A stretch of DNA of 64,000 nt. Origin: Deltaproteobacteria bacterium (lineage in GTDB: Bacteria; Myxococcota; B64-G9). The notes beneath the pieces were generated by a model that did no database searches, had not been told where the DNA came from, and worked only from the letters and a program-made list of their open reading frames with translations. The stretch lies in the NCBI GenBank assembly GCA_019307065.1, contig JAFDKH010000020.1:43097-107096 (forward strand), in the 5' to 3' direction. The translations under genes were made by a program, and so were the position numbers. This document shows positions 1-64,000 of the stretch, piece after piece (the first letter of the stretch is position 1; the number at the start of each line of letters is the position of its first letter).

Positions 1-695
1 ATGCTTTTCGGTTTGAACGAAAGTTCATCGTGTCGGACAGATCGCGCCATGCAATCGAAGGCCTGATTCGATTGCATCCTGCTCATTTCAGGGCAATATA
101 CTCGCTTCGTTATGTGAACAATATCTATTTTGATACCCAGGGCTTTCGCAATTACTTCGACAACCTGCAAGGTGTCGCTAACCGGATGAAAGTCCGGATG
201 CGCTGGTACGGCCAACTGTTCGGCCTTGTAAGTCAACCCGTTCTCGAATTAAAGACCAAGCTGGGTTTCCTGGGATACAAGCGGCGATTTGAGCTTACCG
301 GTTTCGAGTTTGTCAAGGGCATGTTGGCCGACGACATGCTCGATTGCCTCAAGCGCTCCGAGCTGCCGCTGGACGTCATGAACAGTGTCTCGGCCATGCA
401 ACCGGTATTGTTCAATCGATATTCGCGAAGCTACCGGCTTTCGGCCGACAACCGTTTCCGAATGACTGTCGATTCCGAGATGATCTGTAAGCGGATCGAA
501 CGCTCAGCCAACCTTTTTTTAGGCGGCCTCGCAGACCGGGTCAATAGCATCCTCGAGCTCAAATATGCCGAAGAAGATGATAAAGAGGCTTCTCGTATCA
601 GTGAACACTTCCCGTTTCGTCCTGATAAGAGCTCGAAATACATATCCGGTCTGGAGAAGACACACACAGATATTATAAGAATTTCTACTGTATAG
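1..695 (+). CDS. VTC/polyphosphate polymerase domain protein, 5' truncated by the window edge
   Basis: Frame is open from nt 3 (AFRFERKF). Motifs NIYFDT, KVRMRWY, LELKTK, RMTVDS, ILELKY and SKY are typical of the VTC/CYTH-like family. Confidence 0.85.
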   Translation, partial: AFRFERKFIVSDRSRHAIEGLIRLHPAHFRAIYSLRYVNNIYFDTQGFRNYFDNLQGVANRMKVRMRWYGQLFGLVSQPVLELKTKLGFLGYKRRFELTGFEFVKGMLADDMLDCLKRSELPLDVMNSVSAMQPVLFNRYSRSYRLSADNRFRMTVDSEMICKRIERSANLFLGGLADRVNSILELKYAEEDDKEASRISEHFPFRPDKSSKYISGLEKTHTDIIRISTV

Positions 696-698
696 CTT

Positions 699-2840
699 TC
701 ACTTTTTCCCGCCGTTCATGCCCTTGCGCTTGAGCAGGGGTTCGATCTCGGGCTCGGCGCCGCGGAAGCGCTTGTACAACGTCATGGGATCTTCCGCACC
801 ACCGCGACTGAGGATATTCTTACGAAAGGATTCAGCGGTCTTCTGGTCGAACAGGCCGGTCTCCTTGAAGGCCTCGAAAGCATCGGCGTCGAGGACCTGG
901 GCCCAGACGTAGCTGTAGTAGCCGGCCGAGTAGTAGTCACCGGAAAAAATGTGCGCGAAGTAGTGGCTCTTATAACGGACTACGATTTCGGGGATCAAGC
1001 CGATCTTATCGAGCGATTTGGTTTCGAATCCGACAACATCGAGCTTCTCGGCCTGGTCGAGCATGTGCCAGTCCATGTCCAGGAAACAGGCAGCCAGGTA
1101 CTCGACGGTGACAAAACCCTGGTTGAAATAGCGGCTCTTTTCGAGCTTTTCAATCAGCTGGTCCGGGATCGGCTCGTTGGTCTGGTAGTGCTTAGCATAC
1201 ATTTTCAACACTTCGGGCTCAGAGGCCCAGTTTTCCATGATCTGCGAGGGCAGCTCAACGAAATCAACCTTGATGTTGTCCGAACTGCCCGCGTAAGTGG
1301 TGTCGGCCAGCAGCGCATGCAATGCGTGACCGAACTCATGGAAAAGCGTCTCAACTTCTTCGAAGCTCAAGAGCGCCGGCTTGTCCCCGGTAGGCATGGA
1401 GAAGTTACCCACGTTGACGATCAGCGGAGTGATCTTCTTCCCTTCTCGGCGGGACTGTTCCCGGTAGCCTCCGCACCAGGCACCGCCACGCTTGCTGGCC
1501 CGCGGGAAGTAGTCCACATAGAAAATACCGATATGGCTGCCGTCCTTTTCCTGGACCTCGAAGGTGCGCACGTCCTTGTGGTACTTGGGGATGTCGTCTC
1601 TTTCCTTGAATTGGATCCCGTATAACTTCGTGGCGACCTCAAAAGCGCCGTTCAAGACATTTTCGAGCTTGAAGTAGGGCCGCAGCTCGTTTTCGTCCAG
1701 GTCGTACTTGGCTTTCCTGAGCTTCTCGGCGTAGTACCACCAGTCCCAGGGCTGCAGTTTGAAATCCTGGCCTTCCTTCTTGATCAGAGCCTGTAGTTCC
1801 TCGGCCTCGCGTTTTGCCACCGGCAGGGCCGCCTTCCAGACCTGGTCGAGCAGTTTGTAGACGTTCTTGGGGTTCTTAGCCATTCTTCTCACCAACTGGA
1901 AATCGGCGTAGGTTTTGTATCCAAGTAGTTTGGCTTTCTCTACCCTGAGCGCGATGATCTTTTTCAGGTTCTCCTTGTTGTCCAGTTCGTCGCCGTTGTT
2001 GCCCCGCGAGATGTAGCCTGAAAACATCTTCTCGCGCAGCTCGCGTCTGCTAGAAAATTGCAGGAAGGGAATCAAGCTGGGCTTGTGGAGGGTGAAGACC
2101 CACTTGCCCTCGTGACCGCGCTCTTTGGCAGCTTTCGTAGCAGCCGCGACGACCCGCTCGGGAAGGCCGGCCAGGTCCTCCTTTTTCTCCAGCACAATCT
2201 CGAACTTGTTGTTTTCTTTAAGAATGTTCTCCCTAAATTTCAGGTTCAGCAGTGAAAGCTGCTTGTTGATCTCCCGCAGCCTGACCTTGCTCTGATCGTC
2301 TAAGTCTGCGCCACCGCGGACGAAGTCCAGATAGAGCTCTTGCAACAGGGTGCTTTGTTCCACATTAAGCTTCAGTTCGTCTTTCTTTTCATAGATGACC
2401 TTGACCCGCTTGAACAGATCCTGATTGAGCAAGATGTCGTCTTTGTGCTTCGACAGCCTGGGGACCAACTTCTGGGCGATTTTCTGCATTTCGTCGTTGG
2501 TGTCGGCGCTCATCAGGCCGAAGAATGTTCGGGCAACCCGGGTGAGCGGCTCACCGGCCCGGTCGAGGGCTTCCACTGTATTTTCGAAGGTGGGGGCCTC
2601 CGATCTGCCGACGATCTCGGCAACTTGCCGGCTGTGAAGCTCCATGGCCTTTTCAAACGCCGGCAGATAATGCTCGTTCTTTATGCGATCGAAGGGCGGC
2701 GCGTCGAACGGGGTAGCGTACTCTTCGAAGAAGGGATTCGCAGCCATTTTCTCCTCAGGCGGTGGCGTCGTTTTCACCTGCTGGGTGCAGGCAGTAAAAG
2801 TAAGCACGAAGACAGCACACACAAGGCTGTAAACTTTCAT
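699..2840 (-). CDS. dcp: M3 family metallopeptidase (peptidyl-dipeptidase Dcp-like), lipoprotein
   Basis: HEFGH zinc motif, VDFVELPSQIMENW, YSAGYYSY; N-terminal lipobox FTAC. Confidence 0.92.
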   Translation of the reverse strand: MKVYSLVCAVFVLTFTACTQQVKTTPPPEEKMAANPFFEEYATPFDAPPFDRIKNEHYLPAFEKAMELHSRQVAEIVGRSEAPTFENTVEALDRAGEPLTRVARTFFGLMSADTNDEMQKIAQKLVPRLSKHKDDILLNQDLFKRVKVIYEKKDELKLNVEQSTLLQELYLDFVRGGADLDDQSKVRLREINKQLSLLNLKFRENILKENNKFEIVLEKKEDLAGLPERVVAAATKAAKERGHEGKWVFTLHKPSLIPFLQFSSRRELREKMFSGYISRGNNGDELDNKENLKKIIALRVEKAKLLGYKTYADFQLVRRMAKNPKNVYKLLDQVWKAALPVAKREAEELQALIKKEGQDFKLQPWDWWYYAEKLRKAKYDLDENELRPYFKLENVLNGAFEVATKLYGIQFKERDDIPKYHKDVRTFEVQEKDGSHIGIFYVDYFPRASKRGGAWCGGYREQSRREGKKITPLIVNVGNFSMPTGDKPALLSFEEVETLFHEFGHALHALLADTTYAGSSDNIKVDFVELPSQIMENWASEPEVLKMYAKHYQTNEPIPDQLIEKLEKSRYFNQGFVTVEYLAACFLDMDWHMLDQAEKLDVVGFETKSLDKIGLIPEIVVRYKSHYFAHIFSGDYYSAGYYSYVWAQVLDADAFEAFKETGLFDQKTAESFRKNILSRGGAEDPMTLYKRFRGAEPEIEPLLKRKGMNGGKK

Positions 2841-3040
2841 TTTCGCTCCTTTTTTCTTGGTGAACGCTGATGCGCCGTTTGAATTTCCCAGACACGGGCC
2901 GATAGTATCCCGGCGAGATTTACGTGTAAAGAGTGCTGGACTGCCGATTGACTAGATTCGAATCATATATAATTAAAGTTCTTGCGAAAGCTATAATCCT
3001 TCGGTCTAATTCTGTCTCCCTAAGCACCTTAGGAGGTTAC

Positions 3041-3955
3041 ATGAAGGCTGTCCTGTCTACCCTCAAATTCATCGTTGTTTTTCTATTTGTCAGTCTACTC
3101 TCCAACTGCACCCACAGCCCAAAAGGCTTTAATCCGATTCATGGGTTCACTCCGCAAGCAAATTCACAGCTGGAAGCATTTTTTATAAAAACCCAGGTAG
3201 AAACCGGAAGAAAAGTTGCGGTTTTCGACGGCGATGGGACCGTTCTCGGGCAAACCCCCCACTATCTGGCTGATGAGTGCATGTATATGTATGCCAAAAA
3301 GAAACCCGAGAAGAAACCGGAACTACTGGTCGAAATGGGAAAGATACGCAACGTATCTATGCGCTATGTTCAGGGAAGAGTGGAATACTTAGCCGGAGAA
3401 AGTGTGACTTTCCTGCGCGATATGGGCGAAAAGTGTTTCAACCAGCACTACTCAAAAAAGATCTTCGAGCCGAGCCGCCGTTTGATTCAGGTCCTGAAAC
3501 AGCACGGTTTTGAAGTCTGGGTCGTGACCGGCTCACCCCAGGTGCTCTACCAACAATTTCTGGCCAAGCAACTCGATATCCCGATTATCAACGTCGTCGG
3601 AGTAAAATCGGTAGTCCGCGGCGGAATCGTAACCGGTGAGATGGTACCCCCAATACCTCAAGACCACGGCAAGAAAGAAGCCATCGAGACATTCATTCAA
3701 GAACAGCCGCTCTTCGTGGCCGGCAACAGCCGCGGAGACAAGGAGATGATCGAATACAGTCGCGGCCTGAGGATGATTGTGAATCCGGATGAACATGTCG
3801 CGCCCGACCAGAAACAAAGCATCGCCGACTACGCCAAATCCGAAAACTGGCTGATTGTCAGGATTCGCGACGTACCCGAGCCTGGGTTTCCGTCCATTTC
3901 ATCGAAGGCTTTCGGGATCAGAATCAATAAAACCCGGGATGTAAAAAGCGACTGA
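3041..3955 (+). CDS. Exported HAD-superfamily phosphatase, lipoprotein
   Basis: AVFDGDGT motif I, VVTGS motif II, GNSRGD motif IV; AGGAGG before ATG 3041; lipobox LSNC. Confidence 0.8.
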   Translation: MKAVLSTLKFIVVFLFVSLLSNCTHSPKGFNPIHGFTPQANSQLEAFFIKTQVETGRKVAVFDGDGTVLGQTPHYLADECMYMYAKKKPEKKPELLVEMGKIRNVSMRYVQGRVEYLAGESVTFLRDMGEKCFNQHYSKKIFEPSRRLIQVLKQHGFEVWVVTGSPQVLYQQFLAKQLDIPIINVVGVKSVVRGGIVTGEMVPPIPQDHGKKEAIETFIQEQPLFVAGNSRGDKEMIEYSRGLRMIVNPDEHVAPDQKQSIADYAKSENWLIVRIRDVPEPGFPSISSKAFGIRINKTRDVKSD

Positions 3956-3958
3956 CAA

Positions 3959-5449
3959 TCACGAGAAATCGCGCCTGAGCGAAATACCGCGCTTTTTCAG
4001 CAGCCGGTAAATAGTGACCACATTCACGCCGGCCCGGCGAGCAACCGCCTTGATATCCCCACGACATTCGCTGAGTAGATCTTCTAAGTATTGTCGTTCG
4101 AGGGGTTCCAACCAATGCTCGCGCATCTGCACAAGTGTCTTGTAGGCGAACTTCAACTGGGTGGACGCGGGAGTTACCGAGCGAATCGAACCGGGCAGAT
4201 GCTCAGGCAGAATTTCTTCACTAGTAGTCATGATTACGGCATGTTCGACTACGTTTTTCAGTTCGCGCATGTTGCCGGGAAAGTCATAGTTATACATCAT
4301 CGCCATTGCTTGCGGAGATGTTCGTTTTACTTCTTTTTTCATTTTCCTGGCTGCTTGTAATAGAAACACTTCGGTAAGCAACTCGAGGTTGGTCTTATAG
4401 CTACGTAGCGGAGGCAGTTGCAGGGTGACCACGCTCAAGCGGTAGTAAAGGTCGTCGCGAAAGGTACGCTGGCGAACCATGTCCGCCAGATTGTGGTGGG
4501 TCGCACAAATCAGTCGTACGTCGACTCGCGCCGGAGGGACGTTGGAACCAAGCGGCTGAATCTCGCCGTCTTCGACTGCCCGCAAGAGTTTTGCCTGCAA
4601 AGACATAGGCATGTCACCGATCTCGTCGAGGAAAAGAGTGCCCTTGTGGGCCTTGGTGAATTCTCCGGTCTTGGCATAAGTGGCACCGGTAAAAGCCCCC
4701 TTGGCATGCCCAAACAGGGTGCTTTCCAGCAAGGCTTCCGGGATAGCCGCACAGTTGACCGTAATCATCGGCTGGCCCATACGGGTACTGTTGAAATGGA
4801 TCGCATTGGCAACCAGCTCTTTGCCGGTCCCGCTTTCTCCATGAATCAATACCGGAGCGTCAGTCGGAGCTACTTGTTCGAGTTGGCGTTCCACTTCGAG
4901 CCATTCGGTCGACAGACCCTTGATTAGAAAAGGCCTGCCCTGCCCCGGTCCCTTCGACCAATATAGCTGGGCGCGGCGTAAAAACTTGGCTGACGACTCA
5001 GCCAGGCTCTGAAGTTCCTCGATGTGCTCGGTCCCGAAAGCATCCGGCTCTCGCGCCGAAACAGTGATTACTCCCATGGCCCGCTTTTGATAAGGGATTG
5101 GCACGGCCACGACCGATCGGACATCCTGAAAATATCTGGCATAATGAGGGTCGTTATTGGTGTCATTACACAGATAGGCTTGATTGTTGTCGTATACCCA
5201 TAAGGCGATACCGTTCGGCCGATCATCTTGGCGATGGCGCAGCAACACTCCGGGCAGGTTGATAATCAAGTCATCGACCAGATGGAAATGGATCGCCAGA
5301 CCTTTGGCTTTTCGATCCCATAAAAAGATCGCCCCGTTGTGGGCATTGGTGCGTTCGAGGGCCAACTCCATGACCCGCCGCTCGAGCGACTCGGCTTCGG
5401 CCGAATGCAGGGCCTCGTCTGTCGGCGAGATTAGTTTACTTTCACGCAT
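3959..5449 (-). CDS. GAF-domain sigma-54-dependent transcriptional activator (Fis family)
   Basis: GESGTGKE Walker A, GAFTGA loop, LFLDEIG, FPGNMREL, C-terminal HTH, N-terminal GAF-like region. Confidence 0.93.
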   Translation of the reverse strand: MRESKLISPTDEALHSAEAESLERRVMELALERTNAHNGAIFLWDRKAKGLAIHFHLVDDLIINLPGVLLRHRQDDRPNGIALWVYDNNQAYLCNDTNNDPHYARYFQDVRSVVAVPIPYQKRAMGVITVSAREPDAFGTEHIEELQSLAESSAKFLRRAQLYWSKGPGQGRPFLIKGLSTEWLEVERQLEQVAPTDAPVLIHGESGTGKELVANAIHFNSTRMGQPMITVNCAAIPEALLESTLFGHAKGAFTGATYAKTGEFTKAHKGTLFLDEIGDMPMSLQAKLLRAVEDGEIQPLGSNVPPARVDVRLICATHHNLADMVRQRTFRDDLYYRLSVVTLQLPPLRSYKTNLELLTEVFLLQAARKMKKEVKRTSPQAMAMMYNYDFPGNMRELKNVVEHAVIMTTSEEILPEHLPGSIRSVTPASTQLKFAYKTLVQMREHWLEPLERQYLEDLLSECRGDIKAVARRAGVNVVTIYRLLKKRGISLRRDFS

Positions 5450-5454
5450 AATAG

Positions 5455-5468
5455 TTGCATTATTGCAA
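5455..5468. promoter_or_regulatory. Palindrome TTGCA-N4-TGCAA, candidate UAS for the adjacent GAF activator
   Basis: Inverted repeat about 90 bp upstream of the sigma-54 promoter at 5553 and next to the activator start codon. Confidence 0.45.
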
Positions 5469-5552
5469 ATTTTTTACATGATATCAAGCAATATTTTCTC
5501 TCCTCGTGACACACTACTTTGTATTCATTGAACTTCATATTTTCAAACCTTT

Positions 5553-5568
5553 TGGCATGGCCATTGCT
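5553..5568 (+). promoter_or_regulatory. Sigma-54 -24/-12 promoter
   Basis: TGGCATGGCCATTGCT, GG-N10-GC, divergent from a bEBP gene. Confidence 0.8.
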
Positions 5569-5613
5569 AATGAACAAGTAACATATGTCATCACAATTTC
5601 AAGGAGCAGCGCC

Positions 5614-6261
5614 ATGAAGAAATTCAACCAAACCCTTTTCGTAGCAATTGCAGTTATAACCCTGTCCGCCTGTGGTGGAACAGATAATCGAGTCGTGGAC
5701 CTATCTGAATCTGATCAACCGATCGAGCTAATCGACGATACCGGATTGCTGGCCTTTTTGAACGATCAAGTACATACGACTCGTACTTATCTGGATATTG
5801 GCTGCGACATCCGCAAAGATTCAGCAAAGTACATCATCGGCCATCGCGACGGCCTGGACGGCACACCCGGCACAGCCGATGACAATCTGTTCAACGACCT
5901 CGAAGAAGTCGGCAGTGTTTACAAAGTTGGACCTTCCACGTTGGAGAAATTATATATATGTGCTGCCGCCAGCGGTTATCTTTTCTCAAAAGAGGCCGGC
6001 CTGATCGCATTCATGAACGATCAAGCCGAAACAACTGTTGCGCGACTAGATGCCGACTGTGCCATCCGAAGCGACTCGGCTGAGTATCTAATCGGCCATC
6101 GTGACGGCCTTGACCTCATACCCGGCTCACAAGACGACAACTTGTTCGACAACATCGAAGAGATCGACAATGTCTATATGGTGGGCCTGTGGACGATTAA
6201 TCGTCTGTACGCCTGCGCAGAAGGATTCGGCTATTTCACACAAGATCCTGGTGCTTTATAA
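5614..6261 (+). CDS. Lipoprotein with two tandem helix-hairpin-helix-like (ComEA-like) repeats
   Basis: Lipobox LSAC; internal duplication LLAFLNDQ..IIGHRDGLDG..DDNLF..VYKVG versus LIAFMNDQ..LIGHRDGLD..DDNLF..VYMVG; AGGAG before ATG 5614. Confidence 0.6.
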   Translation: MKKFNQTLFVAIAVITLSACGGTDNRVVDLSESDQPIELIDDTGLLAFLNDQVHTTRTYLDIGCDIRKDSAKYIIGHRDGLDGTPGTADDNLFNDLEEVGSVYKVGPSTLEKLYICAAASGYLFSKEAGLIAFMNDQAETTVARLDADCAIRSDSAEYLIGHRDGLDLIPGSQDDNLFDNIEEIDNVYMVGLWTINRLYACAEGFGYFTQDPGAL

Positions 6262-6262
6262 A

Positions 6263-7144
6263 TCAGACCTCATAGAGTATCGAGCGTATCTCTCTAAGTT
6301 GATGAATCATGGTGAGTGGGCTCTGGGTAGCTCCGGCCAGGCATCCGCAATTCGCACAGTCTGCATTTGGCGCAAAACATCTTCTCTTGTTCCAGGAAAC
6401 ATCATAATGGAGGGCTTCATCTCCCCAGTAACACGGGCCGCGGTGGTCGGCAATCGAGTACCATTTAATCATGGTCTCGCTGACCAATAGATCTTCTGGA
6501 AAGAGCTGTTTGACACGAATCAATTCCCGAATTATTGCCTGGCGAGCCTCGCTACCCAACTCCCAAGGATTGTAGCCGTCGTTCCTGGGCGTGTAGATGT
6601 TACACACAACTCCCGTGAAACCAGAGTCCCGGGCAAGCCGAACCACATGCTCGAGTTCGGTGTAGTTTTGCTCGGCCAGAACCATATTGATAACGACCCG
6701 ATCGTCACCGGTAAAGTTTTTCAACACCCGGTCATAGACACCTTGTCCGCGAATGCTGTCGTTTATTTTACGCGAACCATCAATTGATACAAATAACCTG
6801 TGTTTGAACTCACTTGGAATCTTTATGGTTCCGTTTGTGATCACAAAAATGAAAGGAAAGATCTTGTGAGCCAACATTAAAATATCAATCCTGAGAGCAG
6901 GCTCACCGCCTACCAGGAGAATAAAGCGTACGCCGTCTTCGTAAAGCTGCCTGAATCTCTTTTCCCAGACATCAAGCGGTTGATCCTGTTTGTTTAACTT
7001 GTCCCTTCCATAGAAATGATAGCAATGCTTGCAGTGCAGGTTGCAATTGTCGGTGATGTCTACCTCGGCACTGTGCTTAACACCGAGTACGATTCGCCTG
7101 AACTCGAGCCACGGAAAATAAAGCACTGCTTGCATACGCTTCAT
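6263..7144 (-). CDS. Radical SAM protein
   Basis: CNLHCKHC (CxxxCxxC), GGEP, ITNG, SIDG, and a C-terminal Cys cluster CANCGC. Confidence 0.88.
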   Translation of the reverse strand: MKRMQAVLYFPWLEFRRIVLGVKHSAEVDITDNCNLHCKHCYHFYGRDKLNKQDQPLDVWEKRFRQLYEDGVRFILLVGGEPALRIDILMLAHKIFPFIFVITNGTIKIPSEFKHRLFVSIDGSRKINDSIRGQGVYDRVLKNFTGDDRVVINMVLAEQNYTELEHVVRLARDSGFTGVVCNIYTPRNDGYNPWELGSEARQAIIRELIRVKQLFPEDLLVSETMIKWYSIADHRGPCYWGDEALHYDVSWNKRRCFAPNADCANCGCLAGATQSPLTMIHQLREIRSILYEV

Positions 7145-7291
7145 GATTTTCCCTACCAGTCGTGGTTGAAGAGTAGCAATGAATGCGGCCGGTTTCCACA
7201 AGGAATATGACTGAATTCGATTGTCTTGTTCCAAAAAGCAAGAGTGATATAGTCGGGCCGGACACAACCATTTGACTCCAAGGATCGGCAG

Positions 7292-8257
7292 ATGAACAGT
7301 AGTTCCAGCAATTCCAGCGACCGCCTACTAGACAAGTTAACGGCGCCCGATCGGGCCGGCGAGTTTGTCGGCCTGCTATTTGATTTCGGAATGAATCAGG
7401 AATTGAAACTCTACCTCTCGGCCAAGCGAGTTCTGGACCGACTTATTCGAATGGCCCAAAGCCCGTTTCTAAAACATGTAATCACCAAGCATTTCAGGCC
7501 TTTTCTCGATCGCGAAGCAGCCCGGGCAGAGCAACAGGGCGAATGTGTTTCTGCCTACCTCACCCCGCAGGCCAACCAGGTTTTCGACGATTTGTCCAGC
7601 CGACCGGTTCATCTCGAGCAACAGTTTCTCGAGAAGTTAATCAAACAGGATGCAGTCCGCCATCTAATAAAAATGATCGTTATCGAAACCATCAACCGCT
7701 TTATAAAAAGCATCAAGGGAGACGGTGACGGGCTACTAGGCAAGGTCGGCAAGCTGGGAATTGGAAGCGGGCTATTTTCTAAAGTAGGCAAGCAAATCGA
7801 GGCGCACCTGCAATCCGCGGCGGCATCATTTGTACAAGGCTCACTCGATCGGGTCATGAAAACCGTAGTCGCTACGGTCAGCTCACCGGAAATGGCCGTC
7901 CACCTCGGCAAACTGAACAAGGCGGGTTACCGGGCCGTACTGGCGCTCGAAACCACCATCGTCTGGCAAGCCCTGTTGCGCCAGCCGCTCGACGATCTCC
8001 TGGCCGTTGTTCCGGGCCTATTGAGCTTCAACATTGATCGCGCGGTCGTTCAAGAAGCCGTCACCGCCGAAGTGAAGGCCGTCTTGGATGCCGAAGAATC
8101 AAAAACAATTCGTCAAATCGTCAATGACGACCAGCTCACGGCCCAGTGGCGGGCCGAGTGCGTTGAAATCGGCAGTGAGCTCTTGTCCAACTTCGCAAGA
8201 TCCCCGGAATTTCAAAGCTGGCTGGCAGCGGCCGATAAAGATAAATCAGAAGACTAG
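7292..8257 (+). CDS. Hypothetical all-helical protein
   Basis: Long ORF filling the gap between neighbours; no recognised motif. Confidence 0.6.
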   Translation: MNSSSSNSSDRLLDKLTAPDRAGEFVGLLFDFGMNQELKLYLSAKRVLDRLIRMAQSPFLKHVITKHFRPFLDREAARAEQQGECVSAYLTPQANQVFDDLSSRPVHLEQQFLEKLIKQDAVRHLIKMIVIETINRFIKSIKGDGDGLLGKVGKLGIGSGLFSKVGKQIEAHLQSAAASFVQGSLDRVMKTVVATVSSPEMAVHLGKLNKAGYRAVLALETTIVWQALLRQPLDDLLAVVPGLLSFNIDRAVVQEAVTAEVKAVLDAEESKTIRQIVNDDQLTAQWRAECVEIGSELLSNFARSPEFQSWLAAADKDKSED

Positions 8258-8290
8258 CCTTCCGATCGATCCGCTACTTATGAACAGCAG

Positions 8291-9079
8291 CTATTCGGCA
8301 GTCACAACCATATAATCTTCTACAACGTTGAGTTTGACATCGTCGGTGCCTATATCGTCGTAGGGATCTTCGATATCTTCCTGGACGTTGTCCAGGGTCA
8401 CCAGCACCAGGCTATAGAGAACCGCGACCAGGTAACCGACCAGCGGAAACAATTCCGACTTGTAGCACAGCGCCGCGAAATAGGGCCCGAATGCAATCGG
8501 GAAAAAGTTTAGAAACACTCTCGAGTAAGCTCTCAGCGACACCGGTGTCCGATAAGTGGCGATGTTGCGCATGCGCTCGTAGTCAATCATCATCTTGCTG
8601 ACGTATTGGCTGGCGCGGGAAATCTCGCTACCGGTCACCTTGGCCTCGCGCAGGGCCTCGTTCGAAGCGGAAAAGCGCGAGAAAACAGACATGACTTTGC
8701 TGAAACTGGCCTGCGAGCGGCCTTTCTCCATGAGATCTTCCCGAATGGCTATGATCAAGTCTTCGATGATCAGCCTGACGCGTTTACAATGCTCAGATTC
8801 TTTATTGGCTTCACCGGGAACCCAATCACGATGGGCGTAATAGAGAGCCACTCCATGGGCTTTGACTCCGGCAAAGAACTTGAGAGCCTCTTCACGGCGT
8901 TTGTAGGCAGCATTGATCGAAAAAACAATCGGGAAAACGACCGCCAAGCCGATCAAACCAGTCGGAATCTCGGCCCGGATGTTGAAATATAAGCAGGCAT
9001 AGGTCGACCCCACGGCCAGTAAGGAGACAATGAATGTCTGCCAATCAACTACTGAGATGAAGTCCTTGAGTGTTTTCAT
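8291..9079 (-). CDS. Bestrophin-like membrane protein
   Basis: 2+2 TM helices, FSINAAYKRREEA and C-terminal EDIEDPYD resemble bacterial bestrophin motifs. Confidence 0.6.
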   Translation of the reverse strand: MKTLKDFISVVDWQTFIVSLLAVGSTYACLYFNIRAEIPTGLIGLAVVFPIVFSINAAYKRREEALKFFAGVKAHGVALYYAHRDWVPGEANKESEHCKRVRLIIEDLIIAIREDLMEKGRSQASFSKVMSVFSRFSASNEALREAKVTGSEISRASQYVSKMMIDYERMRNIATYRTPVSLRAYSRVFLNFFPIAFGPYFAALCYKSELFPLVGYLVAVLYSLVLVTLDNVQEDIEDPYDDIGTDDVKLNVVEDYMVVTAE

Positions 9080-9272
9080 TTTTTTTCCTCGTCTATAAGA
9101 ATATTTTAAGAAGAACAGTCACTGTTTCTGCATACGGAGAATATCTTAGTTTATCCGGCCAGACTCAAGAGTTATTTATTCTTTTTGCTATTTAAGATGT
9201 TTCAAAAATTTCACCTACCATAGCACCATTGGTACATGTTATATCAACTCCAGAAATATTTCGGGGAGACCA

Positions 9273-9896
9273 ATGATGAAACCAGAAAAAACTTTGGACA
9301 TGCGCGGTCGTACCTGTCCCGAGCCGGTAGTCGAAACCGGCAAGGCACTCAGCGATAATGATATTGTGAAACTCATAATCATAGTTGACAACGATGCAGC
9401 GGTCGAAAACGTTCAGCGGATGGTAACCAGTAAAGGCTGGTCGTCGACTGTCGAAAAGAAAAGTGACGACGAATTCATTGTGAAAGCGCTCAGAGGAGCA
9501 TCGCAACTGTCAACTGCATCTGAAGATGAATGTATCGTTTGTCAGGCACCTGAATCTCGACCCTGGGTGGCAATCCTGATTGCTTCATCCTGCTTCGGCC
9601 GGGGAGACGATGAACTTGGCCGCAAACTGATGGGCGGATTCGTCAAGACGATCAAGCAACTGGATCCTGTCCCCGAGTGTATTATCTTCATCAACAGCGG
9701 CGTAAAATTGGTAATTCAGGGTTCAGAAGTAGTCGATGTTTTAAAAGAGCTTTCTGAATCCGGCGTGCAAATACTAGCCTGCGGCACTTGCCTCGAACAT
9801 TTCAAGATCATGGATGAAATTGCCGTTGGCAACGTATCCAACATGCTCGAAATCGCTTCGACTCTTGTCTCGGCCGACCGCATAGTGCGACCGTAA
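9273..9896 (+). CDS. yedF: Sulfurtransferase-like selenium metabolism protein YedF (TusA + DsrE domains)
   Basis: LDMRGRTCPEPVV TusA motif; GRGDDELG, FINSGVKL and ILACGTCL DsrE-like domain. Confidence 0.85.
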   Translation: MMKPEKTLDMRGRTCPEPVVETGKALSDNDIVKLIIIVDNDAAVENVQRMVTSKGWSSTVEKKSDDEFIVKALRGASQLSTASEDECIVCQAPESRPWVAILIASSCFGRGDDELGRKLMGGFVKTIKQLDPVPECIIFINSGVKLVIQGSEVVDVLKELSESGVQILACGTCLEHFKIMDEIAVGNVSNMLEIASTLVSADRIVRP

Positions 9897-9910
9897 CTAT
9901 TGAGACCTGC

Positions 9911-11290
9911 TCAGGGCGGAAACACAAATTCATCGCGAGATCTATACTTGAGACATTTGAAAACCGGGTTTTGAGAACCCTCCGACTGCAGCCGGGCTTG
10001 TTCAAGCAGATCGGCCTTTAACTGTTCGAGTCGCAGGCCTTTGGTTTCAGGCGCCGATGAAAAACCGCGCAGCTTGGCGGCGATTGACTGAGCAAAAAGC
10101 GAACCACCCAGCTTCTCATGCCGAATATTTGTCTCGCCCTTTTTCGAGGCTGCCAAAATACATACCGGCTGTCTGGCCTTCAAGACTGGCATACCAGCCC
10201 CGGTGCCGTCTGCCTGGATTCCATCAATCAGCAGCAGCAGCCTGGGTATGCTTTGCGACTGATTGACCATGTCAACAATGGACTGAAGGTTGAGCGGTAA
10301 ACCTTTTCGACCAAACGAACCCTTGAACGGCAAAGCAAAAACGTCTGCATTTTTGGCTGCCTTGACCGGCCCCGTATAGGCAAAGATCATCAGATCGTTG
10401 TAGTCGGCATTCACTAACAGATGCTGCCATTCGTCCAATATCTTTTTCACGGACACGTTCTTGGGCAACAACACTCGGACATTGCCGATTGAACGTAAAC
10501 TCTTGTGCTCGAGTGCTGCGCCCAGCGCCTTGGCATCGTCTTTAACAAATTTGTAAGATTTATCCGCCGGCGATTTCTTCTTAGGCGACCCTAAGGCTAC
10601 TATCAGAGCATGTACTCGGCCTCCCTTGGCCGAACAATTGTCACCCTGACAGCGACCGAGACATTTCTTGACGACTGGACCCTTTTTAGGCTTGGCCATA
10701 AAACAGACTTCTTTTTCGTCCGGCTTGAGTTCAACCTGGGTCACAAACTCGTGACTGCGATGGCTGGGAATCAAGCCGCCTTCGAGTAGATATGGTTTCT
10801 GCATGGCGGATGTCTGGACGAAGAGTTTCTCCAGTCCGTAACCAAGCACCATGCCGCGAACAAATTCCATAACCGAAAAACGGTACTTCTTGAAAAAACA
10901 AATAAGTGCTGGTCGCCCGCGTTTGGGAACTCGCATGATCAGCAACCGAAAGGTATCAATCCGCCCCTTACTGGAGAATGTCCGTACGCTGACCAAATTG
11001 GCGCCTTCGGCCAGCTTCACCCGGGCAGTTTTGACCTGATAACCCTTCTTGGGGCTTGTCTGGATGATAACTGAAGAAAATTTGTCGGCCAGATGTACAG
11101 CCCGTATTCCCCTACCCCCAATGCCAAAACGCAGTTTCATAGACCCTGCTTCGGTCAGAACAACTGACTTTCGGGCGACTCCCGACATGGTTTTCTTGAC
11201 CCCCAGAAAGCGTACATAGACATCCGGAGCACCCAGGGCCGGCGGCGTAAAAATGCTTGCAAATAAAAGGCTAAATATGATCGTTCGCAT
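9911..11290 (-). CDS. Secreted protein with degenerate caspase-like (peptidase C14) C-terminal domain
   Basis: Signal peptide; HALIVAL..DDAKAL..DLMIFAYTGP..LLLIDG..ILAASKKGE..GSLFAQ..QNP follows the C14 motif order. Confidence 0.55.
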   Translation of the reverse strand: MRTIIFSLLFASIFTPPALGAPDVYVRFLGVKKTMSGVARKSVVLTEAGSMKLRFGIGGRGIRAVHLADKFSSVIIQTSPKKGYQVKTARVKLAEGANLVSVRTFSSKGRIDTFRLLIMRVPKRGRPALICFFKKYRFSVMEFVRGMVLGYGLEKLFVQTSAMQKPYLLEGGLIPSHRSHEFVTQVELKPDEKEVCFMAKPKKGPVVKKCLGRCQGDNCSAKGGRVHALIVALGSPKKKSPADKSYKFVKDDAKALGAALEHKSLRSIGNVRVLLPKNVSVKKILDEWQHLLVNADYNDLMIFAYTGPVKAAKNADVFALPFKGSFGRKGLPLNLQSIVDMVNQSQSIPRLLLLIDGIQADGTGAGMPVLKARQPVCILAASKKGETNIRHEKLGGSLFAQSIAAKLRGFSSAPETKGLRLEQLKADLLEQARLQSEGSQNPVFKCLKYRSRDEFVFPP

Positions 11291-11356
11291 AACGTATCTT
11301 GACGTTTCTGTTTTCGAAAAGGTCTGTAAACGGGCCAACACTTCCAGGGCCGGCCC

Positions 11357-12403
11357 TTATAAAGCAATCTTGCTCTCGGCCATACGTGGAAACGGGTAGA
11401 CCTCATGGACATCCTTGAGGCCTAGAATGGCATAGGTGAGTCGCTCAATTCCAAAACCAGCTCCAGCACAAGAAATTTCGCCAGCCGCGATGTCCATCAC
11501 GGAGAAGAGCTCGAAAAACGGAGCAAAATATTCCATCGGATAGTTCAGGTCACGCATGCGCTGTTCCAGGTCGGTGATCGAACGGGTTCGCTCGGCCCCT
11601 GAAAGGCACTCGACTGGATGGGGATTATCACCACAAGGCGGTAAAATGACGTCGTAGTTTAAGTACTTGCCCGAAGATTCGTCTAGACAGTCATAGGCCT
11701 CGCGAGCCAGGTTGACCAGCATGAAAGGCTTGTCTTGAGCTGGCTTGGATAAAAAACGCTCGACAGCGTCGTCATCAGGTAAGTTGTTCTTCTTTTTCAC
11801 TTCTTGAATGTCGAATATTGGCAAGGGCTCAGCCAATTCGGGTAATGCTTTCCCCCTGATTTCGGAAACTACCTCGCCATACTGATCGGCCAGAAATTTA
11901 TAAAGTCGTTGGAACAGGCTGGATATGAATTTTAACATATCGTCGTAAGTGCCATTACGCTTTTCGAAATCGACTTGCATGAATTCAGATACGTACTTGT
12001 ACTCCTTGCGCGCTATCCTCATTTCCATTCGAATGTTTGGCGAGGCCCAAAAAACTTTATCGACCGGCGACAACATGACCATCAAGATTTTCTGCAAAAT
12101 CAGAGATTGGGTAATCGAAACCTCTTCACCGTAGTAGTTGACCCGGGCCGGATAGGTCCAGTGGTTGAGCGGGTCGGTACAGCCGGCCAGCATATATACC
12201 GGCGGATGAACATAACCGACCGCAATCAACTCATTACTCAAAAACTGCTGAATCGCCGTGCGGATCTCAAGTATCTTTTGCAGTCGGGGGTTGGCCAGTG
12301 AGATACGGGCCTGCTCCAGCGCGGAAAGAACCAAAGGATCGTCGAGATTTACCGGCTCGATTCGGTGAATACCGAGAGTAAGAGAGTTTTTTCGCCTGGT
12401 CAT
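11357..12403 (-). CDS. asnA: Asparagine synthetase A, AsnRS-paralog (archaeal type), no anticodon domain
   Basis: TDPLNH, class II aaRS motif 2 (SPNIRME..SEFMQVDFE) and motif 3 (GAGFGIERL..PFPR); 348 aa with no OB-fold. Confidence 0.7.
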   Translation of the reverse strand: MTRRKNSLTLGIHRIEPVNLDDPLVLSALEQARISLANPRLQKILEIRTAIQQFLSNELIAVGYVHPPVYMLAGCTDPLNHWTYPARVNYYGEEVSITQSLILQKILMVMLSPVDKVFWASPNIRMEMRIARKEYKYVSEFMQVDFEKRNGTYDDMLKFISSLFQRLYKFLADQYGEVVSEIRGKALPELAEPLPIFDIQEVKKKNNLPDDDAVERFLSKPAQDKPFMLVNLAREAYDCLDESSGKYLNYDVILPPCGDNPHPVECLSGAERTRSITDLEQRMRDLNYPMEYFAPFFELFSVMDIAAGEISCAGAGFGIERLTYAILGLKDVHEVYPFPRMAESKIAL

Positions 12404-12486
12404 TTCTTGTGCCTGCCTTTCAGTGAGACTGATTATTAGCCAATGACAGGCACTACCGCAAGCTGATTCACTCTTGAGATTCTAGC

Positions 12487-13449
12487 CTAGATACCAGCCC
12501 CCTCGTCGAAGCGCTCTTGCCTGACCTCGGCTTGGGTCACCCGGCTGCCGGGCGGTACATTATGGGTCAACCAGATATTGCCGCCGATGGTCGACCCGCG
12601 TCCGATTGTTATCCGGCCCAGGATGGTGGCGCCCCCGTAGATGATGACATCGTCTTCAACAACCGGGTGCCTGGCTATACCTTTTATCGGGTTACCGTCT
12701 TTATCCAGAGGAAAGCTCTTGGCCCCCAGTGTCACACCTTGATAAAGACGTACTCGTTTTCCGATTACACTGGTTTCTCCGATGACTACCCCAGTGCCGT
12801 GATCAATGAAAAAATATTCGCTGATAGAAGCTCCCGGATGAATATCGATTCCAGTCAGGCTGTGGGCATACTCAGTAATAATTCGAGGCAAGAGCGGAAT
12901 ATCGAGTTTGTGAAGTTCATGTGCCAGGCGAAAGTTAGTTATCGCCAGAATTCCCGGATAGCACAAGATCGCCTCGTCCGGAGTATTTGCCGCTGGATCT
13001 CCCTCATAAGCCGCCTGGACATCAGTAGCCAGGACTCGGCGTACTTCTGGGAGGCTCGATAAAAACTCACCGGTTATCGACTTGGCCTTCTCTTCGCACT
13101 GCGGACAATCGGGCTCTTCTCTGTCACAAACAAAACACATGCCCCGTTTTACCTGAATGCGCAGAGACCTAAGCACTCGGTCGAGAGTTGCTCCGACGTA
13201 GAAGCGTTCACTTTCGTCGTTTAGTTCCGAGGTCCCGAAGTAGCCTGGAAACAATACCGACCGCAAGGATTCAGTGATTTCAACCAGGGCTTCGCGTGAA
13301 GGCAGAATGTGTCTACCCTGCGGAGTAGTCCGCTGGCGGGCCAGGCCGTTGCTAGCCGCACAAATGATGTCGACAACCCGCGGAAGATCATTTTCTTCCG
13401 GTTTCACATTTTTCGCGACCGGTTTACAGGTTTTGCATTCGTCAAACAT
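12487..13449 (-). CDS. cysE: Serine O-acetyltransferase (long EpsC-like form)
   Basis: GIDIHPGA, IDHGTGVVIGET, LYQGVTLGA, RHP hexapeptide repeats; lies downstream of cysK. Alternative TTG start at 13473. Confidence 0.92.
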   Translation of the reverse strand: MFDECKTCKPVAKNVKPEENDLPRVVDIICAASNGLARQRTTPQGRHILPSREALVEITESLRSVLFPGYFGTSELNDESERFYVGATLDRVLRSLRIQVKRGMCFVCDREEPDCPQCEEKAKSITGEFLSSLPEVRRVLATDVQAAYEGDPAANTPDEAILCYPGILAITNFRLAHELHKLDIPLLPRIITEYAHSLTGIDIHPGASISEYFFIDHGTGVVIGETSVIGKRVRLYQGVTLGAKSFPLDKDGNPIKGIARHPVVEDDVIIYGGATILGRITIGRGSTIGGNIWLTHNVPPGSRVTQAEVRQERFDEGAGI

Positions 13450-13462
13450 TGTTGCGTCAGCC

Positions 13463-14386
13463 TCACTCTTCAAAAAGCCAGGTGCTCAAATATCGTTCGC
13501 CGGTGTCCGGTAGAACCACGACAATCATTTTACCATCGTTTTCTGGCCGCATGGCAACCTCGGCTGCCGCCCAGGTATTGGCGCCCGAAGAAATACCCGC
13601 CAGGATCCCTTCTTCACGCGCTAGTTTTCTGGCCATGATTCCGGCATCCCGGTTGCGCACTTTGACCACTTCGGAAACCAGGTCCATGCGCATGACATCC
13701 GGAACAAATCCGGCCCCGATCCCCTGTATTTTATGTTGACCGGGCTTGCCGCCCGAAAGCACCGCAGAATCGGCGGGCTCGACTGCAATGCTCTTGAACG
13801 ATTGCTTGCGCTTTGAAAGCGCTTCGGAGACACCTGTAATCGTGCCGCCGGTTCCCACTCCGGCAACCAGGATATCAACCTTGCCGTCGGTGTCATTCCA
13901 GATTTCTTCGGCGGTTGTCAGGCGATGAATCTCGGGGTTGGCTGGGTTCTTGAATTGCTGCAACAGTAAATAGCGCGAATCAGAATCAACCAACTCCTGG
14001 GCTTTATTGATTGCAGCGGGCATCCCTCCAGAACCAGGCGTGAGCACCAGTTCGGCGCCAAATGCAGCCAGGAGCTTGCGGCGTTCAATTGACATTGTGT
14101 CGGGCATGATCAATGTCAACTTGTAGCCTCTGGCAGCCGCTACAAAGGCCAAACCGATTCCAGTGTTGCCACTGGTAGGTTCTACAAGAATCGTGTCAGT
14201 CTTGATATCCCCTGCTTTCTCGGCCGCCTCAATCATGTTCAAGCCAATCCGATCTTTGACACTCGAACAAGGGTTGAAACTTTCAAGTTTGGCCACCAGC
14301 CGACCCGGCATGTTTTTACCAATTTTATCGAGTTTGACTAAAGGTGTATTGCCCACCAATTGAGTAATATTATCAAAGACAGTCAT
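13463..14386 (-). CDS. cysK: Cysteine synthase A
   Basis: SVKDRIG PLP lysine, [32 protein letters not shown]. Confidence 0.96.
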
Positions 14387-14410
14387 GTCAGCCTCCCGTC
14401 GTAAATATCT

Positions 14411-14851
14411 CTAGATGTGAAACATGTTTGCTTGTTTTTCCATTGCCTTTTGCTTGGCGGCGATCTGTTCAATTGTGTAAGAAGCCAGAACATTCCTGAC
14501 TGCATCTCCAACTTCATGCCATATTTCTCGAGCCACGCATTGATTAGTATTTTCACACAAGCTGACGTCCAGCAGACAATCGACCGGCAGGAATGGTCCT
14601 TCCAGCGCCTGAACAATCTCGCTGGCCAGAATATCCGAGGGCGGCTTGGCCAAGACATAGCCGCCCCCGGCACCTCTAATCGATCTGACCAGCCCAACCT
14701 TTTTCAGGTTGACTAGCATACTATGCAGGTACTTGCGGGAAATCTTTTGACACTCAGCGATCTCACTCATCATCGTGGGACCATTCCCATAGCGATTAGC
14801 CAGCTCAAGCATTACTCTCAAGCCATAGCGTCCTTTGGTGGAGATTTTCAT
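14411..14851 (-). CDS. Rrf2 family regulator (CymR/IscR-like) heading cysK-cysE
   Basis: MKISTKGRYG, SIRGAGGGY, three C-terminal Cys. Confidence 0.9.
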   Translation of the reverse strand: MKISTKGRYGLRVMLELANRYGNGPTMMSEIAECQKISRKYLHSMLVNLKKVGLVRSIRGAGGGYVLAKPPSDILASEIVQALEGPFLPVDCLLDVSLCENTNQCVAREIWHEVGDAVRNVLASYTIEQIAAKQKAMEKQANMFHI

Positions 14852-14964
14852 TTGGTGTCCCTCGGTTATAATCCATAAAGTCACTAGACAATAACCAGAA
14901 GCAATCTAAATGTCAATGGATTTGTAATTGTATACTAAATATGTCGACTTTGTAGATTTAAATA

Positions 14965-15008
14965 TTGACTTCTCAACATTGTTTCTGGTATTCCGGTACC
15001 GTAATACC
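14965..15008 (+). promoter_or_regulatory. Sigma-70-like promoter of the Rieske operon with an overlapping 22-bp palindromic operator
   Basis: TTGACT at 14965; TG-n-TATTCC -10; GGTATTCCGGTACCGTAATACC (14987-15008) is a near-perfect palindrome. Confidence 0.5.
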
Positions 15009-15042
15009 CCAATAGGTTTTTTCTATTCGCATGGAGATAATC

Positions 15043-15555
15043 ATGGGCAATGAGAAACCGGGAGTCAATTCTACTCAAAGCACAATAAAGCAGACCAATG
15101 AATCATCGAGCACGGGCAAGAGTCGACGAGACTTCCTGGCCAATACTCTGATGGGCACCGGCCTGGTTGTCAGCCATCTATTTGCCGGCGGCCTCGGTCT
15201 TCGCTACCTCTACCCCGCAAAGAAAGATCGCCGCCAGAGATTGTTCGTCGGCCTCAAGTCTGAGATTCCACTAGGAACTGCACAGCCTTTCAAAACGCCC
15301 CAGGGCACAACCGTTAATGTAGTTCATTCGACCAACGGGTTCATAGCGCTGTCCGACGTCTGTCCCCATCTCGGATGTCGAGTTCATTGGGAGTCGCAAA
15401 CCAATGAGTTCATTTGCCCATGTCACAACGGCCATTTTGATGCCAGCGGAGCACCAACTGCCGGTCCTCCGGCTGAAATGGGAGTCGGTCTGTCCAAGTA
15501 CAAGGTTGTTGTCGACTCAGATGTGGTCTTCATCGAAATGAGGGTAACCACATGA
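15043..15555 (+). CDS. Rieske [2Fe-2S] subunit
   Basis: Tat motif SRRDFL; CPHLGC and CPCH boxes. Confidence 0.93.
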   Translation: MGNEKPGVNSTQSTIKQTNESSSTGKSRRDFLANTLMGTGLVVSHLFAGGLGLRYLYPAKKDRRQRLFVGLKSEIPLGTAQPFKTPQGTTVNVVHSTNGFIALSDVCPHLGCRVHWESQTNEFICPCHNGHFDASGAPTAGPPAEMGVGLSKYKVVVDSDVVFIEMRVTT

Positions 15556-16607
15556 AGAGTCTAAGCCTGACCATCACTGATTGGTTTAGATCGAGGTTCC
15601 CGGTCGACCGCGATAGCATTCTACTTAGCTTACAAGAACCGGTTCCCAACCATCTCAAGAAGTGGTGGTGGTGTCTGGGCGGCATGCCGGCCTATCTATT
15701 CGTTGTTCAAGTAGTGACCGGCATCATGCTGGCCTTTTACTACGTTCCGGATCCCTCCCAGGCCTATGAAAGTGTCTGGCGCATATCTCACGAGATACCT
15801 TTCGGCTGGTGGGTTCGCAGCTTGCATAAATGGTCGGCCAACCTGATGATAGTCACGGTCATTCTGCACGTCATGCGAGTCTACTTCACGGCCGCCTATC
15901 GAAAACCACGTGAATTGAACTGGATATTCGGCGCTGTCCTGTTAATTGTTACTCTAGTTTTCGGGTTCACCGGCTACACTCTTGTTTACGAGCAGCTGTC
16001 CTATTGGGGAGCTACCGTCGCGACCAACCTGGCCGAAGCAGTTCCGGTTATCGGCGATTTCTTGGCCCGCTTTATCCGCGGTGGAGATGTCGTCGGGGCC
16101 AGCACCATCACTCGCTTCTATATTCTTCATATCATAATACTACCAACTGCGATCGCGATTTTTCTTGTGCTCCACATTATGATGGTCCGTAAACACGGCG
16201 TAACCGAGTTGCACTTCAAAGACGAAAAACCTGGTGCAGAAAAAACTTTTCGCTTCTTCCCTGATCATATTTTGACTGAGTTGATGATTGGAATAGGCTT
16301 GCTGATAGCCATCTCGGCAATCGCGGTTATTTTTCCTCCTGAACTTCAAGAAAAAGCCAATCCGCTGGTAACACCTGCTCATATAAAACCGGAATGGTAC
16401 TTCTATTTCACGTTCCGCTGGCTGAAACTCACCGGTCTTACTATGGCGATGGTTACTCTTGGGCTGGCCGGAGCAATCTTCGTGTTCTGGCCGTTAGTTG
16501 AACCATTAATTAATCGTCTTTTTAAACGAGATGTCTCAATACCGATTGGCATCATTGCCGTTATTGGAATTCTGGCCCTGACTATTTGGGAAGCAATCGC
16601 ATACTAA
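15552..16607 (+). CDS. Cytochrome b of a Rieske/cytb complex (b6-like, fused to subunit IV)
   Basis: Haem His in RSLHKW, LHVMR and LHII..LHI; PEWY motif; WCLGG Cys at the position matching the b6 haem ci site. Confidence 0.92.
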   Translation: MKSLSLTITDWFRSRFPVDRDSILLSLQEPVPNHLKKWWWCLGGMPAYLFVVQVVTGIMLAFYYVPDPSQAYESVWRISHEIPFGWWVRSLHKWSANLMIVTVILHVMRVYFTAAYRKPRELNWIFGAVLLIVTLVFGFTGYTLVYEQLSYWGATVATNLAEAVPVIGDFLARFIRGGDVVGASTITRFYILHIIILPTAIAIFLVLHIMMVRKHGVTELHFKDEKPGAEKTFRFFPDHILTELMIGIGLLIAISAIAVIFPPELQEKANPLVTPAHIKPEWYFYFTFRWLKLTGLTMAMVTLGLAGAIFVFWPLVEPLINRLFKRDVSIPIGIIAVIGILALTIWEAIAY

Positions 16608-16635
16608 CGCGATTCTTTTTGCAAGGAGATTGCGG

Positions 16636-18039
16636 ATGAGTCTAAACGCCAAACGCATCATTGTCGCGGTACTGTCATTCCTTTTTCTGATAACACTCGT
16701 AATCGTTGCCTGGGTTGAAGGCCTGAAGGAGCGGGTCCAGGCGGAACCAGATCCCGTTCTCTCGGGTGACAACCAGCCATGCTACAACTGCCACAAAGAA
16801 AAAACTCCCGGCGTTACTGCCCAGTGGAACGACAGTAAGCATTCCAAGGTTGGAGTCGGCTGCTACGATTGTCACGAGGCCAAGGAAGGCGACGTTGATG
16901 CCTGGCACCACGAAGGTAGACTGATTGCCACTCTAGTGACTCCCAAGGATTGCGGCCGCTGCCACCAGGATATCGCGGCAGAGTTCCAGGACAGCCATCA
17001 CGCCAAGGCCGGGCAAATTCTGGGCTCGTTAGACAACATCCTCGGAGAAATTATTGAAGGTCCACCAGCCGCCAATTCCGGTTGTCAACAGTGTCATGGA
17101 TCGAAGATAGCCTTTCAGACTGACCCTAAGGGAAACATCCTCAAGGATAAAAGCGGCAAGCCACTCCTTGACGACGCAACCTGGCCCAACTCGGGAATCG
17201 GACGAATCAATCTAGATGGCACTATAGGAACATGCTCGGCATGCCACTCGCGCCATCGTTTCTCGCTGGAGATGTCGAGACGACCTGACAACTGCGGCAA
17301 ATGCCACCTCGGTCCGGATCATCCCCAGAAGGAAATCTACGATGAGTCCAAACATGGCATCGCCTTTGTGACTGCAGATCATCAGGGGAAAATGCATCTG
17401 GATGATGAACACTGGGTGGTCGGTGAGACATATAGTGCCGCCCCGACTTGTGCTACCTGTCATCTGAGCGCCACTCGCCGGCAAAAGGCAACTCATAATC
17501 CCGGCAAACGTATTTCCTGGACATTGCGACCGGCCATATCCAAAAAGATGGATAACTGGGAAGATAAGAGACGCAACATGCAGGATGTTTGCTCCAGTTG
17601 TCATGCCCCGGACTGGATCAATGGCTTCTATAGCCAATACGATCGGGCAGTAACACTCTACAATGAAAAATTCGGCAAACCTGCGACAAAAGTGATGGCT
17701 GCCCTGCGTAAAGCCAAGCTAGTAAACGCTACTCCCTTTGATGAGGAGATTGAGTGGATCTACTTCTTCCTCTGGCACCACGAGGGACGCCGGGCCCGAA
17801 TGGGCGCTTCGATGATGGCACCGGACTATACCCAATGGCACGGTTTCTTCGAGGTTGCCGAACGCTTCTATATGAAACTGATTCCGAAGGCTGAGGAACT
17901 GGCCGAAGGTCACCCTGAGGCGAAAGAGGTTATCGACTCTGTGATGGATATGGAAATGCATCGCTGGAAAAAAGGAATGAGCAAAGAACAGGCCGAAAAG
18001 ATCAGGTCTTTCTACAAGAAACGCTATGGCCAGGAGTAA
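16636..18039 (+). CDS. Membrane-anchored octaheme cytochrome c, HAO-like family
   Basis: 8 CxxCH motifs; CHLGPDHPQKEIYDESKHG and WHHEGRRARMG..PDY..WHG are HAO-family signatures. Confidence 0.88.
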   Translation: MSLNAKRIIVAVLSFLFLITLVIVAWVEGLKERVQAEPDPVLSGDNQPCYNCHKEKTPGVTAQWNDSKHSKVGVGCYDCHEAKEGDVDAWHHEGRLIATLVTPKDCGRCHQDIAAEFQDSHHAKAGQILGSLDNILGEIIEGPPAANSGCQQCHGSKIAFQTDPKGNILKDKSGKPLLDDATWPNSGIGRINLDGTIGTCSACHSRHRFSLEMSRRPDNCGKCHLGPDHPQKEIYDESKHGIAFVTADHQGKMHLDDEHWVVGETYSAAPTCATCHLSATRRQKATHNPGKRISWTLRPAISKKMDNWEDKRRNMQDVCSSCHAPDWINGFYSQYDRAVTLYNEKFGKPATKVMAALRKAKLVNATPFDEEIEWIYFFLWHHEGRRARMGASMMAPDYTQWHGFFEVAERFYMKLIPKAEELAEGHPEAKEVIDSVMDMEMHRWKKGMSKEQAEKIRSFYKKRYGQE

Positions 18040-18041
18040 CG

Positions 18042-18662
18042 ATGAACTCGACCCCGGCAAAAATCGACCTGAACGATTCGGCTCTGGCAGGTCGTCTACT
18101 CGATAGTCTCGAACATCTTAAACTGGCGGCTTCTGATGATCCCGTCGAGGCTGCTTTGGCAATTGCCCTGGCGATAAGAATAGCCCAGCTCTTTTGCTAT
18201 CAGCGCCTGAAAAGAATCGCCGGGCAATTCCCAGCCACAATCCAAACACTGCTGAGGACGCCAAAGATACTCCAGAACTCAGCCTTAACCGACCCACAGG
18301 AATTCATCGAGTTTTTGGACCTTATAGATTTAATGTCAGAAACAGATTTAAAATGTATTGCTCCGCGACTTCATCGCGGCTGGCAGGACAAAGTCCAAAG
18401 CTGTCAAAGTGCCCGGCAACTGACTCAAGCTGAACTTAAATACACAATTGATGCTGATATGCGTAAGTCTCTGTTGCTGGCCCTTGAAATATACAATCGC
18501 ACATATTTGCTTCCACCGCCGATAACTTTTGAGTCGCAAGCTGTCAAACAAGCCTTGGCAAGTTTGCTGGTCCTAATCGAGAAGCTGGTGCCCGAGGTTG
18601 ACCGTGAGAAGCTGTTACCAATAATTGCCAAATTGCGCTCTTCGAATGGAACTCAAGAGTAG
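18042..18662 (+). CDS. Hypothetical protein in the Rieske/cytb/HAO operon
   Basis: Starts 2 nt after the octaheme stop; no recognised motif. Confidence 0.6.
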   Translation: MNSTPAKIDLNDSALAGRLLDSLEHLKLAASDDPVEAALAIALAIRIAQLFCYQRLKRIAGQFPATIQTLLRTPKILQNSALTDPQEFIEFLDLIDLMSETDLKCIAPRLHRGWQDKVQSCQSARQLTQAELKYTIDADMRKSLLLALEIYNRTYLLPPPITFESQAVKQALASLLVLIEKLVPEVDREKLLPIIAKLRSSNGTQE

Positions 18663-18669
18663 GAACTGA

Positions 18670-19086
18670 ATGACAAGATTGATTCAGCTATCAGAAGCCG
18701 CCAACCTGGCTCTGCACGCCCTGGCCTACCTGGGATTCCAGGATAGAAACAGGCTTGTTTCATCTTCTTCAATCGCCAATACCTTGGGAGCGTCTGAGGC
18801 GCATTTAAGTAAAGTTCTCAGAATGGCTGCGCGTTACGGGCTGGTTAGATCAACCCGGGGTGCCAAGGGCGGTTTCAGTTTGATACGAGATCCCGAACAG
18901 GTGACTTTACTCGAGATTGTCGAAATGATTGACGGCCCGATCGTCAAGGAATCTTGCCTTATGCCATCACAGATTTGCGTAGAAAATAAATGCATCCTTG
19001 GAAACTTGTTCGATTCACTCCACAAACTTGCCAGGCAACATCTATCGCAAGCTCACTTGAGTGATTTTCGGTTCAAATCTCTCTAA
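18670..19086 (+). CDS. Rrf2 family regulator
   Basis: ALHALAYL, HLSKVL, STRGAKGGF, three Cys. Confidence 0.9.
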   Translation: MTRLIQLSEAANLALHALAYLGFQDRNRLVSSSSIANTLGASEAHLSKVLRMAARYGLVRSTRGAKGGFSLIRDPEQVTLLEIVEMIDGPIVKESCLMPSQICVENKCILGNLFDSLHKLARQHLSQAHLSDFRFKSL

Positions 19087-19106
19087 TCGCAAACCGCTCA
19101 AATAGA

Positions 19107-20132
19107 TCAGGCCAGGTGGTACTTCTCGCGCAGCCGCGTCGAGAGCAGGCTGGTTGCCGAAAAGGCCTTTTCTACGGTCTTTTCGCCGTCCGGATTCACC
19201 AGACAACAGGTCGCCGGCGACAGCATGCTGCGCGACAATAGGAATTCCCGGTCAATCCCCCGGCTGGTGAGTTCCTGCCAAATCTCTTCCAGGCGTTCTT
19301 CGAGTGAATTCAGGTTCTCGCTTTCAAACGGCTCGAAATTGGCCGGTACGATTCCCCAAACCAGCACGCCGCCCCTGTCCAGGAATCGCTTAATCGAGGC
19401 TGAGTATTTTGAAAAAATCTCGCCGTTGGAATAGACATCGAGCGACAGGATATCGAGGTCTTGTCCCAGCAGGAAATCCCAGTCGGGATTGCCGCACAGA
19501 TGCACTCCGCGCGGCCTTTCAATCATTGAAAAAAAGTTCTCCATATCGGGTCTGGCCGCCTGGTCTGAGTAACCCGACAGCGCGCTGAAAATGAATTGCA
19601 GCCCGGGCTCGTCGACGAACATGAAAGCATCGGGGTGCAGTTGTTTGAGTCGGGATAATTGAGAGTTGACTCGCTTGGCCATGAATTCGAGCAAAAAAGG
19701 CCGAACCGTATCGTCAAATATGATTGGGCGATCGTCCTGGTCGAGAACATTGAACCCGAAACTTATCGGTCCTTCCATTTGGCCGCGGATAGATTTGCGA
19801 TCAGAAAAATCGTGCTCGAGGAAACGATGATAGACTGACGAATAGGTCCGGCTGATATCGAAATACTCGAGTTCTTCAAAATGGGCCAGGCAATCTTCCA
19901 ATTCGGCGATAAATTTATCCATCGAAAACCGCAGGGTCCTCTTTTCGAAGTCGACAACCGCGCCGGGAAAGTGCTCGGAAGCCTGGACATACATGTCCTC
20001 GTAATAACTGTAATGGGGCAACTGCGGCCAGAAAGGAACGTCCAGCCCAAGCGCCATTTCTAAAGCCCGATCGACATTCTTATGAGGCATGACCGCCATG
20101 GCCGTGGTCAGCAAATCTCCAGGTATCGGCAT
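19107..20132 (-). CDS. Cobalamin-independent methionine synthase-like (catalytic-domain-only/UROD-like fold) protein
   Basis: PFWPQLP, GPISFG, FVDEPGL, GVHLCG, WGIVP, SPATCCL. Confidence 0.6.
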   Translation of the reverse strand: MPIPGDLLTTAMAVMPHKNVDRALEMALGLDVPFWPQLPHYSYYEDMYVQASEHFPGAVVDFEKRTLRFSMDKFIAELEDCLAHFEELEYFDISRTYSSVYHRFLEHDFSDRKSIRGQMEGPISFGFNVLDQDDRPIIFDDTVRPFLLEFMAKRVNSQLSRLKQLHPDAFMFVDEPGLQFIFSALSGYSDQAARPDMENFFSMIERPRGVHLCGNPDWDFLLGQDLDILSLDVYSNGEIFSKYSASIKRFLDRGGVLVWGIVPANFEPFESENLNSLEERLEEIWQELTSRGIDREFLLSRSMLSPATCCLVNPDGEKTVEKAFSATSLLSTRLREKYHLA

Positions 20133-20262
20133 TGGGCTGCCTTTCTGTATGATGACTGCGAACTTGATCATAACATAACACTGATTTTGTCAGCATAAGT
20201 TGCTGTAATAAACCAGATTACGGTTTCAAACAGCAACTAATGCCAGGTATCATTCGGTCAAG

Positions 20263-21282
20263 ATGGGCGCACCGAACAAGGATGATATAATTACCGACAA
20301 TCCTGGCAGGAATCAGCTGGTAGTATCCCTTGCTGCAGCTTCCTTGACTGCCGGTTTACTATCGGCCGTGCAGCTTGCCGTCGAGCAACCACGCCTGCTT
20401 CTACTGGATAGATTCTATTCGGGGGCTGGTTGGGCCGAAGTCTTGCTTTTGACGCTCTACTCAGGCTTTCTTGCCAAAAAATTCTGCGACCCGCAACAGG
20501 CCCGCATCTGGCGCCCCAGGATCTGGCGAATTTTCTCGGTTGTCTTTTTCGCTCAGTTGATTATCGGCCTTTGCGGCGTTGATCACTTCTTGATGACCGG
20601 CAACCTGCACCTGCCGATTCCGGCTATGATTGCCGCAGGCCCCTTATATCGCGGCAGCGGATTTTTCATGCCGATCCTGTTCCTGTCCACAATCATACTA
20701 GTTGGGCCGGCCTGGTGCAGCCACCTGTGTTATATCGGCGCCTGGGACGATCTGGCCGCTCGGGCCCGCAAGAGGCCCCAAGCGCCCTGGCGTTGGCAAA
20801 CAGCTGTGCGTATATCCCTACTGCTGCTGGTCGTGGCTGCGGCGATCTTGCTGAGAATGCTCGGCGCGACACCCGGCCTGGCAGCTTCAATTGCGATCGC
20901 CTTCGGACTAGGAGGGGTAGCCGTTATGCTATTGTTGACCCGTCGGGTTGGTGTAATGGTCCACTGCACAATATATTGCCCGATTGGACTGTTGGCCAAC
21001 TTGCTGGGGAAGATTTCGCTTTTCAGACTTCGCATTGGAAGCAAGTGCAACGATTGTGGAATCTGCACACGCCATTGCCGCTATGCCGCCCTTTCTAAAG
21101 AAGACATTTCACGTAGACGCCCGGCAATCAGCTGTACTCTATGCGGAGATTGTATAGCCAGCTGTAAATCCGCTCAGATAGAATATGGTCTTTTACGGTT
21201 TAGTTCGGCAACTGCTCGGGCCGTTTTCATCGTAATGATCGTCTCATTACATGCAGTCTTTTTGGGCGTGGCTCGCTTGTAA
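20263..21282 (+). CDS. Membrane 4Fe-4S protein (NapH/YccM-like)
   Basis: Multiple TMs; WCSHLC, HCTIYCP and two CxxCxxCxxxC motifs. Confidence 0.8.
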   Translation: MGAPNKDDIITDNPGRNQLVVSLAAASLTAGLLSAVQLAVEQPRLLLLDRFYSGAGWAEVLLLTLYSGFLAKKFCDPQQARIWRPRIWRIFSVVFFAQLIIGLCGVDHFLMTGNLHLPIPAMIAAGPLYRGSGFFMPILFLSTIILVGPAWCSHLCYIGAWDDLAARARKRPQAPWRWQTAVRISLLLLVVAAAILLRMLGATPGLAASIAIAFGLGGVAVMLLLTRRVGVMVHCTIYCPIGLLANLLGKISLFRLRIGSKCNDCGICTRHCRYAALSKEDISRRRPAISCTLCGDCIASCKSAQIEYGLLRFSSATARAVFIVMIVSLHAVFLGVARL

Positions 21283-21294
21283 ACCGGCTCATTG

Positions 21295-21540
21295 TTATTC
21301 TTCTTGGTCTTCTTTCATGGCTCCTATGAGTCGGTCGTACATTTCCGGTCCCAGGCAATCTCTGGCGGCTTTACACCACTGGATGCACGAAGGCGCCTGT
21401 TCTTTATGGACCATGGTCTTGCAATGCGGACAGCGTATTCGCATTTCATCCGAAAAGAACTCAACCGGTTTTTTGCATTTCGGACAAGGGTGGTAGCTAA
21501 CCGTCAGTCTGCGTGTGTCTTGTCCAGGACAAAGACCCAT
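21295..21540 (-). CDS. Small Cys-rich zinc-ribbon protein (CPGQD type)
   Basis: CPGQDTR, CPKC, EFFSDE, CPHC, CIQWC..C; GGAGG RBS. Confidence 0.7.
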   Translation of the reverse strand: MGLCPGQDTRRLTVSYHPCPKCKKPVEFFSDEMRIRCPHCKTMVHKEQAPSCIQWCKAARDCLGPEMYDRLIGAMKEDQEE

Positions 21541-21549
21541 GGGGACCTC

Positions 21550-22287
21550 CTAGGCCGATTTGGCCGCAGAGACTTCCCTCTGTGACCCGAAGTTTATTCC
21601 GTGGTTATGGATTACAACCGGCATATTCGGCAGAACCTCGTTACGGGCCTCGATTACAGCCTGGCCGATTCCGCCACAACAGGGGACCTCCATCCGCAAG
21701 ACCGTAATGCTGGTTGGCTGAGCCTCGGCAAAAATTTGTTTGAGTTTTTCTTTGTAGAAATCAAGATTGTCCAGCTTGGGACAACCAACCACAACGGCGC
21801 GGCCGGCCAGATAACGTGAGTGAAAATCAGGCACACAGAAAGGTACGCAGTCGGCACAAATCAGCAGGTCGGCTTGTTTCAAAAACGGTGCCCCCGGTGG
21901 AACCAACATCAGTTGAACCGGCCAATGACTCAGCGCTGATTGACCTGACACCGGTGCAGGGCCGGGCCCAGCCTGGGGGCCAAACGATTGCAGGGCCGAA
22001 CCAGGACAACCGCAAGGAATTTCCACTGGCGGGCGCGTCTCATTTTTCTCGGCCAGATACTTCTCGACCGCCGCTTCGTCAAAGTTATCGGCCTCACGCT
22101 CCTCTAAGCTGATAGCGCCCTGCGGACACTCCCCAAGGCAAGCTCCCAACCCGTCACAGTATACTTCACTGACAAGTTTTGCTTTGCCATCAATCACCTG
22201 GATGGCCCCTTCGGCACAAGACGGCACGCACTCTCCACAGCCATCACACAGGTCTTCATCAATCTTCACTATTTTCCTAAGTGTCAT
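21550..22287 (-). CDS. 2x[4Fe-4S] ferredoxin-domain oxidoreductase
   Basis: CDGCGECVPSC, CDGLGACLGECP, CGCPG, WPVQL, GCPKLD, MEVPCC. Confidence 0.85.
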   Translation of the reverse strand: MTLRKIVKIDEDLCDGCGECVPSCAEGAIQVIDGKAKLVSEVYCDGLGACLGECPQGAISLEEREADNFDEAAVEKYLAEKNETRPPVEIPCGCPGSALQSFGPQAGPGPAPVSGQSALSHWPVQLMLVPPGAPFLKQADLLICADCVPFCVPDFHSRYLAGRAVVVGCPKLDNLDFYKEKLKQIFAEAQPTSITVLRMEVPCCGGIGQAVIEARNEVLPNMPVVIHNHGINFGSQREVSAAKSA

Positions 22288-22320
22288 CAGACTCCTCCTG
22301 ACTCAATTGTTCGGTAATAT

Positions 22321-22767
22321 TCAGGCCGACGGCTCAAACCAGGTCTGGATAGTTTCATACAACCTGTCACGCACGGCCCTGAATACGGTCGTTTCATTCT
22401 GGTGATTACCGGCCGGGTCTTCAAGCGCTAGGTGGTATTTCTGAGCTTGGGTTGATATGACCGGACAAGACTCTTCGGCACACAAGGTCACGGCGATATC
22501 GATATCTTCCAATGGAACTGCATCAAGTCCTTTTGAGGTCTGGGACGAGATATCAATACCGATCTCAGCCATCACCTCAACCGCCAGGGGGTGAACACTT
22601 CCCGAGGGCTGGCTGCCAGCAGAAAACACGCTGACAGACTCAGGCGCCAGCCGGCGAGCGATGCCCTCGGCCATCTGGCTGCGGGCCGAGTTCTCGACGC
22701 ATACAAATAAGAGCTTTGAGCTGGCATTTGCTAGAGTAAAATCGATATGTGTTTTTTTCGATTCCAT
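22321..22767 (-). CDS. arsC: Arsenate reductase, thioredoxin-type (LMW-PTP fold)
   Basis: CVENSARSQMAE P-loop, TLCAEESCP, EDPA. Confidence 0.8.
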   Translation of the reverse strand: MESKKTHIDFTLANASSKLLFVCVENSARSQMAEGIARRLAPESVSVFSAGSQPSGSVHPLAVEVMAEIGIDISSQTSKGLDAVPLEDIDIAVTLCAEESCPVISTQAQKYHLALEDPAGNHQNETTVFRAVRDRLYETIQTWFEPSA

Positions 22768-22781
22768 TTGCCAAATATAGC

Positions 22782-22797
22782 TGCAAGGAGCGTGCCT
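22782..22797 (-). promoter_or_regulatory. Sigma-54 promoter of the arsC operon
   Basis: Minus strand reads AGGCACGCTCCTTGCA (GG-N10-GC). Confidence 0.75.
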
Positions 22798-22899
22798 ATA
22801 AAATCCACAAGCTTGTGCTAACCAACATACTGATTTATGGCGACAATATTGTGATCAGGATTTGTTGTTCTGATGAGCCGGAAATTATTGATGCAAATA

Positions 22900-22933
22900 T
22901 GTCTCAAATAGATATTTTTGAGACACTGAGACG
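22900..22933. promoter_or_regulatory. TGTCTCA/TGAGACA UAS cluster
   Basis: TGTCTCA-N12-TGAGACA followed by TGAGACG. Confidence 0.7.
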
Positions 22934-23041
22934 ATCGGCTAACTGTGTTTGTCTTTTTATTTCAGCAAGATACGAATGGAATGTTTATTGCATTTGACTC
23001 GCTAGGTGGACTAGATAAATAAAAATATTGAGGAAACTCAA

Positions 23042-23860
23042 TTGGAACTGACCGGCTACGCCCGCGAAGAAGTTGTCGGTTCTCGCTGCTCAGACAACAT
23101 ATTGGTGCACGTCGATCACCAGGGCAACAGCCTGTGTGCAAGCGGCTGCCCATTAGCTGCCACCATGTCAGATGGAAAAAACCGCGAAACACAAGTCTTC
23201 ATGAGTCACAAAGATGGACATCGCGTTTTGGTTTCTGTCCGCACAACCCCGCTTCACGATTCAGAAGGTCGTATAATTGGTGCTGTTGAAATTTTCAGAG
23301 ATTTATCGCATCAGGAGGCTATGTACAAAAAGATGAAGCAACTTGAAAATTTGGCCTTGCTGGACCCTCTGACTCGCTTGGCCAATCGGCGCCATATCGA
23401 AACCAGCTTGCAATCCAGGCTCGAAGAGTTGACAAGGTACGGCTGGCCGTTCGGTGTTCTATTCATCGATATTGATCATTTCAAAGAGATCAACGACAGC
23501 AATGGTCATAATGTCGGCGACAAAGTCTTGAAACTTGTGTCTTTAACATTATTGAACAGCCTCAGGCCTTTTGACTTCCTGGGCCGCTGGGGCGGTGAGG
23601 AGTTCGTAGCGATTGTAGTCAACGTAGACAAAAGAAAACTAACCTACATTGCAGACCGGGCTCGCAGCCTGATTGAGCAATCTACTCTCAAGCTTGGTGA
23701 TTTATCGATACCGGTTACGGTCTCGATTGGCGCTACCCTGGCAAAAGCAGGCGACACGACCGAAAGCCTTCTGAACCGGGCTGACGCGTTGATGTATCGC
23801 GCCAAGGCACACGGGCGCAACCAGGTAACTGCAGATTATCATCCAATAAAAAGTCACTAG
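23042..23860 (+). CDS. PAS-GGDEF diguanylate cyclase (PAS appears N-terminally truncated)
   Basis: GRWGGEEF, DIDHFKEIND, RPFD I-site; ORF starts at ELTGY, which is mid-PAS. Confidence 0.8.
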   Translation: MELTGYAREEVVGSRCSDNILVHVDHQGNSLCASGCPLAATMSDGKNRETQVFMSHKDGHRVLVSVRTTPLHDSEGRIIGAVEIFRDLSHQEAMYKKMKQLENLALLDPLTRLANRRHIETSLQSRLEELTRYGWPFGVLFIDIDHFKEINDSNGHNVGDKVLKLVSLTLLNSLRPFDFLGRWGGEEFVAIVVNVDKRKLTYIADRARSLIEQSTLKLGDLSIPVTVSIGATLAKAGDTTESLLNRADALMYRAKAHGRNQVTADYHPIKSH

Positions 23861-23870
23861 CAACTTCGAC

Positions 23871-23921
23871 TTGACATAGCATTCTCACTATGTAGTAATA
23901 TCACTATATCTACATAAGTGG
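23871..23921 (+). promoter_or_regulatory. Sigma-70 promoter with inverted-repeat operator upstream of the ArsR gene
   Basis: TTGACA at 23871; TATGTAG..CTACATA inverted repeat spanning the -10/+1 region. Confidence 0.55.
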
Positions 23922-23924
23922 AGA

Positions 23925-24272
23925 TTGGTGAGAATGAGCAAGCTCAATAAAAATCAAAAAAACTGTAATGAAGCGGCCGAACTGCTCAAGGCAATCGCAC
24001 ACCCGCTACGCCTGCGCATCGTCGCCATTCTTTGCGAACATGACGAACACGTCAACGGATTAGCCAAGCGGCTAGGCACCAACCAGTCTATCGTATCCCA
24101 ACAGTTGCGCATCCTGCGTATGCGTGGCCTGGTGGCCGCTACGCGCCGGAATGGTTTCTCAAACTACAAATTGACCGAGCCGCATTTGAGAAAAATGGTC
24201 AGCTGTTTAGAGGACTGTTTGGCTAACCGAGCCAAAAACGAGCCTGAAGCAAATGGAGATACTCACAAATGA
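23925..24272 (+). CDS. ArsR/SmtB family repressor, possibly BigR/SqrR-like persulfide sensor
   Basis: LKAIAHPLRLRI, VSQQLRILR; Cys in helix 2 (AILCEH) and in the C-terminal helix (CLEDC). Confidence 0.85.
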   Translation: MVRMSKLNKNQKNCNEAAELLKAIAHPLRLRIVAILCEHDEHVNGLAKRLGTNQSIVSQQLRILRMRGLVAATRRNGFSNYKLTEPHLRKMVSCLEDCLANRAKNEPEANGDTHK

Positions 24273-25729
24273 TAGGGCGCAAAACAATCATTATGGTCGC
24301 TGTCATTATTATATTTTTTGCAGTGCCTGTAGTTTTCTGGGCGCAGACAAGATCTGAACCAAGAGATGATCCCTGGTCCAAAGTTGAAAAGAAACCGAGT
24401 AAAACGAATCATTCGAACTTGTTTGAAGCTACCGAGTTCAAGGACGGCCCCGCAGTTACCAAAGCTTGTCTGAAGTGTCACCCCGGGAGTGCTAAGGAAA
24501 TAATGCAGACTTCCCACTGGACCTAGTTGGGTGACGAAGTCGTCGTACCCGGCCATGCCAAACCTCAACGGCTAGGCAAGAAGAACCTGATCAACAACTT
24601 TTGTATAAGCATCGAAAGTAATTGGCCCCAGTGCACATCATGTCACGCCGGTTACGGATGGAAAGATGCCAGTTTCGATTTCAACAAGGAAGAAAATGTA
24701 GATTGCCTCACCTGTCACGACCAGTCAGGTGGCTACTCAAAATCACTCAACGGTCTTCCGGCCAAAGGAGTCGATCTTTTAGCAGCCGCCAAAAGCGTTG
24801 GGCTGCCAACCAGAGACAACTGTGGCTGGTGTCATTTCAATGGAGGCGGAGGCGATGCCGTCAAGCACGGCGACCTGGATGGATCGTTGGCCAAACCCGC
24901 AGAACGAATCGATGTTCACATGGGCCGCCACGATTTTCAGTGCATCGACTGTCATCGGACCAAGCAACACGTCATTAGCGGCAAGATGATGTCGGTCAGT
25001 ATCGACAATCTTGATGAAATCAAATGTAGCGACTGCCATTCGATCGCGCCTCACACCAGTACCCGCCTCAACACTCATGTAGATTCATTGGCTTGCCAGA
25101 GCTGTCATTTACCGTTGATGGCCAAGAAAGAAGCGACAAAAATGGCCTGGGACTGGTCTACCGCCGGCCAGGACATCGACATAAAAGATCCACACAAATA
25201 CCTAAAAATAAAAGGCAGCTTCATCTATGCCAAGAATGTCGTTCCCGAATATTACTGGTTCAATGGCAAATCCAAGCGATACCTAAAAGGCGATAAAATC
25301 GACCCTGATTCGGTTACGCACATCAACTACCCCATGGGCGACGTCACCGATCCGGCCGCACGGATTTGGCCCTTCAAAATACACCGCGCCAAACAGCCCT
25401 ACGATCAAAAGCACAAATACCTGATCATTCCCAAGACAGTCGGACCGGGCGGCTACTGGACTGAGTTCGACTGGGACTTAGCAGCCAAACTCGGAGCAAA
25501 AGAATCCGGCTTGGCTTTCAGCTCAGAACTCGGTTTCGCCGAAACCGATATGTTCTGGATGCTGACCCACATGATCTCGCCCAAAGAGAAAGCCCTGCAG
25601 TGCGTTGATTGTCATCGGCCCAACGGCCGCCTGGATTGGAGTTCTTTAGGATATGAAGGCGACCCGGCGATTATCGGAGGGCGCTGGACCAGGCGCCTGG
25701 CCAGTAAGCGTGAGGGGGCTGTCCAATGA
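24269..25729 (+). pseudogene. Octaheme tetrathionate-reductase (OTR) family cytochrome c interrupted by one in-frame TAG at 24524-24526
   Basis: ORFs 24269-24526 and 24527-25729 share a frame and together give a signal anchor plus 8 CxxCH motifs; SHWT*LG corresponds to the family HWTW; NNFCI and KHGDLD motifs present. Confidence 0.75.
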
Positions 25730-27858
25730 AAACTCAGCGCTTACTAGCAGTATTTTGCTCAATAGTCCTTTTGTCATTTGGCTGGTCTGATGTATCGGCC
25801 GACGAATCGCCGACAGGTTCAGCATTCCCCAAACTGACTCTCAGACAACTCGAACAAAAACCCAGGCAGGATGAAAAAAGTATCCACCCGCCTATTCGCT
25901 TTCTCGACGCAACCGGCCAGACAGTTTTACAAAACGACTCTCCGGTTTCGTTGACCAAGACTTGTGGGGTCTGCCACGACACTAACTACATTGCTCAACA
26001 CAATTATCACTCGATGGTCGGGTTCGATGAAACCGATCAACCTGGCAACACTCCCAGCGGCCGGGCCTGGGATACAAGCCCCGGCATGTTCGGCCGGTTC
26101 AATCCGTTGATATATAGATATCTGTCTCCAAAAGGCGATCAAAAACTAGACTTGGGCACGGCCGATTGGATCAAGGTCATGGGACCGCGCCATGTCGGCG
26201 GGGGTCCGGCGACCACAAGCCGCTACTCTGACCAACCGCTTGCCAATCGTGAAGAGTCCAACAGCGTCGATCCGGAAACGCATGTCAGCGATCCGGTAAC
26301 CGGCAAGCCGGTGCTCTGGGACTGGACCAAATCAGGAACTGTCGAGTTGAACTGCCTGCTGTGTCATATAATCAATCCCAACAACCGTGCCAGGATCGAA
26401 GAGATTAAAAAGGGGAATTTTAGCTGGGCTTCGACCGCCAGCCTGCTTGGCACGGGCATAGTGGAGAGGTCAGCCGAGGATGGCTGGCAATGGAACAAGA
26501 CAGCCTTCGACGAGGATGGCTGCCCCAAACCGGCCACCCTCAGAGTCACCAGCCCTCAAAACGCTAATTGCCGCTTGTGTCATGGCCGAGCCTGTCGTTG
26601 TACCGATCGAGTTCTGTTCGAAAACTCGCTGGATAATTGGGCGGTCGAAACAACCGGCGAAATATTTTCTGCTGAACAAGTATCAGAATCGGCCATGAAT
26701 TTTGAAAACAAAGAGAACCTTACGACACCCTGGGATGTGCATGCCGGCCGAATGCTCAAATGTTCCAATTGCCATTACTCGATGAACAATCCAAACTACA
26801 AATCCGCCGAAACTGTCGTCACCAAGCCGCGCCACTTGCGCTTTGATGCCCGGACACTTTCCACTAACGACTATCTGCTCAAACCGGATCACAACCTGGC
26901 CAAGGGCCACAGCACTCAGGGAACAGTTGCCAGTCGCTTCGACGGCAACATGCGTAATTGCATAGATTGCCACGCTGCCGAGGCCATCCACGAATTCTTG
27001 CCATATAAGAAAGTTCACTTCGCCAAGCTGAGTTGTCAAGCTTGTCATATACCCAGATCTTACGCACCCAGCCGCAGGGCAACTGATTGGACGGTCATAA
27101 CACCTGAAGGCAATCCGCTGATCGAGCACCGCGGGGTTAGCGGCGCAATCAACGATCCGGCATCCATCATCAAGGGCTTCAAGCCGGTTTTGTTGATGCA
27201 AAAGCGAGGCAGTCTAGGGACCAAACTCAGCCCGCACAACCTGATAACTTCCTGGTTCTGGGTTGAGGGTCAACCCGAACATCCTGTTCGCTTGTTTGAT
27301 TTGAAAAAGGCCTACCTGACCGAAGACGGAACCTATCACCCGGATGTAATCGCAGCCCTCGATCGCAACAATGATGGAAAACTGACGGTTGACGAGCTTC
27401 GGCTCGACAATCCGGCTAAAGTTGCTGCAATTGCCAAACGTCTCAGAAGTGTCTTAGTCGATAATCCCAGAATCACAGGAGAGATTCAGCCCTATACACT
27501 CAGCCATGGAATAGTTAGCGGCAAAAACGCTTTAAAGGATTGCTTGAGCTGTCATAGCTTTCAATCTCGAGTAATCGCTGATATCGAACTCGCCAGTTAT
27601 ATCCCGGGCGGGGTTATGCCTAAACTTGTCAGTGATTCGCGAACATTTCTGCATGGCAATCTCTTCCAGAATACAGCCAGCCAGGCACTTGTTTATCACC
27701 CGACAATCGATCCTGAAGAAGTCTACATCCACGGTACCAGCCATTTGCAGTGGCTGGACATTATCGGGATCCTCCTTTTGGGCGGCACGCTCTTGTTCAT
27801 TTTTGCCCATGCCAGCCTGAGAATCATCACCTCTCGCAGAAGAAAAAAGGTGAGCTGA
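25726..27858 (+). CDS. Multiheme (7 CxxCH) cytochrome c, OTR-related, with C-terminal membrane anchor
   Basis: CGVCH, CLLCH, CRLCH, CSNCH, CIDCH, CQACH, CLSCH; signal peptide; C-terminal TM. Confidence 0.88.
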   Translation: MKTQRLLAVFCSIVLLSFGWSDVSADESPTGSAFPKLTLRQLEQKPRQDEKSIHPPIRFLDATGQTVLQNDSPVSLTKTCGVCHDTNYIAQHNYHSMVGFDETDQPGNTPSGRAWDTSPGMFGRFNPLIYRYLSPKGDQKLDLGTADWIKVMGPRHVGGGPATTSRYSDQPLANREESNSVDPETHVSDPVTGKPVLWDWTKSGTVELNCLLCHIINPNNRARIEEIKKGNFSWASTASLLGTGIVERSAEDGWQWNKTAFDEDGCPKPATLRVTSPQNANCRLCHGRACRCTDRVLFENSLDNWAVETTGEIFSAEQVSESAMNFENKENLTTPWDVHAGRMLKCSNCHYSMNNPNYKSAETVVTKPRHLRFDARTLSTNDYLLKPDHNLAKGHSTQGTVASRFDGNMRNCIDCHAAEAIHEFLPYKKVHFAKLSCQACHIPRSYAPSRRATDWTVITPEGNPLIEHRGVSGAINDPASIIKGFKPVLLMQKRGSLGTKLSPHNLITSWFWVEGQPEHPVRLFDLKKAYLTEDGTYHPDVIAALDRNNDGKLTVDELRLDNPAKVAAIAKRLRSVLVDNPRITGEIQPYTLSHGIVSGKNALKDCLSCHSFQSRVIADIELASYIPGGVMPKLVSDSRTFLHGNLFQNTASQALVYHPTIDPEEVYIHGTSHLQWLDIIGILLLGGTLLFIFAHASLRIITSRRRKKVS

Positions 27859-27859
27859 A

Positions 27860-28495
27860 ATGAAAAAGAAAGTCCTCTTTTACTCGCTCTACGAACGAAT
27901 TTGGCATTGGCTGCAGGCACTCTTGGTTATAGTCTTACTGATTACCGGCTTCGAAATCAGTTATGCCTCTTATTTCTCTGTTTCCGGTTTCAAGACAGCC
28001 GTGCTGGTTCACAATATTGTCGGGATCTTTCTCGTCTTGAACGCTTTTCTCGCGCTTTTTTACAATATTGCCGGCGGGCTGATCCACAGGTACATTCCCG
28101 CCATCGAGGAAATCTTTTCACTCGGGTTCAAGCATGTAAGCTATTACATCTTCGGCATCTTCAAGGGCCTGCCCCACCCCTTCGACAAGACTCCCGAGAA
28201 GAGACTCCTGCCGCTCCAGAAAATCACCTATTTCGTGATCCTGAATCTGATTTTACCGGTGATGATCGTAACCGGCCTGCTCAAATACAGTGCCGATATT
28301 TTTCCTCAACTGGTCGAAATGTTTGGCGGACTCAGTGTGCTGGGCCCGATTCACAGGTTCGGGGCTTGGTTATTTGCCGCATTTCTTGTTTTGCACGTGT
28401 ACATGATCACGACCGGACATACTCCCCTGGCAAACCTGATTTCTATGATCACCGGCTACGACTATGTCAGCTCCCCAAGCGAGGAGGACAATTAA
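27860..28495 (+). CDS. Di-haem cytochrome b (hydrogenase/PhsC-type quinone-interacting subunit)
   Basis: ERIWHW, VHN, PLQKITY, IHR..LHVYM; 4 TMs. Confidence 0.88.
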   Translation: MKKKVLFYSLYERIWHWLQALLVIVLLITGFEISYASYFSVSGFKTAVLVHNIVGIFLVLNAFLALFYNIAGGLIHRYIPAIEEIFSLGFKHVSYYIFGIFKGLPHPFDKTPEKRLLPLQKITYFVILNLILPVMIVTGLLKYSADIFPQLVEMFGGLSVLGPIHRFGAWLFAAFLVLHVYMITTGHTPLANLISMITGYDYVSSPSEEDN

Positions 28496-28496
28496 C

Positions 28497-29015
28497 ATGG
28501 AAAAAACAAGGAAACCGTACATGAACCCATATGGCGCAGGCATCTTCCTGGGTGTGGTTCTGTTCGCCTCCTTCATTTTGTTTGGACACGGCCTGGGCGC
28601 TTCAGGCGGGGTCGCCAAACTGACCAGTGCGGCGGTTGATCTTGTAGCTCCGGGCCACACCGAGCGCAACGCCTATCTGGTCGGCTTGTTGCGTAATAGC
28701 GACAACCCGTTGGATAACTGGCTCGTTTTTGAGATCCTGGGAATCCTGCTCGGTGGGTTTGTATCGGGACTATTTGCCGGCCGGGTCCGTCTTGAAACCT
28801 TCAAAGGGCCGCAGATAGGCAAGCACAAGCGTTGGTTGTTGGCTGTGATCGGCGGAACAATCGCTGGGTACGGCGTGCGCCTGGCTCGCGGGTGTACTTC
28901 CAGCCAGGCTCTTTCGGGCGGCGCAGTCCTTTCCGCCGGAAGCTGGGCTTTCATGTTCGCTGTATTCGGCGGGGCTTACATGGCTGCATATTTCGTAAGA
29001 AAGCAATGGAACTAA
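28497..29015 (+). CDS. YeeE/YedE sulfur-compound transporter half
   Basis: GLGASG, RLARGCTS; GAGGAGG RBS. Confidence 0.85.
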   Translation: MEKTRKPYMNPYGAGIFLGVVLFASFILFGHGLGASGGVAKLTSAAVDLVAPGHTERNAYLVGLLRNSDNPLDNWLVFEILGILLGGFVSGLFAGRVRLETFKGPQIGKHKRWLLAVIGGTIAGYGVRLARGCTSSQALSGGAVLSAGSWAFMFAVFGGAYMAAYFVRKQWN

Positions 29016-29025
29016 GGAGGTAAAC

Positions 29026-29634
29026 GTGGCACCTATCGATATCGGCGGCTCGCTGGGTCATTTCTGGTTGAACATATTCTATGTCATAACCGGGTTCGGG
29101 TTCGGGTTCGCCCTGGAACGAGCCGGTTTCGGCGACTCCCGCAAATTGGCAGCCCAATTCTACTTAAAAGACATGCGTGTGATGAAAGTCATGTTCACTG
29201 CCATTCTGACTGCCATGCTGCTTATTTTCTGGGCTGGAGCTCTGGGATTCATGGACTACAGCGCAATCTTCATCAATCCGACTCACTTATGGCCCGGGAT
29301 CATCGGCGGCTTAATTTTTGGTGTGGGTTTCGTCGTCGGAGGGTATTGCCCAGGAACAGCCCTGGTCTCCGTATCCACTTTGAAAATCGACGGCCTGTTT
29401 TTTGTGGTCGGCCTGGGTATCGGGATGTTCGTCTTTGGCGAGACGATCGATCCTCTCAGGGTTTTCTGGGAAACATCCGGATACTATGGAGAAGTAACCC
29501 TTCAGGATGTTCTCGGGATCGGAGCCGGGCTAGTCGTATTTGCGGTTGTCTTGATGGCCCTGGGTATGTTTTGGGGCGCAGAGAAAACAGAAGCCTATTT
29601 CAAATCAAAAGACAAGAAAGAGGTCATCCAATGA
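29026..29634 (+). CDS. YeeE/YedE sulfur-compound transporter half
   Basis: GFGFALERAGF, KVMFTAI, GYCPGT. Confidence 0.88.
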   Translation: MAPIDIGGSLGHFWLNIFYVITGFGFGFALERAGFGDSRKLAAQFYLKDMRVMKVMFTAILTAMLLIFWAGALGFMDYSAIFINPTHLWPGIIGGLIFGVGFVVGGYCPGTALVSVSTLKIDGLFFVVGLGIGMFVFGETIDPLRVFWETSGYYGEVTLQDVLGIGAGLVVFAVVLMALGMFWGAEKTEAYFKSKDKKEVIQ

Positions 29635-30251
29635 CTTTCAAGCTGGCCGGGGCCTTGACCGCCGTAATTGCCGGGGTCGGTCTTCTGTTTTTCAGTCAAC
29701 CGAGCTTAGACGACCGGCTCGAACGAGACCTTGAGCGCCTAAACGCAAAACTGAATGCTCGTCAAGTTCAAATCGATCCGGCTGAGCTGTTGGATATAAT
29801 CAATGACAACAACATTGCCGTAAGAGTTCTGGATGTCAGGGATGAAGCCGATTTCAATCTCTTTCACATAATCGATTCCACGCGTATTACTATCGGCCAG
29901 ATATACGATCCCGTTTGGGTTAAATCTTTGCCTCAAAGTTCGGTTATTGTGCTCGTCTCCAACGACGAGACCAGGGCCGGCCAGGCTTGGAAACTGTTGA
30001 CAGTTCAAAAAGTACCCAACCTTTATCTGCTGGCCGGCGGAACCAACGCCTGGATCGACATCTTCGACAGCAATGCAAAACCGTCAACCGACCCGGTCGC
30101 AGAAGATGCCATCCGTTACATATTTTCTGCAGCCCTGGGCGACAGGCACCCGGCCGCAAACCCTGATCCACATAAAGCCGCCCGGCGAAAGTACAAAAAA
30201 ATTGTCAAGAACATCGGTGGCAAAGTCAGAAAAGGCGGTGGCTGCGGTTGA
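29631..30251 (+). CDS. Membrane-anchored rhodanese-like protein with C-terminal GGGCG tail
   Basis: VLDVRDE..FHI..S, LAGGTNAW; ATG overlaps the upstream TGA. Confidence 0.8.
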   Translation: MTFKLAGALTAVIAGVGLLFFSQPSLDDRLERDLERLNAKLNARQVQIDPAELLDIINDNNIAVRVLDVRDEADFNLFHIIDSTRITIGQIYDPVWVKSLPQSSVIVLVSNDETRAGQAWKLLTVQKVPNLYLLAGGTNAWIDIFDSNAKPSTDPVAEDAIRYIFSAALGDRHPAANPDPHKAARRKYKKIVKNIGGKVRKGGGCG

Positions 30252-30313
30252 ACCCTTTCTGCCAATCGTGAGGAAAAACGATTACACCTTAAAAGCGTAT
30301 CGGAGGATCGGAA

Positions 30314-30814
30314 ATGACTGCTTCTAAATCAGAAGAGAACTTGAAAACAGCATTCATCGGTGAATCTAAAGCCTGCCTGCGGCTTTTAGGCTACGCCGAG
30401 AAGGCAGAGCAAGAGGGCTATAGCCAGATGGCGCGGCTATTCAGGGCCATTAGCGCGGCCGAGAAAGTGCATGCTTTGAAGCACCTGAGACTGCTCAAAG
30501 TTATCAAGTCGACAGAAGAGAACCTGAAGACAAGCTTCGAATCGGAGATATCAGTCAGCGAAAATATCTACCCCGGTTTCATCCAGGTGGCCGAGGAGGA
30601 AGGCAACAAGGCCGCGCTAATCAGCTTCAGCCACGCACGCGACGCCGAGGAGGTCCACGCTAAACTATACAAGAACGCCATCGATCACATGATCGAGGAG
30701 CGCGAAACCTCCTACCACGTCTGCCAGGTTTGTGGCTATGTAGTCGATGGCCAGCCGCCCGATAACTGTCCGGTCTGCAACGCCCCGCGTGACAAATTCA
30801 TACAAGTCGATTAG
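30314..30814 (+). CDS. rbr: Rubrerythrin
   Basis: AFIGES, EKVHA, EEVH, CQVCG..CPVC. Confidence 0.92.
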   Translation: MTASKSEENLKTAFIGESKACLRLLGYAEKAEQEGYSQMARLFRAISAAEKVHALKHLRLLKVIKSTEENLKTSFESEISVSENIYPGFIQVAEEEGNKAALISFSHARDAEEVHAKLYKNAIDHMIEERETSYHVCQVCGYVVDGQPPDNCPVCNAPRDKFIQVD

Positions 30815-30847
30815 TCAAAATCTTCGACAAACCAGATCAACTTCTCC
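30809..30847 (+). repeat. 39-bp direct repeat, left copy (duplicate of the pgl 3' end)
   Basis: GATTAGTCAAAATCTTCGACAAACCAGATCAACTTCTCC is identical to 32709-32747. Confidence 0.9.
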
Positions 30848-30938
30848 GCTGATTCATCGCGGCAAGAGCAACTATACAATCGTGTAGCGGCATGATAGAT
30901 CTGGCCGTGTTTTGAAAAACCGACCGGGAGGAATCGTC

Positions 30939-32690
30939 ATGACCCGACTGTTCTTGCGATGTTTCTGCTTGTGCCTGTCTCTGACCCTGCTTCCATTGAA
31001 TTCCGGATGCGATAAGAAGCCCAAACCGCCGCCCGGCGGGGACGCGGGAGCGGTGGTGCCGGACACCCAGGTGCCCAACGGGGAAAGAGTGGACGACTGG
31101 ACCTATAATCCCTCCGAACATAGAGGTGGGAAGAGGAAGAGATCCAAGGGCATGGCGCCTCCCTCCCCGATGAGCGTCGCCTCAAGCGCCAAGATCGGTC
31201 TGTCGGCCGGAGGGGCCAAGGATGTCGGCAACTTCCGCGAAAACATCAAGAACGATTTCCTTCCGCTTCCCACCGATCTCACCTACGAGGGGCTTTTCTA
31301 CGACTACAGGTTCGACACCGGCAAGGAAGAAGAGTGCAAGAAGCTGTTCTGTCCCTCCTACACGTTTGCGCTGAGCAAGGATCCCCTCTCGAAAAAGCAA
31401 GAGCACTTCCTTTCGGTAGGGCTGAACTCAGGCATCGAGGAGAAGGACTTCGGCCGCAAAAAGCTCAACCTGGTGGTAGTGCTGGACATCTCCGGCTCGA
31501 TGAGTTCCAGGTTCAACCAGTACTACTACGACCAGTTCGGCCAGCGCCGGGAGATGGCCAAGGAGGACATGACCGACGACAGCAAGATGGTGGTGGCCAA
31601 CAGATCCATCGTGGCCATGCTGGATCACTTGAAACCCGACGACAAGCTGGGGGTAGTGCTGTTCGACGACCGCTCCTATCTGGCCAAGCCGCTCACCCTG
31701 GTGGGAAAGACCGACATGGGCAAGATCAAGGAACATGTCCTGGCTCTTCGGCAGCAGGGTGGCACCAACATGGAAGCGGGAATGAGAGAGGGCACAAAGT
31801 TGATGGAGGTGGTCAAGGACACCGACCGCAACGTATACGAGAACCGGATCATCTTTCTCACCGACGCCATGCCCAACACCGGCGACACCAGCGAGACCGG
31901 CCTGATGGGGATGGCCCGCACAAACGCCGACAACGGAATCTTCACAACCTTCATCGGCATCGGGGTGGATTTCAACACCACCCTGATCGAGGCCATCACC
32001 AAGATCCGCGGCGCCAATTATTACTCGGTCCACTCGGACTCCCAGTTCAAGAAGCGTCTCGACGAGGAGTTCGAGTTCATGGTAACTCCGCTGGTGTTCG
32101 ACCTGACCCTGGCCCTGGATGCCAAGGGCTACAAGATTCTCAAGGTGTACGGTTCCCCGGAAGCCGACGAGGCCACCGGGGAGATCATGAAGGTCAACAC
32201 CTTGTTTCCCTCCAAGGTGGAAGAGGAGGAGACTCGCGGGGGAGTGATCCTGCTGAAGTTGCAAAAGGTCACCGACGATGCGCAACTGGCCCTGCGCACT
32301 TCCTATGCCGATCGTACCGGCAAACAGGACGGCGACCGGGCCGAGATTGAGTTTCCGGCAAAGAACGAGGACTTCTATCAGAACTCCGGGGTGCGCAAAG
32401 CGATATTGCTCTCCCGGTACGCCGACCTGATGATCAACTGGATGGTGGACGAACGCCGGGGTTGGGTGGACAAGAAGTCCATGCCCACCCTTACCCGGGC
32501 CAGCGGCATAGTGGTTCCCGATATCAAGCACACCAGGTGGGAACGCAAATCGCTTTCCTTGCAGATCTCGATGCACTACAAGGAGTTGTTCGGGCTCTTC
32601 AAGGCCCATCTGAACGCGGAGATGGCCGAACTGGGTGACGAAACCCTCCGCAAGGAACTCGACATCCTGTCAAAGTTGGCGAAACCATAG
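30939..32690 (+). CDS. vWA domain lipoprotein (YfbK-like)
   Basis: MIDAS DISGSM, GGTN, FLTD; lipobox NSGC; visibly GC-richer codons than its neighbours. Confidence 0.88.
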   Translation: MTRLFLRCFCLCLSLTLLPLNSGCDKKPKPPPGGDAGAVVPDTQVPNGERVDDWTYNPSEHRGGKRKRSKGMAPPSPMSVASSAKIGLSAGGAKDVGNFRENIKNDFLPLPTDLTYEGLFYDYRFDTGKEEECKKLFCPSYTFALSKDPLSKKQEHFLSVGLNSGIEEKDFGRKKLNLVVVLDISGSMSSRFNQYYYDQFGQRREMAKEDMTDDSKMVVANRSIVAMLDHLKPDDKLGVVLFDDRSYLAKPLTLVGKTDMGKIKEHVLALRQQGGTNMEAGMREGTKLMEVVKDTDRNVYENRIIFLTDAMPNTGDTSETGLMGMARTNADNGIFTTFIGIGVDFNTTLIEAITKIRGANYYSVHSDSQFKKRLDEEFEFMVTPLVFDLTLALDAKGYKILKVYGSPEADEATGEIMKVNTLFPSKVEEEETRGGVILLKLQKVTDDAQLALRTSYADRTGKQDGDRAEIEFPAKNEDFYQNSGVRKAILLSRYADLMINWMVDERRGWVDKKSMPTLTRASGIVVPDIKHTRWERKSLSLQISMHYKELFGLFKAHLNAEMAELGDETLRKELDILSKLAKP

Positions 32691-32708
32691 AATCCGTCCA
32701 CGAATTGG

Positions 32709-32747
32709 GATTAGTCAAAATCTTCGACAAACCAGATCAACTTCTCC
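32709..32747 (+). repeat. 39-bp direct repeat, right copy
   Basis: Identical to 30809-30847; encodes the pgl C-terminus EKLIWFVEDFD* on the minus strand. Confidence 0.9.
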
Positions 32748-33433
32748 CTGGGTTCGACGAGGGCGGCCGGATAAGTCGGTCCAGCCCGATCTGCCCGACC
32801 GATAATCGCTTTGAAGACTGCATGCTTGTCTTTTCCTGAGACCAAAAACATGGCGCAGGCGGCCCGGTTGATGGCGGGAAAGGTGATCGTGATTCTGGGC
32901 ACAGCAACTGAAGCAGCTGTAGGGTATACGGCTGCTACATTCTTGACTTGCTCGAGCAATACCGAATCTTTGGGAAACAACGAAGCTGTGTGACCATCTT
33001 TACCCATTCCGAGTAGAACGAGATCAAAGTTTGGCGAACCACCACCGAAAAATCGCTTGAGCACCTGTTCGTAAGCCCGGGCGACCTCGTCCGGAGGGCC
33101 GGTTTCCACCGCAATGCGGTGTACGTTATCCTGGGGCAGCGCCACCTTTGAAATCAGGAGTTCATTAGCCATTTTGAAGTTACTATCCGGGTGGTCCTGC
33201 GCTACACAACGCTCATCCCCCCAAAACAGGTGAACCCGCGACCAGGGAACCCGATCTGCTAGAGGAGCTGCTGCCAGAATTTCGTATAGACGGCGCGGGG
33301 TGTTGCCTCCGGACAGAACCAACGAGAAGAAATCCTTGTCTTCAAGAGTCGTATTGATCAAATTAGTGATGAATTCTGCTGCAGCCTTGCTCAATTCGGA
33401 CAAATCTGGAAACCTGCGAACTTCAGTCTTCAT
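32711..33433 (-). CDS. pgl: 6-phosphogluconolactonase
   Basis: LSGGNTP, FWGDERCV, LLGMGKDGHTASLFP; lies downstream of zwf. Confidence 0.95.
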   Translation of the reverse strand: MKTEVRRFPDLSELSKAAAEFITNLINTTLEDKDFFSLVLSGGNTPRRLYEILAAAPLADRVPWSRVHLFWGDERCVAQDHPDSNFKMANELLISKVALPQDNVHRIAVETGPPDEVARAYEQVLKRFFGGGSPNFDLVLLGMGKDGHTASLFPKDSVLLEQVKNVAAVYPTAASVAVPRITITFPAINRAACAMFLVSGKDKHAVFKAIIGRADRAGPTYPAALVEPREKLIWFVEDFD

Positions 33434-33444
33434 TCACTTTGGCC

Positions 33445-34971
33445 TCAGAGCAAAACATCCGGGCCGGCACTTGCAGAAGGATAGATCTGCAGCCTGTCGG
33501 CCCGGTCAGGGCAGGTTTCGCAGCCCTCCAGGATCGGGGTCAGAAAAGACCAGCTTTGCTCCACACCGTCCTGTCTCCAAAAAAGCAATTGATCGCCTAA
33601 GAGGCAGTCCAACAACACTTTGGCGTAAGCATCCAGCTTGGGCGTTTGGGCAAAATCCGACTTGTAGTCAAAATACATGGATACCGGCTGAAGCTGAAAC
33701 CCGACTCCGGGACTCTTGGTCTGAAATGTAAGCGAGATGCTCTGATCGGGTTGGATGCCGATTACGAGTCGATTTGCCGTGGAATGCTCGCCGAGAAAAT
33801 TGTTGAAAACCGAATGCGGAACTTCTTTGAACTGTACAACGATCTCAGTCTTTTTCCTTGTCATTCGTTTTCCAGAGGTCAGATAGAAAGGAACGCCCCG
33901 CCAGCGCCAATTGTCGATAAATAGCTGCATGCGGGCATAGGTCGCGGTGAGTGAGTCGGGAGCCACTCCCGGCTCTTGACGATAGCCGGCCAAGGTTTTT
34001 CCTTCCAGATTACCCGGCCCGTATTGTCCCAGCACCAGGTGATCGTGAAGCTTATCCTTAGGCAATGGCCTGAGTGAACGCAGCACCTTGACCTTTTCGT
34101 CTCGTACCCGCTCTGCTTCAAAAAGCGTAGGTGGCTCCATGGCAGTCAGGGCCAAAAGTTGAAGCATGTGATTCTGGAACATATCGCGAATCACACCGGC
34201 TTGTTCGTAGTACCCTGCCCGCTGCTCGACTCCCAGGGTCTCCGAAGCAGTGATGCTGACGTGTTCGATGAAATGGCGGTTCCAAATCGGCTCGAAAATG
34301 GCATTGGCCAGTCGAAACACAAGAACGTTCTGGACCGTATCCTTTGCAAGATAGTGATCGATCCTGAATATCTGATCTTCATCGAAATGCTCATGCACGG
34401 CTCGATCGAGGTACAGCGCACTGTTCAGATCGCTTCCAAAAGGTTTTTCGATAATTATGCGCCGCCAGCCAATGCCCTTGTCGCCTTGCTCGGCCAGACC
34501 GGATTTTCCCAGGTTTTCAACTATCGACGTGTACAGCGTTGGTGGGACCGCCAGATAGTAGACTCTATTGCCGCCTATGCCCTTTGTCTTCTCGAGACTG
34601 GCCAGTTTGCCGGCGAGTGTGTCGTAGGACGATCGGGAGTCATATTTGATAGCTTGATAGTAAAGTCGGTCGCAGAACTCATCCAATCTGCTAAGGTCAC
34701 GGTCGCTGTCAGCCTGGAGACCTTGTTCGGCAGCCCGTCTGAAATGCTCATCGCTTAGTTGGGTTCTTGCGGCGCCGAGAACGCAAAAAGTCTCCGGTAG
34801 GCGCCCACAGATAAAGAGGTCATATAGAGCGGGCATCAACTTCCTGGTAGCCAGGTCGCCCGAGGCACCAAAAACCACGAAGACGACTGGTTCTGCCTGG
34901 GGCTCACTCGCTAAAGACCGATTTTCCTGCCGGTCACAGGTTGACCTGACGACTCTAATGTCACTCGACAT
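33445..34971 (-). CDS. zwf: Glucose-6-phosphate 1-dehydrogenase
   Basis: GASGDLA, EKPFG, RIDHYLAK, RDMFQNH, WRGVPF. Confidence 0.96.
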   Translation of the reverse strand: MSSDIRVVRSTCDRQENRSLASEPQAEPVVFVVFGASGDLATRKLMPALYDLFICGRLPETFCVLGAARTQLSDEHFRRAAEQGLQADSDRDLSRLDEFCDRLYYQAIKYDSRSSYDTLAGKLASLEKTKGIGGNRVYYLAVPPTLYTSIVENLGKSGLAEQGDKGIGWRRIIIEKPFGSDLNSALYLDRAVHEHFDEDQIFRIDHYLAKDTVQNVLVFRLANAIFEPIWNRHFIEHVSITASETLGVEQRAGYYEQAGVIRDMFQNHMLQLLALTAMEPPTLFEAERVRDEKVKVLRSLRPLPKDKLHDHLVLGQYGPGNLEGKTLAGYRQEPGVAPDSLTATYARMQLFIDNWRWRGVPFYLTSGKRMTRKKTEIVVQFKEVPHSVFNNFLGEHSTANRLVIGIQPDQSISLTFQTKSPGVGFQLQPVSMYFDYKSDFAQTPKLDAYAKVLLDCLLGDQLLFWRQDGVEQSWSFLTPILEGCETCPDRADRLQIYPSASAGPDVLL

Positions 34972-34999
34972 GGTTCGCGTCCTTCTAGCTTACAGATAT

Positions 35000-35103
35000 T
35001 GAGACAACTGTTATAAGCACATTGCAAGATACAGGCCAGTTCTTATCTGGTTGTCTCCCGATATTTTTCCAATTGTATCAGTGTATCAGCACAGCTTGTC
35101 TCA
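35000..35103. promoter_or_regulatory. TGTCTCA-type UAS cluster upstream of arsS
   Basis: TGAGACA 35000, TGTCTCC 35052, TGTATCAgTGTATCA 35074-35088, TGTCTCA 35097. Confidence 0.6.
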
Positions 35104-35173
35104 CCAAGCCTGATCAGATAAGTATTTCCAAATTACCGCCGTTAAACCCGGCATAAATATAAAGTATTTTCCC

Positions 35174-35189
35174 TGGCATAGCCCTTGCA
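35174..35189 (+). promoter_or_regulatory. Sigma-54 promoter of the arsS operon
   Basis: TGGCATAGCCCTTGCA (GG-N10-GC). Confidence 0.8.
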
Positions 35190-35224
35190 AAGTCGAAAGA
35201 CAGAGCAAGGGAAGGGAGGGGTTC

Positions 35225-36229
35225 ATGGCAACCCTGCATTTAAAAAAAGACAACCCGCAACCATTTTCTAAGAAACCGACAAGCTTCGGCCTGACTTTAC
35301 AAAAGCACGCTGCCGAACTTGTTAGGGGGAAAACCAACACACTGCAGATTAACGTTGGCTTGCTCTGCAATCAAGCCTGCCGGCATTGCCACTTGGAAGC
35401 CGGTCCTTTACGAACTGAGGTCATGAGCTCTGAGACCGTGCGGCAGGTGGCCGACTACGCGGGCAGGAACCACTTCGAGACCATAGACATTACCGGCGGT
35501 GCACCTGAGCTCAATCCCGAAATCAATGACATGCTCGTGCAACTCTCCCGATTGGCCCCCAGGGTCATACTGCGTTCCAATCTGACCGCCCTGGACGACG
35601 AAAAGCGCGACGATCTGATAGCCCTGTGCAAGCAACGAAGCGTTGTAATCGTTGCCTCATTTCCGTCTCTAGACGAAGCCCAGGCGGATTCGCAACGGGG
35701 CAAGGGCATCTTTCAAAAGTCTGTGGCTGCATTGGTGAAGCTGAACTCGCAGGGCTACGGTCAGGCAGGCTCAGGGCTCGTGCTCAACCTCGTATCCAAC
35801 CCAACCGGAGCGTTTCTGCCCACATCCCAGAGCCAGGCCGAGAAAAGGTTCCGGGAAGTTTTAGGCCGCAAGTGGGGAATTACTTTCAACAACGTCTTCG
35901 GCTTCGCCAACGTTCCCCTGGGGAGATACCGTAGCTGGCTCGAGCGTTCCGGCAACCTGGATGCCTATCTGAAAAAGCTGGCAGACAGCTTCAACCCTTG
36001 TGCCGTTCCCGGGCTAATGTGCCGCAACATGGTCTCGGTTGACTGGCAAGGCTATCTCTACGACTGCGATTTCAACCTTGCCAAGGGCCTCCACCTCGGG
36101 GAGCAAAAGACACACATCACGGAAATGGACGGGCCACCCCTACCCGGCTCAGCAATCGCTATAGCCGACCATTGCTACGCATGCACTGCTGGCTCGGGAT
36201 TCACCTGAGGCGGTGAAATCGCTGCCTGA
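35225..36229 (+). CDS. arsS: Arsenosugar-biosynthesis radical SAM (seleno)protein ArsS; TGA at 36206 is probably Sec
   Basis: LQINVGLLCNQACRHCH, LMCR..SVDWQG.LYDCDFN, and C-terminus HCYACTAGSGFT-UGA-GGEIAA*. Confidence 0.85.
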
Positions 36230-36237
36230 GTTCAGGC
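36209..36237 (+). other. Candidate SECIS hairpin(s)
   Basis: Stem-loops GGCGGTG-AAAT-CGCTGCC and GCCTG-AGTT-CAGGC lie directly 3' of the UGA. Confidence 0.45.
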
Positions 36238-36255
36238 CTAAAAAGGAGCTAGAAG

Positions 36256-36948
36256 CTGAAGAAAGGTCTAATAAAGAAGCTTGTTCTGGCAGCGATCCTG
36301 GCGACCATGGTTGCTTTGTTCTTCATCCTCGGCCTGCATCGCCACCTGAGCCTGGCGGAATTGAAAGAGCAGCGCGAGGTGCTGCGTGCCTGGTATCAGG
36401 ATCACGCCTTTGTGCTGATCGCTGCCTTCGTCCTGGTTTACATCCTGCAGTCGGCCTTATCGCTGCCAGGCGCAGGAATGCTTTCTCTCGCGGCCGGGGC
36501 CATATTCGGAACGATTGCCGGTGCGGCGATAGTCAACCTGGGCGCAACCCTGGGGGCCACAGCGGCCCTGATCTTCACCCGCTACCTGTTTAGAGACGCC
36601 ATCGAGCGCAAGCTCGGCGAAAAGGCGAAGCGCTTGAGTGCTGGCTTCGCCAGGGACGGTTTGAATTACCTGCTTTTTCTACGGTTGGTACCGTTGTTTC
36701 CTTTCTGGCTGATCAACCTGACCGCGGGTCTGACGCATCTGCGGGTACGCACCTTTATCATTGGAACAGCTGTGGGGATCATCCCGGGCACATTCGTGTT
36801 TTGCTACGCCGGGAGCCGGCTGGTCAGGCTGGAGAAGCTTTCCGACGTATCCTCGCCGGGGATGCTTCTGGCTTTCGGATTGTTGGGCCTGCTGGCACTG
36901 GTGCCGGTGATCTATCGTAGGCTGCGCAAGCCCGCGGAGGCGGCATGA
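36256..36948 (+). CDS. TVP38/TMEM64 (DedA/SNARE-associated) membrane protein
   Basis: LSLPGA, GAIFG, LRLVPLFPF..IN, GIIPG. The start is probably CTG 36256 after AAGGAG; the first ATG is 36307. Confidence 0.88.
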   Translation: MKKGLIKKLVLAAILATMVALFFILGLHRHLSLAELKEQREVLRAWYQDHAFVLIAAFVLVYILQSALSLPGAGMLSLAAGAIFGTIAGAAIVNLGATLGATAALIFTRYLFRDAIERKLGEKAKRLSAGFARDGLNYLLFLRLVPLFPFWLINLTAGLTHLRVRTFIIGTAVGIIPGTFVFCYAGSRLVRLEKLSDVSSPGMLLAFGLLGLLALVPVIYRRLRKPAEAA

Positions 36949-38483
36949 ATGACATTCTTCAGATACATCCCGAAGACGAGTACAACCGGAGGCTGATTTC
37001 CAATGTCCATCCGGCCCAATGGAAAAATCCCGAACCGATCGGGTGCTACAACCTGGTGGTCGTCGGTGCCGGTTCGGCAGGACTGGTGACCGCTGCCGGC
37101 GCGGCAGGACTGGGCGCCCGAGTAGCCCTGGTGGAGAGACACCTGATGGGCGGAGACTGTCTCAGTTATGGCTGTGTACCCTCCAAGTGCCTCATTCGCT
37201 CCGCGCAAGCAGCGGCAGATGCACGCGACATTGAAAAGTTTGGAGTCAAGATCTCGGGACCGGTCGAAGTGGACTTTCCAGCAGTGATGGCACGCATGCG
37301 TCGCCTGAGATCCGAACTAAGCCACAATGATTCGGTCGAAAGGTTCGCAAATGAACTGGGTATCGATGTGTTCCTGGGCCAGGGTCGCTTCACAGGATCA
37401 AGAACACTTCAAGTGGCCGGTAAGAGTCTTCGTTTCAAGAAAGCCGTTATTGCCACCGGCGCGAGGGCATTTCAGCTGCCGATCGAGGGATTGGCCGAGG
37501 CCGGTTTTCTGACCAACGAGAGCGTATTCTCGCTGGACGATCGCCCCGAGCGCATGGCGGTGATCGGCTCCGGCCCGCTGGGCTGCGAGCTGGCCCAGGC
37601 CTTTGCACGGCTGGGCTGCCAGGTGACTGTCTTAGAGAAGGGCCCTCAGATCCTGCCGCGAGAAGACCGCGACGCCGCACAGCTAGTCGAGAAGGCTATG
37701 CTCGAAGACGGAATCGAGTTTGTGTTCGACTGCCGGATCATCCGGGTGTCGACCAGTGGGGGAGAAAAAAAGATCGAGTTGGAGTGCCAGGCTAAGCAAC
37801 AGGAGCTGCTGGTTGATGAGATTTTGGTAGGTGTAGGTCGGGTCCCGAACGTCGACGGGCTGGGTCTCGAGACTGCCGGGGTCACCTATGACAAGCGCAA
37901 GGGAGTTCTGGTCAACGACAGGCTTCAAACAAGCAATCGCCGCGTGTTCGCCGCTGGTGACATCTGCCTGGCCTACAAGTTCACCCACACTGCTGACGCT
38001 ACTGCCCGAATGGTGATTCAGAATGCTCTATTCTGGGGGCGCAAGAAGCTCAGCGCTCTGACCATTCCCTGGTGTACCTACACAGATCCTGAGGTAGCCC
38101 ACGTGGGCATGTATGAGAAACAGGCCATAGAAAAGGGGATTCCAGTCGAAACATTTTCCGTTTCACTGGGCGATGTTGACCGTGCAATTGCCGATGGGGA
38201 GGAAAAAGGACTGGTCAAGATTCACGTAAAAAAGGGTACTGACAAAATACTCGGGGCTACCATCGTGGCTCGGCATGCCGGTGAGATGATCAGCGAAATT
38301 AGCGTGGCCATGCATGCCAAGATGGGGCTCGGCGCCATCTCCGCGGTCATCCATCCCTACCCCACTCAAGCCGAAGCCATTCGAAAAGTCGCTGACACAT
38401 ACAATCGCACCCGATTGACTCCAAGGGTAAAGAGACTATTTGACCGTCTGTTTTCTTTCTTGCGTGGTGGTAAAAACCGATGA
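36945..38483 (+). CDS. FAD-dependent pyridine nucleotide-disulfide oxidoreductase (mercuric reductase-like, no C-terminal CC)
   Basis: GAGSAG, GGDCLSYGCVPSK, GSGPLG, HPYPTQAE. Confidence 0.88.
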   Translation: MNDILQIHPEDEYNRRLISNVHPAQWKNPEPIGCYNLVVVGAGSAGLVTAAGAAGLGARVALVERHLMGGDCLSYGCVPSKCLIRSAQAAADARDIEKFGVKISGPVEVDFPAVMARMRRLRSELSHNDSVERFANELGIDVFLGQGRFTGSRTLQVAGKSLRFKKAVIATGARAFQLPIEGLAEAGFLTNESVFSLDDRPERMAVIGSGPLGCELAQAFARLGCQVTVLEKGPQILPREDRDAAQLVEKAMLEDGIEFVFDCRIIRVSTSGGEKKIELECQAKQQELLVDEILVGVGRVPNVDGLGLETAGVTYDKRKGVLVNDRLQTSNRRVFAAGDICLAYKFTHTADATARMVIQNALFWGRKKLSALTIPWCTYTDPEVAHVGMYEKQAIEKGIPVETFSVSLGDVDRAIADGEEKGLVKIHVKKGTDKILGATIVARHAGEMISEISVAMHAKMGLGAISAVIHPYPTQAEAIRKVADTYNRTRLTPRVKRLFDRLFSFLRGGKNR

Positions 38484-39163
38484 AGATCTCGGTGATCATT
38501 CCAACTCTTGACGAGGAAAAAGCCATTGCCGACTGCCTGGCCCAGTTTGACTCGGATGCAGAGGTGGAAGTCCTGGTCAGCGACGGCGGCAGCCGGGACA
38601 GGACCCTCCAGATTGTGGCAGAACACACGGCTGTAAAAACAATCTCGACCAGGCGCGGACGGGGGCCGCAACTAAACGAGGGGGCCCGACAGTCGGGCGG
38701 CGACGTTTTACTGTTTTTGCATTGTGACTGTCAGTTACCACTCACCTGGAAACAGGCAATCTTATCGGCAATGAGTGATCCCGGGGTAGTCGGTGGCTAT
38801 TTCCACCTGCGCACCAGCGCCCCGGACAGCGGACCTTTCTATAACTTGGTGCTTCGAGCGGCCGACTTGCGTTCGAGATTTCTCAATCATCCGTATGGTG
38901 ACAGCGGTATCTTCGTCCGGCGCGAAGTTTTCGAGCGTCTGGGCGGATACCTGGATATCCCTATTATGGAGGACTATGAATTCTCCAAGCGTCTGGTTGG
39001 TGAAGGCAGAATAATCCGTTTGCCGGACGAGATACGTACCTCCGCCCGGCGCTTTAGGGCGGGCATGCTAAAGGCCACTCTGCTGATGCGCCTTTTTCCT
39101 CTGCTCTACCGGCTAGGAGTACCGCCTGACTGGTTGGATCGTTTATACGGAGCAGAACGATGA
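38480..39163 (+). CDS. GT2 glycosyltransferase, ArsS-associated (TIGR04283-like)
   Basis: ISVIIPTLDE, SDGGS, LFLHCD, PYGD, PIMED, TSARR. Confidence 0.88.
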   Translation: MKISVIIPTLDEEKAIADCLAQFDSDAEVEVLVSDGGSRDRTLQIVAEHTAVKTISTRRGRGPQLNEGARQSGGDVLLFLHCDCQLPLTWKQAILSAMSDPGVVGGYFHLRTSAPDSGPFYNLVLRAADLRSRFLNHPYGDSGIFVRREVFERLGGYLDIPIMEDYEFSKRLVGEGRIIRLPDEIRTSARRFRAGMLKATLLMRLFPLLYRLGVPPDWLDRLYGAER

Positions 39164-39750
39164 AAAGCGATGCACTGGTTGTATTCGGTCGCGAACCGCG
39201 CCCCGGTAAGGTGAAGACTCGTTTAGCTAAACAAATAGGCGCAGGCCCTGCATGTGACCTGTACAAAGACCTGCTGAACTCGACGATTGAAGTCTGCCTG
39301 AAAGTTGATGCCAACAGATTTCTCTACCTGCCCGAAGGCGACCTGTTGGCGGTGCCGGACGGGTCTTTTTCTCTTCGTGTCCAGAGCGGCGACGACCTGG
39401 GCCCCAGGATGGATCATGCCTTTTGTGAATGCTTCGAGAACGGTTACGCGCGTGTCGTACTGGTGGGAAGTGACTGTCCTTATCTGAGTCCCAGCATTCT
39501 GCGCGATGCATTCTCCGCACTGGACGGCTGCGAGACGGTCTTCGGGCCGGCGGTTGACGGTGGCTACTATCTTGTCGGCCAGAGGGCACCTGCCCGTGAC
39601 TTGTTTTCAAACATTGCCTTCAGCTGTGCCACAGTCTTTCGACAGACAATGTCGCGCCTTGAGGAAAACGGCTGGTCGTATTCTGTTCTGCCGATCCTGG
39701 AGGACATCGACGACCTGGCCTCTTTCGAACGCTACATAAAAAGGAGTTAG
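39160..39750 (+). CDS. DUF2064/CofC-like transferase, ArsS-associated (TIGR04282-like)
   Basis: PGKVKTRL, QSGDDLGPRM, VGSDCP, GPAVDGGYYL, LEDIDD. Confidence 0.88.
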   Translation: MKSDALVVFGREPRPGKVKTRLAKQIGAGPACDLYKDLLNSTIEVCLKVDANRFLYLPEGDLLAVPDGSFSLRVQSGDDLGPRMDHAFCECFENGYARVVLVGSDCPYLSPSILRDAFSALDGCETVFGPAVDGGYYLVGQRAPARDLFSNIAFSCATVFRQTMSRLEENGWSYSVLPILEDIDDLASFERYIKRS

Positions 39751-39811
39751 TGGTGGACAACACTGGGGCGGTAGGATACGACCAGGATCGCTTACGGGAG
39801 GTGCCGGGACC

Positions 39812-40309
39812 ATGAGCTCATCAGAAGCTAAAAAGCTCTACGAGAAGTTGAAAAATGAGGCAGAGGCCGGGGGCTACTTGCTTAATCCCGACACGGAGTT
39901 TGTGCTTGACCTGATGGAGGGATTGATCACCAACGCAGGGCGTTATGGCTACATGGCTTGCCCCTGCAGGCTTGCAGACGGAGTCCGCGAAAAAGACCTG
40001 GATATCATCTGTCCCTGTGACTACCGCGATCCCGATCTTGGAGAATTTGGCACTTGCTACTGTGCTCTATACGTTTCTGCCCAGGTCGCCACGGGTAAGA
40101 AAAAGATAAAACCCGTGCCCGAGCGAAGAGGTGCAGAACCTGCTCCTGGGTCGCAGGTAAAACCAAGAGAAAACAAAGCAACATTTTTTGAAGGCTCCAT
40201 CCCGGTTTGGCGCTGCAAAGTCTGTGGCTACCTTTGCGCCCGGCCGGAGCCTCCTCTGAAGTGTCCCATTTGTAAGGCCGACAAGGATCGCTTCGAAAAG
40301 TTCGCCTAA
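39812..40309 (+). CDS. Ferredoxin:thioredoxin/disulfide reductase catalytic subunit fused to a rubredoxin-like domain
   Basis: CPCR, CPCDY, CYC; C-terminal CKVCG..CPIC. Confidence 0.9.
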   Translation: MSSSEAKKLYEKLKNEAEAGGYLLNPDTEFVLDLMEGLITNAGRYGYMACPCRLADGVREKDLDIICPCDYRDPDLGEFGTCYCALYVSAQVATGKKKIKPVPERRGAEPAPGSQVKPRENKATFFEGSIPVWRCKVCGYLCARPEPPLKCPICKADKDRFEKFA

Positions 40310-40330
40310 GCGACCGTCAGGGAGGACTGA

Positions 40331-40396
40331 GTGGAATTAAAAATCCGTATCGCCGGGGCAGCCGGTCAGGCATCCCCCATCTGCGAAGAAGGATAG
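40331..40396 (+). pseudogene. Remnant of a 2-oxoacid:acceptor oxidoreductase alpha/gamma-subunit N-terminus
   Basis: GGAGG + GTG, then MELKIRIAGAAGQ followed by an unrelated 8 aa and a stop. Confidence 0.5.
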
Positions 40397-40409
40397 GAAC
40401 ACAAGCCTT

Positions 40410-41453
40410 ATGAAATCCGGTTCAAGCATTTTGCCCGATCATGAAAAGCTCAGAAATGTTATCGCCAGTGGAAAACGTCTGGTAATTTTTCTGCACGACA
40501 ATCCCGACCCGGATGCACTTGCCGCCGGATGGATCTTGCAACATATCGGCCAGCATCTGGGAATACGTTCCCAGATAGTGTACTCGGGACGACTGGGGCG
40601 GGCAGAAAACCGCACCATGGTTAAACTTCTAAAAATACCTGTTCGTTGCCTACACGAAAAACATATCCGTTACCTGAAAAACGATCGCTATGCGCTGGTC
40701 GACACTCAACCCGGCACCGGTAACAATATCTTTCCCCACCGCGATCTGAATTGCCACATCGTAATAGATCATCACCCGCGTCAGCCTGCCCTGAAAGCCA
40801 ACTATTGCGATATCCGACCGGATGTCGGAAGTTGCACGACAATGCTCCTGGACTACCAACAACATTTTGGGATTCCAATGAATTCCAATCTAGCAACGGC
40901 GGCTGCCTACGCGATTGTCTCAGAAACTCAAGATCTAGACCGCGAGAACACCAAGGCAGACCGCAAGGCATACGTACGTCTGTTTCCGCATGTCCACTTA
41001 CGTGCCCTGGGTCGGATTCGTCATCCAGTCCACGAACGCGACTACTACCGCACAATCGCGCGTGCCATGCGTCATGTAATGGTATCGAAAAACACCTGTG
41101 TATGTCATGTCGGCCAGGTACACACCCCCGAGGTCGTGGCTGAGTTCGCCGACTTTCTGGTAGCCATGGAGCGAATCAATTGGTGTCTGGTCAGCGGGTT
41201 CCATCAGGGCAACATGGTGATATCGATTCGCACCACCAATGCTCGGGCAGATGCAGAGCGAGTAATGAAACGAATTTTACTAAAACTCGGCCAGGGCGGC
41301 GGTCATGGCATGATCGGTGGCGGAGCTATTCTGTGCAAAGATCTCAACCGCTACGATTTGCTTGCCGAGCAAATTACAAAACGCTTCCTGAAACACCTAT
41401 CCCGTAGTCAGACCACACACCTGCGGCCACTTATCGAAAACGATCGAAATTAA
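40410..41453 (+). CDS. DHH family phosphoesterase
   Basis: HDNPDPDA, LVDT, IDHH, GGGHGMIGG. Confidence 0.88.
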   Translation: MKSGSSILPDHEKLRNVIASGKRLVIFLHDNPDPDALAAGWILQHIGQHLGIRSQIVYSGRLGRAENRTMVKLLKIPVRCLHEKHIRYLKNDRYALVDTQPGTGNNIFPHRDLNCHIVIDHHPRQPALKANYCDIRPDVGSCTTMLLDYQQHFGIPMNSNLATAAAYAIVSETQDLDRENTKADRKAYVRLFPHVHLRALGRIRHPVHERDYYRTIARAMRHVMVSKNTCVCHVGQVHTPEVVAEFADFLVAMERINWCLVSGFHQGNMVISIRTTNARADAERVMKRILLKLGQGGGHGMIGGGAILCKDLNRYDLLAEQITKRFLKHLSRSQTTHLRPLIENDRN

Positions 41454-41476
41454 GAACTAAGAAGTGAATCCGCCGT

Positions 41477-42013
41477 TCAGATCTTGCTTGGCTGGATCGC
41501 GAGTTTGATGTCGGCCGGTAAATTGAAGACTCTCAGACCCAACTCGCGATCAATCATGAACATTCCGCTGCCTTGCGGCCCGGCTAACTTGATCCTTTGC
41601 ACGATCCCATCGGCAGTCGCCTCTTCCTCCACCTGCTCCGATATGAACCATTGCAGAAAACTGTTCGAAGCATGGTCCTTTAACTCGATTGCCAGATTCA
41701 GCAGATCGCTGATCAAACCGGTTACTTTCTGCTCGTGCTGATAGACAGCCTCGAAGGCAGCCAGGGGAGAATCCCAATCGCTAGCCGGTTTATCAATTGC
41801 TTCGGCAATAAAACGGCCTCCCCTTTCTTCCAGATAGCCATGAATCTTCATGCCATGATACATTTCTTCGAGTGCCTGAATCTTCATCCAGTTTGCAGCG
41901 CCTTCTAAGTTGATCGATTGAAAATAAGACGCCATCGACAGATATAAATAAGAAGAATACATTTCGGCATTGACCTGCTTATTCAAGGCTGCTTCTATTT
42001 TTTCGTTTATCAT
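41477..42013 (-). CDS. ftnA: Non-haem ferritin
   Basis: QVNAEMYSSYLYLSM, EEMYH, FLQWFISEQVEEE. Confidence 0.93.
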   Translation of the reverse strand: MINEKIEAALNKQVNAEMYSSYLYLSMASYFQSINLEGAANWMKIQALEEMYHGMKIHGYLEERGGRFIAEAIDKPASDWDSPLAAFEAVYQHEQKVTGLISDLLNLAIELKDHASNSFLQWFISEQVEEEATADGIVQRIKLAGPQGSGMFMIDRELGLRVFNLPADIKLAIQPSKI

Positions 42014-42107
42014 TGTGGTCCTCCTGATTGGTTTTTTTTGTTCTTACCTAGCTATTGTGTTTACTGATCCGAGACTGTCAACCGGCAACCAGAAAAAAAA
42101 CCATGAA

Positions 42108-42160
42108 TGACTCAATATGTCTCACCGATCAAGCCTGTCTCAAAAGGATCTCGTGAGACA
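42108..42160. promoter_or_regulatory. TGTCTCA UAS cluster
   Basis: TGACTCA 42108, TGTCTCA 42118, TGTCTCA-N11-TGAGACA 42136-42160. Confidence 0.7.
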
Positions 42161-42245
42161 CATCATCCGGCTCAATTTGCCGGCTTTCTTTGATAACTCA
42201 TCTAAATAACTGATCATTTTCTGCGGGATGATGGCAACTTGGAAC

Positions 42246-42261
42246 TGGCACCAACCTTGCG
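42246..42261 (+). promoter_or_regulatory. Sigma-54 promoter
   Basis: TGGCACCAACCTTGCG (GG-N10-GC). Confidence 0.78.
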
Positions 42262-42293
42262 TGGTCCAGTTATCGACCATGAAGGAGAAGAAA

Positions 42294-44501
42294 TTGTTCA
42301 GAATGAAATTAATAGTGACAACTTTTTTCGTCTCCGTATTTATTTCAGGAGGTGTCAGCATGACCTTCCAAGCATGTAAATCTAGCGTTACCACTAAGGT
42401 CCCAATTCAGCCGGCCGCCCCAGCAGATGTCAGGCGCACAACTGATGATATCAGGCGCAATGGCAACCAGCTTATAAACGAAAAGTCTCTCTATCTTCGA
42501 CAACACGCTCATAATCCAGTCGACTGGCATCCCTGGGGAACTCAGGCCCTCGATCGGGCACGCAACGAAGACAAACCGATATTTCTTTCAATCGGCTATT
42601 CCGCCTGCCATTGGTGCCATGTGATGGAGGCTGAAGTCTTCGAAAACGATGAAATCGCGGCTTTCCTCAATGCAAATTTCATTTCTATCAAAGTCGATCG
42701 TGAAGAACGCCCCGACCTCGACAAGGCCTACATGGAAGCCGTGGTTGCCATAACCGGCAGCGGCGGCTGGCCGATGTCGGTTTTTTTGACCCCTGAACAA
42801 AAACCGTTTTTCGGCGGCACCTATTTTCCGCGGGATCAGTTCATCCAGCTGACCGCCAGCCTTTTGGAGGCCTACAATAGTGAGCGCAAATTAGTGGTTT
42901 CGCAGGCTGAAAGACTCTACCAGCATGTTTCGGCCCAATTGCAGATTGAACCGGATTCAATCAAAGATGAATTGTTCGGGCAGGTTGTTTCACTTGCAAA
43001 AAAACGTATAGATCACAAATGGGGAGGATTCACCTCCCAAATGAAATTCCCTATGCCGGTCAATTGGCAATTCTTGCTCAGGTACTTGCGCAAGCAAGCT
43101 GATCCCGAACTCGAAAAAATCATCCGCTTGACGCTCGACCAGATGGCCTCGGGCGGTCTGCAAGACCATTTGGCTGGTGGGTTCTACCGCTATTGTACCG
43201 AACCAACCTGGCTGATTCCTCACTTCGAGAAAATGCTTTACGACAACGCACTCCTGGCGAACTTATACCTGGAAGCCGCAGTCGTTTTTGAAGATAAAAG
43301 CTATGCCGAAACCGGCCGAGCCACGCTTGATTTCTTACTCAAAGAGATGAGCGATCAAGCCGGCGGGTTCTATTCAAGTTTCGATGCCGACAGTGGTGGA
43401 GAAGAAGGCGCATTCTATTTATGGACTCCGGCTGAGATCGTGGAGGTGGCCGGCAAGCAAGACGGCCCGCCTCTGTCAGCGCTTTTCGGTGTTACGCCCC
43501 AAGGCAATTTCGAGAGCAAGAGCATACTCACCTTGAGAAGCAATCCCGCGGAACTGGCCAGACAATTTAATAGCGATGAAAAGCAAGTGGCTGGCCTTGT
43601 CGCCCGACACAAGCAAGCAATGCTTAAGTTCCGCCAAAAACGTATTGCGCCAGGTCTCGACCGCAAGATAATCACTTCCTGGAACGGTCTGGCAATTACC
43701 GCCTTGGCCCAGGCTTACCGTACACTCGGCGACGAACGCTACCTCAAGGCGGGCGAGAAAGCCGCGGCATTTCTATTGAGCGTGCATCGTAGACCGGACG
43801 GCGGGCTATTTCGGTCATCGAACAACAACGTCGCCGAGCACAATGCGATTCTAGACGACTATGCCTTTTTGTCTCGCGGCTTACTGGCCCTTTATCAGGC
43901 CACCGGCAAACAAGACTATTTGAAAAACTCTCTCGGGTTGATCGACTACACTATAAAAAACTTCAGCAACCCCAAAGGAGGCTTCTACCTGACAGCCGCC
44001 GATCAAAAAAACCCCCTTGGCCGGCAGTTCGAAGTCATTGATGGAGTTCGGCCATCCGGCAACTCGGCCATGCTCGAAGCTTTACTGATAGCCGGCACAA
44101 TCACCGGTCGCGAACAATACAGACAGCTTCTTCAGACCTCACTCGAAGCATACGCCAGGGCGTTGCAAGCTGCGGGGTTGGAAATGGCTGGCTGGCTCGA
44201 TGTCGCTCTACGCCTGAAAGGACCATTTTATAATGTGATCATTGCCGGCGATCTCGAGACGACCGCTACCCAAACACTGATAGGCGGACTACAACGCCTA
44301 AACCCTGCAGGCGTTGCTCTGGCCTTTGGACCGGCCGCTAACCCGTCTGCAGAAATGCTGGATCTGATACCTGCGCTTGCCGGAAAAAAAGCATTGCAAG
44401 GCAAGCCAACTGCCTTCGTCTGCAAACACGGTGTCTGCAAACAGCCGACTCATGATGCCGAAGTCCTCGAACGACAAGTTCTAACCGGTTGGAACAAATA
44501 G
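42294..44501 (+). CDS. Thioredoxin-domain DUF255/YyaL (SPATA20-like) protein with N-terminal signal
   Basis: [31 protein letters not shown]; start placed after the sigma-54 promoter and an AAGGAG RBS. Confidence 0.9.
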
Positions 44502-44519
44502 GCTAAAAGGAGAATAACA

Positions 44520-44681
44520 ATGAAAACAGTCGTGATCAGCCTGACAGAAAAAGAGATTCAGTGGCTGGATTTGATCTTGATAGACAAAGACAAAGAAGAT
44601 GCGCTGAAGTTTGCAGCCGAAGTCATTAAACAAAAAGTCAAGGCCCAGGAACCGGTCCACTGTGGAGACCACGCAGTCTAG
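44520..44681 (+). CDS. Small hypothetical protein (53 aa), not in the ORF track
   Basis: AAGGAG RBS + ATG; MKTVVISLTEKEIQWLDLILIDKDKEDALKF..HCGDHAV. Confidence 0.65.
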   Translation: MKTVVISLTEKEIQWLDLILIDKDKEDALKFAAEVIKQKVKAQEPVHCGDHAV

Positions 44682-44811
44682 CAGAGCTGAAAAGGTAGCC
44701 GCCAGCCTCGGTAAATACTCGACATCGAGTCGATTATGTGACTATCGAAAAGGGTATGCGAGTCCCTGTGTGAATAACCGTCGTTGATTAACAACCGTCT
44801 TGGAGAAGATC

Positions 44812-45369
44812 ATGACAGACATGGTACGTTGTAGGGCCTGTGGTTACATAGCCAAAGAATCCAGTATAAAAAAGGTTTGTCCGGCTTGCGGCCTGCCGGA
44901 AACAGTCTTTGAGCCATACCAGGATAAAATCTCAAAAAACAGGCAGCTAATCCTGGGGCTGAATCTCCATCCAATTTCGGTTCATTTCCCGCAGGCCTTG
45001 GCAATTCTTATTCCAATCATGCTGGCCGCCAGTTGGTTGCCTATCGAAAACCTGAGTTTTCAATTGTTGATATCAGCCCGGCTTTTGATCGTTATTCTGC
45101 CATTCAGCGTTGTCGGCGCGCTATTAGCCGGCCTAATCGACGGTAAAACACGTTTCAAAAAACTGACAACCCCATACTTGTTGAAGAAGATTATTGTCGG
45201 GTCCGTATTTCTGATTCTATCGACAGTCATGGCGATCTTGATGTTTGTCGAAGATTTCGAGCCAGACAGTTTTTACTTGGTATTCGCCATGTCGGTAGGC
45301 TGCGCAATTTGTGCCGTCATACTCGGTAAAATCGGCGGGAAGATTGTGTCAGCCAAGGTAAATGGCTAG
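44812..45369 (+). CDS. Rubredoxin-like domain fused to a DUF2231-like membrane domain
   Basis: CRACGY..CPACG; LHPISVHFP; 4 TMs. Confidence 0.75.
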   Translation: MTDMVRCRACGYIAKESSIKKVCPACGLPETVFEPYQDKISKNRQLILGLNLHPISVHFPQALAILIPIMLAASWLPIENLSFQLLISARLLIVILPFSVVGALLAGLIDGKTRFKKLTTPYLLKKIIVGSVFLILSTVMAILMFVEDFEPDSFYLVFAMSVGCAICAVILGKIGGKIVSAKVNG

Positions 45370-45506
45370 CGACATCGTCAAGCCAAGCACTATTCTTTTT
45401 TGTTTTTCATAAAGAAATCTTGTACATGGTGCGCCAATATGCCAAATGGTTATGTTTGAGATGAGCGGGGAATGACTCGTGCTGTAACCAATTGTTTGGA
45501 GTGGGA

Positions 45507-47468
45507 ATGGGACAAGTTGAATCCGAAGAAGATGTTGCAATACGCAAGCCGCGTCAGCGTTTCTGGCTTGCGCTAAAAATTCTGTCTGTTGGCTACCTGG
45601 CAGGAACGGTTGTACAACATGGACTTTCAAAGAGCTTAGCGAACAATCCAGATCTATCCCAAACACTCGGAGTCGTAATAGGTCTGACGAGTTTTTTGGG
45701 TGTGCTTATATTTGGCTTCAACCGACGCTGGTCGCTGTTTTTTGCCAGCAACCGATTTTCTACACCTGTGATTCTAGCAATAACTCATTTTTCTATCTTG
45801 GGAACATTTATCGTACAAGGCAAGTCTGGGAACACGTTAGTGGAAATGTTTTTCCTGCAAGACGTCTTTCATTCTTTTGGTTTTATCTTTTTGATGGGTT
45901 TGGGAGCTGGTGGGCTGGCACTAGTTTGTTGCCGTAAACGCAAATGGACCATCCGGTATGCAGGTGCCTTTTCTGCCCACATTGGTTTGTTGTTGATTTT
46001 ACTTGGAGCGGCAATCGGAAATTTGTGGAGCACGAAGGGACGATTGAATATGCATGTGGGAGATGAGTCCAAAAACATTCTCATCCCAAAAACTGACGGT
46101 CAGGTTTATCAGATGGAACTGCCTTTTTCGGTCAGGTTCGACAAATTTGAGCTCAAACACTACGAGCCCGCGATAAGGTTGATGGTTTTCGGATTCAATG
46201 GAAAAAAAGAGAAGCGGCTTTTATCGGTAGATCCTAAAGAGACAAAAGACATCGAAATATTGAAAGAGAAATTTGGCGTCACTTTTATCTCCTACTGGTC
46301 AGACTATCATCGTAAGGAAGTGGTCACTCCGGTTGAGGTACCGGCAGACAAGCTCATTGCGCCATCCAAAAAACAGCCGGCCGCCATTCAGATTAGCATG
46401 CCCGCTGCGAAAGGTTCCCAGACTGTATGGGTCTACGATGAGGGATTGTCTGAAGGTGGACGCATCAAGGGTCAAGAGCATCAACTCGCTTTCTTTTGGC
46501 AGCCAGTGCGAGCTAAAGCCTATCTGGAATCTTTGGAGGCAGGCCCAAAAAGTTCAGAGCACCTACTGGTATTTGGCGAGAATCGTATACCAGTCAAGGT
46601 CGGCGAAAGCTATGCCTTGCCTGGACGCAATGAGACAGTGAAAGTCTTACAAGCCTTTCGCGACCTGGTCATGGACGCCCAAACACGTAAGCCTTCCGAA
46701 CGATCCAATAAACCCCATAACCCGGCCATTGAAATTTCGGTATTGGATTCCAACGACAAGCAAATCAGCAAGACCTGGTTGTTTGCCAAATTTCCTGGAT
46801 TTCATCACCAGGGTAAAGGCGCTAATTCAGCCTTAGCACACATGCAGTATGAATTTAGCGCGGCTTCTTTTGAACCGCCTCTGATGGTAATCGTTGGCGA
46901 AACCCAACAGGTATTCAAACGCGACAAAGACGGCGCCCTGACCCCCGGGAAGCTTGTGCGCGACCAGAGTTTCAAAATTGGCGAGCATGATTTTCGGGTG
47001 CTGTCTTTGCACGCACAGGTTCAACGAAGATACATTGATACCAACAAAAGCGACAAGGTCAAAAACCCGGTCGCGCAGATCCGCTATAAAGAACGCGCGC
47101 AATTCCTGGCACCTGGGAAACCGCTCCAACTATCCGAACGGCGGATATTAGTGCTGGCCGACAAAAACGGCGACAACGTTAAGGATTATCTCAGCAGCAT
47201 GTCAGTTATTGAAAACGGCAAGAAGGTCAAAACCCATATCATCGAGGTCAACTATCCCTTGGAGTACCAGGGCTGGGTTTTTTACCAATCTGATTACAGA
47301 AAGGATGATCTAACCTTTTCAGGCTTTATGGTTGTCCGTGATCCCGGCCTGTGGGTGGTGTATTTGGGCCTGCTGATCAACTTTTGCGGAGTGGCCCTCG
47401 CTATGTTTTTACCGGTGTTTTCCCGAAGACAAAAAGTTCGGTTAGCTGCAAAAGGAAGCGTCACATGA
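45507..47468 (+). CDS. resB: Cytochrome c biogenesis protein ResB/CcsB
   Basis: TMs with AHIGLLLI, large periplasmic domain, IEVNYPL..FYQS..DPG. Confidence 0.85.
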   Translation: MGQVESEEDVAIRKPRQRFWLALKILSVGYLAGTVVQHGLSKSLANNPDLSQTLGVVIGLTSFLGVLIFGFNRRWSLFFASNRFSTPVILAITHFSILGTFIVQGKSGNTLVEMFFLQDVFHSFGFIFLMGLGAGGLALVCCRKRKWTIRYAGAFSAHIGLLLILLGAAIGNLWSTKGRLNMHVGDESKNILIPKTDGQVYQMELPFSVRFDKFELKHYEPAIRLMVFGFNGKKEKRLLSVDPKETKDIEILKEKFGVTFISYWSDYHRKEVVTPVEVPADKLIAPSKKQPAAIQISMPAAKGSQTVWVYDEGLSEGGRIKGQEHQLAFFWQPVRAKAYLESLEAGPKSSEHLLVFGENRIPVKVGESYALPGRNETVKVLQAFRDLVMDAQTRKPSERSNKPHNPAIEISVLDSNDKQISKTWLFAKFPGFHHQGKGANSALAHMQYEFSAASFEPPLMVIVGETQQVFKRDKDGALTPGKLVRDQSFKIGEHDFRVLSLHAQVQRRYIDTNKSDKVKNPVAQIRYKERAQFLAPGKPLQLSERRILVLADKNGDNVKDYLSSMSVIENGKKVKTHIIEVNYPLEYQGWVFYQSDYRKDDLTFSGFMVVRDPGLWVVYLGLLINFCGVALAMFLPVFSRRQKVRLAAKGSVT

Positions 47469-48346
47469 CACAAACAGCTGAAATCCTTACAACCTGGTGT
47501 ATTGGCGTTTATGTCCTGGCAGCATTGATATATGCCTTAATGTGGCTCAAGGATGCCAAAATCCTGCGCTGGTCGGCTCCGGCTGTACTGGCCTGTGGAC
47601 TGGGCTTGAATTTGTTTCAGCTCTTTTCTCGCTGGCTGGAGACTAATCAACCTCCCTTTAAAACCTTGTTCGAGTCACTGGTATTGTTTGCGGCCTGTGT
47701 GACCATCTTGTATCTGGCCGTTGAGTTCATTTACCGGGCACGTATCCTGGGCAGTTTTTCCGGACTTATGGCGGCCGCAATCCTGCTATATGGCTTGCTG
47801 GGACACGACAAAGAAGCGGTGAACTTGCCGCCGGCTCTGCAGAGTGGCTGGTTTATTCCGCACGTGGTTGTGTATTTTTTCGGATACGGGGCCATGGTTA
47901 TTGCCTTTATCATCGCCATTGTGTTTTTGGTTCAAGGTGCCCAGTCAGCCCAAAGTGTGGCACAGAAACAAGCCACAAAAATGGAATCTGCCAGCGTTTT
48001 CCAACTCCGATTTGCGCATTTGCTGCCGTTGGAACTGCGTAACATGGAGTGGTTGCTGGATCTAACTGTACGTTTTGGTTTTGCCTTATTGACCTTTGGA
48101 TTGCTGATTGGGGCGGTATGGGCCAAAGAAGCCTGGGGAGACTACTGGACGTGGGATCCCAAAGAAACCTGGTCATTGGTGACCTGGCTGGTGTTCGCTG
48201 CCTATCTCCACTTGCATTACCTTAGCGGCTGGCGGGGAAAGAAACTGGCCTTTTTGGTGATAGCTGGATTCGCCGCAGTTTTATTCACCTACCTGGGCAT
48301 GCACTTGCTGCCGAATGCGGATCAAAGTGCACATGTGTATCAATAG
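47465..48346 (+). CDS. ccsA: Cytochrome c biogenesis protein CcsA/ResC
   Basis: PALQSGW..HV and WWD domain WGDYWTWDPKETW. Confidence 0.93.
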   Translation: MTQTAEILTTWCIGVYVLAALIYALMWLKDAKILRWSAPAVLACGLGLNLFQLFSRWLETNQPPFKTLFESLVLFAACVTILYLAVEFIYRARILGSFSGLMAAAILLYGLLGHDKEAVNLPPALQSGWFIPHVVVYFFGYGAMVIAFIIAIVFLVQGAQSAQSVAQKQATKMESASVFQLRFAHLLPLELRNMEWLLDLTVRFGFALLTFGLLIGAVWAKEAWGDYWTWDPKETWSLVTWLVFAAYLHLHYLSGWRGKKLAFLVIAGFAAVLFTYLGMHLLPNADQSAHVYQ

Positions 48347-48397
48347 CCTCACATAGGAAGTGTTGGGTCATAAATAGGCCCTCTTGACCTATGAAAG

Positions 48398-48491
48398 TGT
48401 CTCATTTAGATTGCCGGACATAGTTACATTTTTTCTAATACACTGTAACCACTTCAGTTATTGACATATTGCATTTGGCACACCACTTGCT
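48398..48491 (+). promoter_or_regulatory. Sigma-54 promoter with upstream TGTCTCA box
   Basis: TGTCTCA 48398; TGGCACACCACTTGCT 48476-48491. Confidence 0.8.
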
Positions 48492-48538
48492 TTGAACATT
48501 TCAAACAGTAACTTAGAAAACCTCAAAAGGAGAATGAA

Positions 48539-48979
48539 ATGTCCACTAAAGAACTTCAGGAAAAATTAGTCGATCAAATGAAAACCTGGCAAAAGATCGA
48601 AGACTCGGCGGTAGCCTCGACCAGCAAGATAATAAAAGAATCTCAAAATCCGTTGATTCAGTTGGTAATGGAAATCATCAAAGCCGATTCGCAGATGCAT
48701 CATCGAGTCCAGGAATTCATCGTCAGTATGTATGAGAAGCAGGCAGTTTCTTTGACGCCGGAAGAGATGGGTGAAGTCTGGGATAGTATCGAAAAGCACA
48801 TAGCGATTGAAAAGAAAATGGTCGCCTATGTCGATGATGCCCTTGAATCTCTGAAGGGCAAAAAGATGCTGGTACCTGAGTATCTCTTGACCTATCTGCG
48901 GTCTGACGAACAAAAGCACGACGATTTACTGGCCGGTCTCGAATACATCAAACGCGGGATGTACCCCTACTCATCCTGA
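48539..48979 (+). CDS. Ferritin-like four-helix protein
   Basis: IKADSQMH, HIAIE, SDEQKH di-iron-like pattern. Confidence 0.65.
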   Translation: MSTKELQEKLVDQMKTWQKIEDSAVASTSKIIKESQNPLIQLVMEIIKADSQMHHRVQEFIVSMYEKQAVSLTPEEMGEVWDSIEKHIAIEKKMVAYVDDALESLKGKKMLVPEYLLTYLRSDEQKHDDLLAGLEYIKRGMYPYSS

Positions 48980-49018
48980 CATGATTGAGAAGCCTGGCAG
49001 AGGAGGTATGAACAAAAC

Positions 49019-49525
49019 ATGGAACTAGAAAATGCAATCAAAACCGCCATAAGCTACGAAATCAAGATCCGCGACCTTTACCTCAAGAGCGTCGAAACCT
49101 GCCAGGATGATACCGGCTGTAAAGTCCTTCAGATCATGGCAGGCGAAGAACAAGATCATATTGATTACCTTGCGCTGATGCTCGAAGAATGGAAAGAGTC
49201 GGGCAAAATTACACCCAAAAAACTGAAATCAGCGATCCCATCAAAAACCAAGATTGCAAAAAGCGTTGCCAAGTTGAAAAAGAAATCGGCAGCCGAGCAA
49301 CTGTCCAGCGACCTCGATTTGTTGAAGCTTGCTCTTGAAATCGAAAAAGAAACCAGTGATTTCTATCGCCAAATGGTGAATTCTCTCAATGCCGCCGGAC
49401 AAGAGCTGTTCGAGCCGTTTGTCGAGATTGAAGACGGGCACGTAGCGATTGTCCAGGCCGAAATAGATAATCTCAGTGGCCTCGGCTTCTGGTTCGATTT
49501 CCAGGAGTTCGATCTCGAGGGATAA
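49019..49525 (+). CDS. Ferritin/rubrerythrin-like protein without a rubredoxin domain
   Basis: AISYE, EEQDH, ALEIE..FY, IEDGH. Confidence 0.85.
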   Translation: MELENAIKTAISYEIKIRDLYLKSVETCQDDTGCKVLQIMAGEEQDHIDYLALMLEEWKESGKITPKKLKSAIPSKTKIAKSVAKLKKKSAAEQLSSDLDLLKLALEIEKETSDFYRQMVNSLNAAGQELFEPFVEIEDGHVAIVQAEIDNLSGLGFWFDFQEFDLEG

Positions 49526-49548
49526 TGATAACTTTCAAGGAGACCGGT

Positions 49549-50061
49549 ATGGGCACGAATAATCAGGATATTATTAATGGCCTGCAACAGGCGATACAAA
49601 CCGAATCGTATGGCCACTATTTCTACAGTATGGCAGCCGCAACCATCGAAGACCAAAAAGGCAAAGAGATTTTTAAAACCCTGGCACAAGAAGAGCTGGC
49701 CCATATGCGCTTTTTGCAGGATCAGCATCAGTCTTTTGTTGAACAGGGCAAAGCCGACGACGCAGCCAGGTTAGGACCGCAGGCAGACCTGTCCGGTAGT
49801 AGTCCGATCTTCTCGACAGCTATCAAGAATCGAATTTCGACCGCTCACTTCGAGATGACTGCTTTGTCCGTCGCAATCAACTTAGAGTTGTCATCAGAAC
49901 AGTTTTATCGAAAACAATCCCAGGCAGCCTCCGACCCGACTGTGGCTAAATTTTTTATCGACTTAGCCGATTGGGAGTCGGGACATTATCATGCTCTGCT
50001 TCGTCAGCAGGAAGAGCTGAAGCAAGACTATTGGGCAGAGGCCGGTTTTGCACCCTCATGA
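49549..50061 (+). CDS. Ferritin/rubrerythrin-like protein
   Basis: AIQTE..FY, EELAH, AINLE..FY, WESGH. Confidence 0.85.
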   Translation: MGTNNQDIINGLQQAIQTESYGHYFYSMAAATIEDQKGKEIFKTLAQEELAHMRFLQDQHQSFVEQGKADDAARLGPQADLSGSSPIFSTAIKNRISTAHFEMTALSVAINLELSSEQFYRKQSQAASDPTVAKFFIDLADWESGHYHALLRQQEELKQDYWAEAGFAPS

Positions 50062-50078
50062 TTGTGGCCCCCATTACG

Positions 50079-50164
50079 CGAGACAGTGAGACATTCTGGA
50101 CTTCCGCCTGTTTGGCTAATTTCCCGTAAAAACAAAAACTTATATTTATGGCACGAAGTTTGAA
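50079..50164 (+). promoter_or_regulatory. Probable sigma-54 promoter (variant -12) with tandem GAGACA boxes
   Basis: CGAGACAgTGAGACA 50079-50093; TGGCACGAAGTTTGAA 50149-50164 (GA replaces GC). Confidence 0.55.
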
Positions 50165-50203
50165 CCCTAGTATCGCGATTTGATACTTAGCGGAGGAATC
50201 TTC

Positions 50204-51385
50204 ATGTCGATAGACGTTTTCGGAATATTTGGGGCCGGACTACTGACCTTTGCCACTCCGTGTATATTACCGATGATCCCAATTTACCTTTCGGCCTTGA
50301 TCGGTGCGGATATTCGCAAGATCGACTCAGCTGCGCGGGGACAGCTTATTTTTCGAGCTCTGCTGTTTTCCGCCGGATTCATACTGGTTTTCACCTTGCT
50401 CGGTCTGGCGGTTTCCTCGGTGGGTGCCTTCTTGATTGCCAACAAAACAGTCATCCAGGCAATCGGTGCCCTCATAATTCTGTTGTTCGGATTGAAGTTC
50501 GTTGGCTTGATAAACATCACCTGGCTGGACCGATTGATCCGCGCGGACGACAGAAAACTGCAGACTCGTTTCGGGGGAATCAATGCCTTCTTCATGGGTA
50601 TTGTGTTCGCGGCCGGCTGGTCGCCCTGTGCCGGCCCGGTTCTGGGCTCGGTCCTGACTTACACTGCCTCGGCCACATCCGATCCTCTGACCGGCGCATT
50701 TTACTTGAGTGTCTACGGATTTGGCTTCGCCCTGCCGCTGCTTTTAGTGGCCGCCTTCGCAGAGGCCGGCTCGCGTCTGCTGAAACGGATGGGTCCCAGC
50801 CTGGGTAAGGTCGAGCGCGTGATCGGCATCCTGATGATAATTGTGGCCGGGTCGCTAGCCGCCGATGTGATCAGCCAACAGTCGGTTAGTGCACCTGACT
50901 CGGTCGGGACCACCGAGAAAAATGTAGACGCAGGAGTTTTGGCAAAACCGACCATGCTAGTGCTAACTTCTAGTGAATGTTCGATCTGTCGACAAATGGA
51001 GCCGATCGTCAAGGGCATAACCAGCCTGTGCGACGGCCAGGGCGTAATTATCAAAGAATATGATCTGGCCCAGCCAGCCAACCGTCCGCTGATTACGAAA
51101 TATAAACTGGTGGCAACTCCCACTTTCGTGTTCCTGGATGCGAAAAGAAACGAAGTAGCTCGATTGGTGGGCCAACAAACCGATAACACGCTCAAACAAG
51201 CACTATCGGCACTGCGGGGCGTCCCCTGTCCCGGTCTGAAGCTACTCCAAAAAGATCAAGCCGGAGAGGATGCTAGCGGTGATATCTCGTGCCAAATGAC
51301 TACTTTTGTCAGTAGAACCCAAAAATCTACAGTCTCAGGAGTCGAGACCGTCGGCAGCTGCCAGACAGAAAAGAGGACCCCATGA
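50204..51385 (+). CDS. ccdA: CcdA/DsbD-type membrane disulfide transporter fused to a thioredoxin
   Basis: TPCILPMIP, WSPCAGP; C-terminal CSIC..TPTFVF. Confidence 0.88.
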   Translation: MSIDVFGIFGAGLLTFATPCILPMIPIYLSALIGADIRKIDSAARGQLIFRALLFSAGFILVFTLLGLAVSSVGAFLIANKTVIQAIGALIILLFGLKFVGLINITWLDRLIRADDRKLQTRFGGINAFFMGIVFAAGWSPCAGPVLGSVLTYTASATSDPLTGAFYLSVYGFGFALPLLLVAAFAEAGSRLLKRMGPSLGKVERVIGILMIIVAGSLAADVISQQSVSAPDSVGTTEKNVDAGVLAKPTMLVLTSSECSICRQMEPIVKGITSLCDGQGVIIKEYDLAQPANRPLITKYKLVATPTFVFLDAKRNEVARLVGQQTDNTLKQALSALRGVPCPGLKLLQKDQAGEDASGDISCQMTTFVSRTQKSTVSGVETVGSCQTEKRTP

Positions 51386-51612
51386 AAGAATTTGAATATG
51401 AAATAACTCAACATACTAGTAATGAGTTTCAGACCCTGGCCTTTGTCTGTTCCAACTCGGGAGAATGTCGCCAAGAGCAGATTACCGGCAGCGAACTAGA
51501 AATCCTGACTGAAAAATTGAATAGTCGTGGAAAACAAGGCTGGGAATTGATACAAATCAGCTTTCGGGAAGAGATAGTTGTTGCCTTTTGGAAACGTGAA
51601 CGTTCTTCGTAG
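51382..51612 (+). CDS. DUF4177-like small protein
   Basis: FEYE..LNSRGKQGWELIQ..FWKRE. Confidence 0.7.
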   Translation: MKEFEYEITQHTSNEFQTLAFVCSNSGECRQEQITGSELEILTEKLNSRGKQGWELIQISFREEIVVAFWKRERSS

Positions 51613-51655
51613 GCTGTAGGCTATGCGATAATAGATAGCCCAAAGGAGGCAGAAG

Positions 51656-52171
51656 ATGGACTACCTAGAGTCAATAGAGTTGGCAATGCGAAACGAAAAG
51701 AGCGAGATGGAGTTCTACCTCAATGAGGCCTCGCGATCCAAAAATGAATTAGCGAAAAAGATGTTCACCACGTTGGCCAATGACGAAAAGGAACACATGC
51801 AGCGAATCAAGAAATTGCATGACAGACTCGTGGCTGAAGGCAGCTGGCCCGCAGATGTGCCGATCCATGTCGCTGGCACCGACATCAAGCAGGTTCTAGA
51901 CAACCTGGCGACAAATGTCGGCTCGCAGGCTAACCATGACGATGACGACATTCGTGCACTCAAGAAAGCAGCCGAGTTCGAAAGCAAAGGCGCCGCCTTT
52001 TACAAAGACATAGCCCAGGCATGTGACAACCAAATGGAAAAGAATTTCTTCGAATTTCTGGCTGGAATAGAAAGAGAGCACCAGCTGTCGATCATGGATT
52101 CGCTGGCCTTTTTGGAGGATCCAGAAACCTGGATGATGCAGCACGAACGCTCGGGCCTCGACGGAGCCTGA
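51656..52171 (+). CDS. Ferritin/rubrerythrin-like protein
   Basis: AMRNE..FY, DEKEH, AEFE..FY, IEREH. Confidence 0.87.
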   Translation: MDYLESIELAMRNEKSEMEFYLNEASRSKNELAKKMFTTLANDEKEHMQRIKKLHDRLVAEGSWPADVPIHVAGTDIKQVLDNLATNVGSQANHDDDDIRALKKAAEFESKGAAFYKDIAQACDNQMEKNFFEFLAGIEREHQLSIMDSLAFLEDPETWMMQHERSGLDGA

Positions 52172-52186
52172 GGAAAGAAAAATCGC

Positions 52187-52438
52187 ATGTCAAAACAAGT
52201 TAAATTGTTTGCCATCAGCACCTGTGGCTGGTGCAAAAAAGTAAAACGATTTCTCAAAGACAATGATATCGAATATGAATGCTGTGATGTCGATCTTCTC
52301 GGTGATGCTGAAAAGAACCAGGTTCGTGAAGAAGTTGCAAAACTGAACCCCAGAAAAACCTATCCAACCCTGGTAGTCGACGATATCGTTATAGTCGGCT
52401 ACGACGAAGATCGTATGCGCGAGGTTCTGGATAGCTGA
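52187..52438 (+). CDS. Glutaredoxin-like protein (NrdH/Grx)
   Basis: STCGWC, TYPTL, IVGYD. Confidence 0.88.
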   Translation: MSKQVKLFAISTCGWCKKVKRFLKDNDIEYECCDVDLLGDAEKNQVREEVAKLNPRKTYPTLVVDDIVIVGYDEDRMREVLDS

Positions 52439-52476
52439 CCAAGCCGCTTATAAGAAAATCCCTGCCAAAGAACCCG

Positions 52477-52527
52477 CGAGACACATGAGACAGTTAGCTT
52501 GTCATAAATGAGACAACATGCTATTTC
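52477..52527 (+). promoter_or_regulatory. Sigma-70-like promoter of the activator gene, overlapped by three GAGACA boxes
   Basis: TTGTCA(52499)-N17-TATTTC with extended TG; CGAGACA 52477, TGAGACA 52486 and 52509. Confidence 0.6.
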
Positions 52528-52554
52528 TGCAGCTCATTTGGGAGGATTTGCATA

Positions 52555-54396
52555 TTGGGATCTAAACAGAAAGTGTTGTTCTTATGCGGCGGAAATGCGT
52601 GTCGCAGCCAAATGGCTGAGGGATTCTTGCGGTCGAAAAAAACCAAAGATTTGAGCGTGTTTAGCGCAGGAATTCGAGCTGATGGGCTTCACCCTCTGGC
52701 AGTCAAGGTTATGCACGAAGTCAATATTGACATTTCAGGCCATACATCCAAATCAGTCGCCGACTTGGGACCCCAGAGTTTTGACCTGATAATCACGCTC
52801 TGCAACGAAGCTTCCGCCTACTGTAAAAATTATGAGCCCGACAGTAAAGCCTCCGAAACGACGAGCCGCAGCACGGAAAAAATGCCGATCTTTGTCGGTA
52901 TGCCAACTCATCTACACTGGGCGGTGCCAGATCCGGCCGAAGTTCAGGGCAACGACCAGGAAATTATTGAATCATTCCGCTCAACCCGTGACCAAATAAA
53001 AAACAAACTGGATAGCATGCTGGACCTCGAATATCTATCCAGCTTGACAAATCAACGCGCGCTGACAGAAAAGATATTGGACACCCTTGAGGACGGCCTG
53101 CTTCTGCACGACGAACATAGAAACATATTCCTCTTCAATTTCGCCGCCGAGAAAATCACGGGGTACAGCCGAGATGAGGTACTGGGCGCCAATTGTCATG
53201 AGATTTTTCAACCAGGTGGTTTGTGCGGTTCAAAGTGTCCGCTGATACATGGTGACTTTGAAAGCTATACCGGCTGTCAGTATGAAGTACCCTTCAGAAC
53301 TAAAGACGGTGAGGATCGCCGTCTGATGATCCGCTCAAATCCTGTGCAATTGCTTCAAGACGGTACTCGTGGTATTGCCGCCACTATCCGGGATGTCACC
53401 GAAGTAAATAAGCTACGCTTTCGAATGAACGAAAAGCACAGTTTTCATGGCATGGTGGGCCATTCAAAAGCCATGCAGGACGTATTTCGGATTATCCGCC
53501 AGATCACCACCTCCGATTACCCTGTACTGATCACCGGTGATAGCGGCACCGGCAAAGAACTGGTCGCTCACGCCATTCACAACGAAAGCCGCCGAAGCCA
53601 GGGGCCTTTCGTGCCGATCAACTGCGGGGCTTTGCCGGAGAACATCTTAGAAAGCGAACTCTTCGGACATGTCAGGGGGGCCTTTACCGGCGCTATTCGA
53701 GACAAGAAAGGCCGCTTCGAATTGGCCCATAAAGGCACCATAATGCTGGACGAATTGGGAGAACTAAGCCTGGCCTTCCAGGTCAAGCTCCTGAGAGTAC
53801 TCGAACAAAAAAGTTTCGAGCCGGTCGGCGGTGAGCGTACCATAAAAGTCGATGTTCGCGTGATCAGCGCCACAAACCAAGACTTGAAAAAAATGATATC
53901 CGCCGGAAAATTCCGCGACGATTTGTTTTACAGGCTAAGTGTTGTGCCGATCCACTTGCCTCCCTTGAGAGAACGCAAGGAGGATCTGCCGCCGTTGGTC
54001 GAACTGATACTTAAGAACATTCGCAAAGAAAGCGCTAAAGAAATCAATAATGTATCAGGTGAGGTGCTTGACATGTTCCTGACCTATAATTGGCCGGGTA
54101 ACATCCGCGAGCTGATCAACATCCTGCAGTTTGCATCGGTCAGATGCGACTCGAAACAGATTTCAGCCGAACATTTGCCGCCCGAAATCCGAAATCAAAA
54201 GTCGTTAACATCTGGTGCGCGTATATCTCAACCCGACGTCAGTGAATATAGGCCTCAACGACGAAAAAGACTCAGTCGCGAAATGGTCGCCCAGGCGCTA
54301 GAAGAGGCAGGCGGCAACAAAGTCAAGGCAGCCAAACTCTTAGGAGTTGGTCGGGCAACTTTGTATCGTTTCCTCGACAAACAGCCTGTCTCATAG
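52555..54396 (+). CDS. Sigma-54 activator with ArsC/LMW-PTP, PAS, AAA+ and HTH domains
   Basis: CGGNACRSQMAE, TLC..C and PDPA (ArsC); FNFAAEKITGY..C-x9-C-x3-C (PAS); GDSGTGKE, GAFTGA, WPGNIREL; Fis HTH. Confidence 0.92.
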   Translation: MGSKQKVLFLCGGNACRSQMAEGFLRSKKTKDLSVFSAGIRADGLHPLAVKVMHEVNIDISGHTSKSVADLGPQSFDLIITLCNEASAYCKNYEPDSKASETTSRSTEKMPIFVGMPTHLHWAVPDPAEVQGNDQEIIESFRSTRDQIKNKLDSMLDLEYLSSLTNQRALTEKILDTLEDGLLLHDEHRNIFLFNFAAEKITGYSRDEVLGANCHEIFQPGGLCGSKCPLIHGDFESYTGCQYEVPFRTKDGEDRRLMIRSNPVQLLQDGTRGIAATIRDVTEVNKLRFRMNEKHSFHGMVGHSKAMQDVFRIIRQITTSDYPVLITGDSGTGKELVAHAIHNESRRSQGPFVPINCGALPENILESELFGHVRGAFTGAIRDKKGRFELAHKGTIMLDELGELSLAFQVKLLRVLEQKSFEPVGGERTIKVDVRVISATNQDLKKMISAGKFRDDLFYRLSVVPIHLPPLRERKEDLPPLVELILKNIRKESAKEINNVSGEVLDMFLTYNWPGNIRELINILQFASVRCDSKQISAEHLPPEIRNQKSLTSGARISQPDVSEYRPQRRKRLSREMVAQALEEAGGNKVKAAKLLGVGRATLYRFLDKQPVS

Positions 54397-54501
54397 TGTC
54401 TCGTCTGCGCCAATTTGTGTAGCTGGTAATTTTCTATTTGTTCTCTAATCGTTGAAAACACTACATTTCTTATCGACTTCCTGAATGGCACGCTCTTTGC
54501 G
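54387..54501 (+). promoter_or_regulatory. Sigma-54 promoter with tandem TGTCTC boxes
   Basis: TGTCTCAtagTGTCTCG 54387-54403; TGGCACGCTCTTTGCG 54486-54501. Confidence 0.85.
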
Positions 54502-54547
54502 AAGTTACAAATAAAATATGCTTGACTTGCCAAGAAAAGGTAATAGT

Positions 54548-54748
54548 TTGAAAGCTCTTAATGATAATTTAGTCAGAATTTTGAAGCTTACGCGAGAGAT
54601 GTTGGCATTGTCGGATGAGGGGGATAGGGATCGGGATGATTCGTCGTGTGGGATAATTTACGGCATCCTGAGAGACACCGGCTACAAGCTTCGAAAACTG
54701 GCCGAAGAGGAGTGCGACAAACACAAGAAATTGGGCAAATGGAACTAG
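54548..54748 (+). CDS. Small conserved hypothetical protein
   Basis: DEGD..R.DSSCGIIYG.LRD..YKL; first gene after the sigma-54 promoter. Start uncertain (54518 is possible). Confidence 0.7.
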   Translation: MKALNDNLVRILKLTREMLALSDEGDRDRDDSSCGIIYGILRDTGYKLRKLAEEECDKHKKLGKWN

Positions 54749-54785
54749 TGACATACATACAAACCAGAAAAAGGGAGACCTCAAA

Positions 54786-55361
54786 ATGCCAAGTGTAAAA
54801 GGAACTCAAACAGAAAAAAACCTGCTGACTGCTTTTTCGGGTGAGTCTCAGGCCCGAAATCGATACACCTATTTCGCCAGTAAGGCAAAAAAAGACGGTT
54901 TTGTTCAAATTTCCAAGATCTTCGAAGAAACCGCCAACCAGGAAAAAGAGCATGCCAAACGGCTTTTTAAGTATCTAGAGGGTGGTGAGTTAGAGATTAC
55001 CGGTAGTTTTCCGGCCGGAGTAATCGGTCCTACTGTTGATAACTTAAAAGGATCGGCCGCCGGCGAGCATTACGAGCACACCGAGATGTATCCTCAGTTC
55101 GCCAAAGTAGCCCGTGATGAAGGTTTTGGCGAAATTGCCACAGTCTTCGAGTCCATCGCCGTAGCAGAGAAACAGCATGAAAAGCGCTACCTGGACCTGG
55201 CCGCCAACATTGAGGCCGATAGGGTGTTCAAGCGCCCAGAAAAAGTCGTTTGGCGCTGCCAAAACTGTGGTTACATCCTTGAAAGCAACTCTGCTCCCGA
55301 GAAATGTCCGGCCTGCGATCATCCCCAGGCTCATTTCGAATTGTTGGCAGAGAATTATTAG
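54786..55361 (+). CDS. rbr: Rubrerythrin
   Basis: GESQARNRY, EKEHA, EKQHE, CQNCGY..CPAC. Confidence 0.96.
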   Translation: MPSVKGTQTEKNLLTAFSGESQARNRYTYFASKAKKDGFVQISKIFEETANQEKEHAKRLFKYLEGGELEITGSFPAGVIGPTVDNLKGSAAGEHYEHTEMYPQFAKVARDEGFGEIATVFESIAVAEKQHEKRYLDLAANIEADRVFKRPEKVVWRCQNCGYILESNSAPEKCPACDHPQAHFELLAENY

Positions 55362-55387
55362 TCAAACAGAGACAAGGGAGCCCCGTC

Positions 55388-55843
55388 ATGGAAAATTTCA
55401 AATCTTTAGACGCATTGTACGACTTCGCAATCGGTGAAGAGGAAGCAGCCGCAAAATTTTATCGCGAAATCGCCGGCAAATTGGATCGGGCCTGGATGCG
55501 CGAGACCTTCGAGCAGTTTGCCCGTGAAGAGGATGGACATAAGGCCAAGTTGCTCAAAATGAAGAGCGGCGACATTCCAGCCCTATCGCAAGAAAAAATC
55601 CTCGATCTTAAAATCGGCGATTACCTGGTCGATATCGAAACAAACGCCGATATGGACTACCAGGACGCCCTGATTGTGGCCATGAAGAAAGAAAAGGCCG
55701 CCTTCAAGATGTACACAACTCTGGCAGGCCTGGCTGATAATGAGCAAGCTAAGGAATTGCTCCTGTCATTGGCTCAGGAAGAAGCCAAGCACAAACTGCG
55801 CTTTGAGATCGAGTACGATGATGTAATTCTGAAAGAGAATTGA
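55388..55843 (+). CDS. Ferritin/rubrerythrin-like protein
   Basis: AIGEE..FY, EEDGH, AMKKE, EEAKH. Confidence 0.88.
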   Translation: MENFKSLDALYDFAIGEEEAAAKFYREIAGKLDRAWMRETFEQFAREEDGHKAKLLKMKSGDIPALSQEKILDLKIGDYLVDIETNADMDYQDALIVAMKKEKAAFKMYTTLAGLADNEQAKELLLSLAQEEAKHKLRFEIEYDDVILKEN

Positions 55844-55873
55844 GAATAGTTCCATAAGGTACAGGAGAACAAG

Positions 55874-56248
55874 ATGACTGAAAAACTACAAATCTATAAA
55901 TGTGAAATCTGTGGGAACATCGTCGAAATGCTGCATGCCGGCCAGGGTGAACTGGTCTGCTGTGGTCAACCGATGAAGCTGTATACCGAGAACACAGTCG
56001 ATGCAGCCAAAGAAAAACACGTGCCGCTCGTTGAAAAAACCGCCTCGGGCTACAAGGTAACCGTGGGCAGCGTCGAGCACCCCATGGAAGACAAACACTG
56101 GATCGAGTGGATCGAATTGATCGCCGGCGGCAAAGCCTATCGCCAGTTCCTGAATCCCGGGGACAAACCGCAGGCGGCTTTCGACGTCCAGGCGGACCAG
56201 ATCACCGTTCGCGAGTACTGCAATCTGCATGGATTGTGGAAAACCTGA
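55874..56248 (+). CDS. dfx: Desulfoferrodoxin (superoxide reductase)
   Basis: CEICG..CCGQ, EKHVP, HPM..HWI, CNLHG. Confidence 0.96.
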
Positions 56249-56278
56249 TCTGGGCTTTCTTTAAAAGGAGAAACTGTC

Positions 56279-56440
56279 ATGAAAAAATATGTCTGCGATG
56301 TTTGCGGTTATGTCTACGATCCCGATGCTGGCGATCCCGATAATGGCGTAGCTGCCGGCACAGCCTTCGAAGACATTCCCAACGACTGGGTATGCCCAAT
56401 GTGCGGTGCCGACAAGGATTCTTTTTCACCCCAAGACTAA
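56279..56440 (+). CDS. rub: Rubredoxin (not in the ORF track)
   Basis: AAGGAG RBS; [26 protein letters not shown]. Confidence 0.95.
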
Positions 56441-56476
56441 GTTACCTATTCTGTATCGTTCAACCGATAGCCAACC

Positions 56477-56591
56477 TGTCTCATAGTGTCTCATCCTGGT
56501 TGAATGGCATATCCGAAACATTCCAATCCACTCTTACCTGACTGAAAACACGTCCCTTTTCTCCCATCTTCTATATGGCACACTCTTTGCT
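56477..56591 (+). promoter_or_regulatory. Sigma-54 promoter with tandem TGTCTCA boxes
   Basis: TGTCTCAtagTGTCTCA 56477-56493; TGGCACACTCTTTGCT 56576-56591. Confidence 0.85.
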
Positions 56592-56845
56592 CTTTGTATG
56601 CTTAGCACTAGATTTCGTGAACACCTTGTATATGGAGAAACCAATGAAGGAAGTGCTCAAGCAGGAAATGCTAACCCGCATCGCCACGGCAATAGATCCC
56701 ACCAAGATATCTATGATCCATGCTAGCAGACTGCATAATCCCCATCCAAAGAGGCCTAGAGCCTCATCTAATCTCGCCAGGGCGATGCGGGAGCATTTCC
56801 ACTTGAACAGTTGCTACAGGTTCAAGAGAATAACGGACTAACCCG

Positions 56846-57490
56846 ATGGGTACCAGCCGAAAAAAAGCCTTACAGATACTGCATGATCGCGACTTAGCCG
56901 CATTGCTGTCCTGGACCAGCAACACGCGCAGCTCACTGCGAACACTATTTTCGCTAAGCTATTCAGAAGATGATTTGATAGGCTGGCGGGCCATTGAAGG
57001 CATCGGCATAGCTGCCATGCAAATCGCAAAAAGCGATCTCGAGATGGTCAAGGACTTCTTGCGCCGGCTTTTCTGGCTGATGAACGACGAGTCCGGCGGT
57101 CTGAGCCGGCGAGCCCCCGAGGTCATCGGCGAGATTCTCTTCGGGCTGCCTTCTCTGATAAGTGAGTTTGGAATTCTTTTGTTTCACTTCACCAGGGAGG
57201 AACCCTTCGAGAGAGGGTCGTTTTCCGCCCTGGCCAGAATCTCATCCAGGGCACCGGAGCTGATCGAGGAAAACCGTGAAATCTTTCTTTCTGCTCTGGA
57301 TGACCCCGATCCAGCCATCCGTGTTTATGCGCTGACGGCTCTCTCAACAGTCGAGACCGGTCTTGTTGCCCAACAAGTTGAAAAGTTGTTAAATGACCAC
57401 GCGCTCGTAGCCACCTATGACTTCCCAACTGGCAAGATAATTGAGACAACAGTCGCAGGGTTTGCCAAGCAACTGGCAACTATCAAATGA
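56846..57490 (+). CDS. HEAT/ARM-repeat protein (DVU0298-like)
   Basis: WRAIE.IG, RRLFWLMNDESGG, APEVIGEI, LDDPDPAIR. Confidence 0.7.
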   Translation: MGTSRKKALQILHDRDLAALLSWTSNTRSSLRTLFSLSYSEDDLIGWRAIEGIGIAAMQIAKSDLEMVKDFLRRLFWLMNDESGGLSRRAPEVIGEILFGLPSLISEFGILLFHFTREEPFERGSFSALARISSRAPELIEENREIFLSALDDPDPAIRVYALTALSTVETGLVAQQVEKLLNDHALVATYDFPTGKIIETTVAGFAKQLATIK

Positions 57491-57499
57491 GGAACAGAC

Positions 57500-58306
57500 A
57501 TGCCCGAGCTACCTGAAGTCGAGACAACCGTGAGGACCTTCCGCCCCCTGGTCAAGGGTCGCCGCTTCGTTGGTTTCACCTCAAGCTGGCCCCGCCAGGT
57601 TATCCCATCGGCCCCCAAGGTAGACCGGGCTATAAGCGGTCGAAAAATCGTCAAACTCGAACGACGCGCCAAACAGATAATCTTTCACCTGGACGACGAC
57701 AGCGGCCTGTTGATTCACTTGAAAATGAGCGGACGCCTGGACTGGCTGGCTAGCTCAGGTGATCGAGCCCGCCATGTCCGGGCTCGATTCCGTTTATCGG
57801 GCGGCGATACCCTGCTCTTTTGTGACGCACGAAAGTTCGGGCGTATCAGACATGTCGCCGATCCTCAGGCTGCTCTGGCTCATTTGGGGCCCGAGCCGCT
57901 CGATCCGGCCTTCGACTCAAAGATCCTGGCTGAAATCCTGCACAGTCGAAAAAGGCGGATCAAACCCTTGCTGCTCGATCAAACCGTGATCGCCGGACTG
58001 GGCAACATTTACAGCGACGAGTCTCTTCACCGGGCGAACATTCATCCCTTGAGTCTGTCAAACCGGCTGTGCTGGGACGAAATCAAACGCTTGCATCGTT
58101 CCATTCGCCAGGTGCTGCGTGAGGGCATCAAACGTTGTGGCACCTCATTCGACTGGGCCTATTTAGGCGGCCGCATGCAACATTATCTGAGAGTCTATCA
58201 GCGCGGCGGCAAAGCCTGCCTGGCTTGTGGTCGCCCAATAGAGGTCATTCGGGTTGGCCAGCGCTCGACTCATTTTTGCCCCAAGTGCCAGAAAATCTGC
58301 AAATAA
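57500..58306 (+). CDS. mutM: Formamidopyrimidine-DNA glycosylase
   Basis: MPELPEVET, HLKMSG, DARKFG, GLGNIY, zinc finger CLAC..CPKCQ. Confidence 0.95.
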   Translation: MPELPEVETTVRTFRPLVKGRRFVGFTSSWPRQVIPSAPKVDRAISGRKIVKLERRAKQIIFHLDDDSGLLIHLKMSGRLDWLASSGDRARHVRARFRLSGGDTLLFCDARKFGRIRHVADPQAALAHLGPEPLDPAFDSKILAEILHSRKRRIKPLLLDQTVIAGLGNIYSDESLHRANIHPLSLSNRLCWDEIKRLHRSIRQVLREGIKRCGTSFDWAYLGGRMQHYLRVYQRGGKACLACGRPIEVIRVGQRSTHFCPKCQKICK

Positions 58307-58363
58307 GCGAGTAGTCTCTGATACTATGCCTTTGATGTGGTCAATATAGGGGAACAGAATATT

Positions 58364-59035
58364 ATGAACATCCAGGCTGATGATCCTAAAGGTGCGATTC
58401 TTCAAAGAGACAAAAAAACCTACGCCATTGTTCCGCGAATTCCGGTGGGCCTGGTAAGCCCGGACGATCTGGAGAGAATTGCCCAGGTTGCGCGGAAGTA
58501 CGATATTCCGATTATCAAGATCGTTTCCGGGCTGAGGTTCGCCCTGGTAGGCATCAAGAAGGCGGACATCGATGCCGTCTGGAAAGATCTCGGCCTGGAC
58601 GTCGGCAGGGCCAAAACCACCGAGCTCTGTTTGCACTACGTCCAAGCTTGCCCGGGTACGGCCGTTTGCAAATTCGGCGTCCAGGATTCTCTGGGGCTGG
58701 GCCTGCAGCTGGAAAAGATATTTGCGGAAATGGAATTTACCGCCAAAGTCAAGATCGGCGTATCTGGCTGCCCGCTTTGCTGCAGCGAGAGCTTTGTCCG
58801 CGACATCGGCATGTTTGCCAAGAAAGCCGGTTGGACACTGATTGTCGGTGGAAGCTCCGCTCGGCGGCCCCGGATTGGCAACGTGCTGGCCGAGAACTTG
58901 TCCTCCGAAGAGGTCATCGGTCTGACCCGCAAAGTCTTAGACTACTACCAGAAAGAGGCCAAGAAAAAGGAACGCATGGCCCGCTTTGTCGACCGGATCG
59001 GAATTGACAATCTGAAAGAACTTATTCTCGCTTGA
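58364..59035 (+). CDS. Nitrite/sulfite reductase 4Fe-4S domain protein (small, single domain)
   Basis: AIVPRIPVG, ACPGTAVCKFG, KIGVSGCPLCC. Confidence 0.85.
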   Translation: MNIQADDPKGAILQRDKKTYAIVPRIPVGLVSPDDLERIAQVARKYDIPIIKIVSGLRFALVGIKKADIDAVWKDLGLDVGRAKTTELCLHYVQACPGTAVCKFGVQDSLGLGLQLEKIFAEMEFTAKVKIGVSGCPLCCSESFVRDIGMFAKKAGWTLIVGGSSARRPRIGNVLAENLSSEEVIGLTRKVLDYYQKEAKKKERMARFVDRIGIDNLKELILA

Positions 59036-59067
59036 TTTAATATTTCAGTTGTTTGAAGGAGGGAAAA

Positions 59068-59541
59068 ATGAGTGAAACAGATATCGCTAAAGTCTTGAAG
59101 AAGATCCCTTACCCGGTCTCGGTAGTTACCGTGGGAACAGGTGGTGCGGAAAACGGGCTGACTATTTCCTGGCTGAGCCAGGTCTCGTTCGATCCGCCCT
59201 TGATAATGTTCGCGATCGACAAAAACCATTACAGCAATCTTCCACTGGGCTCACAGAGCTTCGTGGTGAACTTGCTAAAGGATGACCAGAGTCACATTGC
59301 CGGTCATTTTGCCGGTCAGAGCATGGAGGGTGAAAACAAGATCGACAAGTTCCCTACCCGCGAAGCCGGTAGCGGCAGCCTGATTCTTACCGAAGCCCTG
59401 GCTTTTCTCGACTGCGAAGTTGAAAAAACCATCGAGGCGGGAGGCCACACGTTGGTTATCGGTAAGATCATCGATGCCGGGGTGCTCAACGACGGTCAAC
59501 CACTGACTAGCGCTTCCGGCATGCGTTATCAGAAGAGCTAG
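59068..59541 (+). CDS. Flavin reductase-like protein
   Basis: SWLSQVSFDPP, FVVNLL, LDCEV..GGHTLVIG. Confidence 0.88.
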   Translation: MSETDIAKVLKKIPYPVSVVTVGTGGAENGLTISWLSQVSFDPPLIMFAIDKNHYSNLPLGSQSFVVNLLKDDQSHIAGHFAGQSMEGENKIDKFPTREAGSGSLILTEALAFLDCEVEKTIEAGGHTLVIGKIIDAGVLNDGQPLTSASGMRYQKS

Positions 59542-59552
59542 CGGAGGAAGAT

Positions 59553-60737
59553 GTGAACCCTAGAAAAATAACGGACAAGATTCACTGGTTGGGGGCAATT
59601 GATTGGGACCGCCGATTGTTCGATTCATTGATCCCGCTGCCCGACGGCACGAGTTACAACGCTTACTTGATAGAGGGCGAGGACAAGACAGTCCTGATCG
59701 ATAGCGTTGATCCCGCGATGAAACACATCTTGCTTACTCAACTCGAGAAAGTCTCCAAGATCGACTACGTCATCTCGCAGCATGCCGAGCAAGACCATTC
59801 CGGGACGATCCCGGCCGTCTTGGAGAAGTACCCCCAGGCGCAGGTCATTGTTTCCGACAAAGCTAAAAACATGCTCCTAGACCTGCTGACTATCTCTGAG
59901 GATTGCCTCAAGGTAGTCAAGGACGGTGAAACTCTCTCTCTGGGCGGCAAGACCCTGGAATTCATCTACACTCCCTGGGTGCACTGGCCCGAGACCATGA
60001 CGACCTATCTTAGAGAGGACAAGATTCTCTTCAGCTGCGATTTCTTCGGTTCCCACATCGCAACCAGCGATCTGTTCGTTCGCGACGAAGGTCGCGTGTT
60101 TGAAGCTGCCAAGCGCTACTTCGCCGAGATCATGCTGCCCTTCCGCAAGATTATCGCCAAGAACCTCGAGAAACTCTCAGCCTACGAGATCTCGATGATC
60201 GCCCCGAGCCACGGCCAGATCTACGACCGGCCGGCATTCATCCTGGATGCCTACCGCGACTGGGTTCTCGGTGAACCCAAGAACCTGGTAGTCCTGCCGT
60301 ATGTGTCAATGCACGCAAGTACCAAAAAGATGGTCGACTACCTGACAAATGCCTTGATCGAGTTGGGGGTCGCTGTCGAACTGTACGACTTGACGGTGAC
60401 CGACATCGGCAAATTGGCAATCAGCCTGATTGACGCCGGCACGCTTGTAATCGGCACCCCGACGGTCTTGGCCGGCCCGCACCCGGCTGCCGCCTATGCA
60501 GCCTTTTTAGCCAACGCGCTGCGGCCCAAGGCCAAGTTTCTTTCGATCATCGGCTCATATGGCTGGGGCGGCAAGACTGTCGAGACCCTGGCCGGTATGA
60601 TCCCCAATCTCAAGGTCGAAGTGCTCGAGCCTGTCTTGTGCAAAGGTGTACCAGGCAACGAAGCCCTGCAACGTCTCGACAGCCTGGCAAAAGCCATCGC
60701 GGCCAAGCACAAGGAAAACGACTTTCAAAATCGCTGA
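59553..60737 (+). CDS. fprA: Flavodiiron protein (FprA, O2/NO reductase)
   Basis: GTSYNAY, HAEQDH, VHWPE, SCDFFG, PSHG; flavodoxin domain GSYGWGG. Confidence 0.94.
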   Translation: MNPRKITDKIHWLGAIDWDRRLFDSLIPLPDGTSYNAYLIEGEDKTVLIDSVDPAMKHILLTQLEKVSKIDYVISQHAEQDHSGTIPAVLEKYPQAQVIVSDKAKNMLLDLLTISEDCLKVVKDGETLSLGGKTLEFIYTPWVHWPETMTTYLREDKILFSCDFFGSHIATSDLFVRDEGRVFEAAKRYFAEIMLPFRKIIAKNLEKLSAYEISMIAPSHGQIYDRPAFILDAYRDWVLGEPKNLVVLPYVSMHASTKKMVDYLTNALIELGVAVELYDLTVTDIGKLAISLIDAGTLVIGTPTVLAGPHPAAAYAAFLANALRPKAKFLSIIGSYGWGGKTVETLAGMIPNLKVEVLEPVLCKGVPGNEALQRLDSLAKAIAAKHKENDFQNR

Positions 60738-60776
60738 AGTTAGAGACGTTAAATAGTTCCCCCAAAAAAAAGCCGT

Positions 60777-62042
60777 TCAAAAGGCCGAAAAAGCGGCCGC
60801 CAGGCTCAGGACGGTTGCATCAGCATTTCTCTTGCCAATCAATTGAAGACCTACCGGCAAACCGTCGACTGATCCCATGGGAACCGATATCGCCGGTTGA
60901 CCGGTCAGATTGAACGGACAGGTGAAGACCAAATATGTGTGCGGGTTAGGCGAGCCAATCGGGCGAGCGGGGTGCGCGGTGGTCGGGCTGACGAGTAGAT
61001 CCACATCCCGGGCGGCCTGATCGATCTCGGCCGCCAGGGCTTTACCTGCCTCGATGGCTTTTTTGTATTTGCGTGGATCCATATCGAGGCCGCGCTGAAG
61101 ATCGGCCCGGATCTCCCGGCTGAAATCTTGGGGTCGCTTCTGCAACTGGATTTTATGGTACCCGGCAGCCTCGGGAGCGTAGATGTTCGCAAGCAGGCCA
61201 AGCCCCTTAGCAAGCCCGGGAATCTTGACCGGCTCGAGCTTACAATTCATTTTCTCCAACACTTGCAGGGCATCTGCGAAGATGTCGCTTACTGGCGGGT
61301 CAGGATCGAGGCCGAACCCGTCCAGCACTCCGATTTTCAGGCCGCTCGGGTTCTGACCAGCGGCAGTAAGGAAATCTTCACTCGGCTTTCCAACCATGAC
61401 TGAAAGCACTTTGGCTGCCTGCGCAACCGTTTGAGCCAGGGGACCGACATGATCAAGGCTGGTCGAAAGAGGAACTACACCTTTTAGCGAAACCAAACCT
61501 TGGCTGGGCTTGAACCCGACTACTCCGCACAGCGAGGCAGGTATCCGCACGGATCCTCCGGTGTCGGTTCCCAGCGCAAACGGCACGCAGCCGGTGGCCA
61601 CGGCAACCGCTGAACCACCACTCGAGCCACCCGGGTGATATCCGGCCCGATGCGGATTGACGACCGGGCCGAAATGCTGATTTTCAGAAGTGACTCCATC
61701 AGCCAACTCATGCATGTTGGTGCGACCGACAATGATGGCACCGGCTTGCTTCAGTTTTTGCACTACCTCGGCATCACGATCGGGTTTACGATCGAGGTAA
61801 GCGGCACAGCCGGCCGAACAGGGCAAACCCTGTTGATCGATATTGTCTTTGAGAGCTAGTGGCAACCCCTGCAATAGCCCCGGCTGTTGACCTGCTTGCG
61901 CAGCACTATCCGCCCTGTCAGCCTGCTCAAGGGCAGTCTCCCGATGTACCGCCACAAAGGCATTCAACGATTTATACTGCTCGATCATATCGAGCGTCTT
62001 GACGATTCTGTTGCTGACGGTATGTTCACCGATCTTAGCCAT
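60777..62042 (-). CDS. Amidase signature family protein
   Basis: LKDNI, GGSSGGS, GTDTGGSVRIPA. Confidence 0.92.
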   Translation of the reverse strand: MAKIGEHTVSNRIVKTLDMIEQYKSLNAFVAVHRETALEQADRADSAAQAGQQPGLLQGLPLALKDNIDQQGLPCSAGCAAYLDRKPDRDAEVVQKLKQAGAIIVGRTNMHELADGVTSENQHFGPVVNPHRAGYHPGGSSGGSAVAVATGCVPFALGTDTGGSVRIPASLCGVVGFKPSQGLVSLKGVVPLSTSLDHVGPLAQTVAQAAKVLSVMVGKPSEDFLTAAGQNPSGLKIGVLDGFGLDPDPPVSDIFADALQVLEKMNCKLEPVKIPGLAKGLGLLANIYAPEAAGYHKIQLQKRPQDFSREIRADLQRGLDMDPRKYKKAIEAGKALAAEIDQAARDVDLLVSPTTAHPARPIGSPNPHTYLVFTCPFNLTGQPAISVPMGSVDGLPVGLQLIGKRNADATVLSLAAAFSAF

Positions 62043-62135
62043 GCTGCGATTGTATCTCGACGAAATTACCGGGGCAATTGCTTTTTGTATTCAGGCTCGT
62101 ATACAATTCTGGCTCTTTGCCAAAGGAGGCCGAAA

Positions 62136-62993
62136 ATGAGTCTGCCCAAGCTCGAATACTGTCAGGCCCGCACTATCGAAGAAGCCCTCAATATGTGGGC
62201 AGAAAAGACTGCGGCCCGCTATATTGCCGGCGGGACCGATCTATTGCCTCAATTACGGGCTGGAAGTCGTGCTCCGCTGAGGGTTGTCGATCTCAAGTAT
62301 ATTGAGAACCTTGCAAAGATTCGTCAAGTTGAAGACGGCTCAGTGTCGATCGGGGCCGCAGCCTCGGTTGCCCAAGTCGCAGCCGATGCTTCAGTTCGTC
62401 AGCACTACCCTATCCTGGTCGACTGTTGCCTGTCCCTGGGATCTTATCCTTTGCGTAATCGGGCTACGGTTGTCGGCAATATTTGTAACGCTTCGCCTTG
62501 TGCAGACACCTCGGCCGCCCTGTTGGCCTTAGAAGCCGTCGTTGTGACGGCCGGCCCGAAAGCCAAGCGCCGGATCCCGATTGGTGATTTCTTCAAGGGC
62601 CCGGGCGAATCCTGCCTCCAGGCCGGAGAACTGGTTGTCGAAATTATCCTGCCCAAAGCAACGTCCGGAGGCCGCGGGCATTACGGACGAATCGCCCGGC
62701 GCAAGTCGGTCGATATTTCGACTGTGGCTGTTTTGGTAAGCGTGCTGCCAAAAGGCCAGCCGCGACACCGGCTGTCGCTCCTTTCAGTAGCTCCGACTCC
62801 CCTGCGGGTTTTTGAAGCCGAGGCAGTCCTGGATGAACGTGGCCCCGAAGGTGCATCTCAAGCTGCCGAGATTGCCCGGGCCAGCTGTACTCCAATCAAC
62901 GATGTACGCGGTTCAGCCGAATACCGGTGGGATATGGTAGGCGTACTGACCGAGCGGGGTGTTATGACTTTAGCTGAATCGATTGGCAGGTGA
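62136..62993 (+). CDS. Xanthine/CO dehydrogenase family FAD-binding subunit
   Basis: AGGTDL, RNRATVVGN..ASPCAD, DVRGSAEYR; AGGAGG before ATG 62136. Confidence 0.92.
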   Translation: MSLPKLEYCQARTIEEALNMWAEKTAARYIAGGTDLLPQLRAGSRAPLRVVDLKYIENLAKIRQVEDGSVSIGAAASVAQVAADASVRQHYPILVDCCLSLGSYPLRNRATVVGNICNASPCADTSAALLALEAVVVTAGPKAKRRIPIGDFFKGPGESCLQAGELVVEIILPKATSGGRGHYGRIARRKSVDISTVAVLVSVLPKGQPRHRLSLLSVAPTPLRVFEAEAVLDERGPEGASQAAEIARASCTPINDVRGSAEYRWDMVGVLTERGVMTLAESIGR

Positions 62994-62996
62994 GCA

Positions 62997-63479
62997 ATGC
63001 AAAAAACTATAACTGTTACGGTTAACGAAATCAAAGAAACCCACCGGGTTCAAAGCAATCAGACGTTGCTTAGTTTCTTGCGCGAAACTCTCGATCTGAC
63101 CGGCGCCAAGGAGGGCTGCAATGAGGGCGAGTGCGGCGCTTGTGTTGTTCTGCTCGACGGCAAGGCAATCAACAGCTGTATGACCCTGGCCGTTGAGGTA
63201 GACGGACACGAAGTCACCACAATCGAAGGCATTGGTAACCCAGACAGCCCACATCCACTTCAGCAAGCATTTCTTAAAAACCAGGCTATCCAATGCGGCT
63301 TTTGCACACCGGGGACAATCCTGACCGCCCTGTGCCTACTGGCCGAAAATCCCAACCCCACCGAACAAGATGTTCGTGAGGCTCTGGCCGGCAACTTGTG
63401 TCGCTGTACCGGCTATCGGCAAATCATCGATTCCGTCTTAGAGGCTGCCTCAATTTTACAAAAGGGGGTCGCCCGATGA
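62997..63479 (+). CDS. Xanthine/CO dehydrogenase family 2x[2Fe-2S] subunit
   Basis: GCNEGECGAC, QCGFCTPG, NLCRCTGY. Confidence 0.95.
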   Translation: MQKTITVTVNEIKETHRVQSNQTLLSFLRETLDLTGAKEGCNEGECGACVVLLDGKAINSCMTLAVEVDGHEVTTIEGIGNPDSPHPLQQAFLKNQAIQCGFCTPGTILTALCLLAENPNPTEQDVREALAGNLCRCTGYRQIIDSVLEAASILQKGVAR

Positions 63480-64000
63480 AAAATGACCGCTCAACCGAAC
63501 GACAGTTAGCAACCCGCGATGAATTTAAGGACAAGCAAACCGATCTTAAAGCCGTCGGCCATGATGTTCCCCGAGTTGAAGGCCTGCCGAAAGTCACCGG
63601 GGCAGCCAAATATACTGGTGATTACAAATTTCCGCGGATGCTTTATGCCAAAGTAGTCCGCTCGCCTCTGCCCCACGCCCGGGTGGCAAGTGTAAATCTC
63701 GAAAAGGCAGCTTGCGTACCCGGAGTACGGGCCGTGGCCAGTGGACGCGACTTCCCTTTTCATGTCGGAATTTATCTGAAAGACCAGACTGTTTTCGCGA
63801 CCGATCGTGTCCGTTACGTTGGTGATCCGGTTGCGGCGGTCGCGGCCGAGACGCCCGAGGCGGCTCAAGAGGCAGCCGAATTGGTCGAGATCGATTACGA
63901 ACCTCTCGATCCAATCTTCGATGCAACCCAGGGAGCCGAGCCTGGCGCTCCCCTGGTGCACCCCGACCTGGGAAACTACGAATGCGTGCCCTGGATAACT
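63476..64000 (+). CDS. Xanthine/CO dehydrogenase family molybdopterin subunit, runs off the window
   Basis: KVTGAAKYTGD, RSPLPHAR, VRYVGDPVAAVAAET. Confidence 0.92.
   Translation, partial: MKNDRSTERQLATRDEFKDKQTDLKAVGHDVPRVEGLPKVTGAAKYTGDYKFPRMLYAKVVRSPLPHARVASVNLEKAACVPGVRAVASGRDFPFHVGIYLKDQTVFATDRVRYVGDPVAAVAAETPEAAQEAAELVEIDYEPLDPIFDATQGAEPGAPLVHPDLGNYECVPWIT

Follow-up and report, generated by a model that had tools for sequence, protein, structure and literature searches.

The gene described here encodes a bacterial sigma-54 enhancer-binding protein (EBP) in which a domain related to arsenate reductase (ArsC) precedes a PAS domain, and judging from its sequence and surroundings it sits within a sigma-54 regulon and probably turns on the oxygen-defence genes around it. 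We propose, with rather more belief than doubt, that this protein acts as an OrpR-like one-component sigma-54 activator of an oxygen and ROS defence regulon, and that its host is an anaerobic or microaerophilic Myxococcota/"Deltaproteobacteria"-like bacterium. The window, that is, the whole stretch of DNA analysed, is 64,000 nucleotides long, and the positions of its relevant features are collected in table 1.

The assignment as an EBP is based on a complete core with Walker A and B motifs and a GAFTGA loop, followed by an HTH_8 domain. The reading frame is open over 613 residues, and its TTG start lies 8 nt downstream of the ribosome-binding site GGGAGGA. Pfam recognizes LMWPc at residues 7-154 (E 2e-21; 77.1 bits against a gathering threshold of 23.2), PAS_9 at residues 180-283 (E 6e-12), Sigma54_activat (PF00158) at residues 300-467 (E 1e-71), AAA_lid_14 at residues 472-551, and HTH_8 at residues 573-605. 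The order LMWPc/ArsC-like, PAS, sigma-54 AAA+ and Fis-type HTH, which a sequence-only reading had proposed, is therefore confirmed within a single ORF. The GAFTGA and GxxGxGKE motifs and the GRATLYRF recognition region of the HTH are invariant in an alignment of 41 members, the best Foldseek matches of the protein are FleQ, ZraR and NtrC1, and its AlphaFold model is confident (pLDDT 81.9). Pfam finds no GAF domain in this protein; a separate GAF-type EBP is encoded at 3959-5449 of the same window. No Sigma54 factor domain (the rpoN product) was found among the window ORFs scanned with Pfam.

Table 1. Positions in the window of the EBP gene, its domains and motifs, and the candidate regulatory elements and targets.
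Feature	Position	Strand	Remarks
EBP gene, 613 aa	52555-54396	+	TTG start; RBS GGGAGGA at 52540-52546
LMWPc/ArsC-like domain, residues 7-154	52573-53016	+	Pfam and alignment to ArsC
P-loop C11-x5-R17-S18 (CGGNACRS)	52585-52608	+	within LMWPc domain
C83..C90 pair (LCNEASAYC)	52801-52824	+	within LMWPc domain
Insertion of ~22 residues, residues ~97-118	52843-52908	+	absent from ArsC; low confidence in model
PAS domain, residues 172-284	53068-53406	+	Cys triad C214/C224/C228 at 53194-53238
Sigma-54 AAA+ core and lid, residues 300-551	53452-54207	+	Walker A GDSGTGKE; Walker B DE 399-400
GAFTGA loop, residues 375-380	53677-53694	+	within AAA+ core
Fis-type HTH_8, residues 573-605	54271-54369	+	recognition region GRATLYRF
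Three GAGACA sites (52478, 52487, 52510)	52478-52515	+	in 116-bp gap 5' of EBP start
Tandem candidate enhancer site TGTCTCA-TAG-TGTCTC	54387-54403	+	overlaps EBP stop codon
Sigma-54 promoter TGGCACGCTCTTTGC	54486-54500	+	perfect -24/-12; between EBP and small gene
Conserved small helical-hairpin protein, 76 aa as ORF	54518-54748	+	likely start TTG 54548, 66 aa
Rubrerythrin	54786-55361	+
Ferritin-like protein	55385-55843	+
Desulfoferrodoxin	55874-56248	+
Rubredoxin	56279-56440	+
Second tandem site TGTCTCA-TAG-TGTCTCA	56477-56493	+	5' of promoter 56576
Sigma-54 promoter TGGCACACTCTTTGC	56576-56590	+	3' of second tandem site
DVU0298-family protein, Fpg, small NirB/SiR-like haem protein, flavin reductase, flavodiiron-type protein	56846-60737	+
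GAGACA-G-TGAGACA	50080-50093	+	5' of promoter 50149
Weaker promoter TGGCACGAAGTTTGA	50149-50163	+	-12 element TTGA, not TTGC
DsbD-thioredoxin, DUF4177, ferritin-like protein, glutaredoxin	within 50080-52438	+	directly 5' of EBP
Glutaredoxin (Grx)	52187-52438	+	adjoins EBP
Single TGTCTCA (48398) and perfect promoter	48476-48490 (promoter)	+	5' of unknown 146-aa protein gene
Unknown 146-aa protein and two ferritin-like proteins	within 48398-50061	+
TGTCTCA (42118) and inverted TGTCTCA-N11-TGAGACA	42136-42160 (inverted)	+	perfect promoter 42246-42260; 5' of DUF255 gene
DUF255 thioredoxin-domain protein	within 42118-44501	+	real start probably ATG 42279
Ferritin	41477-42013	-	divergent from DUF255 gene
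TGTCTCA (35097) and promoter TGGCATAGCCCTTGC	35174-35188 (promoter)	+	one mismatch; 5' of ArsS cluster
ArsS radical-SAM, DedA-like, FAD disulfide oxidoreductase, two "arsenosugar" glycosyltransferases	within 35097-39750	+	ArsS cluster from 35225
CGTCTCA-G-TGTCTCA-N12-TGAGACA	about 22891-22925	-	5' of promoter AGGCACGCTCCTTGC
Promoter AGGCACGCTCCTTGC	22783-22797	-	one mismatch; 5' of standalone ArsC-like LMWPc
Standalone ArsC-like LMWPc	22321-22767	-	element 22321-22925

The fusion is not an artefact of assembly, because PF01451, PAS and PF00158 occur together in 113 of the 120 best database clusters, which are 49-87% identical to the protein over near full length. Of the 17 related genome loci, 15 also have an LMWPc tblastn match directly 5' of the one to PAS. 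At 50% clustering, a single stretch spans LMWPc and PAS in 21 of the 150 best representatives, and LMWPc was matched in six of eight divergent EBP-like representatives tested; an assembly chimera was therefore ruled out. The ArsC-PAS EBP family is common in uncultured bacteria. The earlier description of the architecture as "unusual" holds against characterized EBPs but not in sequence databases, where it forms a sizeable family. We found no publication on an LMWPc plus Sigma54_activat architecture, or on an arsenate reductase plus PAS sigma-54 EBP, in a search with thin coverage of subscription journals. The titles and abstract openings returned for sigma-54, rubrerythrin, EBP and oxidative stress likewise held nothing on this family, and the words rubrerythrin, arsenate and phosphatase were absent from the searchable text of Kazakov 2015 (PMC4641369) and of a 2025 survey of sigma-54 regulons (PMC12316311).

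It is the PAS Cys triad, rather than the ArsC tetrad, that is constant in the aligned family. The predicted C-x9-C-x3-C motif corresponds to C214/C224/C228, and 119 of the 120 homologues have retained all three cysteines; the spacing is 9/3 in 117 of them and 8/3 in two, a conservation beyond what would be expected by chance. H185 and D186 are present in all 120 sequences, D280 in 118 and H215 in 109; a fourth PAS cysteine, C241, is poorly conserved (Cys in 12 of 120). Solved structures in the PDB gave generic PAS matches only, the best with an E value of 1e-4, and it is the Cys motif alone that suggests that this domain may bind an Fe-S cluster.

The ArsC-like domain has a more varied history. 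The C-x5-R loop CGGNACRS (C11..R17-S18) and the Cys pair LCNEASAYC (C83..C90) are both present as had been claimed, and in phmmer alignments C11/R17/C83/C90/D126 correspond to C10/R16/C82/C89/D105 of the ArsC proteins of Bacillus subtilis (1jl3; E 1.4e-25) and pI258 (1ljl), where D126, the counterpart of the ArsC acid D105, is followed by P127. With NCBIfam TIGR02691 the domain scores 119.5 bits, below the equivalog cutoff of 174.3, and the insertion after the redox helix is family-specific. Among the 99 family members with a complete N-terminus the tetrad is intact in 61, although domain identity is only 27-53%, and lost in 38, with 16 state changes on the best tree and at least eight on supported branches. 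R17 is already missing from P0016, a close relative at 58% identity. Where the tetrad has been lost, D77, W122, P127 and the LMWPc domain itself are retained; joint loss of C11 and C83, looked for as a mark of two residues that work together, did not reach significance (sign test, p about 0.25). Purifying selection acts on LMWPc in the close loci L002-L004, where its dN/dS is 0.21-0.30, versus 0.13-0.21 for PAS and 0.07-0.16 for AAA+. With 38 of 99 members lacking an intact tetrad and at least eight changes of state, thiol sensing cannot be essential to the family. The earlier proposal of a dual-input sensor thus survives in part: the ArsC catalytic residues and the PAS triad are indeed present, but a strict dual-input design is not the core mechanism of the family, because the ArsC cysteines are dispensable. 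We suggest that this domain would serve as an accessory input through its thiols and would not sense arsenate.

The evidence for a regulon lies in the distribution of promoters and repeats. The window contains four perfect -24/-12 promoters (TGGCAC-N5-TTGC) against 0.23 expected, a number reached in none of 100 shuffles, and 21 copies of TGTCTCA against 7.9 expected, with as many in none of 100 shuffles; 14 of these 21 copies fall in eight regulatory gaps. The TGTCTCA sites, whose repeats are inverted or follow in tandem at a 10-bp period, precede seven of the eight candidate sigma-54 promoters at about -50 to -170, and GTCTC/GAGAC occurs 15 times at -170 to -50 of the eight compared with a mean of 1.76 (0 of 10,000 random sets). 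The only candidate promoter without TGTCTCA sites (5553) adjoins the different, GAF-type EBP. We assign the sites to the EBP by co-localization; a different regulator might be what binds them. The GAGACA sites 5' of the EBP gene are candidate autoregulatory sites. The candidate TGTCTCA enhancer sites and the conserved small downstream protein were both missing from the sequence-only reading.

Related loci repeat much of this arrangement. A genome scan with a five-sequence PAS alignment yielded 18 loci, all of them in MAGs and the source genome not among them; they are a biased sample because the scan recovers only relatives that share two peptide patterns. One of these (L018) was rejected as a family member because only its AAA+ region matched, and 17 remain. 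Neighbouring genes were read by tblastn with the proteins of the window instead of from ORF calls, since ORF calling is unreliable in high-GC loci. In 12 of the 17 family loci the fetched flanks contain homologues of oxygen-defence genes, and 10 of the 11 loci that possess the small gene have a sigma-54 promoter separating it from the EBP. The arrangement of EBP stop, UAS and promoter was found in L001-L006, with the tandem TGTCTCA pair at the EBP stop in L001-L005 and one site in L006; L016 and L017 have GAGAC clusters. TGTCTCA sites recur only in moderate-GC loci. In L008, L011, L012 and L013 the promoter is present and the TGTCTCA pair was not found, and in L007, L010 and L015 neither promoter, small gene nor defence genes were found. 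Site pairs like GAGACA upstream of the EBP start also occur in L001, L005, L014 and L016, and the ferritin/DUF255 pair with GTCTC..GAGAC sites also occurs in L002-L004.

Based on these findings, we propose that the EBP would bind the TGTCTCA repeats through its invariant HTH and, once bound, would remodel sigma-54 RNA polymerase at the promoters of the regulon. The genes driven would be those for rubrerythrins, ferritin-like proteins, desulfoferrodoxin, rubredoxin, flavodiiron protein, Fpg, glutaredoxin, DsbD-Trx and the DUF255 thioredoxin-domain protein. The primary sensor would be the PAS domain, in which Cys214/Cys224/Cys228, with H185/D186/H215 near in sequence, may ligate a redox- or O2-labile Fe-S cluster. 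Given that the targets are oxygen-defence genes, the holo or reduced sensor is predicted to keep the ATPase off, and oxidation or loss of the cluster would free it. The most speculative step is that the ArsC-like domain, with its full relay of C11, C83, C90, R17 and D126, may provide a second, thiol-based input. Peroxide or disulfide stress would oxidize Cys11, the disulfide would move to C83-C90 and the redox helix would rearrange, and the regulon's own Grx/Trx-type reductants could then reset the relay as in the OxyR-GrxA loop; in members lacking the ArsC cysteines the domain would stay as a structural or regulatory module. We regard as unlikely the most elaborate version, in which the family would govern oxygen defence as a master two-key switch across uncultured anaerobic Myxococcota and their "Deltaproteobacteria" relatives. 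The Fe-S PAS would read O2 or redox potential, a catalytically competent ArsC relay co-opted from an enzyme would read peroxide or disulfide stress, the regulon's Grx/Trx would provide the reset, and the invariant 66-aa hairpin, as the first product of the promoter beside the EBP, would be a third, feedback part.

A simpler account, which we consider possible if somewhat doubtful, is that PAS is the sole sensor and that the ArsC-like domain is a pseudo-enzyme acting as a scaffold that dimerizes or inhibits the AAA+ ring, with cysteines left over from its ancestor that have no part in signalling. Repeated loss of the tetrad while the domain and D77, W122 and P127 are retained, the missing R17 of P0016, the ArsC score below cutoff and the family-specific insertion all fit this account; the survival of all four residues in 61 of 99 members at such low domain identity, and the dN/dS of the LMWPc domain, speak against it. 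Cysteines that are not under selection are seldom kept as well as in these 61 members.

If instead the ArsC domain bound or turned over arsenate (or phosphate or sulfate), its disulfide or occupancy could switch on arsenic genes (22321, 35225) along with stress genes. All of the ArsC catalytic residues are present, and sigma-54 promoters with TGTCTCA sites do precede the standalone ArsC-like gene and the ArsS/"arsenosugar" cluster (ArsS 375 bits against a cutoff of 300), which are possible outlying targets of the EBP. The joint target set of arsC/arsS and oxidative-stress genes suggested earlier is to this extent upheld, as candidates throughout, but both arsenic-type targets lie 17-30 kb away, each promoter has one mismatch, and tblastn with the window's ArsS and its standalone ArsC-like protein gave no match beside the EBP in the 17 loci, where only oxygen-defence genes were found. 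Furthermore, no ArsB or Acr3-type (SBF) Pfam domain was found among the 70 window ORFs scanned, and the catalytic Cys is gone in a third of the family. The fold is all that speaks for oxyanion or arsenate sensing; what relatives conserve around the gene is oxygen defence, and we consider arsenate sensing highly improbable. A reversed polarity, in which the EBP would be active only when reduced or anoxic, maintaining a standing level of defence proteins and shutting off upon oxidation, matches the behaviour of OrpR, the only characterized 3-Cys PAS EBP (PMC8359166). We nonetheless think it quite unlikely, as switching off rubrerythrin, superoxide reductase, O2 reductase and DNA repair under oxygen would be physiologically implausible, and as the present protein differs from OrpR in its extra N-terminal domain, its targets and its DNA site. 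For the same three reasons the EBP is not an OrpR orthologue.

The proposed activator of oxygen defence nevertheless shares much with OrpR, being a one-component PAS-AAA+-HTH EBP whose gene is flanked by its own candidate sigma-54 targets. OrpR of Desulfovibrio vulgaris Hildenborough (DVU2106; PMC8359166) has a [4Fe-4S] cluster and C52/C61/C65 (C-x8-C-x3-C) in a PAS domain, and this domain controls the ATPase and not DNA binding; OrpR is active when reduced, and recognizes GGGCGYRTTTTGCGCCC with a regulon of two orp operons only. The likeness to OrpR suggested earlier is supported by near-equal Cys spacing, in a comparison with the published motif. Unlike in OrpR, where PAS is N-terminal, an LMWPc domain precedes it here; TGTCTCA repeats and oxygen-defence operons take the place of GGGCGYRTTTTGCGCCC and the orp operons, and the proposed polarity is opposite. 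PexR of Myxococcus xanthus (PMC12754779) is an H2O2-sensing sigma-54 EBP with a Zn/Fe-binding GAF domain, whose N-terminal sensor autoinhibits the ATPase and which binds dyad repeats and targets ahpC and katB. Both proteins are Myxococcota sigma-54 EBPs with defence targets and negative control of the ATPase, proposed in our case, and the dual repressor/activator role described for PexR could parallel the GAGACA sites upstream of the EBP's own gene; unlike PexR, the present EBP combines LMWPc with a three-Cys PAS and is associated with an anaerobe-type set of rubrerythrin, superoxide reductase and flavodiiron genes. NreB (PMC13478379) is a histidine kinase responding to sulfide or O2 whose PAS domain holds an Fe-S cluster through three conserved Cys (C-x2-C-x11-C) and a non-Cys ligand. 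The EBP resembles it in having three conserved PAS cysteines, with Fe-S binding putative here, and differs in Cys spacing and output, and significant sequence similarity is confined to the generic PAS N-terminus. The best structural relatives of EBP residues 1-160 are the ArsC proteins of Staphylococcus aureus pI258 (1ljl) and B. subtilis (1jl3), at E values of 1e-25 to 1e-20; unlike these thioredoxin-coupled enzymes, the EBP domain is fused to a transcription factor, carries the ~22-residue insertion and has a catalytic set that varies across the family.

Individual elements of the proposal have precedents. NorR is a sigma-54 EBP under negative control, and Spx uses an arsenate-reductase-family fold as a thiol redox switch in transcription, although its fold is the thioredoxin-type one of the other ArsC family (PF03960) and its binding partner is RNA polymerase alpha. 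OxyR, a LysR-type sigma-70 regulator, induces the glutaredoxin GrxA, which resets OxyR, and the adjacent grx gene is proposed to reset the EBP in like manner. The rubrerythrin, superoxide reductase and flavodiiron genes of anaerobes are usually described as regulated by PerR/Fur-type proteins or OxyR. The description of a sigma-54 route is recent, with PexR in 2025, and concerns ahpC/katB in an aerobe (PMC12754779). If our proposal is correct, a whole lineage of uncultured bacteria would wire anaerobe-type oxygen defence to sigma-54 through a sensor that joins an OrpR-like Fe-S PAS with a domain borrowed from arsenate reductase. This would be a second Fe-S PAS EBP, with an output logic opposite to that of OrpR. 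It would also be a case of an enzyme fold caught becoming a regulatory module, since some lineages have kept the catalytic residues and others no longer have them. The defined DNA site, the defined promoters and the highly conserved small protein offer testable material.

This small helical-hairpin protein (66-76 aa, unannotated) is encoded by the first gene of the operon 3' of the EBP and is the most constant neighbour of the EBP in the related loci. It matches no Pfam or NCBIfam family, the protein-atlas clusters that it matched were annotated only as "hypothetical," and a Foldseek search against the PDB returned nothing at E<=0.001. The hairpins of half-ferritin, sulerythrin and encapsulated ferritin match it at E>0.6, and we note these as a lead only.

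The protein encoded at 52555-54396 (+) is a sigma-54 enhancer-binding protein (EBP) of 613 residues with a TTG start and the sequence GGGAGGA 8 nt upstream. The sequence-only reading described an ArsC-like domain with a C-x5-R loop and a distal Cys pair, followed by a PAS domain with C-x9-C-x3-C, an AAA+ domain and an HTH, and the Pfam matches (table), the ArsC alignments and the PAS cysteines (C214, C224 and C228) agree with this description. The nearest NCBIfam models to the N-terminus are thioredoxin-type arsenate reductases, at 119.5 bits, which is below the curated cutoff of 174.3, and the best solved relatives are the ArsC proteins of B. subtilis (1jl3; E 1.4e-25) and S. aureus pI258 (1ljl). 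In alignments to these two, C11, R17, C83, C90 and D126 correspond to ArsC C10, R16, C82, C89 and D105. Unlike thioredoxin-type ArsC, the EBP carries an extra ~22 residues (97-118) past the redox helix, and AlphaFold models the protein confidently (pLDDT 81.9) except in this insertion.

The best 120 matches in a word-indexed homologue search were full-length relatives only (49-87% identity). By our reading of the result table, PF01451, PAS and PF00158 occur together in 113 of them, the exceptions being homologues P0061, P0068, P0081, P0086, P0093, P0098 and P0107, which rules out the possibility that the fusion is an assembly chimera without homologues. An exhaustive search with residues 1-290 gave 35 representatives at E<=1e-30; LMWPc and PAS were matched as a single continuous stretch in 21 of the best 150 representatives, mostly proteins of 586-657 residues, and LMWPc was still matched in six of eight divergent EBP-like representatives tested. 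Source names are generic only ("sigma 54-interacting transcriptional regulator", "PAS domain S-box protein").

When the 120 sequences are aligned with MAFFT, 119 have the Cys triad in their PAS domain; its spacing is 9/3 in 117, 8/3 in two and 10/3 in one. No sequence departs from H185 or D186, and 109 retain H215 and 118 retain D280. The ArsC P-loop columns are present in 99 rows, with 21 N-terminally short rows excluded: C11 is Cys in 71 of these (Ser in 17, Gly in 10, Asp in one) and R17 is Arg in 89. For the distal pair, Cys is found at residue 83 in 83 of 119 rows and at residue 90 in 92 of 117. On a FastTree tree built from columns past residue 160, which keeps the trait's own columns out, the intact/not-intact label of the C11/R17/C83/C90 tetrad changes 16 times, with good branch support for at least eight of the changes; joint loss of C11 and C83 did not reach significance. 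dN/dS in three close loci is 0.21-0.30 for LMWPc, 0.13-0.21 for PAS and 0.07-0.16 for AAA+, so the N-terminal domain is under selection, though less tightly than the other two. Given the near-invariant triad and the variable ArsC residues, the 3-Cys PAS domain is the family's invariant sensor candidate. The proposal of a dual-input sensor is partly supported and is qualified for the enzyme half, whose thiol chemistry is optional in the family (tetrad complete in 61/99) yet complete in the window's EBP.

Features of the EBP and of its surroundings (window positions, or EBP residues where stated)
Feature	Position	Remark
LMWPc	EBP residues 7-154	Pfam E 2e-21
PAS_9	EBP residues 180-283	Pfam
Sigma54_activat	EBP residues 300-467	Pfam E 1e-71
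AAA_lid_14, HTH_8		Pfam; C-terminal to Sigma54_activat
One-mismatch sigma-54 site	50149	5' of DsbD-Trx
One-mismatch sigma-54 site	35174	5' of ArsS cluster
One-mismatch sigma-54 site	22797 (-)	5' of standalone ArsC-like gene
Tandem element CCTGTCTCATAGTGTCTC	54383 and 56473	identical at both; first overlaps EBP stop codon
Inverted TGTCTCA-N11/12-TGAGACA	42136 and near 22900	
GAGACA-G-TGAGACA	50080	
Single TGTCTCA	48398 and 35097	
Ferritin-like and rubrerythrin proteins	49019, 49525, 51656, 54786, 55385	
DsbD-thioredoxin	50180	
Glutaredoxin	52187	
Desulfoferrodoxin	55874	
Rubredoxin	56279-56440	
DVU0298-family protein, Fpg, small sirohaem-type protein, flavin reductase, flavodiiron-type protein	56846-60737	
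Ferritin and DUF255 thioredoxin-domain protein	41477-44501	further upstream of EBP

The EBP gene sits amid oxygen-defence genes. Perfect TGGCAC-N5-TTGC promoters occur four times in the window (42246, 48476, 54486, 56576) against 0.23 expected, a number reached in 0/100 shuffles, and TGTCTCA-type repeats lie 5' of all seven promoters, these four and the three with one mismatch. TGTCTCA itself has 21 copies against 7.9 expected (0/100 shuffles reach 21), and 14 of these fall within eight regulatory gaps, including three GAGACA just 5' of the EBP start. Furthermore, GTCTC/GAGAC occurs 15 times in the -170 to -50 regions of eight candidate promoters against a mean of 1.76, and 0/10000 random sets reach 15. 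The last EBP codons (Pro-Val-Ser-stop) are the first half of the tandem candidate enhancer (54387-54403), so coding sequence and cis-element overlap; the C-terminal PVS is kept in close relatives. Around 42228-42281, the perfect promoter at 42246 falls inside the DUF255 protein's longest ORF, and the true start is therefore probably the in-frame ATG at 42279.

A single genome scan gave 18 loci, all from MAGs labelled Myxococcota, Myxococcales, "Deltaproteobacteria", Oligoflexia or Pseudomonadota; L018 was rejected as a family member, leaving 17. An LMWPc-like N-terminus was matched by tblastn in 15. L007 and L010 have none, with which Pfam concurs, and carry ~200 unassigned N-terminal residues in its place; small gene, promoter and nearby defence genes were not found in these two loci, which are closely related and too few for an association test. 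In 12/17 loci the fetched flanks contain homologues of the window's defence genes; none were found in those of L007, L009, L010, L014 and L015 (L009 and L014 being truncated or short). Among L001-L006, Pfam also identifies cytochrome bd oxidase, NifU/NifS and FTR-like/rubredoxin fusions. The oxidase is in the EBP-downstream operon of L002 (12196-14576) and L004 (12828-15196), and the NifU/NifS Fe-S assembly genes in that of L005 (11740-13796), a gene content consistent with O2 scavenging and cluster repair. L001-L005 have the tandem GTCTC pair at the EBP stop codon, L006 has one site, and the high-GC L008, L011, L012 and L013 lack the pair; the predicted enhancer assignment thus holds only within the window's subclade.

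Of all neighbours, a homologue of the small protein of ORF 54518-54748 is the most constant, lying directly 3' of the EBP in 11 (L001-L006, L008, L011-L013, L016) of the 14 loci with downstream DNA. A sigma-54-type promoter separates the two genes in 10/11, and the small gene is always first after it. The small protein, likely started at TTG 54548 (length 66-76 aa), is conserved more strongly than the EBP. Its 97 database clusters, mostly 66-70 aa and 59-82% identical, are all named "hypothetical" and match no Pfam family, nor has the window ORF an NCBIfam family. Invariant residues include D33, G35, D36, R37, D38, R39, D41, C44, G45, E65 and H69, with the core EGDRDRxDxxCG...E...H. The protein is modelled with confidence as a helical hairpin (pLDDT 89), for which structure comparison gave no significant match.

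According to PMC8359166, the Desulfovibrio vulgaris PAS-EBP OrpR, which has C52/C61/C65, binds a [4Fe-4S]2+ cluster convertible to [3Fe-4S]1+, the ATPase rather than DNA binding is under PAS control, and OrpR is active in the reduced state. PMC12754779 describes PexR, a Myxococcus xanthus EBP autoinhibited by a metal-binding GAF domain until H2O2 frees the metal. The window's EBP appears to have an OrpR-like sensor and a new N-terminal domain, candidate DNA site and putative regulon; in the literature searched, no paper described the LMWPc+PAS+sigma-54 architecture or its putative oxygen-defence regulon. Combining both precedents with the anatomy of the EBP, the best-supported reading is a putative redox- or O2-sensing activator of oxygen defence. 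Beyond the architecture, residue conservation, promoters, motif enrichment and synteny, which the sequences show directly, we hypothesize that an Fe-S PAS domain would restrain the AAA+ ring until oxidised, that TGTCTCA repeats would be the binding sites, and that the ArsC-like domain most plausibly would add a thiol-disulfide input, which adjacent Grx/Trx-type proteins would reset. Equally, given the repeated degeneration of its residues in the family, the ArsC-like domain may serve chiefly as a structural regulatory module. Arsenate sensing is the least supported alternative: the scanned window ORFs gave no arsenite-pump domain, and in the 17 loci neither the ArsS nor the ArsC-like gene reappears next to the EBP. 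The suggestion that arsC and arsS are targets retains the one-mismatch promoters with TGTCTCA at both, but not a place beside the EBP in related loci.

A fusion of ferredoxin-thioredoxin-reductase (FTR)-like catalytic and rubredoxin-like domains is encoded at 39812-40309 (+) and, in L001, L003, L004 and L005, immediately 5' of the EBP; it adjoins glutaredoxin and EBP in relatives and could serve to reduce the proposed thiol switch. The ArsS cluster (35174-39750, +) is an arsenosugar biosynthesis cluster per NCBIfam, with ArsS and the TIGR04283 and TIGR04282 glycosyltransferases all above cutoff, and also encodes a DedA-like protein and an FAD disulfide oxidoreductase behind its sigma-54-like promoter with TGTCTCA. 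The standalone ArsC-like LMWPc (within 21550-24272) is 35% identical to the EBP domain; this gene and a 4Fe-4S protein gene follow a sigma-54-like promoter with an inverted TGTCTCA repeat, and a PAS-GGDEF protein and an ArsR/BigR-like regulator are divergent to it. A second EBP (3959-5449, -) has GAF, AAA+ and HTH domains and is NorR/PrdR-like, below cutoffs. It adjoins a one-mismatch sigma-54 promoter (5553-5567, +), the sole one of the eight candidates with no GTCTC/GAGAC at -170 to -50, and, judged by its architecture, is a possible PexR-like regulator.
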